Of a stretch of 32,000 bases of DNA, positions 1 to 32,000 are shown one piece after another. Numbering within the stretch: position 1 is the first letter of the stretch; every line of letters begins with the position of its first letter. The stretch covers positions 90,001-122,000 of the forward strand of contig NZ_CP010904.1 of assembly GCF_001017655.1 (NCBI RefSeq). Direction: 5' to 3'. The translations under genes and the position numbers were made by a program. Below the pieces are notes generated by a model. It saw nothing but the letters and a program-made list of their open reading frames with translations. It was not told the origin of the DNA and did no database searches. This stretch comes from Kiritimatiella glycovorans (GTDB lineage: Bacteria; Verrucomicrobiota; Kiritimatiellia; Kiritimatiellales; Kiritimatiellaceae).

Positions 1-429
1 CGCCCCGCAGCCGAACGCCGCCACCGAAACGCCCGTCACCAGCCCCTTGTGCTCGGGGAACCACTTCACGCACGTCGCGAGCGGGCAGACATACCCCATT
101 CCGATACCGATTCCGCTGAGGACGCCGATGCCCAGGAGGATGTGCGCGAACCCTCCGCCGGAGAACGCCGCGTAGGCATAGCCGGCCCCGAACATGAGGC
201 CCCCGGCGGCGGCGACCGGACGCGGCCCCGTCCGGCTCTGTGCCCGGCCCGCGAAGATCATCGCCACCGTGAACACGATAATCGTCGTTCCGAAAATGAG
301 TTGCGTCTGCACCGGCGAAAGACCGTAATCCGCGATGAGCGGAGGCACGAACGTGCTCCACGCATAGACCCCGCCGAGACATGCCTGAATGATAAGCGAT
401 CCGACCAGCACCAGGTATTTCTTCGCCAT
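1..429 (-). CDS. MFS transporter, oxalate/formate antiporter (OFA)-like family; N-terminal 143 aa only, 3' end lies beyond the window edge
   Basis: Not in the ORF track because it runs off the edge. Reverse-strand ATG at 429-427 is preceded by GGGAGGTGG. Manual translation gives MAKKYLVLVGSLIIQACLGGVYAWSTFVPPLIADYGLSPVQTQLIFG...GIGIGMGYVCPLATCVKWFPEHKGLVTG, typical of OFA-type MFS TM1-TM4. The track ORF 49..453(+) is its antisense artefact. Confidence 0.8.
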   Translation of the reverse strand, partial: MAKKYLVLVGSLIIQACLGGVYAWSTFVPPLIADYGLSPVQTQLIFGTTIIVFTVAMIFAGRAQSRTGPRPVAAAGGLMFGAGYAYAAFSGGGFAHILLGIGVLSGIGIGMGYVCPLATCVKWFPEHKGLVTGVSVAAFGCGA

Positions 430-589
430 GCCGTCCACCTCCCGAAAGGTTGATATTGCGGCGGAGTCAACCAGACCTCCGCGGCCAAATCCAGCATAAT
501 GGTTCGGAGGGCCGGCAATTGCGATGGACAGACGGCGGCGGGATCGTGTTTGATGGGCCTCCATATCGGAAGCTGGCCGGGGGCATCGC

Positions 590-1633
590 GTGACCTCTTT
601 GGAGTTCGGAAAAGTATTGATGGGCGACAGGGCGCTGCTGCGGGAGTCCGCGGAACGTTTCGTGCGGATACCCGTGGATCTCGACCTCGGCTCGGATGAA
701 CCGGTGGCAGCCCCCGGCCCGCAGTGCACCCTCGACGAACCCGTCACCCTCTCCGGCCCGGGCACGTTTTCGCACAAAGGCACGACCACCGTCCGCCTGG
801 AACCCACGGACGGTCCGGGCTGGTGGCTCAACCGCAGCGATATCCCCGACGCACTGCCGCTGCGGGTCTCGGTCCGGAACGTCTGGACGACGGGCGCCAT
901 CGTCAGCAACATCGTGCTGCGCAGCGGCCCGCCGAGCAATTACGTGCGCATGGTTGAACACATCATTGCCCTGCGCTACGGCCTGGGCGTGGACAACCTG
1001 ATGATCCGCATCGATTCCGGGGACCCCCCGCTGTTCAACCAGGGCAGTATGAATATCGTCGAGGCCCTCGACGCCGGAGGCCGCCGCGAACAGTCGCGTC
1101 CGCGGAATTTCGTGACGGTGAAAGAACCGGTAACGGTGGTCGGAAGTCACGGCCAGTTTCTCCATGTCGCCCCCTGCACGGGCTCGGTGCCCGCGTTCAA
1201 CGCCGATTGCGCCCTCGCCTTCCCCAATGCCATCGGCGATCAGCGTATACGGTTTCCCGTAACCGGCCCCCACGTGCGTCACGGGGCCGTGGCACGCACG
1301 AACACCACCTTCGCCAGGATGCTGTACTGCCGGAGTATCGGTAAAATTTTTGCCAACATCCGCAACCTGGGCTACACCCGCGAAAACATCCTGATCGCGG
1401 GACGCAACCGCTACGTCAACGAACCGCGCCTGGTCCACGAGGGCAAGTCGCTCGAGGCGGCGTGGCACCGGGGCGTCCTCGACCTGCTGGCCGCTTTCTC
1501 GCTTATCGAGGACGGCCTGTTCGTCGGCGACGTAACCTCCTATAAGGCCGGCCACCGCCTGGACGTGGCCCTGATCACCCGCCTCTACCTGCAGGATCTG
1601 CTGACACCGTATACCCCGGGGGGCGGCGCATGA
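590..1633 (+). CDS. LpxC-like (UDP-3-O-acyl-N-acetylglucosamine deacetylase family) protein, divergent, with an N-terminal extension of about 45 aa
   Basis: 347-aa ORF. LpxC-type motifs: MVEHIIALRYGLGVDNLMIRIDSGDPPLFNQGS (compare TVEHLLSAL..GIDN..IE....E.PI.DGSA), WHRGVLDLL, and SYKAGHRLD (compare KSGHALN). The start could be GTG 590 or ATG 620. The stop overlaps the next gene (ATGA at 1630-1633). Confidence 0.7.
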   Translation: MTSLEFGKVLMGDRALLRESAERFVRIPVDLDLGSDEPVAAPGPQCTLDEPVTLSGPGTFSHKGTTTVRLEPTDGPGWWLNRSDIPDALPLRVSVRNVWTTGAIVSNIVLRSGPPSNYVRMVEHIIALRYGLGVDNLMIRIDSGDPPLFNQGSMNIVEALDAGGRREQSRPRNFVTVKEPVTVVGSHGQFLHVAPCTGSVPAFNADCALAFPNAIGDQRIRFPVTGPHVRHGAVARTNTTFARMLYCRSIGKIFANIRNLGYTRENILIAGRNRYVNEPRLVHEGKSLEAAWHRGVLDLLAAFSLIEDGLFVGDVTSYKAGHRLDVALITRLYLQDLLTPYTPGGGA

Positions 1634-2376
1634 ACGACCTCGGCATCTCCCTTGAAGACTCGGTCATTGTCGTGCCGACGTTCAACGAGCGCCAGAACGT
1701 CCGCCCGCTGGCGGCCGAGGTCTTCCGCCACTACCCGGATGCGCACCTTCTCTTCGTCGACGACAGCTCGCCGGACGGGACCGGGGAGCTGCTGGATGAA
1801 ATGTCGGCCGACGACGAGCGCGTACACGTGCTCCACCGCGCGGACAAAAACGGCCTAGGGCGCGCCTACATCGCCGGCTTCAAATGGGCGCTGGAACGGG
1901 CGTATGAATTCGTATTCGAAATGGACGCCGATTTCTCGCATTCGCCGGAGGAACTGGGTGAACTCCGGCGCGGGGTGGAGGACGCCGATCTCGCGCTCGG
2001 CTCCCGCTACGTCGGCGGCATCCGGATCATCAACTGGCCGCTCAACCGGCTGATCCTGAGCCGCAGCGCCGGCGTCTACACCAAGCTCGTCACCGGCATG
2101 CCCTTCACGGATCCCACGGGGGGCTTCAAATGTTTCCGCCGCCGGCTGCTGAAGCATTTCGACCTCGATCGTATCGAGTCGAACGGCTACGGGTTCCAGA
2201 TTGAACTGACCTACCGCGCCTGGATGGACGGCTTTCGCGTCACGGAGGTCCCGATCACCTTCGTCGAACGCCGGTCCGGTGAATCGAAAATGAGCACCGC
2301 GATCATCCGCGAGGCCTTCCTGCTGGTCTGGCGCCTGCTAATCCACAGCCGGTTCCGGCGCCGGCCCCGCGCCTGA
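1630..2376 (+). CDS. Polyprenol-phosphate mannosyltransferase-like GT2 glycosyltransferase (Ppm1/Dpm1 family)
   Basis: 248 aa. Motifs VIVVPTFNERQN, LLFVDDSSPDGT, EMDADFSHSPEEL, GSRYVGGIRIINWPLNRLILSRSAGVY, TDPTGGFKCFRR, GYGFQIELTYRA and ITFVERRSGESKM match the Dpm1/Ppm1 family end to end. Confidence 0.88.
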   Translation: MNDLGISLEDSVIVVPTFNERQNVRPLAAEVFRHYPDAHLLFVDDSSPDGTGELLDEMSADDERVHVLHRADKNGLGRAYIAGFKWALERAYEFVFEMDADFSHSPEELGELRRGVEDADLALGSRYVGGIRIINWPLNRLILSRSAGVYTKLVTGMPFTDPTGGFKCFRRRLLKHFDLDRIESNGYGFQIELTYRAWMDGFRVTEVPITFVERRSGESKMSTAIIREAFLLVWRLLIHSRFRRRPRA

Positions 2377-2395
2377 GCCCAGCCGCTCTCGGGGA

Positions 2396-3505
2396 TCACA
2401 CCTCTTCCGCGCCGTCCAGCAGTTCGCGCACCTTTCGCAGCAGTGCGGCGGAGGAGCACGGCTTGGAGAGAAATGCGGCATGCGCGTCGTGCTTCCTTTT
2501 ATCCGTAATCAGGTCGGCACTGTATCCGCTTACGAACAATATCGGCGTATCCGGCGCGGCGGCCCTCCGCAGCGCGTCCGCCACCTCCGCGCCGTCGTGC
2601 CTCGGCATCACCACGTCCAGTACCGCCGCCCGGATCTGCGATGCTTTCTCCGCAATGACCGCCAGGGCCTCTTCGCCGTCCCGCGCCGTGATCACCCGGT
2701 ACCCCGCGGAAAGCAGAATGTTTCCGGCCCAGTCACGAACGCCCGCATCGTCCTCGGCCAGCAGCAGCGTTTCCGTCCCGCCGCGCGATGTCTCGATCTC
2801 CCTTCCCGAACCCCTTTCGGCTTCGCCGTCCACGACCGGGAAATAAATCCTGAACGTGGTGCCCAGGCCCGGCTCGCTGTAGACATGGATGGCCCCTTCG
2901 TGCTGGCTGACGATTCCGTAGACCGTGGAAAGGCCCAGCCCGGTTCCCTTGCCCACCTCCTTGGTGGTGAAAAACGGTTCGAACACGCGGTCCAGCGTCT
3001 CGCGATCCATCCCGCAGCCCGTGTCCGTCACGCTGATACGTACATAGCGCCCCGGCCGGACATCCGTATGGTCCCGGCAGTAATGCCCGTCGATCGTCAT
3101 GTTTTCCGTTTCGATCATCAGCCGCCCGCCCGCGGGCATGGCGTCGCGGGCATTTACACACAGATTCATCAGGACCTGTTCGATCTGCGAGGGATCGACC
3201 CGTACCGTCGCATCCCTGCCGGCGCCTTTAAACCGGTACTCGATGTGCTCGCCCAGCGCCAGGTTCAGCATCCGGGAAAAGGAGCGGATCAGCTCGTCGG
3301 GGTTCACATTTTTCGGCTCCATGCGCTGGTGCCGCGTGAAGGCGAGAAGCTGACGCGTTAGCGCCGCGGCCCGCTCGCCGCCGTGCGAGCTCTCGTTCAA
3401 CGCCTCGTGCAGTTCGGGGCGATCCGCCGCGTCCTGCGCGGCGAGCTGTGCGTAGCCCATCATCGACTGCAGGATATTGTTGAAGTCGTGGGCCACGCCT
3501 CCGCC
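2396..3505 (-). CDS. Hybrid sensor histidine kinase, C-terminal part (HisKA + HATPase_c + REC); downstream half of a frameshifted gene
   Basis: Track ORF 2396..3721. Homology begins at GGVAHDFNNILQSMMGYAQL (H-box). It continues with NLCVNARDAMP (N-box), DTGCGMD (G1), GKGTGLGLSTVYG (G2), then a receiver domain (LLLAEDD, LDVVMP, FLSKP). There is no credible independent start. Confidence 0.85.
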   Translation of the reverse strand, partial: GGGVAHDFNNILQSMMGYAQLAAQDAADRPELHEALNESSHGGERAAALTRQLLAFTRHQRMEPKNVNPDELIRSFSRMLNLALGEHIEYRFKGAGRDATVRVDPSQIEQVLMNLCVNARDAMPAGGRLMIETENMTIDGHYCRDHTDVRPGRYVRISVTDTGCGMDRETLDRVFEPFFTTKEVGKGTGLGLSTVYGIVSQHEGAIHVYSEPGLGTTFRIYFPVVDGEAERGSGREIETSRGGTETLLLAEDDAGVRDWAGNILLSAGYRVITARDGEEALAVIAEKASQIRAAVLDVVMPRHDGAEVADALRRAAAPDTPILFVSGYSADLITDKRKHDAHAAFLSKPCSSAALLRKVRELLDGAEEV

Positions 3506-5007
3506 AGCCGGCCGAACGCCTCCATCTTCTGGGCCTGCTGGAGCTGGTGCTGAACTTCCAGTTCCGCCGTGATATCGCGCGCCACCTTCACGTAATGCTT
3601 CACCTCGCCCCGCATGTTCCGCACCGGGGAAATCGTCGCGTCCTCCGTGAACTCCGTACCGTCCTCGCGCCGGTTGATCATTCGTCCCTTCCACGTGCCG
3701 CCCGAACGGATCGTGTTCCACAGGTCTCTGTAAAAGGCCTCATCCTGCCGCCCGCTCTTGAGGATAGCGGGCGTCCGGCCCAGCACCTCCTCGCGCCTGT
3801 ATCCGGTCATCGACACGAACGCGGGGTTCACGTACTCGATGTTCCCCTCGGGATCCGTCATGAGCACGCCTTCGACAGACTGCTCGACCGCGGAGTAGAG
3901 GCGGGACTGCTCCTCTTCCGCCCGCCGGTGTTCGGTGATGTCCCGCGCGACGCCGCACAGGTACTGCGGACGCCCCTCCCGGTCACGGATCAGCTGGGTA
4001 TGACAGTCTAGAATCACCTTGTGACCGTCTGCCCCGATATTTACCACCTCGCCGCGCCATTCGCCGTTTTCGCACGTGCTGCGAACGATTTCCCGCTGGC
4101 TTATATGGTCCTCGTCCTCGCCGTACTCCTCAACCGTTCCGCCGACGAGATCTTCGCGCGGCACGCCGAAGAGGCGGGACTGGGCTTCATTCACATACAG
4201 GATGCGGCCGTCGAGGTCGGTAAGGGTCACCAGATCGCCGATCTCGTCGAGAATGGTCGCCTGCCGCTCCAGCTGTTCGTCCGCTTCCATACGCTCCAGC
4301 GCGAAAGCGAAGTCATTGGCGACCTCCTCGAACAGCGCCTGTACCTCGCGGTCGCCGGCGTAATGCCCGCGGACGGAAGCTCCCATGTAGCCGTAGAGGC
4401 GGTCGCCGCGCTGCAGCCGCATGCAGATGCCGCTGCGGTCACGGTGATATTCGCGTACGGGACAACCGGAACATTCCCTGCTCGGGTCTTCCTTGACCAC
4501 GGGGCCGTCCCGACGCGCGGCCTCCTCGACACACGGCGGGGTGCCCTGACGGATCTCCTCGCAGAAAGCGCGAAACGCCTCCGGATGGATTCCCGCCTGG
4601 GCCGCGGTGAGAAGCCCTCCCTCTTCATCCGTCAGCACGATCCACGCGCCCGCGTAACCCGACTCTCCCGTGAGAATATCGCACGACTGCTGGATCAGCG
4701 TGTCCCGGTCGAGTTTGTGCGTGATGATCTGGTTGATGTCGCGTATGCCCCGCAGCACGCCGTTGAGAAACTGTATGCGGGTGAGGTGATGCCTGCGCTC
4801 GCGAACGGCACGATCGGCATAGACGGAGAAGACGATCATCACCGCGATGAATAACCCCCGTACCCATAGCTCGTGCGGTTCGCGCGGAAACAGCCACAGC
4901 AAGACACCGCCCTCCCGAAAGAAATACGCGTCTACGGCCGTTTCCAGAAGCCAGTAAGCGATTATCAGCAGAGCAGCCGTGCGGAATATTTTCGTGTTGC
5001 GGCTCAT
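3460..5007 (-). CDS. Hybrid sensor histidine kinase, N-terminal part (2 TM helices, Cys-rich GAF-like domain, two PAS domains); upstream half of a frameshifted gene
   Basis: Track ORF 3460..5100. The likely start is ATG 5007 (MSRNTKIFRTAALLIIAYWLL). It has PAS S-box-like segments (ILYVNEAQSRLFG, IEYVNPAFVSMTGY) and ends QKMEAFGRLAEAWPTTS*, breaking off inside the canonical GRLAGGVAHDFNN motif. Confidence 0.85.
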   Translation of the reverse strand: MSRNTKIFRTAALLIIAYWLLETAVDAYFFREGGVLLWLFPREPHELWVRGLFIAVMIVFSVYADRAVRERRHHLTRIQFLNGVLRGIRDINQIITHKLDRDTLIQQSCDILTGESGYAGAWIVLTDEEGGLLTAAQAGIHPEAFRAFCEEIRQGTPPCVEEAARRDGPVVKEDPSRECSGCPVREYHRDRSGICMRLQRGDRLYGYMGASVRGHYAGDREVQALFEEVANDFAFALERMEADEQLERQATILDEIGDLVTLTDLDGRILYVNEAQSRLFGVPREDLVGGTVEEYGEDEDHISQREIVRSTCENGEWRGEVVNIGADGHKVILDCHTQLIRDREGRPQYLCGVARDITEHRRAEEEQSRLYSAVEQSVEGVLMTDPEGNIEYVNPAFVSMTGYRREEVLGRTPAILKSGRQDEAFYRDLWNTIRSGGTWKGRMINRREDGTEFTEDATISPVRNMRGEVKHYVKVARDITAELEVQHQLQQAQKMEAFGRLAEAWPTTSTISCSR

Positions 5008-5111
5008 GAATCCGCTCCCCCCGAAAGCGCCGCCCCCGCCGTACCCCTCCGCGGCTGGCTCCGATCGAAGTCTATTTTTTTGCACCCCCGCGACAAGCAT
5101 CGATTGGGGGG

Positions 5112-5378
5112 CAGAATCAGAGTCAGAGTAAGAATCTGAATCAGAGTCAGAATCAGAGTCAGAGTAAGAGTAAGAGAAAGAGTGAGTGGGGCAGCAGAGA
5201 CCTGAAACCTGAGTAGGACACAGGGATCATAGAATCGGGGGAGTGGGATCGCGCCTGCGACGCTCCGAGTACGCGTACGAATCATGCTTTTCCGACCTGT
5301 AGCCGAGCCCGATTACGATGGCGTCTTACTCAGGTTTCAGGTCTCAGCTTTCCCGCTCACCCTCCCCCTCTTTCCCTG
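5112..5378. repeat. Composite long-hairpin repeat element, copy A: 12 tandem hexamers, imperfect inverted arms containing a perfect 19-bp inverted repeat, and a 52-nt conserved core
   Basis: Hexamers of form NAGARW (CAGAAT/CAGAGT/AAGAGT...) run 5112-5183. GAGACCTGAAACCTGAGTA at 5197-5215 has its exact reverse complement at 5327-5345. Flanking arm sequence is also partly complementary (about 5176-5218 vs 5323-5378). The core at 5232-5283 recurs inverted at 25298-25346. Confidence 0.9.
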
Positions 5379-5390
5379 TCACATCCTTTG

Positions 5391-5418
5391 TTGCCCGGCC
5401 GAGGCATAACGATATAAT
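5391..5418 (+). promoter_or_regulatory. Candidate sigma70-type promoter for the DUF4159-MoxR operon
   Basis: TTGCCC (5391-5396), 16-nt spacer, TATAAT (5413-5418), about 46 nt upstream of ATG 5464. A GGGAGGTGG RBS lies at about 5450-5458. Confidence 0.4.
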
Positions 5419-5463
5419 GGCCGAGGTGAGGGTAGAAATTGATTCTCACCGGGAGGTGGATTG

Positions 5464-6975
5464 ATGAAGACGCTTGGCCGGATTCTGTTTCCCCTGTTTG
5501 CGGCGGTTTGTGTCTGCGGCGCGGCCCAGGACGAGGACGCCTGGCTCAAGCCGCTCGGCCAGCCGCCCAAGGCGGCGCCGCGGCGCATTTCCGGCGGCGA
5601 ATCCCTGCCGCCGCTCCCGCTACCCGCCACCCCGCTCCGACGCACCGAACGGAAGCGGCAGCCCAGCCCGCCCACGCTCGTCACCAAGGTCATGTGGGGC
5701 GAGACCGCCTCGTTCCAGTTCGAGGACGGCAAGAGCATGGAGGTCGCCGACTGGAACCAGTGTCCCTCCGACGTGCAGTCGATCCTGCACAAGGCGCGCG
5801 GGCCGTTGCAGGTTCGCTACGGCTACGAGACAGCCCCGATCGCGGCGTTTCACGGCGACCCCGCCCGTACGCCCCTGCTGCTGTTCAGCGGTTCGCGTTC
5901 GATCCGGTTCGACGAGGATCAGCTCCGCAAGTTGCGCGCGTATGTCCTGCGCGGCGGCATGATCGTGGCCGATAACATCGCCGGTTCGCCCTTTTTCTAT
6001 CAGTCGTTCCGCGAAGCGATGCTCAAGGCGTTTCCCGAACTCGCCGTCCGCGAGATTCCGGACGACCACCCGGTCTACCACATGCTCGCGGAAGTCCGGC
6101 ACGTACATTACCCGCGCAACCGGGAGTCGAACGAACCCTACCTTGAGGGCATGTACGTTGGCTCGCGCATCGGCGTGCTGATCTCCCGATACGGACTCGG
6201 CTGCGGCTGGGACAATCACCACGTCCCGTTCATCGACGAGGCCGTGTTCTACGACGTGCCCTCTGCGAGTCAGATCGGGATCAACCTTATCGCCTACGCC
6301 GTCGGATACGCCGAAACCGCGCGCCGCGAGGCGGAGCCGGAGTGGTTCGGATCGCTCGACGAGCAGGACCCGACCGACCAGTTCGTCTTCGCCCAGCTCC
6401 GCCATGAGGGCGCCTGGAACGTCCATCCCGGCGGGGCGGCGGCCCTGCTGCGCCGGCTGGAACGGGATACCTCGATGCGCGTCAGCCTGAAACGGGTCGC
6501 CGTCGACCCCGGAAAAGACGATCTCTCCGGCTATACCTTCCTCTACCTGACCGGTCTGGACGATTTCCGGTGGAGCGATACGGAGGCGGCGCGCCTGCGC
6601 GGATTCCTGAATTCCTCCGGCACGCTGCTGATCAACAACGGGCTCGGACTCTCGACCTTCGACCGCGCCGTCCGCCGCGAGCTGCAGAAGGTCCTGCCGG
6701 GCGCGGAACTGGTCGAGATCCCCGCCGGTCATCCGGTCTACCACGCCGTCTTCCCGGTGCGCTCGGTGCGCTACACCCCGGCGGCGACTCCCGACCGCGA
6801 GGCGGCGCCGAAGCTTTACGGCGTCCGGCTGCACGGCGACCTGCGGGTCATCTACAGCCCCTACGATATCGAGGCGGGCTGGCAGGGCGGCGACCACCCT
6901 CTCGCGAAAGCACTCGAACCGCAGTCGGCCATGCAGCTCGGCGTCAATATTGCGATGTACGCCATGACGCACTAG
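5464..6975 (+). CDS. Secreted protein with two tandem DUF4159-like domains
   Basis: Signal peptide MKTLGRILFPLFAAVCVCGAAQ. Two similar halves each carry the DUF4159-type pattern (LLLFSGSRSIRFDEDQLRKLRAYVLRGGMIVADN...DDHPVYH and FLYLTGLDDFRWSDTEAARLRGFLNSSGTLLINN...AGHPVYH). The position upstream of moxR is typical. Confidence 0.8.
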   Translation: MKTLGRILFPLFAAVCVCGAAQDEDAWLKPLGQPPKAAPRRISGGESLPPLPLPATPLRRTERKRQPSPPTLVTKVMWGETASFQFEDGKSMEVADWNQCPSDVQSILHKARGPLQVRYGYETAPIAAFHGDPARTPLLLFSGSRSIRFDEDQLRKLRAYVLRGGMIVADNIAGSPFFYQSFREAMLKAFPELAVREIPDDHPVYHMLAEVRHVHYPRNRESNEPYLEGMYVGSRIGVLISRYGLGCGWDNHHVPFIDEAVFYDVPSASQIGINLIAYAVGYAETARREAEPEWFGSLDEQDPTDQFVFAQLRHEGAWNVHPGGAAALLRRLERDTSMRVSLKRVAVDPGKDDLSGYTFLYLTGLDDFRWSDTEAARLRGFLNSSGTLLINNGLGLSTFDRAVRRELQKVLPGAELVEIPAGHPVYHAVFPVRSVRYTPAATPDREAAPKLYGVRLHGDLRVIYSPYDIEAGWQGGDHPLAKALEPQSAMQLGVNIAMYAMTH

Positions 6976-6990
6976 AAAGGAACGGAACCC

Positions 6991-7980
6991 ATGTCGGATA
7001 AAGCGATCGAACAACTGGCGGCAGCCCGCGAGAAAATCCTCGACAGCGTCGGTCGCGTCATCATCGGCCAGCGTGCCGTGCTGCATGAAATCCTCGTGGC
7101 CCTGTTTTCCCGCGGGCACTGCCTGATGATCGGCGTGCCGGGACTGGCGAAGACGCTCATGGTGCGCACGCTCTCCGACAGCCTGCGGCTCCAGGGACGC
7201 CGCATCCAGTTCACGCCGGATCTGATGCCCTCCGACATCACCGGCACGGATCTGCTGGAGGAGGACGCCTCCGGACGACGCGCCTTCCGGTTCGAGCGCG
7301 GCCCCATCTTCACCAATCTGCTGCTCGCCGACGAGATTAACCGCACGCCGCCCAAGACGCAGGCCGCGCTGCTCGAGGCGATGCAGGAGCGGCGCGTGAC
7401 CGCCTCCGGCGAAACCTACTCGCTGCCCGAACCGTTCATGGTCATGGCCACGCAGAATCCGATCGAGCAGGAGGGGACCTACCCCCTGCCCGAGGCGCAG
7501 CTCGACCGGTTCATGTTCTGCATCCATGTCGACTACCCCGCGGAGGCGGAGGAACAGAAAATCCTGATGGACACCACCCGCGACGTCATGCAGGAAGCGC
7601 AGCCGGTCCTCGACGCCGGGGAAGTGATCGAGGTCCAGCGGCTCGTCCGCGAGGTCCCGGTGAGCGATCACGTGGCCCTCTACGCGGCGCGGCTCGCGCG
7701 GGCGACACGCCCGCAGGAAAAAGATGCCCCCGAATTTATCCGCCGCTGGGTCCGCTGGGGCTCCGGACCGCGGGCGGGACAGAACCTGCTGCTGGCGGCG
7801 AAAGTCAACGCCCTCTTCGAAAACCGCGGCAGCGTCTCCTGCGCCGACGTCCGCCGCTTCGCGCACCCCGTGCTCCGCCACCGTATGTTCTGCAATTTCT
7901 CCGCCGCCAGCGAGGGCGTGGAGGTGGACGACATCGTCGACAAGCTGATCGAAGCGGTCAAGGAACCGGAGTACGGGTGA
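6991..7980 (+). CDS. moxR: MoxR-family AAA+ ATPase
   Basis: 329 aa. Walker A GVPGLAKT, Walker B LLADEINR, and TPPKTQAALLEAMQERRVT, PEPFMVMATQNPIEQEGTYPLPEAQLDRF: full-length AAA_3/MoxR signature. Confidence 0.95.
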   Translation: MSDKAIEQLAAAREKILDSVGRVIIGQRAVLHEILVALFSRGHCLMIGVPGLAKTLMVRTLSDSLRLQGRRIQFTPDLMPSDITGTDLLEEDASGRRAFRFERGPIFTNLLLADEINRTPPKTQAALLEAMQERRVTASGETYSLPEPFMVMATQNPIEQEGTYPLPEAQLDRFMFCIHVDYPAEAEEQKILMDTTRDVMQEAQPVLDAGEVIEVQRLVREVPVSDHVALYAARLARATRPQEKDAPEFIRRWVRWGSGPRAGQNLLLAAKVNALFENRGSVSCADVRRFAHPVLRHRMFCNFSAASEGVEVDDIVDKLIEAVKEPEYG

Positions 7981-7985
7981 GACCG

Positions 7986-8043
7986 GAGACCTGAGTTTGA
8001 AACCTGAAACCTGAAACCTGAAACCTGAGTTTGAAACCTGAAC
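7986..8043. repeat. Heptanucleotide microsatellite: (GAAACCT)4 + GAGTTT + GAAACCT in the moxR-DUF58 spacer
   Basis: GAGACCTGAGTTTGAAACCTGAAACCTGAAACCTGAAACCTGAGTTTGAAACCTGAA. It shares the GAGACCTGA / GAAACCTGAGT motif with the arms of the 5197-5345 inverted repeat. Confidence 0.9.
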
Positions 8044-8063
8044 CCCTTCCCGTCACTGCCCCG

Positions 8064-8951
8064 ATGCCTGAAGCGGCCTATACATACCTGCCCCCCAGCT
8101 ATGCGGAACGGCTCAAGACGATGGGCCTGTCGGTCCGGAAGCCGGTCATGGGTACGCTGCAGGGGCTGCACCGGTCGCCGCACCTGGGGTCTTCCGTGGA
8201 ATTTGCGGAGTACCGCGAGTACGTGCGCGGCGATCCGATCCGTCTGATCGACTGGGCGGTTTACGCCCGGTCCGACCGCTACGTCATCCGGAGGTTTATC
8301 GAAGAGACCAACCTGCGCGCCTGCTTCCTGCTCGACACCTCGGCCAGCATGGGATACCGCGCGCGGGGCGACTACACGAAGCTCGAATACGCCTCCTACC
8401 TCGCCGCCGGATTGATGTACGTCCTGATCAACCAGGGCGATTCCGCGGGTCTGATGACCTTCGACTCCGGCGTGAACCGCTACTTCGAACCGGTCGGCGC
8501 GTTCGAGCGCCTCCGCCCGATGCTGCTTCACCTCGAGGATCTCGACCCCGCCGGCGAAAGCGGCATCGAAGCGATCATGCACGAGGCGGCGGAGCGGCTG
8601 CCGCCCAAGGGCCTGGTGATCGTCCTGTCCGACCTGCTCGAGGACCCGGATTCGATTTTGCGCGGCCTTCGCCACCTCCAGCACTTCGGCCATGACATCA
8701 CGGTATTCCACGTCCTCGACGGCGGCGAACTCCGGCTTCCCGTACACGGCAACGCCGAGTTCCGGGAGATGGAGAGCGGCGAACGGCTGACGGTGGACAC
8801 CGAGGAGATCCGCGAAGCCTACACCCGGGAGGTCGAACGCTATCTCGACCGCCTCCAGCGCGGCTGCACGGAAGGGGTGGCCGACTACGTCTTCGCGGAT
8901 ACCTCGCGCTCGGTGTTCGACGTGCTGCGGAGGAGGGCCACCCAGCCATGA
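8064..8951 (+). CDS. DUF58 domain protein (vWA-like, MoxR partner)
   Basis: GLHRSPHLGSSVEFAEYREYVRGDPIRLIDWAVYARSDRYVIRRFIEETN and FLLDTSASMGY are the classic DUF58 pattern. ATG 8064 is preferred over the track TTG 8031, which lies inside the heptamer repeat. No obvious SD precedes either start. Confidence 0.88.
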   Translation: MPEAAYTYLPPSYAERLKTMGLSVRKPVMGTLQGLHRSPHLGSSVEFAEYREYVRGDPIRLIDWAVYARSDRYVIRRFIEETNLRACFLLDTSASMGYRARGDYTKLEYASYLAAGLMYVLINQGDSAGLMTFDSGVNRYFEPVGAFERLRPMLLHLEDLDPAGESGIEAIMHEAAERLPPKGLVIVLSDLLEDPDSILRGLRHLQHFGHDITVFHVLDGGELRLPVHGNAEFREMESGERLTVDTEEIREAYTREVERYLDRLQRGCTEGVADYVFADTSRSVFDVLRRRATQP

Positions 8952-10999
8952 GCGGCATCTTTTTCGCCAACCCGCTCTTCCTTCAGCTCCTGCCGCTGGC
9001 CGCGCTGCCGGTCATCTTCCACTTCCTGCTCCGCCTGCGCAAAAAGCCCCATCCGTTTCCCACGCTGATGTTTTTCCGGCGGATCGACCCCCGCCTGAGT
9101 TCGCGCAAAAAGATCCGCGAATGGCTGATTCTGCTTCTGCGCACGCTCCTGATCCTGCTCCTCCTGCTCGCCCTCGCCCGCCCGCGTTGGCAGCGCGCCG
9201 GGGGCGGAGGGCGGCTCGCCACCGTGCTCGTACTCGACAATTCGGCGTCGATGACCCGCGAAGACGCGGAAGGCATGCCCCTCATCGAACGCGCCGCAGA
9301 GGCGGCCCGCGCGTTGCTGCGGGAGCAGCGTCCCGGCGATACGGCCGCCCTCGTGCTGCTGGTGGCGGATCCCGCCGCGAAACGGCCGGACGGACTCACG
9401 GCCGATACCGGCAGCCTGCTGGATGCGCTCGACGATCTCGAGGCGGTGGAGTGCGCCGGGCGTCCGGCGCAGGCGCTGACCACTGCGCGCCGGATCCTGG
9501 ACGAGTCGGAGGCGCCCGCGGCGGCCGTGCACGTATTCACCGATCTCCAGCGCAACGAATGGGGGCGCCCTGCGAGCCCGCCGGGCCTCCGCGAAGGCAC
9601 CACCGTCCGGGTCCATCAGCTCAGACCCGTCCGCGACCGGGACGCCAATGTCCACTTCCGCGAACTGCGGCTGCCGCCGATGCGGATTCCCGCGGGACGC
9701 ACATTCTACGCCGAGGCCGTCCTCGCCAACAACGGCGGAGCGGCGGCGGACATCCTGCTCAATACGGCCGGCGGCGGAACGGAGGCCGCGAGCCGTGAAC
9801 TCACCCTGATGCCGGGGGCGGAGGCCCGCACCCCCATCGCGCTGAGGGCCGAGGCCCCGGGGCTGCACGCGCGCCGGATGTGGATCGAGGGCGACGCCTT
9901 CAGCGCGGATAACCACGCGGGCCTCGCCTTTCGCACCCTCCCGCGCCAGCAGGTCCGTTTCGCCGGAACACGGACGGCCTACGGCGCCCTTCCGCATGCC
10001 CTCTCCCCGGCCGGCGGCGAGCTGACCGGAATCGAAACGCACTTCGAGTCCGGCGGGGATGAGGGAGCGGACGGCGCGGAGCGCACCGCGCTTCACGTCG
10101 CCACGTACGCGGAGTTCATCCGCCGTTCCGCGTCGCTGAGCGAAACCGTGGAACGGGGCGGGCGGCTCCTGCTGCTGCCGGCCGTTACCGGGCCCGGCGT
10201 CGCGGAACGGCCCGGCCGGCTCGATCTCGCCCTCGACGCTCCCGTGAGCTGGGAGGAGGGGATGCGCCTGCATGCGGCCGAACCGGCCGCGGCGATTTTC
10301 GACGGCCTGCGGGGCGCGGACGGCGAGGTCTCGCTCGGGGAGGCGAGGGTCATGCGGGTGATGCCGGTCCGCGGCGGCGAGGGCTGGACGACGCTGCTGC
10401 GGATCGAGACCGGTTCGCCCGTGCTCGCGTACCGGCGGTTCGGGCGCGGCATGATCTATGCCTCGGGTGCGGCCTTCGATCCCGGGTGGACTACGCTGCC
10501 GCTTAAAGGCCCGTTCGTCGTCCTCGCCCAGCACCTCGCGCTCGAAAGCGGCGACGGCGAAGAGCCCGCCTTCCAGTGGGTGGCCGGCGAGCCGCCGCCC
10601 GCCCCGGCGGCGGCGGAGGACGAAGCGCTCAGCGTGACCGCCGTCGAAGGCCCGCCCCTGCAGTGGCGCGGACCGCCCGCGGAGCGTCCGGTCCTCTGCC
10701 GCGCCGGGGTGTATAAACTGGCCGCGGGATCCGAAACCTGGTATGCGGGCGTGCAGGGCGACGGCGCGGAAGGGGCGCAGGACTATATGGACGATTCGGT
10801 CGTGCCGGCGATGGAAGGCTGGCGCTACCGGGTCGCGCCGCTGGCCGCCCCCCGTGAGCTGGTCGACGCCGTCGGCCGGTTCCGCGAGGCGTTCGACCCG
10901 TTCCCGTGGATCATCCTTGCCGCGCTCGCCGTCCTGTTCGCGGAAGGCGCGCTCGCGAACCGCCCGCCGTTGCGGGCCGCGGGGAGGGCGGAACCATGA
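8948..10999 (+). CDS. BatA-domain (N-terminal double-TM) vWA membrane protein
   Basis: N-terminus FANPLFLQLLPLAALPVIFHFLLRLRKKPHPFPTLMFF matches the aerotolerance BatA N-terminal domain. The MIDAS-like segment is VLVLDNSASM. The start overlaps the DUF58 stop (ATGA). Confidence 0.85.
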   Translation: MSGIFFANPLFLQLLPLAALPVIFHFLLRLRKKPHPFPTLMFFRRIDPRLSSRKKIREWLILLLRTLLILLLLLALARPRWQRAGGGGRLATVLVLDNSASMTREDAEGMPLIERAAEAARALLREQRPGDTAALVLLVADPAAKRPDGLTADTGSLLDALDDLEAVECAGRPAQALTTARRILDESEAPAAAVHVFTDLQRNEWGRPASPPGLREGTTVRVHQLRPVRDRDANVHFRELRLPPMRIPAGRTFYAEAVLANNGGAAADILLNTAGGGTEAASRELTLMPGAEARTPIALRAEAPGLHARRMWIEGDAFSADNHAGLAFRTLPRQQVRFAGTRTAYGALPHALSPAGGELTGIETHFESGGDEGADGAERTALHVATYAEFIRRSASLSETVERGGRLLLLPAVTGPGVAERPGRLDLALDAPVSWEEGMRLHAAEPAAAIFDGLRGADGEVSLGEARVMRVMPVRGGEGWTTLLRIETGSPVLAYRRFGRGMIYASGAAFDPGWTTLPLKGPFVVLAQHLALESGDGEEPAFQWVAGEPPPAPAAAEDEALSVTAVEGPPLQWRGPPAERPVLCRAGVYKLAAGSETWYAGVQGDGAEGAQDYMDDSVVPAMEGWRYRVAPLAAPRELVDAVGRFREAFDPFPWIILAALAVLFAEGALANRPPLRAAGRAEP

Positions 11000-13182
11000 T
11001 CGACTGGCGCCCCCATCTCGACCCCCTGCTGTGCGGCGTGGTGCTGCTCGCCGTGGCGCTGGCGGCGTGGATGCTCTACCTCCGCATCAAGGCCGGACCG
11101 CGCGGGAGCGCCCCCTTCGCGCTGTTCCTGCCCAAGGTGCTCGCCGCCGCTTTTCTCGTGCTCGCGCTGCTGGAACCGGTGATCCAGCGCGAGCGCCGCG
11201 AGGAGGGAAGCGACCGCGTGCTCGTGCTGGTCGACCGGTCCGGTTCGATGCGGGTGGCCGACGGCGAGATGTCGCGCTACGGGCGCGCGCGCTCCACCGC
11301 GGAACGCCTCCGCGCCATGCTGCCCGCAGACATCGGACTGGAACTGCAGAGCTTCGATACGGGTATCCATGAAGACCTGCCCGATCCCGCCGGCCCGGAC
11401 GAAGACGCCGGAACCGACCTCGGCGCATGCCTGCTCGAACTCGGCAAACGCGATCTCTCCGACTGCGCGGCCCTGCTGCTGATCACCGACGGCGGCGATA
11501 CCGTGATCGAGGATCCCGCGCTGCCGCCGGTTCCGCTCTCCGTGCTCGGGGTCGGTTCGGTGACCGGCCGCTGGAACGACGTGCGCATCGAAGCCTTCCG
11601 CCTGCCCGGCACCGTCGAAGAGGGCACCGGGTTCGAAGCGACCGTCGATGTGACCGCCTCCAGCGGCTCGCTGTCCTTCGCCCGCCGCCTCGGCCGCGTC
11701 ACCCTGCGTCTCGAGCGCCGGACGCCCGACGGGTCGTGGGAAGCCGTGAAGAGACGCAGCATCGACCTCGGCGAACGAAGCGTTCGCGAGCGATTCCGTC
11801 TCGAGGCCGGAGACGGCGGCGTCCACCGCTACCGGGCCGTGCTGCCGGAGGTCGAGGGCGAGATCTCCGCGCTGAACAACGCCCGCGAAGGCGCACTCGA
11901 AGTGCGCACGCGGTCTTCGCAGGTGCTGTACTTCACGCGCCGGCTCGGAACGGCCTACAAGATGGTCCGCGGGGAACTCGGCCGCGATCCCGGGATCGCG
12001 TTCACCGGGATGTTCCGCACCATCGGCGAGCGCTTCACGGTCGTCGGCGAGGACGTCGACGAGACCGGCGCGCTGGAGAAAGGCTTCCCGGAATCCGTCG
12101 AGGCCCTGCGCCGTTACGACACCGTGATCCTCGGCGCCTTCCCGGCGGACGAGTGGAGTCCGGCTCAGATCGAGGCCTTGCGCGCCTATGTCGAACAGGG
12201 CGGCACGGCCGTGTTTCTGGCCGGAACGGAATCGTACGGCGCGCGCGGCTACCCCGGCACCCCGCTCGAGGACCTGCTGCCCTGGCGGATCGCCGCGGGC
12301 GATGCGGAAATGCTCACCGGCGCGTTTCCGGTCACCGTTCCGCCGCAGACCCGCTCGCATCCGGCCGTGCGGGGGCTCGCCGACGCGCTTGCGGAAACTT
12401 CGGCGACGGTCGAAAGCCTCAGTCCGGCCGGCACGCTCAAACCCGGCGCCGAGGCACTCCTGTACGCGTCGACCGGCGAAGGCCGGATCCCGCTGGTCGC
12501 GTGGCAGGCCTTCGGGCGGGGCAAGGTGCTCGCCTTTCAGTCCAACACCTTCTGGAAGTGGTCGCGGAGGAACGAGGCACTCCGCGAGGCCTACGGGACC
12601 TTCTGGCGACAGACGGCACGCTGGCTCGCGGGCGCGGAGGAGAGCGGCACGCGTTTTTCGTATCGGTGGGACCGTGAGCACTACGCACCCGGTGACCGCG
12701 CGCAGCTCGAAATCCGCTCGCTCGGCGCATCGTCGTCCGGCCGCGTCGAGTTCAGCGCCGTACTTGAGCGCGACGGTGAACTCGAACAGGTCTCCGTCCG
12801 GGAGGTCGAAGGGGTGGAGGATACGTGGCGGGCCGGCCTGCGTTTCCGCCGGCGCGGCCATTATCTCTTCACCTTGACCGCGAATGAAAACGGGCGCACC
12901 GTGGAGACGTACGAAAAGCGGCTGCCCGTGTTCCCGAAGGTCGGCGAGGGTGCGCGGCTGGAACTCGACGAGGCCTTTCTCCGGCGGCTCGCGCAGCAGG
13001 GCGGCGGGGCGTACGGACACGAGTCGCGGCAGGATGAATTCCTGCAGAAATTCGCCCGCGGGATGTGGCGCAGGACCGTGACGATCGAGGAACCGCTCAT
13101 GGAGAGCCGCTATGCGGTCGGCGCCTTTCTACTGGTGCTGGTGATCGAATGGATCATCCGGCGCAGAAGAAACCTGTTCTGA
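10996..13182 (+). CDS. Membrane protein with vWA-like and glutamine-amidotransferase-like (DUF1355-type) domains and a C-terminal TM anchor
   Basis: ATG 10996 overlaps the upstream stop (ATGA). N-terminal TMs are followed by VLVLVDRSGSM. Central segment YDTVILGAFPADEWSPAQIEALRAYVEQGGTAVFLAG...GRGKVLAFQSNTFWKW is GATase1-like. The C-terminus is AVGAFLLVLVIEWIIRRRRNLF. Confidence 0.8.
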   Translation: MIDWRPHLDPLLCGVVLLAVALAAWMLYLRIKAGPRGSAPFALFLPKVLAAAFLVLALLEPVIQRERREEGSDRVLVLVDRSGSMRVADGEMSRYGRARSTAERLRAMLPADIGLELQSFDTGIHEDLPDPAGPDEDAGTDLGACLLELGKRDLSDCAALLLITDGGDTVIEDPALPPVPLSVLGVGSVTGRWNDVRIEAFRLPGTVEEGTGFEATVDVTASSGSLSFARRLGRVTLRLERRTPDGSWEAVKRRSIDLGERSVRERFRLEAGDGGVHRYRAVLPEVEGEISALNNAREGALEVRTRSSQVLYFTRRLGTAYKMVRGELGRDPGIAFTGMFRTIGERFTVVGEDVDETGALEKGFPESVEALRRYDTVILGAFPADEWSPAQIEALRAYVEQGGTAVFLAGTESYGARGYPGTPLEDLLPWRIAAGDAEMLTGAFPVTVPPQTRSHPAVRGLADALAETSATVESLSPAGTLKPGAEALLYASTGEGRIPLVAWQAFGRGKVLAFQSNTFWKWSRRNEALREAYGTFWRQTARWLAGAEESGTRFSYRWDREHYAPGDRAQLEIRSLGASSSGRVEFSAVLERDGELEQVSVREVEGVEDTWRAGLRFRRRGHYLFTLTANENGRTVETYEKRLPVFPKVGEGARLELDEAFLRRLAQQGGGAYGHESRQDEFLQKFARGMWRRTVTIEEPLMESRYAVGAFLLVLVIEWIIRRRRNLF

Positions 13183-13198
13183 TCCGGAGACGAGTGCA

Positions 13199-14257
13199 AT
13201 GAACCACAGAGCCAGTCCTTGCCTTCCGCCGCTGCGGACCACCGCGGCCGTTCTCCTGGCGGGGCTGTTCTCCGCGGCCGCGCTTGAGGCGGGCGTGGTG
13301 GAGTTCTCCGACGGGTCGGCGATCACGGGCGAAGTGCGGTTCGCGTCGGCGGACGTCAAACTTCACTACCGCGGCAAAAAGCTCATCCGCATCCCTGCGG
13401 ACGAAATCGCCGGGATTCGACTGAGACCCGAACGGGAGAGCCTGGAGCGCAAATGGATGATGCCCACCGCGGGGCAGACCCGGAAGGAGCGCTGGGGCGA
13501 GCCGTTTCCGGTCCGTCACCTCAAGGCCGACCTGCTGCTCGCCGGAGGCCAGCGCCGCGAGGGTCATCTGTACACGACCCCGCTTTACGTGCTCGGACCC
13601 GAAGGCGCGGAAAAGGTGGTGCTGCCGGCCAAACAGCGCGGCGAGGAGGGTCAGACGCTGGCCGAACTGGTCTACCCCGTCGCGGTGCGCACGGATCGGG
13701 AGGTTGCTGCCGAAGCGGCGGAACGCACGTTCCGGCTGCCGGAGCCGCTCCGGGGCGCGGAACCGGTGGTGCTGCAGCGCGACACGCTGACCCGCCTGCC
13801 GGTCAGGCGCGAGGGCGATGCCTGGCGCGTTACCGCCCTGCCGGGAGAAAAGCTGTTCGCCGCGGTGCGCCGGGACGGGACGGTGACCGTCGGCTGGCCG
13901 GAGCGCCGCGATCCGGCCCTCTTTGAGCGCATGAACGCGGCGCTGGCGGAAGCGAAGGATTTCTTCGACCGGCGCGAACTGCTCGGAGTGGTCCGCGGCG
14001 GCGAAGATTCGCTCTACGCGCTCTGCCTGCTCTCGCGCGAAGGCGCCACCACCCTCAAACGCGAAAAGAACCGCCCCTGGCGCGTCGGAATCTGGCGCTG
14101 GAAGGAGGACGGCGAAGACGGCCGGATCATGCTCGCCGGCCGGGGGTTCTTCTTCCGCGGAATCGAAACGCGCGGCGTACGCCCCGAGGTCCGCCTCTCG
14201 CCGGAGCTTCATGCGGTGATGGCCGGCGGCGGAGGAGGGGACGGCACGAATGAGTGA
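13199..14257 (+). CDS. Hypothetical secreted protein (352 aa), operon member
   Basis: Signal-like N-terminus LRTTAAVLLAGLFSAAALEAG. No family recognised. Called coding from operon context: 16-nt gap upstream and an 8-nt overlap with the next gene. Confidence 0.65.
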   Translation: MNHRASPCLPPLRTTAAVLLAGLFSAAALEAGVVEFSDGSAITGEVRFASADVKLHYRGKKLIRIPADEIAGIRLRPERESLERKWMMPTAGQTRKERWGEPFPVRHLKADLLLAGGQRREGHLYTTPLYVLGPEGAEKVVLPAKQRGEEGQTLAELVYPVAVRTDREVAAEAAERTFRLPEPLRGAEPVVLQRDTLTRLPVRREGDAWRVTALPGEKLFAAVRRDGTVTVGWPERRDPALFERMNAALAEAKDFFDRRELLGVVRGGEDSLYALCLLSREGATTLKREKNRPWRVGIWRWKEDGEDGRIMLAGRGFFFRGIETRGVRPEVRLSPELHAVMAGGGGGDGTNE

Positions 14258-17200
14258 TCCCGGCACGCATCCCGATCGTCTGGTGCGCCGCGCCGCCCGG
14301 CGCATCTTCTGGGCCGCGGTGCTCGTCCGCTCCGCGGGCTGGGCGGCGCTCGTGCTGGGCGTCTGGTTGGCGCTTCTCTGGGCGGACCACCTGCTCGGGC
14401 TTCCGGCCGGGCTGCGGCTTCCGCTCGCCCTGGCCGGATTCATCGTACCGCTGGTCCTGCTGGCGCGCCTGTTCCGCGGCCTGCGCCCCCACGGGCGCGA
14501 ACACACCGCCGTCGCCCTCGAGCGGGTCTTCGGCATCCCGGACAATGTGCTGATCAATACGCTTCAGTTCGAAAACCGCGCGATGGACGAACAGGAGCGC
14601 GCCTTCGCAAAGCGCACGATCCGGGACTGCAGGCGGCGGATGCCGTCGTTGCGCCTGGCGCAGCTCTGGGACGGCGCCCGCCTCCGGCGCCGCGGCGGGC
14701 TGGGGGCGCTGCTGCTCGCCTGCTGGGCGGCCTACCTGGCCCTCTATCCGCGGCAGGCGCTCAACGCCGCCACGCGCTATGTGCGGCCCATGGCCGACCG
14801 TCCCCCGGCGGGGGCCGCGATGATCGACGTGCGCCCTTCCGGAACGGTGACCGTGCCCGAGGGCGAACCGCTGGAGATCACCGCCCGGCTGACCGGCGGT
14901 CGCCTGCGCTCCGCGCCCGTCGCGGTCTGGAGCGAGGGCACGGAACGCGTGCCCCCGGAACGGGACGCCGGCGAACAGGTCATGCTGACCGCGTCTGCCG
15001 ACGCAACCCACACCTTCACCCATACCTTCTCCTCCGTGACGCGGCCGTTTTCATTCCGCGTCTTCGCCGGACGCACCTGGTCGCCCGCCGTACTCGTCCG
15101 CGTCCGCCGCCGCTCGCGGATCACGGAGTCGTGGACCGGTATCTCGCCGCCCGGATACACCGGCCGCGACCCGTACCGCATCCCCGGGCCGCCTGCGCCG
15201 ATCACCGCCCTGCCCGGCTCCGGAATCCGCGTCGGCCTGCGCTGCGATCCCCCCGCGCGGGAGGTATCCTGGATGGCCGGCGGCGAAACCAACGCCATGC
15301 AGCGGGACGAAGGCGAATGGACGATCGAAACCGGCATGCGCGGCGGGGGGCTCTACCGCATCGAGGCCCGGCAGGAAGGGACGGAGCGCGCGATCGTGCT
15401 CGCCGAAGGCGAATTCGTACCGGAGAGCGACCGCCGGCCGCGGGCCGCGTTCGATACCTCCGACCGCAACCGGCTGCTCGCTCCCGGGGCGGAGCTGGAA
15501 CTGCCCGTGCGGGCGGAGGATGACTACGGGCTGCGCTCGGTCTCGGTCACGGTACGCGACGCTGAAAACGGGGATGCGACGGCGACGGTGAAGGACTGGA
15601 CCTATATCGGGCCGCCGGGGCGCGAGGGCGAGGTGCGCGAGGTGATGGCGGTTACCCTCGATCCCGGCCGGTTTGAATTCGGCCGCGCCTATATCTTCGA
15701 GGCCCGTGCGCGGGACTGGAATCCCGCGGGAGAGGAGACCGTATCCAAACCCGTGGTCGTACGGGTCCAATCGCCGGACGACTACCGGATCGACCCGGAC
15801 GATCCGCTGGCGCCGGCATTCGAAAAGCTGCGCGACACGCTGGCCGCGCAGAAGAAATCACTGGCGCTGACCCGCAACCTGCGGCTGCATCTGGACGAAG
15901 CGGTCGAAAAGGACAACCTCGACGAGCATCGCGCGGCCGTGCGCGGACCGCAGCAGGCGGCGCGGAGTTCGGGGGCGGAAGCGCTGGAACTCTTCGTCGA
16001 ACAGGAAAAAGAGGGCGAAGCCTATGCGCTCAGGCTCGGTCCGCTCGTCAACGGCGAGATGGCCTGGGTGCTGGAGGCGCTGGACGAACCGCCCGGATCG
16101 GGGATAGCGGCCGCCGGAACCTGGTCGGCGCGGATCGAAGACCGCCAGCAGTATATCCTCGCCGAACTGATCGCCCTGCTCGGTAAACTCGCCGACCGCG
16201 ACCTCGTCCGGTCGGAAGAAGGTCCCGAAGACGGGGTTCTCGCGCCGATGGCGCTCGATGACGCCGCGCGCGACCTGAAGAACGACCTGGACGATTTTCT
16301 CGACGCCCAGGAACGGATCATCGATCAGACCCGCACTCTAGCCGACCGCGGCCCGGAAGACCTGACGGATGAAGAGGAGGAGATCCTCGGCGCGCTCGCG
16401 CGCGAGGAGGCCGAATGGGCGGAATTCTTCCATGAGAAGCTCACCGATTTCAGCAAGCTTCCCGAGCAGGACTTCGCCGACAGCTCACTCTCGCAGGAAC
16501 TGGTCGAGATCTATCACGAGGTCAAACTCGCCGCGGCCGAGCTGTACGAGAAGAAGATCGAGCTGGCCGTGCCGACCGAGCAGGCCGGCGCGGAGCAGGC
16601 CGAGGAACTGGTCCACAACCTGGAGAAGTGGCTCCAGGATACCCCCGATTACATGAAATGGGTCATGGAGGACGTGCCGGAGATGCCGGACATCCCGCTC
16701 GCCGAACTGCCCGCCGAACTCGAGGATATCGTCGGCGAGCTGTTCGATACCCAGGAATCGATGACCGAAGACATCGAGGACATCTCCAGCGCGTGGGCGG
16801 GGTCGATCGACAAGGGCGCGGGCTGGACGGCCATGGACGGCCCGATCTCCAGCATGGGCGCGAAGGGGATTACCGGCAGCCTCCTCCCGAACTCCAGCGA
16901 GATCGGCGGGCGCTCGGGGGAAGGACGCACCGGGCGCAGTCACGGCCAGATGGTCGAGGAGACCGCCGTCGGCAAGGGCGGACGCAAAACGCCCACGCGC
17001 CTGACGCCGAGTCCGTTCGAGCAGGGGAGCGTGGACGACCAGTCGACCGAGGACCCCGGCGGCGCGACGGGCGGCGGGAAAGTCGCCGGCTACGGCTCCG
17101 AAGGTCTGCGGGGGCCGGCGCCGGACACCATGCCCGACAAGCTTCCGCGCCTGATTTCCAAACAGACGCGGATCCGGCAGGAGGCGGAGGCGCTCGCGCT

Positions 17201-17528
17201 CAAGCTGCGGCGGTATAACCTGCCCTCCGGCGACCTGGAATCGTCGATCCGCGCCATGCGCGCGGTGGAAGACGCCGCGCAGCGCGGCCGGGGGCTGGCG
17301 CTGAGGCAGGCGCACACGCGCGCGCTGGACTCCCTGCGCGGCGCAGAACGATCGCTGAACACCGAGACCGGGCTTCAGCGCGAACAGACACATCTTCCCG
17401 AATGGATGCGCGAGGAGATCCTCTCCGGTTATCGGGAGACGCTTCCGCGCGGTTACGAGACGCTGATCGCGGAGTATTTCCGCGTACTTGCCGGGGGAAC
17501 GCGGGCGGACGAACCCGGCGCGGAATGA
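14250..17528 (+). CDS. Large (1092 aa) membrane-anchored protein, acidic in its C-terminal half, with DUF4175-like architecture
   Basis: N-terminal TM hairpins (IFWAAVLVRSAGWAALVLGVWLALLW, LPLALAGFIVPLVLLARLF). Beta-sandwich-like middle with RAEDDYGLRSVSVTV. Long Asp/Glu-rich helical region, a Gly-rich stretch GRSGEGRTGRSHGQ...GGATGGGK, and a C-terminal SGYRETLPRGYETLIAEYFRVLAG motif. The family assignment is from memory and needs an HMM check. Confidence 0.75.
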   Translation: MSDPGTHPDRLVRRAARRIFWAAVLVRSAGWAALVLGVWLALLWADHLLGLPAGLRLPLALAGFIVPLVLLARLFRGLRPHGREHTAVALERVFGIPDNVLINTLQFENRAMDEQERAFAKRTIRDCRRRMPSLRLAQLWDGARLRRRGGLGALLLACWAAYLALYPRQALNAATRYVRPMADRPPAGAAMIDVRPSGTVTVPEGEPLEITARLTGGRLRSAPVAVWSEGTERVPPERDAGEQVMLTASADATHTFTHTFSSVTRPFSFRVFAGRTWSPAVLVRVRRRSRITESWTGISPPGYTGRDPYRIPGPPAPITALPGSGIRVGLRCDPPAREVSWMAGGETNAMQRDEGEWTIETGMRGGGLYRIEARQEGTERAIVLAEGEFVPESDRRPRAAFDTSDRNRLLAPGAELELPVRAEDDYGLRSVSVTVRDAENGDATATVKDWTYIGPPGREGEVREVMAVTLDPGRFEFGRAYIFEARARDWNPAGEETVSKPVVVRVQSPDDYRIDPDDPLAPAFEKLRDTLAAQKKSLALTRNLRLHLDEAVEKDNLDEHRAAVRGPQQAARSSGAEALELFVEQEKEGEAYALRLGPLVNGEMAWVLEALDEPPGSGIAAAGTWSARIEDRQQYILAELIALLGKLADRDLVRSEEGPEDGVLAPMALDDAARDLKNDLDDFLDAQERIIDQTRTLADRGPEDLTDEEEEILGALAREEAEWAEFFHEKLTDFSKLPEQDFADSSLSQELVEIYHEVKLAAAELYEKKIELAVPTEQAGAEQAEELVHNLEKWLQDTPDYMKWVMEDVPEMPDIPLAELPAELEDIVGELFDTQESMTEDIEDISSAWAGSIDKGAGWTAMDGPISSMGAKGITGSLLPNSSEIGGRSGEGRTGRSHGQMVEETAVGKGGRKTPTRLTPSPFEQGSVDDQSTEDPGGATGGGKVAGYGSEGLRGPAPDTMPDKLPRLISKQTRIRQEAEALALKLRRYNLPSGDLESSIRAMRAVEDAAQRGRGLALRQAHTRALDSLRGAERSLNTETGLQREQTHLPEWMREEILSGYRETLPRGYETLIAEYFRVLAGGTRADEPGAE

Positions 17529-17572
17529 GACTGCCCCCGCTCCCGGCAGCGGGGGGATGCGAAGGAGGGCCC

Positions 17573-18184
17573 ATGAAAATACGGGTGTGCATGCTTACGG
17601 CGGCCGTCGCGGCCGCGGCGGTCGGGGAGGCTTTGCTCCCGAACGGCGATTTCGAGCACGGGCGGGGGGGAAGGCCGGAGTACTGGCAGAAACCCGACGG
17701 ACTCGGCGCACGCTGGGCCGAAGCGCCGGAGGGCGGTGACGGGAAGGCGATCTGCCTCGATACGCGGGTGACGGAAAAGGAGATGTGCGCACAGTGGGAG
17801 CGGACCGGGCTCGACGAATGGATCTTCCCGAAGCCGGTCGACGACCCCATCGCGCGCACGTACGGGCTCTCCTTCTACTCCGACCCCGTTCCCGTCGATA
17901 CGGGCAGGACCTACAGGATTTCGTTCGACTACCGCACCACGCGTCCGGGCGAGGGGGGCAAGGTCTGGGTTCGGGCCTACGGTGAATTCCGCGGTCGCAA
18001 GCGGCGGCTCTACGAGACCGTGGTCTGGTGTCGCGTGAAAGACACGTCATGGCACCACTTCGAAGAGACCTTTCATCCCGCCAAGTGCCGCAAAGATCTG
18101 ATCGATATGAAGGTCATGCTCTTCGCCACCTTTCCGCCCGCCGAGTACTGGTTCGACAATGTCGAGATCGAAGAAGTTGAATAG
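17573..18184 (+). CDS. Small secreted protein, possible CBM4/9-like (galactose-binding-like) jelly-roll
   Basis: ATG 17573 is preceded by GAAGGAGGG. Signal peptide MKIRVCMLTAAVAAAAVGEA is followed by LLPNGDFEHG...YW, a frequent CBM-type N-terminal strand. It ends WFDNVEIEEVE. Confidence 0.6.
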   Translation: MKIRVCMLTAAVAAAAVGEALLPNGDFEHGRGGRPEYWQKPDGLGARWAEAPEGGDGKAICLDTRVTEKEMCAQWERTGLDEWIFPKPVDDPIARTYGLSFYSDPVPVDTGRTYRISFDYRTTRPGEGGKVWVRAYGEFRGRKRRLYETVVWCRVKDTSWHHFEETFHPAKCRKDLIDMKVMLFATFPPAEYWFDNVEIEEVE

Positions 18185-18228
18185 CGCTACGGGATGTTTC
18201 TCATTAATCACGATCCCGGGCGCGTTTG

Positions 18229-18257
18229 TTGCACCGTTGCCAGGAAAAACATTTTAT
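18229..18257 (+). promoter_or_regulatory. Candidate sigma70-type promoter upstream of ffh
   Basis: TTGCAC (18229-18234), 17-nt spacer, TTTTAT (18252-18257), in the relatively AT-rich 137-nt intergenic region. Confidence 0.3.
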
Positions 18258-18321
18258 CGGACCGGGTCGCCACCTTCCCCGCTTGTCCCGGCGGCGATGA
18301 TCCGTTAATTTCCCGCACCTC

Positions 18322-19656
18322 ATGCTCGAATCGCTGTCATCTTCCCTGCAGAACGTCTTCCGCAGCCTGCGCGGTTACGGGAAACTGAACGAGAAGAACG
18401 TGAAGGACGCCCTTCGCGAGGTGCGCATGGCGCTGCTCGAGGCGGACGTCCATTTCAGGGTGGCCAAGGACTTTACGAAGCAGGTCCGCGACCGCTGTCT
18501 CGGGCAGGATGTGCTCGAGAGCGTGACGCCCGGCCAGCAGATCGTGAAGCGCGTGCACGAGGAGATGACCGAACTCTTCGGCGGGGCGCATACCGACTTC
18601 AATCTTGAAGACCGCCCGGCGGGCGTAATGCTGCTGGGCCTCCACGGCTCGGGAAAGACCACCACGGCCGGCAAACTCGCGCACTACTGGATGAGCAGCG
18701 GAAAATCGGTGGTGCTCGCCGCCTGCGATATCCGCAGACCCGCCGCCGTGGAACAGCTCTCCACACTGGCGAAGCAGGAGGGCGCGGCCTGCGTCGCGCC
18801 GCGCGAGGGAGATACCGTGCCGGACGTCGCGGCGCGCGCCCGCAGGGAGGCCTCGGAACAGCAGGCCGATATCGTGATCTACGACACCGGCGGGCGGTTT
18901 CAGATCGATGAAGACCTCGTACACGAACTCGAGGAGATCCGGGAGGCGGTGCAGCCCGCCGACACGGTTCTCGTGCTCGACGCCGCGATCGGACAGGAAT
19001 CGGTCGAAGTGGCCCGCAGATTCCACGAGGCCGTGGGGCTGACGGGGCTCATTCTTACCAAGCTGGACGGCGACGCGCGCGGCGGCGCGGCGCTTTCGGT
19101 CCATTCGATGACCGGGTGTCCGATCCTGATGACCGGTACGGGCGAGCGCCCGGAAGACCTCGAACCGTTCTACCCGGAACGCATGGCCTCGCGCATCCTC
19201 GGCATGGGCGACGTGGTTTCGCTGGTGGAGAAGGCCCAGCAGAACATCGACGAGGACGACGCGCGGCGCATGCAGGAGAAGCTGGCGAAAAACACCTTCG
19301 ACCTGCAGGACTTCCACGACCAGATGCAGCAGATGAAGAAGATGGGGCCGATGGAGAACATCCTCAAGATGCTTCCGGGGGCGGGCGAACTGCCGGAACA
19401 GGTCAAGAGTCAGCTCGGCGGCGCGGGCGACAACATGAAACGCCAGGAAGCGATCATTCGCTCCATGACCCCGAAAGAGCGGCACAAGCCCTCGATCATC
19501 AACGCCTCCCGCCGTCGCCGGATCGCGCGCGGCAGCGGCGTTCGGATGAGCGAGGTCAACGAGCTGTTGAAGAACTTCGACCGCACCCGTAAAATGACCA
19601 GACAGATGAAAAAGATGCGAAAAAGATTGCCCGGAATCCCGAACTTCCCTACATAA
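18322..19656 (+). CDS. ffh: Signal recognition particle protein Ffh
   Basis: 444 aa. Motifs LREVRMALLEADV, GLHGSGKTTTAGKLA, DTGGR, TKLDGDARGG, and a Met-rich M domain (MQQMKKMGPMENILKMLPG). Confidence 0.97.
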   Translation: MLESLSSSLQNVFRSLRGYGKLNEKNVKDALREVRMALLEADVHFRVAKDFTKQVRDRCLGQDVLESVTPGQQIVKRVHEEMTELFGGAHTDFNLEDRPAGVMLLGLHGSGKTTTAGKLAHYWMSSGKSVVLAACDIRRPAAVEQLSTLAKQEGAACVAPREGDTVPDVAARARREASEQQADIVIYDTGGRFQIDEDLVHELEEIREAVQPADTVLVLDAAIGQESVEVARRFHEAVGLTGLILTKLDGDARGGAALSVHSMTGCPILMTGTGERPEDLEPFYPERMASRILGMGDVVSLVEKAQQNIDEDDARRMQEKLAKNTFDLQDFHDQMQQMKKMGPMENILKMLPGAGELPEQVKSQLGGAGDNMKRQEAIIRSMTPKERHKPSIINASRRRRIARGSGVRMSEVNELLKNFDRTRKMTRQMKKMRKRLPGIPNFPT

Positions 19657-19728
19657 GAACCTTTTGCGGCTGCGCCAGAAACGAATATTCGACCCATGCA
19701 GGAACACTACGCGTAAAGGGGAAAACCA

Positions 19729-20097
19729 ATGGCGGTAAAAATCAGACTTCGCAGGATGGGCACCAACAAGAAGCCCTTCTATCGCCTCGTGGCGACGGAT
19801 TCCCGGTACTATACGAAAGGCCGGTTTCTCGAAGTGCTCGGCTGGTACGATCCCAAGCGGGAGGACGGAGGCTGCGAGCTCAAACTGAACCGTGTCGATT
19901 ACTGGCTCGAACAGGGCGCGGAGGCGTCGGAGACGGCCAAAAGCCTGATCCGTAAGGCCAGGAAGACGCAGGCAGCCCCGTCCGCGGACGAGGCGCCGGC
20001 TGTGGCGGAGGAAGCCGCGCCGGCCGGTGACGCCGCGCCGGCCGAAACCGCCGGGGATGGCGACGCGGCGGACGAACCCGATAAGGACGACACCTGA
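19729..20097 (+). CDS. rpsP: 30S ribosomal protein S16 with an Ala/Asp/Glu-rich C-terminal extension
   Basis: MAVKIRLRRMGTNKKPFYRLVATDSR...LGWYDP...NRVDYWLEQGA, followed by a low-complexity acidic tail of about 40 aa. Confidence 0.95.
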   Translation: MAVKIRLRRMGTNKKPFYRLVATDSRYYTKGRFLEVLGWYDPKREDGGCELKLNRVDYWLEQGAEASETAKSLIRKARKTQAAPSADEAPAVAEEAAPAGDAAPAETAGDGDAADEPDKDDT

Positions 20098-20327
20098 TGA
20101 AGGACCTTATCGAGAACCTTGCGCGGGCGCTGGTCGACCACCCCGACGATGTCTCGCTGACGGAGATCGACGGCGAGAAGACCGTGATCTACGAACTCCG
20201 CTGTAACAAGGAAGACATCGGCAAACTTATCGGGCGCAACGGAAAAACCGTCGGGGCGATGCGCACGCTCCTGAGCACGCTGGCGGCCAAAAAAGGACGC
20301 CGCGTGATGCTTGAAGTGGTCGAGTAA
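20097..20327 (+). CDS. KH-domain RNA-binding protein (UPF0109/YlqC family)
   Basis: 76 aa. Contains the GKLIGRNGKTVGAMRTLL GXXG KH motif. The start overlaps the rpsP stop by 1 nt (TGATG). Confidence 0.9.
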   Translation: MKDLIENLARALVDHPDDVSLTEIDGEKTVIYELRCNKEDIGKLIGRNGKTVGAMRTLLSTLAAKKGRRVMLEVVE

Positions 20328-20444
20328 GCCCGCGCGACCGGAGGCGGGGTGGCAGACGGCGAAAGGCCGGTTGCGTCCGCTCCTCCTCCGCCCTCGCCCG
20401 CCCGTAATGCAGACGGAGCGACAACCCCGTTCCGGGGCGCGGCC

Positions 20445-21146
20445 ATGAATATCGATATCATCACGATTTTCCCGGATATGGTGGGCGCCATCCTCGGCGA
20501 GAGCATCATGAAGCGCGCGGCCGAATCGGGGCAGGTGAATTTCCGGGTGGTCAACCTGCGCGACTTCACCCACGACACGCACCGCACGACGGACGACCGT
20601 CCCTACGGCGGCGGGCCGGGCATGGTCATGAAACCGGAACCGATCTTCGAGGCGGTGGAGTCGCTGCGCGGCGACAATACCACCGTGATCCTGACCACCC
20701 CCCAGGGCGAGCGGTTCTCGCAGCCCGCCGCGGGAGAGCTGACCGGACATTCACACCTGGTCTTTATCTGCGGTCACTACGAAGGCGTGGACGAGCGCGT
20801 GCGCGAGGCGCTGGTGGACCGGGAGTTCTCGATCGGCGACTACGTGCTCACGAACGGCGTGCTTCCGGCCGCCGTCATCGCCGATGCCGTGGTGCGCCTG
20901 ATCCCGGGGGTGCTGGGCGGGGAGGGCGCCACCGACGAGGAATCGTTCGGGGAGGGCCTGCTCGAATATCCTCACTACACCCGCCCCCCCGAATTCCGCG
21001 GCATGAAGGTGCCCGAAGTTCTCAGCTCGGGCGACCACGGCCGCATCGCGCGCTGGCGGCGTGAACAAGCGGAAGCGCGCACGCGCGAGCGGCGTCCCGA
21101 CCTGTGGGAACGGTATGATCGGCTCCGCCGCGACGGACGGGAATGA
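20445..21146 (+). CDS. trmD: tRNA (guanine37-N1)-methyltransferase TrmD
   Basis: [12 protein letters not shown]..., [48 protein letters not shown]. The start is taken at the conserved [10 protein letters not shown], not the upstream alternative start in the track. Confidence 0.95.
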
Positions 21147-21179
21147 GCGTCTGAGGCCCTTTTTTATTCCGGAAGATCC

Positions 21180-21207
21180 TTGACCGCGGGACGCGCCGGA
21201 GTACCAT
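21180..21207 (+). promoter_or_regulatory. Candidate promoter upstream of rplS
   Basis: TTGACC (21180-21185), 16-nt spacer, TACCAT (21202-21207). It is preceded by a T-run (21161-21169) after trmD. Confidence 0.25.
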
Positions 21208-21244
21208 GCGTCCTTTCGTAACCGCAGGGCGGGAGACCGACAGC

Positions 21245-21589
21245 ATGAATATTCTACAGAAAATCGACAGCGAACAGATTAAGACGGACGGACGGCCCGA
21301 GTTTTCCGTGGGTGACCGCGTCGCCGTACATGTTCGCGTCAGCGAGGGCGGCAAGGAACGCATCCAGGTGTTCACCGGCGATGTCATTGCACGCAAGGGT
21401 TCCGGGGCCACGGAGACGTTCACCGTCCGGCGCCGCTCTTACGGAGAGGGCGTGGAACGTACGTTTCCCCTGCACAGTCCCTCGGTCGCCAGAATAGAAA
21501 TCAAACGCCGGGGCAAGGTACGCCGCGCGAAGCTCTACTATATGCGCGAACTCTCCGGTAAGAAAGCCCGCATCCGCGAACGCCGCTGA
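21245..21589 (+). CDS. rplS: 50S ribosomal protein L19
   Basis: [13 protein letters not shown]...[33 protein letters not shown]...[19 protein letters not shown]. Confidence 0.95.
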
Positions 21590-21603
21590 ATCCGGGTCGA
21601 TCC

Positions 21604-22263
21604 ATGCCCTCGTTCTACGATCTGATTCAGTTCGAACGGGAGGCATGGACCGCAGGCTACGGGCGCGTGGCCGGAATCGACGAAGCCGGCCGCGGGCCGC
21701 TGGCGGGACCCGTCGTCGCGGCGGCGGTGTGTTTTACCCCCGCGTTTCTGTGCAACCATTCCCGTCCCGTCCTCGAGGGCCTGACCGATTCCAAGGCCCT
21801 GTCGGAAGGCCGCCGCAACGATTTCTACGCCACCCTGCGGGCGATGAAGGCCGCATCCATCGGCGTCGGATCCGCCACGCCGGAGGAAATCGACACGATG
21901 AATATCCTCCGCGCAACCCATCTCGCGATGGCGCGCGCGGTCCTCGACCTGCGGCCGCCGGGTGATTTCGCACTGGTGGACGGAAACGAGGTCCGCGGAC
22001 TGGCCGTTCCCTCCCGGTCCATTGTCAAAGGGGACCGCCTCAGCCTCTCGATCTCCGCCGCCAGCGTGATCGCCAAGGTCACCCGCGACCGCATGATGAC
22101 GGAGCTGGACGCGCAGTATCCGGGATACGGGTTTGCGGCGCACAAGGGCTACGGGACGGCGGCGCACCTTGAAGCCCTCGCACGGCTCGGGCCCTCGCCC
22201 TGCCACCGGAGATCGTTCCGGCCGGTCAGCGAACGACAGCTCGGATTCGAACCGGGGGATTAA
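21604..22263 (+). CDS. rnhB: Ribonuclease HII
   Basis: [59 protein letters not shown]. Confidence 0.95.
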
Positions 22264-22333
22264 TCCTCCAGCCCGGAAGAACCCCCTGAACCCGCTCTTT
22301 CAACTCGAACGCGGACTCCACCGTCTGCGCACG

Positions 22334-22741
22334 GTGTTCGCGCGCCGCGAACCGGAGCATCTTCGCACCGGTCGCTGGGGCGAGCGTCGCGCGGCGAAAT
22401 GGCTGCGCCGGCGCGGATACCGGATATGCGGGCGGCGCGTGCGCGCCGGACGGCGCGGCGAACTCGATATCGTCGCCCGCGACGGCGAGACGCTGGTGTT
22501 CGTCGAGGTCAAAACCCGACGTTCCCGCGGCCCGGCCCGGCCGGCCGCCTCCGTGAACCGGCGCAAGCGGCGCACGCTGCGCCGCGCCGCACTCTCCTAC
22601 CTGAAACGAATGCGGCCCCCTCCCCGGTATTTTCGCTTCGACGTGATAGAGGTCATCGGCCCCCGCGGCACTCGGAGGCCCGAGATAAGACACATCCGCG
22701 GCGCCCTGTCGCTTCGGAACGATCAGAAGACCTGGTGGTGA
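22334..22741 (+). CDS. yraN: YraN-family (UPF0102) endonuclease-like protein
   Basis: [51 protein letters not shown]...FDVIEV is the YraN pattern. The start is uncertain: GTG 22334 is proposed, CTG 22286 is possible, and the track start 22133 lies inside rnhB. Confidence 0.8.
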
Positions 22742-22759
22742 AGACCGCGTCCTCCGCCG

Positions 22760-23293
22760 CTACGCGCCGCCGTCCGTGATCCAGATGCCCCACGCGGCCA
22801 GGGATTTGGCGTCGGTGAGCCCGCCCTTGCGCACGGCAGCCCGCACCTCGTCCAGGGTCAGCAGGACCGGCTCGATGGTCTCATCCTCGTCCGGCGCGCC
22901 TCCGTCCTCCCGCTCCGCCTCGGCATAGAAAAGCTCGATCCGCTCGCTGCTGTATCCGCACGAGGGATACATCGCACCGAGACGACGCGCGGTTCGGGCC
23001 CGGTATCCGGTCTCTTCGTGCAGCTCGCGCTCCACGGCCGCGGACGGGGATTCGCCGGGTTCGCAGTTGCCCGCGGGGATTTCGAGCATGATCTGCTCCA
23101 CCGCTTTGCGGTACTGGCGTACAAACAGAAAGCGTCCGTCCGGAACCCGCGTGAGGACGGCGGCCGCGGGGCCGTGCCGGACGACCTCCCGCACCGCCGT
23201 CCGGCCGCCGGGCAGCTCGACGTCGTGTACCTCGAGATTCAGGATGCGGCCCTCGTAGACCGTGCGTAGCGATCGGGTTTGTTCATTCATCAC
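22760..23293 (-). CDS. NUDIX hydrolase (ADP-ribose pyrophosphatase-like)
   Basis: 177 aa. Nudix box PAGNCEPGESPSAAVERELHEETGY, and an N-terminal region typical of the NudF/ADPRase subfamily. Confidence 0.9.
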   Translation of the reverse strand: MMNEQTRSLRTVYEGRILNLEVHDVELPGGRTAVREVVRHGPAAAVLTRVPDGRFLFVRQYRKAVEQIMLEIPAGNCEPGESPSAAVERELHEETGYRARTARRLGAMYPSCGYSSERIELFYAEAEREDGGAPDEDETIEPVLLTLDEVRAAVRKGGLTDAKSLAAWGIWITDGGA

Positions 23294-23529
23294 AGACTCC
23301 CGGTATGAACGTGGATCTCCGGCGCGGCGCGTCCGCGGCGTTGCCCGGAAGCGACCGGCTCTGATGTTCTCTCACAAAGGCGCCAGGGCACAAAGCTATT
23401 CATCGAGTCGTCCAGTACGAATCGTGTTCCCTCAACCCATTTCCAGGCTCTTCATGTCCGCGGTGTTCTTCGCGGTGAAGTTTGTGTAGCATGGAGAGAC
23501 TTTTCACAACACGAGACCGGAGCGCTGCC

Positions 23530-25068
23530 ATGAAAATCGTAAACACCGCCACCATGAAGGAACTCGACCGCCGGACCATCGAGGAGGCGGGCGTTTCCGG
23601 AGAGGAACTCATGGAACGGGCGGGAACGGGTATCGCGCGCGTCGCGGAGGAGTGGCGTATCCTCGGCGGCCTCTCCGCCATGAGCGCCCGGCTGCTGGCC
23701 GGCGGCGGCAACAACGGGGGCGATGCCTTCGTCGCCGCGCGAGTGTTGCGGGGAATGGACTGGGAGGTCGAGGTCTGGGCCACCAGACCCGCGGGCGACT
23801 ACGGCGGTGAGACGGCCGCCCACCTCCGGCGGATGCTCGACGCCGGCGTCCCGCTGCGGGAACTGACCCGCGAGGAGGACTGGGACGAGGCGGAACGAAC
23901 GGCGGAACCGGTCGATCTGCTGATCGACGGATTGCTGGGGACAGGCACTAAAGGCGCGGCGCGCGGACTCCCCGCCCGCGCGATCCGCTACCTCAACGCG
24001 CAGCGCCGCACCACCATGGTCCTCGCCATCGACATCCCCTCCGGCATGAACGGCGATACGGGGGAGGCGGAGGGCGTCGCCGTGGTCGCGGACCTCACCG
24101 TGACCATGGCCCTGCCCAAGGCGGGGCTTCTGCGTCCGCGGGCGGCGGCGCACACGGGCCGGCTCGACGTGGTCGATATCGGCATCCCCGCGTCGTATGT
24201 CGACGAGGCCGCGGGCGAGGAGGGTCTGGAATTTGTCGGGCGCGAAGATATCGCGTCCGTGTTTCCCCCGCCCCGGCCGCGGGCGGCCCAGAAGGGGGAT
24301 TTCGGTAAGCTGCTGCTGGTCGGGGGCGCGGTGGGCATGAGCGGGGCGCTGGTGATGGCCGGACGCGCGGCGCTGCGCGGCGGGGCGGGGCTCGTCACGC
24401 TGCGCGTGCCGCCGGAGGCCTACACGGCCGCCGCAGCCGCGGCGCCGGAATTGATGATTCATCCCTCTCCCGAAGGCGGCGACTGGGGGCTGGGCCTCTA
24501 CGACGTGCTGCTGATCGGTCCCGGGCTGGGTCGGTCCGAAGAATCCCGGCTGCAGGTTCATCACCTGCTCGCGGAGCGGACGGGGACGGCCGTGGTCGAT
24601 GCCGACGCGCTTCACGTCCTGGCCGGCGAGCCGGAGCGCATCGACGGGACCCGCGCGGCGACCGTGATCACCCCCCACCCCGGCGAGGCCGCGAAGCTGC
24701 TCGGATGCGCGCCGGCTGACATCCAGCAGGACCGCCGCGCCGCCGCGCGCGAGCTGGCCGGACGCAGCGGGGCGGTGTGCATTCTCAAGGGCGCCGGCAC
24801 CCTCATCGCGCGCCCCGACGGCGCCCTGGCCGTGAACATGAACGGCAATCCCGGCATGGCGACGGGCGGGAGCGGCGACGTGCTGGCCGGTCTGCTCGCG
24901 GCGCTGCTCGGACAGGGACTCGACCCCTGGGACGCCGCGCGCGCGGGGGTTTTTCTCCACGGCCGGGCGGGAGATCTCGCGGCGGCCGGACAGGGCGAGA
25001 TCTCCGCGACTGCCCCGGACCTGATCGAGGAACTCCCCGCCGCACTGCGCGAGTTCACGCCGAGGTGA
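23530..25068 (+). CDS. nnr: Bifunctional NAD(P)H-hydrate repair enzyme Nnr (epimerase + ADP-dependent dehydratase)
   Basis: N-terminal YjeF_N (GGGNNGGDAFVAAR, DGLLGTG). C-terminal carbohydrate-kinase-like domain (KGDFGKLLLVGG, VVDADAL, ITPHPGEAAKLL, GNPGMATGGSGDVLAG). The start is taken at MKIVNTATMKELD. Confidence 0.92.
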   Translation: MKIVNTATMKELDRRTIEEAGVSGEELMERAGTGIARVAEEWRILGGLSAMSARLLAGGGNNGGDAFVAARVLRGMDWEVEVWATRPAGDYGGETAAHLRRMLDAGVPLRELTREEDWDEAERTAEPVDLLIDGLLGTGTKGAARGLPARAIRYLNAQRRTTMVLAIDIPSGMNGDTGEAEGVAVVADLTVTMALPKAGLLRPRAAAHTGRLDVVDIGIPASYVDEAAGEEGLEFVGREDIASVFPPPRPRAAQKGDFGKLLLVGGAVGMSGALVMAGRAALRGGAGLVTLRVPPEAYTAAAAAAPELMIHPSPEGGDWGLGLYDVLLIGPGLGRSEESRLQVHHLLAERTGTAVVDADALHVLAGEPERIDGTRAATVITPHPGEAAKLLGCAPADIQQDRRAAARELAGRSGAVCILKGAGTLIARPDGALAVNMNGNPGMATGGSGDVLAGLLAALLGQGLDPWDAARAGVFLHGRAGDLAAAGQGEISATAPDLIEELPAALREFTPR

Positions 25069-25069
25069 G

Positions 25070-26216
25070 TTACGCGGAATCGTGTCGAGCTTGTTCCACT
25101 CGACCCTGTCCAGGGACGCACGGCGTACCGCAGGCAAACGTCGCGACTCTTTCCGCCTCGTAAAGACGGAATTCAGAAGAGGTCTCTCGCGGAGGCGCGG
25201 AGAACGCAGAGGGGATGAAGATGAAAAAAGTTCTTCGTAGATTTTTATGGTGAGCGGCGGCAAGTCCGCTCGCGTCACATCGTACTCGTACTCGTACTCG
25301 TACGCGTACTCGGAGCGCCGAAGGCGCGATCCCCCTCCCCCGATTCGAGGAACTCGAGTACGAGTACCGCTTCGCTGAGTACGAGTACGAATTACGTTCT
25401 CTGTGAATCCCGATTTCGACTTCGGTCCGGAGTTCGAGATCCCATCCGTGTTTTGGGGATGTCCCGAATCCTGTTGAAACTCGTTGGCGGTCTCGGTCTT
25501 CATTTCGATGTAGTTCCTTGTCATTCACTTGTCCAGTCCCTGTTCGGCAGTTCGCTTCGCTCTCTGCCTGGGGGTGAGGCGTCGTGGAGTGGAGCCCGTT
25601 CCCGCCGGAGGCGGGATGGCCCGGAGGGCCAAGGGCGGAGCGGAGCGACGCCTCAACAGCTTCCGATGGCCAGCCCAGGGATTTCAAAAGCACCGGGATC
25701 TGACGATAGCCTTTGATTCGACGGAACCCTTTCTCGGCCCTCAGAAGCGAATAGGCCAGCCAGCGTTCCGCCTGATCCGTCTCTGCGCGCCAACGCTTCA
25801 CCCGCCCGATTTTTGCGCGTGTGTTTCGGAACGGGTTCTCGATGCAGTTTGTGTTCGTCAACGTGGTGTGTAGAGTGGACGGCGCATTCAGCTTGTGAAC
25901 CGTAATGAGCTCCTCACCGGCCTCGTGCAGGGATTCCAGGGCCTTGTGGCTGTGCCGGCTCAGAAAGCGTTCCAGATCGGCGAGTGCTTCACGTCCGGCT
26001 TCTTCGCCTTCCACGGAGCGGAGACGCTTGAAAAGGTCGCTCACGCTGCCGTGATGACGCCTGGAGAGACAACGCTTAATATTTCGTTCCTTATGCACCA
26101 GGCATCGTTGAATGCGCGCTCGCGGAAAATGCTTCAAGACGCTGTTATGAAGTGCCCGAGAACCGTCGAGAACCGCCAACGGATCGCCCTCGAACTCAAG
26201 ACCGCGGTGGACAAGC
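25070..26216 (-). pseudogene. IS256-family transposase, C-terminal part, same frame as the N-terminal part; reads through the IS end into flanking repeat DNA
   Basis: Continues LVHRGLEFEGDPLAVLDGSRALHNSVLKHFPRARIQRCLVHKERN...NCIENPFRNTRAKIGRVKRW...RIKGYRQ. Family similarity fades near 25650, but there is no in-frame stop until 25070. Confidence 0.8.
25282..25388. repeat. Composite hairpin repeat element, copy B (inverted relative to copy A): GTACTC hexamer arm, conserved core, complementary GAGTAC hexamer arm
   Basis: (GTACTC)3-GTACGC-GTACTC runs 25282-25311. GAGTAC pairs lie at 25356-25367 and 25377-25388. The core at 25298-25346 matches the reverse complement of 5232-5283 with 3 mismatches in 49 nt (manual alignment). 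Confidence 0.9.
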
Positions 26217-26224
26217 CGGTCGAG

Positions 26225-26369
26225 CCAGCGATTCTCATTATGGCTTCACCCTTTTCGGTCGGGGTGGCACCCGACCCTCCCAGTGCCCGAAAATGCGTCG
26301 GATATCGACTCGGGAGGGACGGCTGCCACGCCGTCCGCGGTCGGAATGCGGCCATAATGAGAACTGCTG
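26225..26369. mobile_element. 145-bp MITE-like insertion inside the transposase gene, with terminal inverted repeats of about 19 bp and an 8-bp target-site duplication
   Basis: Direct repeat CGGTCGAG at 26217-26224 and 26370-26377. Termini are CCAGCGATTCTCATTATGGC ... GCCATAATGAGAACTGCTG. The interior has GC-rich hairpins (GGTCGGG..CCCGACC, CCCTCCC..GGGAGGG, GACGGC..GCCGTC). Deleting the insert plus one repeat restores ...DALLDR-LVHRGLEF... Confidence 0.75.
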
Positions 26370-27007
26370 CGGTCGAGCAATGCGTCACACACTTCTGTCG
26401 ATTCCTGTGCGCCTATTTCAAAATCCAGCATAACTTTGCGGCCGTCCAGCGTAATGCCCAGCCCCACAATGGCGCTGAGATCCTCGGACAGTACAATGCC
26501 GTCCAGCAGCATGCAGAAGAACCTCTCGGACTTCAGGTCGCGGTCACGGAGCTTCTGTATGCGCTGTCGGCCCTCGACAATCCAGGCGCGGGAAACCCTG
26601 CTGCGTCCGGGCGCTGAATCGGGATACAAGGTTTTCTGATCACGTGAACTGACTCCGGCAGCTGTGGCACGCAAGATACGGCCACGAAGGTCGTCGGCCC
26701 TGTTGACCGCGTCGTAACTTTTAAGCCTGACCTCCTTCGATGTGTCTGCCTCATGGCGACGTACACGCGGCTTGCGGATCTCCTCATCAATACCGTCAAT
26801 TCGAAGTCCTACGCGGGTTCCGCCGGCACGTCGGCAGCCTCTGTCTCCTGCCGGCTTGTAGGCCGGACCACACAGTTCTGTGACCTCTTCAGCCAGAATA
26901 TCGGCGATCAGGGTTCGCATTTCACCACGCAGCCAGTCACGGAAAACATCTCCTGCTGCAGACGGTTCAACTTGTCCAAGGGCTTCAAGGACGCTATTGT
27001 CACTCAT
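26246..27007 (-). pseudogene. IS256-family transposase, N-terminal part, terminated by a stop codon inside the nested insert
   Basis: ATG 27007 with an AAAGGAGAC RBS. Contains FFCMLLDGIVLSEDLSAIVGLGITLDGRKVMLDFEIGAQESTEVCDALLDR, the IS256-type DDE N-terminal region. Homology stops at 26378, and the remaining residues are insert-encoded. Confidence 0.85.
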
Positions 27008-27101
27008 GGCGGTCTCCTTTCGGGTTGGTTTGCCCCGAGCGTCCAACATGGACGCTCAGGAGACCGCCTTCAAGTTTCAACAGTCAACGGGACACTTCCC
27101 C

Positions 27102-27612
27102 GGTGACGCTGGGGGCGTGGTACGCGCAGGGGACGCGGGACGCCTACGACGAGCTGAACCTGTACGCGGAATACGGCGTCGCATGGAAGGGGTTCGAGTT
27201 TTACGCGGGCTACACGCGGCTCGAGTTCATCATCGATGACGCCTTCGACCACGAATTCGGCGCCGGCGTCGCGAGCCCGTCCTGGGGGCCGTGGACCTTG
27301 GGCGTAGATTACGTCTACTCCACCGAGGCCGACGGTGCGTTCGTCGAGGCCGGTCTGGAGGGGGCCTTCCCGCTGCTGGAAGAACGGGTCGTCCTCGTGC
27401 CCGCCCTCGTCGAGGGGGTCGACTTCGGATACGCCAGTCCGGAGTATGACGGGCCGAATCATCTGGAAGCACGGCTCACGGCAATCGTGCCGGTCTCCGA
27501 TGACGTGGAATTGAGCGCCTACCTCGCCCATTCCTGGGGGCAGGGCGACGTCGATCGCGACGGGGGCAAAGACCTGACCTGGGGCGGCATGGGCGCGGCG
27601 TGGACGTTCTGA
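27102..27612 (+). pseudogene. Outer-membrane beta-barrel (porin-like, possibly TorF/Gcw_chp-type) gene, 5'-truncated by the IS
   Basis: Alternating amphipathic strands (LNLYAEYGVAWKGFEFYAGYTRLEF, WTLGVDYVYS, VELSAYLAHSW) and a C-terminal GMGAAWTF ending in Phe. No signal peptide or start. The part of the track ORF before 27102 is IS terminal sequence. Confidence 0.6.
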
Positions 27613-27620
27613 AGGATCCG

Positions 27621-28277
27621 CTATCCCCGCACCCAGGAGACCTGCATCATCAGGAAGTCGCCCAGCGACGCCGCCCGTTTCAGGTCCGCGCCGTCGCCGT
27701 GAAAGAGCCCGTCGAGGAACGCCGCGGTCGGCGCGCGATCGAGCGTAAGCCCCGGCAGCATGACGGGCAGTTCGCGGAATCCGTCCCGCTCCACCGCCCC
27801 GGCCACGATTCCCATGATGTCCAGCTTGTCGGCGTCGCGAATCAGCGCGGTGTAGTCCCGAGGGCGGCCCGTGAGCTCCGGCGGCATCCGCCGCTCGTGA
27901 TGCAGGCGTATGCCTTCGAGGATCGCCTCGCCGGTTTCCTCCGGCCACTCCTCCAGCCATCCCTCCGCGGCGACTCGCCTCCGTCCGAGTTTTCCGTGAT
28001 CGCAGGCGGCGGAGTCGGCAAAATGGCCCTGTTCACGGTACTGCACAAACCGTCCCGTGTCGTGCAGCAGACCGAGCACCTCCGCGGCCCGGCGATCCTG
28101 GATCGGCCAGTCCATCTCGGCCGCCAGCGAGGCCATCTCCTCCGCGACGCGGCGGCTGTGGTCGAGCTTGAGTTGCAGCGGGCCGGGCAGGCGGCCGTCG
28201 CCGTCACGAAAGGTGTCCGCGTAGCGACGGAAACAGGCATGAACCCCGTCGAGCAGCGAGCCGGTTATCAGGGCCAT
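27621..28277 (-). CDS. HD-domain metal-dependent phosphohydrolase
   Basis: H...HD...H...D pattern: KLDHSRRV, LGLLHDTGRF, IRLHHE, IRDADKLD. ATG 28277 (MALITGSLL) with an AAGGAAA RBS is preferred over the track start 28337. Confidence 0.85.
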   Translation of the reverse strand: MALITGSLLDGVHACFRRYADTFRDGDGRLPGPLQLKLDHSRRVAEEMASLAAEMDWPIQDRRAAEVLGLLHDTGRFVQYREQGHFADSAACDHGKLGRRRVAAEGWLEEWPEETGEAILEGIRLHHERRMPPELTGRPRDYTALIRDADKLDIMGIVAGAVERDGFRELPVMLPGLTLDRAPTAAFLDGLFHGDGADLKRAASLGDFLMMQVSWVRG

Positions 28278-28326
28278 AACGGTGTTTCCTTTGTCCTTTC
28301 CGATGATTTGGCCCCGCGCGGGGGCG

Positions 28327-28542
28327 TCAGATCGCATCCAGCGCCTGGTCCAGGTCTTCCAGCAGAAGAGCCGTATCCTCGATCCCGGCCGAGAGGCGCA
28401 CGGTGTTGCGTTCGACGCCGAAGCCGTTCCGCCGCTCCTCGGGCATGTAGAGCATGGTCGTGAGGGGGCAGTGAACGATCGGCGTGACCATCGGACGATT
28501 CCCGTAGGGGGTCAGCGGATCGCCGTAATGATTGGCTCCCAT
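28327..28542 (-). pseudogene. Remnant of the C-terminus of a PLP-dependent Cys/Met-metabolism enzyme (OAH sulfhydrylase / cystathionine gamma-synthase family)
   Basis: The 71-aa ORF ends ...HCPLTTMLYMPEERRNGFGVERNTVRLSAGIEDTALLLEDLDQALDAI. This matches the family C-terminal consensus (HPA.TTH...R...GI....VRLSVGIED..DLI.DL.QAL). The preceding roughly 330 aa of such enzymes are absent. Confidence 0.5.
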
Positions 28543-28641
28543 ATTATATTCCTGTTGTGGGAGGATTCCCCGGACGACCGTTCGCGTTCACGTCCCCGCG
28601 CTGCGGGCCGGTCACCGAACCTCTCACCCCTATCACGGGAA

Positions 28642-28669
28642 GCGGCCGGTTTCGAGCGTTTCCGGCCGC
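28642..28669 (-). terminator. Possible terminator hairpin after the NifX-like gene
   Basis: GCGGCCGG, 12-nt loop, CCGGCCGC. This 8-bp GC stem lies 7 nt after the minus-strand stop. The U-tract is weak (TTCCCG). Confidence 0.3.
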
Positions 28670-28675
28670 GGGTGG

Positions 28676-29083
28676 TCACATGCCGCCGCGGCCGCGTCCC
28701 CGGCCCATGCCGCCCCCGCCTCCGGAGCCGAAGTGGCTGCCGACGTTCGGCGAGGTGGCTGCGTTGAGCGTCCCGTTCCTGTACGACTCGACGGCCTCGC
28801 GCACGGTCCCGCTCGCGCCGACAAAGACCTCGATCTCTGCGGCCTGCAGGGTGCGGTGCGCGTTCGGGCCGCAATTGCCCGTGAGCACCGCGCGGGCACC
28901 TTGGTCCGCCATGGCCTGCGCCGACTGGATGCCCGCGCCGCCGCCCAGTGCGGCGTTCGGGTTTTCGACGGTCTCAGCGGTCATGGTGTCCGTCTCGACG
29001 ATTACAAAATACGGACAGCGTCCGAAGCGGGGATCGACGGCGTCGTCGAGTCCCGGTCCTCTGGCGGTAACGGCTACTTTCAT
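28676..29083 (-). CDS. NifX/NifB-like (dinitrogenase FeMo-cofactor-binding domain, COG1433) protein with a Gly/Arg-rich C-terminal tail
   Basis: MKVAVTARGPGLDDAVDPRFGRCPYFVIVETDT...GGGAGIQSAQAMADQGARAVLTGNCGPNA...EIEVF is the PF02579-type pattern. The tail is HFGSGGGGGMGRGRGRGGM. The RBS is AAGGAGA. Confidence 0.9.
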   Translation of the reverse strand: MKVAVTARGPGLDDAVDPRFGRCPYFVIVETDTMTAETVENPNAALGGGAGIQSAQAMADQGARAVLTGNCGPNAHRTLQAAEIEVFVGASGTVREAVESYRNGTLNAATSPNVGSHFGSGGGGGMGRGRGRGGM

Positions 29084-29140
29084 CGGTTTTCTCCTTTTGA
29101 GTCCGGTGACGGTGTGGTGTGCATTCGGGGGGGTGAGTCT

Positions 29141-29524
29141 CTACGAAACGCCGGCGAGTTTCTCGGCGCCCGAATAGAGTTCCTCAACCTCCAGTACGAC
29201 GGCGGCATTGCCCGGATGTTTCGGGTTCTGCCAGCCCTTCATCTCGTGGAATACCGGCCCTTCGGTGTGATAACTCAGCGAGCCCTTCGCCTGAAAGGCT
29301 TTTCCGTCGCCATCGATAAATAGGAGCGACCCCCGGCTCCCCCCGTCGATGTTCCGGCGGGTCTTGTCGAAGTAATGATCCGCGATCACGAATCCGCGCC
29401 CTGCGTCCAGGCGCAGTTCGCCCACGTAAATCGCATTCGGCGTCCCGTCGGGATCGACGGTGCTGAACACCGCCGGCCCTTCGTGACGATTCCAGCGCTC
29501 CTCCAGCGTTTCCATCATGCCCAT
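29141..29524 (-). CDS. Pyridoxamine 5'-phosphate oxidase-like FMN-binding split-barrel protein
   Basis: 127 aa. GPAVFSTVDPDGTPNAIYVG...FVIADHYFDKTRRNI...GSLLF matches the PNPOx-like family pattern. Confidence 0.75.
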   Translation of the reverse strand: MGMMETLEERWNRHEGPAVFSTVDPDGTPNAIYVGELRLDAGRGFVIADHYFDKTRRNIDGGSRGSLLFIDGDGKAFQAKGSLSYHTEGPVFHEMKGWQNPKHPGNAAVVLEVEELYSGAEKLAGVS

Positions 29525-29571
29525 GCCTCAATCCTTTCGTTCCGATCCATTCCGGCTGACTCGATAGTGTT

Positions 29572-29937
29572 TCACCCGATATCCGCAAGCGCGGCGGACA
29601 ACTGCTCCCAGGTCTGTTCAATGGCCGCGCAGGCCGGTCCCCGACCATACTCGATCACGGTCTTGCCCGCCATCAGCGAGTCGTTGACCTCCCGGTCGAA
29701 GGGGATGCGGCCGATGACCCGCGAGCCGTATCGCGCCGCGAGCGATTCGATGCGGTCGGACTGATCCCGGTTGAGGTCGGCCTTGTTGATCACCACCAGG
29801 GCCGGGACCCCGAAATGCTTCGCGAGATCCATCACCCGCTCCATGTCGTGCACGCCGGAGACCGTGGGTTCGGTCACGATCAGCACGAGGTCGACCCCCG
29901 AGACCGAGGCGATCACGGGGCAGCCGGTACCGGGGGG
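29572..29937 (-). CDS. C-terminal part of the second MinD-like 4Fe-4S ATPase module (COG1149); downstream piece of a frameshifted fused gene
   Basis: Track ORF 29572..29955. It reads PPGTGCPVIASVSGVDLVLIVTEPTVSGVHDMERVMDLAKHFGVPALVVINKADLN, the conserved second half of COG1149 proteins. Confidence 0.85.
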   Translation of the reverse strand, partial: PPGTGCPVIASVSGVDLVLIVTEPTVSGVHDMERVMDLAKHFGVPALVVINKADLNRDQSDRIESLAARYGSRVIGRIPFDREVNDSLMAGKTVIEYGRGPACAAIEQTWEQLSAALADIG

Positions 29938-31403
29938 CCGTCGCCGAGGATACATTCGCGCCTCAGCTCCTGCGCCAGTTCGGCGGCGCGGTTGCGCACC
30001 TGGGTCACGAGCCGCCCCGAATTCTCTTCGGCGATGCCGAGCCGGGCATGGGCCATGGGCCCGAAGGCGGTTTCCGAAACGTACCAGCGTCCGGTGATGT
30101 TGCGTTCGCTGCCGATCGCCCCGACGGGACAGACCAGCGGGCAGAGCCCGCAGCCCTCGCAGGCCAGCGGCTCCACGCGGTACGTTTTAGCGACGCCGTC
30201 TCCCGGCGGGCCGTCGAACCGTATGGCGTTGAAGTGACAGGCCTGCGCGCATCGGCCGCAGCCCACGCAGCGCATGGGATCGATCTCCGCCTTGATGCCC
30301 CCCGCGAAATCGTGCCCCTCCCTCACCGCGGGGGCGAGGAGCAGGTGCAGGTCCGCGGCATCCACGTCGTTGTCCGCCAGCACCTTGTTCCGCGCCAGGT
30401 GCGCCAGCGAACTGACCACCGTCGTCTTGCCGGTGCCGCCCTTGCCGCTGATCACGGTGACCTCGCGGCACTCGTCCGCATCGCCCTCCTCAAAGGCGGC
30501 CGGTTCGTCCTCCGCGAGCTCGAAGATCTCCTCTTCAGGGCAGGGCGGGGCCGCGGCGTACAGGTGATCGTAGATGCCCAGCAGATTCTCCCGCAGCTCC
30601 GGGAAGGCCTCCGCCAGGAAGTCCCCGCGCGAATAGGCCTCCGCATACGTGCGCCTGAACGGGATGCGCCCCGCAATGGGGATTCCGACCCGCTGGGCAT
30701 AGTCCGCAATGATCCGGTCTTCGCCGTTGGAGCGGTTGATCACGATCCCCGTCGGGACCCCGAGCTTGAGAGTCAGCCCCACGGCCAGCTTGAGGTCGTT
30801 CAGGCCGAACGGGGTCGGCTCGGTCACCAGCAGGGCGACGTCCGATCCCTCGACGGCCTCGACGACGGGGCAGGCGGTACCCGGCGAGGCGTCGATGATA
30901 TTGACCGCATCCGGGTCGATATATGTTTTGACGTCGCGCACCACGTTCGGCGCCAGGGCCTCGCCGATGTTCAGCAGCCCGTGCGCGAAAAAGAACGGAT
31001 TGGCGGGATCGTCGGCCGGCTCCGCGACCTGGACCTTCCCGATCGCGGTGTCGACCTCCGTAAACGCCTTCTCGGGGCAGACGTAGGAGCAGACTCCGCA
31101 GGAATGGCACAGCTCATTAAACACGAGCACCTTGTCGTTGACCACCGCGATGGCGTTGTAGTTGCACGCCTCGGCGCATTTCCCGCAGGCGGTGCATCGT
31201 TCGCTGTCCCATACGGGTTTCGGCGCAAGCACCTCCCGTCCGTCGGTGAAAGAGGGTTTGACGAAGAGGTGATCGTTCGGCTCCTCGACATCGCAGTCGA
31301 GCAGCCGGACGGGTTCACCGCGTTGCGCGAGCGACGAGGCCAGATTGACCGCAAAGGTCGTCTTGCCCGTACCGCCTTTTCCGCTGGCGATCGTGATAAT
31401 CAT
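29913..31403 (-). CDS. Fused tandem MinD-superfamily P-loop ATPases with inserted 2x[4Fe-4S] ferredoxin domains (COG1149 x2); 3' end frameshifted
   Basis: Module 1: IASGKGGTGKTT, CTACGKCAEACNYNAI...CHSCGVCSYVCP, DASPGTACPVVEA, VTEPTPFGLNDL. Module 2: ISGKGGTGKTT, CVGCGRCAQACHFNAI...CEGCGLCPLVCP. It then ends ILGDGPPVPAAP* instead of the expected DGPPGTGCPV. Confidence 0.9.
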   Translation of the reverse strand: MIITIASGKGGTGKTTFAVNLASSLAQRGEPVRLLDCDVEEPNDHLFVKPSFTDGREVLAPKPVWDSERCTACGKCAEACNYNAIAVVNDKVLVFNELCHSCGVCSYVCPEKAFTEVDTAIGKVQVAEPADDPANPFFFAHGLLNIGEALAPNVVRDVKTYIDPDAVNIIDASPGTACPVVEAVEGSDVALLVTEPTPFGLNDLKLAVGLTLKLGVPTGIVINRSNGEDRIIADYAQRVGIPIAGRIPFRRTYAEAYSRGDFLAEAFPELRENLLGIYDHLYAAAPPCPEEEIFELAEDEPAAFEEGDADECREVTVISGKGGTGKTTVVSSLAHLARNKVLADNDVDAADLHLLLAPAVREGHDFAGGIKAEIDPMRCVGCGRCAQACHFNAIRFDGPPGDGVAKTYRVEPLACEGCGLCPLVCPVGAIGSERNITGRWYVSETAFGPMAHARLGIAEENSGRLVTQVRNRAAELAQELRRECILGDGPPVPAAP

Positions 31404-31428
31404 AAATTTCCGTTCCCTTTCCGGTCTT

Positions 31429-31638
31429 CTATTCCGAGCGCGTCATGGTCGCGCCGCAGGCGGGACATTGGCGCTGATTGCACGGCGTCCCGCGCCCGTG
31501 GGCCACGCGTTTCCCGCATGCGGGGCAGACGCAGGACCCTCCGGCGCCGAAGCCGGCACCGCCCTGACGTCCCATGCCCCGGCCTTTTCCGCGGCCGCGG
31601 CCGTCGCCCATCGGTCCGGTTCCATCTCCTCGCGGCAT
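31429..31638 (-). CDS. DUF5320-like small protein with a Gly/Arg-rich segment and a C-terminal 4-Cys zinc-ribbon
   Basis: The canonical DUF5320 start MPRGDGTGPMG is followed by GRGRGKGRGMGRQGGAGFGAGG and then CVCPACGKRVAHGRGTPCNQRQCPACG. A GGGAGGTGG RBS lies upstream. The second ATG (31638) is preferred on spacing. Confidence 0.8.
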   Translation of the reverse strand: MPRGDGTGPMGDGRGRGKGRGMGRQGGAGFGAGGSCVCPACGKRVAHGRGTPCNQRQCPACGATMTRSE

Positions 31639-31707
31639 CATCCACCTCCCTGCAGTCGAGGACGACGGATGCGCCGGAGCATTCCGGCGCACCCGTTCTC
31701 TGTCCGC

Positions 31708-32000
31708 TTACTTCCCGTCCGATTCCAGATCCGCGATGCGCTTGCGGATATCCTCCAGCGCTTCCTGCAAAGATCCCGCCTGTCCCTTCAACGCCTCCAG
31801 CTCCTGCTCCGGAGCCGGAGCCGCGCCGTAGGGATAGGGAGCGCCCGCGGGCGGATAAGCCGGGGCGGCGTACGGCTGAGGCCCGTATCCTCCCCGCCCG
31901 CGTCCTCCGCGAAAGCCGAATCCGAGCCCGCGACCGAATCCGCCGCGTCCGCGCCCGAACCCGAATCCGCGGCCGGGAACCGGGTTGGCGTATCCGGGCA
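31708..32000 (-). CDS. DUF5320-like protein (Gly/Arg/Phe-rich with a C-terminal coiled coil), 5' end beyond the window
   Basis: Not in the ORF track because it is edge-truncated. Manual translation: ...PGYANPVPGRGFGFGRGRGGFGRGLGFGFRGGRGRGGYGPQPYAAPAYPPAGAPYPYGAAPAPEQELEALKGQAGSLQEALEDIRKRIADLESDGK*. The stop is at 31708-31710. Confidence 0.8.
   Translation of the reverse strand, partial: PGYANPVPGRGFGFGRGRGGFGRGLGFGFRGGRGRGGYGPQPYAAPAYPPAGAPYPYGAAPAPEQELEALKGQAGSLQEALEDIRKRIADLESDGK

Follow-up and report, generated by a model that had tools for sequence, protein, structure and literature searches.

A hairpin-forming intergenic repeat of Kiritimatiella glycovorans: a possible composite of dispersed tandem arrays and a low-copy 50-nt unit

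Introduction

What occupies the 456-bp spacer between a PAS/GAF histidine kinase gene and the divergently oriented DUF4159-MoxR-DUF58-BatA operon of Kiritimatiella glycovorans, and does it serve the genes on either side? The spacer lies in a 32-kb stretch of the genome that was analysed as a whole (the window; 32,000 nucleotides). The DUF4159 protein encoded beside it is 100% identical to the K. glycovorans protein. The initial annotation had argued that it is not ordinary spacer DNA, and had described a long hairpin with microsatellite arms around a conserved core that recurs in a distant part of the window. In the following, the hairpin at the operon is referred to as copy A and its distant counterpart as copy B.

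Here, we analyse both copies and compare the window with four relatives that carry the same operon at 60–67% protein identity (67% for the DUF4159 protein of the closest relative), with public sequence collections, and with known repeat systems. The spacer is indeed taken up by a repeated, hairpin-forming element. This feature is real and restricted to the K. glycovorans lineage, and it has the look of selfish or neutral repeat DNA. We tentatively favour the view that copy A is a lineage-specific composite, in which dispersed tandem-repeat arrays and a low-copy 50-nt unit would have been brought together by slippage, inverted duplication and ectopic copying, without serving a dedicated function.

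Results

Copy A combines a hexamer array, a long inverted repeat and a core

Copy A opens with a head-to-tail hexamer array, continues into a long inverted repeat and holds the core in its loop (Table 1); these repeats, their boundaries, orientations and positions were read directly from the window. The run of 12 hexamers in the initial annotation was recovered by TRF as an array of period 6 (5112–5176/5119–5183; 10.8 copies, 81–84% matches), and the pattern CAGAGTCAGAGT, which describes this array, has 6 matches compared to 0.07 expected. The 19-bp inverted repeat proved to be perfect, as claimed (100% identical), and is part of arms of 41 nt each that are 85% complementary (35 Watson-Crick pairs, 6 mismatches). 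Hairpin A is the longest and strongest local inverted repeat within the 32-kb window. Arm complementarity had been followed out to about position 5378; it stands as far as 5363, whereas outside the 41-nt arms Watson-Crick pairs make up only ~40% of the ungapped positions. A longer helix predicted for the minus strand depends on G.U pairing of an AG-rich stretch with a CU-rich one, which is a compositional effect. The arms themselves are composed of GAGACC/TGAAACC/TGAGTA units with the hexamers outside the inverted repeat, so that the description "microsatellite arms" applies strictly to copy B and only loosely to copy A.

Table 1. Positions of the repeat features and their neighbours in the window
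Feature	Position	Strand	Details
Hexamer array	5112–5183	+	12 units CAGAGT/CAGAAT/AAGAGT; one-sided, beyond the inverted repeat
Left arm, hairpin A	5179–5219	+	includes the perfect 19-mer GAGACCTGAAACCTGAGTA at 5197–5215
ATCAT direct repeat, 5 bp	5226–5230, again 5281–5285	+	brackets core A
Core copy A	5229–5283	−	strict 49-nt match 5232–5280; covariance model R1, 84.2 bits
Core A central stem-loop, 21 nt, bulged	5246–5266	−	GGAGCGUC-GCA-GGCGC-GA-UCC; G.U pair, GNA triloop; from alignment and folds
Right arm, hairpin A	5323–5363	+	complement of the perfect 19-mer at 5327–5345
Sigma-70-like promoter, DUF4159/MoxR operon	5391–5418	+	TTGCCC-16-TATAAT, 10/12; just outside copy A
Related tandem array	7978–8045	+	TGAGACC, GGAGACC, TGAGTT, then TGAAACC x4.4; fills the MoxR/DUF58 spacer
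Left arm, hairpin B	25280–25312	+	(TCGTAC)x5.5, continuing into the core
Core copy B	25295–25349	+	strict match 25298–25346; covariance model R1, 84.5 bits
Core B central stem-loop	25312–25332	+	GGAGCGCC-GAA-GGCGC-GA-TCC
Right arm, hairpin B	25353–25398	+	(GTACGA)n broken by CGCTTCGCT
IS256-family element (context only)	25460–27094	−	35-nt terminal inverted repeats 25460–25494/27060–27094

The direct repeat that brackets core A could be a target duplication or microhomology. Because a comparable 5-bp repeat is found at 4.1% of random places when the same latitude is allowed, it amounts to a weak hint of insertion; no target duplication flanks copy B or either whole hairpin. Inner pairing of 5226–5239 with 5308–5319, which involves the 3' tail of core A, is marginal (p about 0.04). 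The candidate promoter annotated right behind the element was confirmed at 10 of 12 consensus positions; it is the only good sigma-70 match near copy A, is directed away from the element, and begins 12 bp beyond its end.

On the other side of the spacer, the histidine kinase gene carries a 1-nt deletion within its H-box (minus strand, 3500–3525; ORFs 3460–5100 and 2396–3721). The H-box reads GCGGAGGCGTGGCC where homologues imply GCGGGAGGCGTGGCC, GRLAGGVAHDFNN being interrupted right before the phospho-accepting histidine. This frameshift reflects either a pseudogene or a sequencing error.

The core occurs twice, in opposite orientation and in unrelated surroundings

The initial annotation had reported that the core recurs in inverted orientation 20 kb away with three mismatches in 49 nt. 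This was borne out: the minus strand of core A matches the plus strand of core B at 46 of 49 positions, the match can be extended to 54 nt at 91% identity, and 100 shuffles yielded 0 matches. Each copy consists of a 14-nt tail, a 21-nt bulged stem-loop (GGAGCGYC-GNA-GGCGC-GA-TCC) and a 14-nt C-rich tail. The homology has sharp boundaries, and the copies lie in unrelated intergenic regions. Between them are the Bat/MoxR operon, ffh, rpsP, trmD, rplS, rnhB, yraN and nnr, all on the plus strand and housekeeping only; we therefore discarded the idea that the two copies are the ends of a mobile island.

Copy B is a 119-nt hairpin (25280–25398) with arms of (TCGTAC)n and (GTACGA)n, situated 212 nt downstream of nnr and ~60 bp from an IS256-family element. 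Its core begins with 15 nt (TCGTACGCGTACTCG) that are part of the stem. Its arms align as a single inverted copy plus a 9-nt insert, which reads AGCGAAGCG on the minus strand and holds a GCGAAGC mini-hairpin. The minus strand of the right arm also yields a weak core-like match (25339–25393; R1 18.8 bits, E about 0.002).

The neighbouring IS256-family element has a transposase frameshifted into two frames and lacks a target duplication. Copy B is not a terminus of this element, which ends 60 bp away and shares no similarity with core or arms. The IS element truncates an outer-membrane beta-barrel gene (27100–27612; homologues of 228–247 aa), whose first 60 or so codons are absent throughout the window; this missing start points to an IS-linked deletion or rearrangement, and for the same reason we rejected the idea that copy B serves this gene as a leader. 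An AT-rich patch just upstream of hairpin B (25215–25260) contains a short ORF that has its own ribosome-binding site (MKMKKVLRRFLW, then stop). The ORF resembles the beginning of a signal peptide and may be the remnant of a disrupted gene.

Such surroundings bring to mind a rearrangement scar, in which the cores would be inverted repeats at the end points of an inversion, or of an IS-associated rearrangement, of the 20-kb block, and would not belong to any repeat family. The inverted copies 20 kb apart are consistent with this, as are the proximity of copy B to an IS element that lacks a target duplication and truncates a gene, synteny with the relatives that ends exactly at copy A, a cumulative GC skew that reverses within the block, and the fact that no collection searched held a further copy. 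We nevertheless consider a scar very unlikely. The synteny breaks carry little meaning, since the relatives are too distant (60–67% protein identity), and a scar leaves unexplained why each copy has its own hairpin of different tandem repeats around it. Cumulative GC skew runs down to ~9–10 kb, up to ~25–26 kb and down again; its right turn lies near copy B and the IS element, but its left turn, near 9–10 kb, does not coincide with copy A.

The arm units recur in other intergenic DNA of the window

We determined whether the repeat units are peculiar to the hairpins by pattern counts on both strands. The array in the MoxR-DUF58 spacer (Table 1) has 15 identical bases in common with an arm of copy A. 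The pattern CTGAAACCTGA (TGAAACC/GAGACC; one mismatch allowed) has 8 matches at three sites, on both strands, compared to 0.3 expected, and these sites are the two arms of copy A and the MoxR-DUF58 spacer (7978–8045). Similarly, TCGTACTCGTAC (TCGTAC) has 6 matches at three sites, again on both strands, compared to 0.07 expected, one of them inside core A and outside any stem. Within the window, every array of period 4–9 and ≥4 copies is intergenic.

Two further observations concern genes near these repeats. The MoxR stop codon is the first TGA of the array in the spacer 7978–8063, and the likely DUF58 start at 8064 is preceded by no Shine-Dalgarno sequence. Long spurious reading frames cross hairpins A and B (23452–25524, 25070–26179 and 5004–5285, all on the minus strand) and have translations such as YEYEYEY, RVRVRVR and LTLTLTL, a trap for gene callers in a GC-rich genome.

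The core is absent from relatives and public collections, and a distant relative carries arrays of its own

Absence elsewhere was likewise observed directly. The syntenic spacer of the four relatives does not contain the core, and the gene upstream of the operon differs there. When the window and five relative loci were scanned with a covariance model built from the core, the scan returned two copies only, plus the weak match in the arm of copy B. Exact searches with core 21-mers against genomes (one per species), JGI metagenomes and IMG/VR gave only chance matches with unrelated flanks, and neither the plasmid nor the phage collection matched the loop by blastn. Across the relatives and collections covered, no further copy was found, which answers to part of what the initial annotation had named as evidence against its own proposal. 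The initial annotation had not recognised the element as REP/BIME, ERIC, a CRISPR array or an Rfam family, and it is none of these. Rfam 15 returned 0 matches at gathering thresholds; in E-value mode, sub-threshold generic hairpin noise was obtained, with MIR2118, a miRNA-hairpin model, as the best match (28.7 bits against a cut-off of 85).

A distant relative (L011; 1.25-Mb contig) likewise has intergenic tandem arrays, made of unrelated units. These comprise (AATGACG)n at 1531, with its complement at 9930, just upstream of the DUF4159 gene; (GGGACAAAA)n at 9846; arrays of a 9-mer at 6840 and, in the MoxR-DUF58 spacer, at 13069; and (TTCACGT)x8 at 14146, between DUF58 and BatA, which stops 4 nt short of the BatA start codon. 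Those at 9846–9956, 13069–13114 and 14146–14203 occupy the same Bat-operon spacers (pre-DUF4159, MoxR-DUF58 and DUF58-BatA). Hairpins with tandem-repeat arms are present in L011 at 610–697 and 7745–7856, and comparable arrays or hairpins were not found in the other three relatives (~21 kb each).

Other repeats of L011 were seen alongside. When rotated, its TTCACGT unit (CGTTTCA) is one base off the complement of the window's TGAAACC. A REPIN-like element at 19035–19169 contains two inverted GTAGCGCAGGTTTCCAAACCTGC... copies in a hairpin with 41-nt arms that are 93% complementary; it has a GTAG leader, which the window's element does not. A 47-nt dispersed direct repeat (3420–3466 and 14032–14078; 87% identical) ends in a small hairpin, GGACTGCGCCAGTCC, and one of its copies directly follows the DUF58 gene.

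Tandem arrays in Bat-operon spacers of both the window (7978–8045) and L011 would suit a DNA-level regulatory spacer or contingency locus, in which gain or loss of hexamers, or cruciform extrusion, tunes the kinase gene and the MoxR operon, and so would an element that fills the 456-bp divergent region and stops 12 bp before a good −35/−10 match. This is improbable in our view, given that copy B lies outside promoter regions, 212 nt after nnr and next to the IS element, that a period of six is out of step with the helical repeat, and that the kinase gene is itself frameshifted.

Folding of the core and arm mismatches give no RNA-level signal

Whole elements fold far better than shuffled sequences on either strand (copy A, z = −5.3 and −6.2; copy B, z = −3.8 and −3.7), as could be expected of a structured RNA. 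Such a small RNA or leader would present the conserved 21-nt GNA-loop stem at the tip of a long double-stranded hairpin, undergo processing by RNase III or a protein, and regulate the kinase gene or the DUF4159/MoxR operon. On the minus strand, core A is directed towards the kinase gene. A regulatory device of this kind is known from Haemophilus, in which a 5'-UTR hairpin beside a tandem repeat is cut by RNase III (PMC12721329). Moreover, both substitutions inside the 21-nt stem-loop are structure-neutral on the A(−)/B(+) strand only, one turning a C-G into a U.G pair and the other affecting the middle base of the GNA loop. Structure-neutral substitutions are what selection on structure would be expected to produce, but in two copies they are an anecdote that proves nothing.

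The core alone, however, folds no better than shuffles (z = +0.04 to +1.5 as RNA and +0.07 to +1.6 as DNA). Transition mismatches in the arms of copy A would give 3 G.U pairs in a plus-strand transcript and 1 in a minus-strand transcript; the arm mismatches favour neither strand and hence provide no RNA-level signal. We found no promoter or terminator common to copies A and B, nor a promoter or intrinsic terminator on the relevant strand, and the best promoter matches of both neighbour genes lie outside the element and are directed away from it. Together with the lack of an Rfam family and of conservation in any relative compared, these data make a structured RNA unlikely. If copy A acts at all, it would, on our preferred reading, do so at the DNA level.

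The initial annotation had taken a conserved core between differing but self-complementary arms as the signature of a structured element. As evidence for an RNA, this argument did not hold up: it draws on two copies, the core by itself is no more stable than shuffled sequence, the arms have no strand bias, and the arm units of each copy are not private but recur in other intergenic DNA.

Further candidates were rejected. A coding frame through the core (SYAYSERRRRDP...) would render 2 of 3 substitutions synonymous, but it lacks a start codon in copy A and is closed by stops in either copy. Dipeptide repeats could be encoded by the hexamers, yet no frame is conserved. For a sigma-54 promoter, the GG-N10-GC motif is present in core A but destroyed in core B, and neither a tRNA-like T-arm, nor a CRISPR repeat, nor an intrinsic terminator fits the core.

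Discussion

Copy A may be best understood as a composite of dispersed tandem repeats and a low-copy unit, although we hold this reading with less than full conviction. Consistent with it, the copies lie in unrelated intergenic regions with only housekeeping genes between them, and the arm units are dispersed on both strands, with L011 behaving alike through other units. The absence of an RNA signal, of an Rfam family, and of copies in relatives and public collections fits as well, and the genome of K. glycovorans is transposase-rich (75; PMC5148204).

We infer both the copying mechanism and the way in which the arms were built. Tandem-repeat families of period 6–7 recur across several intergenic spacers in either orientation, and two arrays of one family that meet head to head would yield hairpin arms. 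A transposition-like event or templated repair would have spread the ~50-nt unit, so that it came to lie in opposite orientations at no fewer than two unrelated intergenic positions. The arms would be of local making, with replication slippage multiplying their units; the left arm of copy B could be an expansion of the TCGTAC/GCGTAC units already at the 5' end of the 50-nt unit. Template-switch inverted duplication would palindromise the flanks, and the right arm of copy B may be such an inverted copy with its 9-nt insert. The element presumably has no dedicated cellular function: it would persist by virtue of harmless positions, between divergent promoters (copy A) and downstream of a gene (copy B), and any effects on neighbouring genes would be a by-product.

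Several points argue against the composite reading. Only two copies are known, which makes "family" and "mobility" extrapolations. The sole insertion signature is the 5-bp repeat at core A (~4% chance), with none at copy B, and the window has no candidate transposase for such a unit. If the species-genome collection included the rest of K. glycovorans, the copy number is very low and fits a mobile family poorly. In addition, the same 21-nt stem-loop lies near the tip of a long stem in both copies, and its substitutions are structure-neutral on one strand only.

If the composite reading is true, the value of the locus is descriptive: a phylum that has received little study, and that comprises one cultured halophile beside many uncultured relatives, would join the short list of bacteria in which dispersed tandem-repeat families and tiny nested repeats colonise intergenic DNA. 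We know of no explanation so far for the origin of such repeats in cyanobacteria, and two independent lineages sharing the habit would permit a comparative attack on common enzymes, missing mismatch repair or SbcCD, and array transcription. For practical purposes, assembly errors, length polymorphism and rearrangement are likely at these hairpins and arrays, which should not be annotated as genes despite their long spurious reading frames. On present evidence, the locus reveals no new regulatory RNA, defence system or mobile system.

Among known systems, REP elements are imperfect palindromes of 20–40 nt, led by GTAG or GTGG, that number in the tens to hundreds per genome and lie outside genes. 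RAYTs are Y1/HUH transposases, and REPs are known targets of IS elements. Copies A and B are similar in being extragenic, in containing a small imperfect palindrome and in pairing inverted partners into a long hairpin; copy B, like a REPIN, holds a weak inverted second unit (18.8 bits) and abuts an IS element. Unlike in REPs, there is no GTAG or GTGG leader, the 21-nt stem-loop being preceded by GTAC-TC with GTAC 2 nt before the stem. Two copies occur within the 32 kb, and the species-genome collection gave no other exact match. REPINs, the hairpin-forming REP doublets, are mobilised together with REP elements by RAYT transposases (PMC3116915). None of the window's genes is a RAYT gene. REPIN arms are conserved around a variable loop, whereas here the conserved sequence is found in the loop or close to it, and the arms of one copy bear no relation to those of the other.

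MITEs have terminal inverted repeats conserved among copies and a target-site duplication at each copy. The present elements are likewise small, non-coding, intergenic and hairpin-forming, with a possible 5-bp duplication at core A. In contrast to MITEs, their arms differ fully between copies, the two ends of the core (TCGTACG... and ...CCGATTC) lack complementarity to each other, and there is neither a parent IS nor any similarity to the adjoining IS256-like element. A looser parallel is offered by palindromic microsatellite elements of organelle genomes, such as those of the (A)n/(T)n type in Fusarium mitochondria (PMC7218506). Those elements resemble ours in being intergenic microsatellite palindromes that are optional between relatives and proposed to be mobile, but they belong to eukaryotic organelles, consist of mononucleotide runs and have no conserved central unit (PMC7218506). 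A CRISPR array would show identical repeats at regular intervals, with unique spacers of similar length in between; the units of copy A run head to tail without spacers, and the cores are 20 kb apart.

The closest comparison is with cyanobacteria, in which Elhai and colleagues are said to have described, in 2008, heptamer arrays (STRR) with nested small dispersed repeats (SDR). These systems reportedly consist of few short units, which are found in either orientation across many intergenic regions and have a tiny unit nested among them. It is this combination, of few short units, intergenic tandem arrays, both orientations and a nested unit, that leads us to read copy A as an STRR-like composite. 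In the window and in L011 alike, specific 6–9-nt units stand in tandem at several intergenic sites in both orientations. In the window, a very small unit with a stem-loop of its own is embedded in arrays or hairpins; this nesting was seen twice, in n = 2 copies that both keep the structure but whose core has no thermodynamic excess. Narrow lineage restriction is a further common trait. The differences are the Kiritimatiellota host, unrelated unit sequences, a unit of ~50 nt compared to 21–27 nt, and the presence of two copies. To our knowledge, CAGAGT, TGAAACC and TCGTAC are not among the cyanobacterial units (STRR1–3 heptamers, SDR1–8).

A bolder proposal, which we regard as doubtful, is that the Kiritimatiellota possess their own counterpart of STRR/SDR, in which hexamer-to-nonamer families colonise spacers and the ~50-nt GNA-hairpin element is truly mobile through a single-stranded DNA or RNA intermediate, perhaps with an HUH-type enzyme, inserting into arrays or seeding them. 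Were this true, it would be the first such system outside cyanobacteria. As an analogy, the resemblance between copy A and STRR/SDR is one of way of working, not of membership in a sequence family.

Follow-up and report, generated by a model that had tools for sequence, protein, structure and literature searches.

Downstream of the nnr gene of Kiritimatiella glycovorans lies a hairpin whose arms are made of tandem GTAC hexamers and whose interior recurs, in inverted orientation, 20 kb away within the 32,000-nt stretch of chromosome that we analyzed (the window). Where did such a unit come from, and does it move, serve the neighboring genes or merely persist? The genome of K. glycovorans L21-Fru-AB comprises 2,949,723 bp and carries 75 transposase genes (PMC5148204). 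The organism is without a close relative in the databases, and the next best homologs of its nnr product are only 48-51% identical to the Kiritimatiella glycovorans protein. After weighing the comparisons, folding predictions and searches described below, we tentatively favor the explanation that the unit downstream of nnr (copy B) is a relic of a short (~54 nt) lineage-specific non-coding interspersed repeat that survives in at least two copies, and that a hairpin has grown around it locally.

Two inverted copies of a 54-nt core

An earlier note had proposed, from a manual alignment, that a core at this locus exists in a second, inverted copy with about 94% identity. That copy is real. A repeat search returned 5227-5280 against 25298-25351 as the longest inverted pair within the window (54 nt, 91% complementary), and BLASTN recovered the same pair (E = 5e-15). 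Direct counting gave 49 of 54 identical bases, or 46 of 49 (94%) over the narrower interval 25298-25346, and neither BLASTN nor the count overturned the manual alignment. When a 24-nt core pattern was searched with up to three mismatches, the only matches in the window were the two core sites, compared with none in 100 shuffles. Alignment of about 300 nt around each copy revealed no similarity between the loci beyond ~55 nt; with the similarity confined to this length, the segment is neither part of a longer duplicated block nor an IS terminus. The coordinates of these and the neighboring features are collected in Table 1.

Table 1. Features of the window bearing on the two core copies and their surroundings
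Feature	Coordinates	Strand	Evidence or remark
PAS/GAF sensor gene	3460-5100, start 5100	-	Pfam
Copy A hairpin	5179..5363	.	41-nt arms 5179-5219 and 5323-5363, 85% complementary; repeat search; folds
Core, copy A	5227..5280	+	Between the divergent starts of the PAS/GAF sensor gene and the DUF4159-MoxR-DUF58-BatA operon
DUF4159-MoxR-DUF58-BatA operon	start 5461	+	Divergent from the PAS/GAF sensor gene; Pfam
(TGAAACC)n / TGAGTT array	7978..8045	+	Spacer between MoxR stop and DUF58 start; TRF; BLASTN to 5197-5221 and 5328-5352
nnr, bifunctional NAD(P)H-hydrate repair enzyme	23530..25068	+	Pfam Carb_kinase and YjeF_N
Whole hairpin unit, copy B	25280..25390	.	111 nt, G/C-rich core body as loop; folding predictions
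Left arm, (TCGTAC)5.5 microsatellite	25280..25312	.	TRF, period 6, 5.5 copies, 92% matches
Core, copy B	25298..25351	-	54 nt, - strand reads TCCTCGAATCGGGGGAGGGGGATCGCGCCTTCGGCGCTCCGAGTACGCGTACGA; inverted match to 5227-5280, 49/54 identical
Right arm	25353..25390	.	Inverted complement of left arm; pattern search; arm comparison
IS256-family (Mutator) element	25455..27099	-	Ends GGGGATGTCCC...GGGACACTTCC; Pfam Transposase_mut on both ORF halves; inverted repeats
MITE inside the IS	26226-26369		144 bp; 19-nt terminal repeats; 9-bp duplication CGGTCGAGC on both sides
5′-truncated outer-membrane-like gene (P0121)	27103..27612	+	169 aa, "hypothetical protein"; far side of IS

In copy A orientation, the core closes with the 16-mer CCGAGTACGCGTACGA, which is identical in the two copies and contains a perfect 10-nt palindrome, GTACGCGTAC, equivalent to two units of a GNGTAC hexamer. 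Beyond this 16-mer, copy A passes into unrelated DNA (ATCATGC...), and copy B runs on unbroken as GTACGAGTACGAGTACGA, that is, three further GAGTAC units.

That the inverted pair bounds a 20-kb transposon or an invertible segment was rejected on the even G+C and the housekeeping genes between the cores (Bat/MoxR operon, ffh, rpsP, trmD, rplS, rnhB and nnr); khpA, a UPF0102 gene and a NUDIX gene were also assigned there by Pfam. A diversity-generating TR/VR pair (DGR) was discarded as well, given that the five differences include T/G and G/T and are not adenine-specific; no reverse transcriptase was found among the window ORFs. Nor is the core a tRNA or att-site fragment, as ARAGORN found no tRNA or tmRNA. 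One frame, RTRTRS-V/A-A/E-GAIPLPRF, is open through both cores. However, a small protein in this frame was rejected, since it shows only one synonymous difference and its third positions are T-rich against a genome GC3 of ~0.8.

The copy B hairpin and its hexamer arms

The copy B hairpin begins 211 nt downstream of the nnr stop. TRF and a pattern search placed the (GTACTC)n and (GAGTAC)2 blocks where they had been claimed to lie. In the left arm, the inner two units (25298-25312) are the conserved core tail and the outer three are extra units; the arm includes a perfect (TCGTAC)4 at 25280-25303. The right arm consists of two (GAGTAC)2 blocks, GAGTACGAGTAC at 25356-25367 and again at 25377-25388, with CGCTTCGCT between them, and its reverse complement, TCGTACTCGTACTC-AGCGAAGCG-GTACTCGTACTCGAG, gives the same hexamer series as the left arm except for a 9-nt filler.

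The pairing of the arms, as proposed earlier, is borne out. The outermost 14 nt form a perfect inverted repeat (25280-25293 / 25377-25390). For the 131-nt segment 25270-25400, the predicted folding energies are -56.1 kcal/mol (z -4.5) for the + strand and -60.2 kcal/mol (z -3.6) for the - strand; with DNA parameters the value is -33.5 kcal/mol (z -4.3). The predicted hairpin has about 27-30 interrupted base pairs. Compared with a background of all 140-nt windows of the same 32 kb, regressed on G+C, the minimum free energy of copy B falls ~2.2 sd below expectation and within the best 2%. The fold is therefore real but not extreme, and it is far from unique among the segments of the window.

The idea that slippage shaped these arms also holds, inasmuch as the arms are microsatellites and slippage is the natural source of arm length. 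The window contains 3 perfect tandem arrays of period 5-8, compared with 0.08 in shuffles, an excess of ~40-fold, and those of period 6-7 are all non-coding. These counts mark slippage-prone intergenic repeats as a trait of the K. glycovorans genome. In a phase-variable contingency locus, a tandem repeat within an ORF or between promoter elements alters frame or spacing through its unit. The 6-nt unit here preserves reading frame; in the one strain available, no intact ORF spans the array and no promoter consensus accompanies it.

A different hairpin around copy A

Copy A also sits in a hairpin loop, and its arms are built on GAGACCTGAAACCTGAGT units. The core is off-centre in a 103-nt loop, with the arms 8 and 42 nt away from it, and the predicted fold leaves the core tail CCGAGTACGCGTACGA unpaired. 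The folds of this hairpin reach -96.7 (z -7.2) and -104.6 kcal/mol (z -9.1). The array at 7978-8045 is of the same repeat type as the copy A arms, and BLASTN within the window found the GAGACCTGAAACCTGAGT module dispersed to three sites.

These observations bear on the earlier proposal that copy A keeps a relic of the hexamer arm and that an arm module was exchanged around a stable core. The supposed relic is the 16-mer already described, which the two copies share as part of the conserved 54 nt. The left array of copy B, in turn, reads as this core tail plus three GAGTAC units grown in place, and the arms of copy A are located elsewhere and consist of a different, (TGAAACC)-type repeat. Judged by sequence and position, the copy A and copy B hairpins are not homologous, so an exchange of arm modules is a less economical account than independent local growth.

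Origin of the copy B unit

The interspersed-repeat origin that we favor can be spelled out as follows. The core ends in GAGTAC-GCGTAC-GA, two hexamer units whose GTAC centre is self-complementary, and this tail may have acted as a proto-microsatellite. Replication slippage on the two-unit tail would have added three units on one side, and the (GAGTAC)2 blocks would have arisen on the other through fold-back template switching, the mechanism known from quasi-palindromes, or through a small inverted duplication. Fold-back switching would be feasible here because a run of GTAC-centred units can self-pair. The product would be a 111-nt hairpin with the G/C-rich core body in its loop, the hairpin itself being secondary. 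The analysis shows the duplication with its sharp borders, the common tail, the arrays and their pairing, and the lack of known RNA, terminator or coding signals; the order of these events, the origin of the arms by slippage and template switching, and the place of the core in a wider, though small or decayed, family are inferred.

Template switching at quasi-palindromes is an established mechanism (PMC7202029), and copy B resembles the events described by the Ripley model (PMC7202029) in several respects. The GTAC hexamer is partly self-complementary, the arms are composed of one unit in both orientations, and one copy B arm directly extends the two-unit motif present in copy A. In contrast to known events, which turn short hairpins of ~10-30 nt into perfect ones, the inverted units of copy B flank a 40-nt unrelated loop, and at least one extra step is needed.

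A relic repeat is supported by the presence of two 49/54 copies with unrelated flanks, the dispersed GAGACCTGAAACCTGAGT module, a true MITE in the window, the 75 transposase genes of the genome and the lack of any detected signal of function. Against it, only two copies were seen in the 32-kb window, and both cores lie in the loops of hairpins with unrelated arms, which an entirely neutral account has to treat as coincidence. Additionally, a means of movement is not evident: shared terminal repeats, a target duplication and a candidate transposase in the window are all missing.

Alternatively, the second core may have arisen only once, by templated repair, a possibility that we regard as real but doubtful. 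If a GTAC-hexamer palindrome already stood at locus B, a break or a stalled fork there could have been repaired by copying ~54 nt from copy A, or the reverse, with priming by microhomology with GAGTACGCGTAC; the genome would then hold two copies in total. Long palindromes are known break sites. The two loci are merely 20 kb apart, one junction is seamless inside the hexamer microhomology, and a third copy was absent from all collections scanned, although the coverage of the remaining K. glycovorans genome by those scans is not certain. However, the 9% divergence demands either an old event or error-prone copying, the other junction is without clear microhomology, and the position of copy A in a hairpin loop is left unexplained.

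Tests for function

If the core were a working element, its own structure or its relation to the neighboring genes might betray it. On both strands and in both copies, the core alone was no more stable than shuffles (z +0.09 to +1.14), and structure inside it is limited to a 5-bp inner stem and the 10-nt palindrome GTACGCGTAC. Rfam 15 at gathering thresholds gave no match across the window; at copy A, permissive searches picked up only generic long-hairpin matches to models of plant miRNA precursors, far below threshold. No terminator-like site was found in 24900-25600 or 4950-5600. The copy B stem precedes AATTACG rather than a T/U run, and copy A is located between divergent gene starts, so that neither has the makeup of an intrinsic terminator. 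No sigma-70-like promoter site was detected at copy B, and the sole promoter-like site at copy A (5391-5418, + strand) is outside the hairpin.

It is unlikely on these grounds that the C-rich strand, which is the + strand at B and the - strand at A, carries a functional cis element. Such an element could be imagined as a structured RNA or a protein-binding site, serving at copy B as a terminator or stabilizer without a U-tract after nnr and at copy A as a 5′ leader for the PAS/GAF sensor gene. Consistent with such a role, both copies on that strand point to a downstream gene or former gene, long stems frame both, and the inner stem changes from GCGCC-GAA-GGCGC in B to GCGUC-GCA-GGCGC in A, where pairing is retained, as G-U, on the C-rich strand alone. 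This wobble is the sole hint of constraint; it is a single change between two sequences and proves nothing. Besides the stability of the core, which does not exceed that of shuffles on either strand, and the missing U-tract, terminator consensus and Rfam match, the two sets of arms pair with different stretches of the core, so that A and B have no fold in common, and a terminator has no role between the divergent gene starts at copy A.

The earlier description of the core as selected therefore finds no backing: it has no fold signal alone, no Rfam match, one synonymous change and no relative elsewhere in the collections scanned. The copy B element is most likely a repetitive "junk" leftover rather than a working genetic switch. 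It is probably neutral or selfish DNA without a dedicated function; if it affects the nnr transcript as a 3′ stem-loop, it would do so only incidentally.

Comparison with known repeat families

In size, extragenic position and hairpin form, the closest likeness of copy B is to REP/REPIN sequences, and yet the element is assigned to neither the REP/REPIN nor the MITE class. REPs are repetitive extragenic palindromes, and REPINs are inverted doublets of them that form hairpins (Bertels & Rainey 2011, PMC3116915). REPs occur in tens to hundreds of copies per genome, are tied to a RAYT gene and have the palindrome itself as their conserved unit (PMC3116915). Copy B shares with them a short (~110 nt), extragenic, non-coding and lineage-specific character and inverted termini able to form a hairpin in ssDNA or RNA. 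In contrast, conservation here falls on the unpaired interior, the two copies do not have the same pairing parts, and the window contains two copies; the 54-nt core is not an imperfect palindrome of 20-40 nt of the kind that defines a REP. No Y1/RAYT family match was obtained among 30 window ORF translations searched with Pfam, and such a gene could lie elsewhere in the genome. The likeness to MITEs lies in the small size, the non-coding content, the terminal inverted repeats and the transposase-rich genome. However, MITE copies share terminal repeats and make target duplications, and copy B does neither: its termini are TCGTACTCGTACTC / GAGTACGAGTACGA, those of copy A are a different 41-nt pair, and no direct repeat flanks 25280-25390 (...GTCACA / ATTACG...).

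We consider it quite unlikely that copy B is an active non-autonomous element, REPIN/MITE-like or targeted to hairpin loops, and mobilized in trans by a transposase whose gene lies elsewhere in the genome. Its 111 nt and perfect 14-nt inverted termini do resemble REPINs (PMC3116915), both cores lie in hairpin loops, and the transposase-rich genome holds at least one true MITE. The inverted termini, however, are microsatellite units that copy A does not share, target duplication is lacking, the conservation of the interior is the opposite of MITE logic, the window contains no Y1/RAYT gene, and a scan of 185,579 species retrieved no further copy.

In eukaryotic foldback (FB) transposons, a central loop is flanked by long inverted arms built from short tandem repeats; the arms are homologous between copies and the loops vary. 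Copy B likewise has inverted tandem-repeat arms around a loop, but here it is the loop that is conserved and the arms that vary. To our knowledge, FB transposons have no bacterial counterpart. We can imagine an inside-out foldback element, in which the core is a conserved cargo that homes to or induces long hairpins and the arms are rebuilt from the local microsatellite, and we regard it as very unlikely. If it were true, the genome would be expected to contain additional copies, all of them in hairpin loops and each hairpin with its own kind of tandem-repeat arm.

Search for relatives

The pattern GGGATCGCGCC-N5-CGCTCCGAG, which covers 20 conserved core positions, gave five unrelated matches among 185,579 species genomes (one genome per species), about the level of chance. 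The two copies of the window itself were not returned, so either the window or the whole genome is masked in or absent from this collection. Should the masking be limited to the window, a large and uniform family of the core is unlikely, because by our estimate about 15-40% of copies at such divergence should match all 20 positions. In JGI metagenomes, the pattern AATCGGGGGAGNGGGATCGCGCC gave two matches in one coding sequence with no continuation, and two scans of IMG/VR viral contigs with core patterns gave one chance match. Viral-contig scans with IS-end and MITE-end patterns returned nothing or chance matches. BLASTN against plasmids and phages matched the hexamer run alone, in actinobacterial and phage coding DNA.

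What the locus signifies depends on the copy number. If there are only two old copies, it is a small curiosity and would illustrate how, in a bacterial intergenic region, a two-unit palindromic hexamer can seed a microsatellite and then a hairpin. If the chromosome holds more copies in hairpins with differing arms, the little-studied phylum Kiritimatiellota would be seen to carry small repeats of an undocumented style, and these would provide a handle on the abundance of 6-7-nt intergenic tandem arrays in K. glycovorans.

The neighboring insertion sequence and the truncated gene

The copy B element had been described as abutting an IS end that lacks a target duplication. The missing duplication stands: no 8-bp target duplication flanks the IS at 25455-27099. 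"Abutting" is too loose, with the IS end at 25455 beginning 64 nt past the copy B hairpin. The borders 25455 and 27099 were set by three related copies, L008-L010, which have 81-86% DNA identity to the IS and stem from two metagenome contigs and a Lentisphaeria MAG. The K. glycovorans genome holds other copies of this IS, the cluster of its paralog P0145 counting 6 members. An 8-bp duplication is likewise not visible around these related copies in other organisms, with one (right-hand) end of the L009/L010 copy not firmly placed. An HD-domain gene is found on the far side of the IS (Pfam), as is the outer-membrane-like gene, from which ~60 N-terminal residues are absent, including the conserved SKYVSEGRDNL motif. 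Its homologs measure 226-268 aa, and its match to the 235-position family profile starts only at position 58-68, varying with the reading tested.

A reading in which copy B lies inside this gene, disrupted by the IS, with the right arm as an EY-rich first beta-strand, was rejected. It had been based on the frame ELEYEYRFAEYEYEL, an SD-ATG 'MKMKKVLRRFLW*' at 25215 and a BLAST match extending FEIPSVFWG over the junction. However, the family profile gains merely 1.5 bits from the left flank of the IS, and a 46-column N-terminal profile (W-x-SKYVSEGRDNL-xx-GG) scores 4.2 bits there, a score equaled or exceeded in 92 of 300 shuffles; the N-terminal profile has no match anywhere in the window. Collinearity of the IS flanks was dropped on the same profile evidence.

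With the 5′ part of the outer-membrane-like gene gone, the IS marks a deletion or an IS-IS recombination junction. The earlier suspicion of a breakpoint is thus fitting, but it is tied to the IS rather than to the hairpin, and the proposal that the element is a preferred site of insertion or recombination rests on this one IS beside a 5′-truncated gene. That the hairpin attracted the IS256-family element or an adjacent rearrangement is highly improbable. The short distance to an IS end without target duplication, and the truncated far-side gene whose 5′ part is missing from the window, would agree with such a hotspot. On the other hand, the case is single, copy A has no IS nearby, the related IS copies show no 8-bp duplication either (again with that one L009/L010 end loosely placed), and the IS alone explains the truncation.

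For annotation of this region, two warnings follow: P0121 is a 5′-truncated outer-membrane-like gene, and the IS transposase is split into two pieces on the - strand because of the MITE insertion.

A MITE splits the IS256-family transposase gene

The 144-bp insert within the transposase gene of the IS256-family insertion sequence (IS) has terminal inverted repeats of 19 nt (CAGCGATTCTCATTATGGC / GCCATAATGAGAACTGCTG) and is accompanied by a 9-bp direct duplication, CGGTCGAGC. The related IS copies L008-L010, from a Lentisphaeria MAG and two metagenome contigs, do not have the insert. A MITE has therefore broken the transposase into two ORFs. Moreover, a paralog cluster of the transposase in K. 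glycovorans (P0145; 253 aa, 6 members) consists of the N-terminal fragment only, and therefore several IS copies in this genome seem to carry the same split.

Features near the IS and the tandem arrays
Feature	Position	Strand	Remarks
MITE, 144-bp insert	26226-26369		Inside IS256-family transposase gene; inverted repeats, direct duplication, comparison with L008-L010
5′-truncated outer-membrane-like gene	27103-27612	+	Adjoins IS; P0121, 169 aa
(TGAAACC)4.4 array with TGAGTT punctuation	7978-8045		Occupies short spacer between MoxR stop (7980) and DUF58 start
CAGAGT / AAGAGT array, about 11 units	5112-5183		Directly upstream of PAS/GAF sensor gene ATG (5100, - strand)

The IS end and its flanking genes

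In a fold scan of the 32 kb, the top folding after G+C correction was found in windows around 26941-27120. At 27037-27057, immediately within the IS terminus, GAGCGTCCA-ACA-TGGACGCTC forms a perfect 9-bp hairpin that spans the start codon of the transposase (27049, - strand).

P0121 is a 5′-truncated member of an uncharacterised outer-membrane-like family, for which Pfam has no model and whose proteins have about 230-250 aa. A profile search did not find the conserved N-terminal SKYVSEGRDNL segment of this family anywhere in the window. On the other side of the IS, an SD-like GAGGGG followed by an AT-rich 12-codon ORF (MKMKKVLRRFLW-stop) lies within 25215-25271 (+), and no connection between this small ORF and the truncated gene could be demonstrated. 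The ORF looks like an orphaned secreted-protein gene start or a leader peptide. After it, directly ahead of the copy B hairpin, is a 6-bp stem, GAGCGG...CCGCTC (25252-25271).

Tandem arrays and sensor ORFs

Both arms of the hairpin enclosing copy A of the core are built from the unit of the TGAAACC array. The tetranucleotide GAGT is common to all tandem arrays near both cores (CAGAGT, AAGAGT, GAGTAC and CCTGAGT).

The HisKA-HATPase-receiver and PAS/GAF ORFs (2396-3721 and 3460-5100, - strand) share about 260 nt, read in different frames. They could be a hybrid sensor kinase broken by a frameshift, or the overlap could just be an unusual one.
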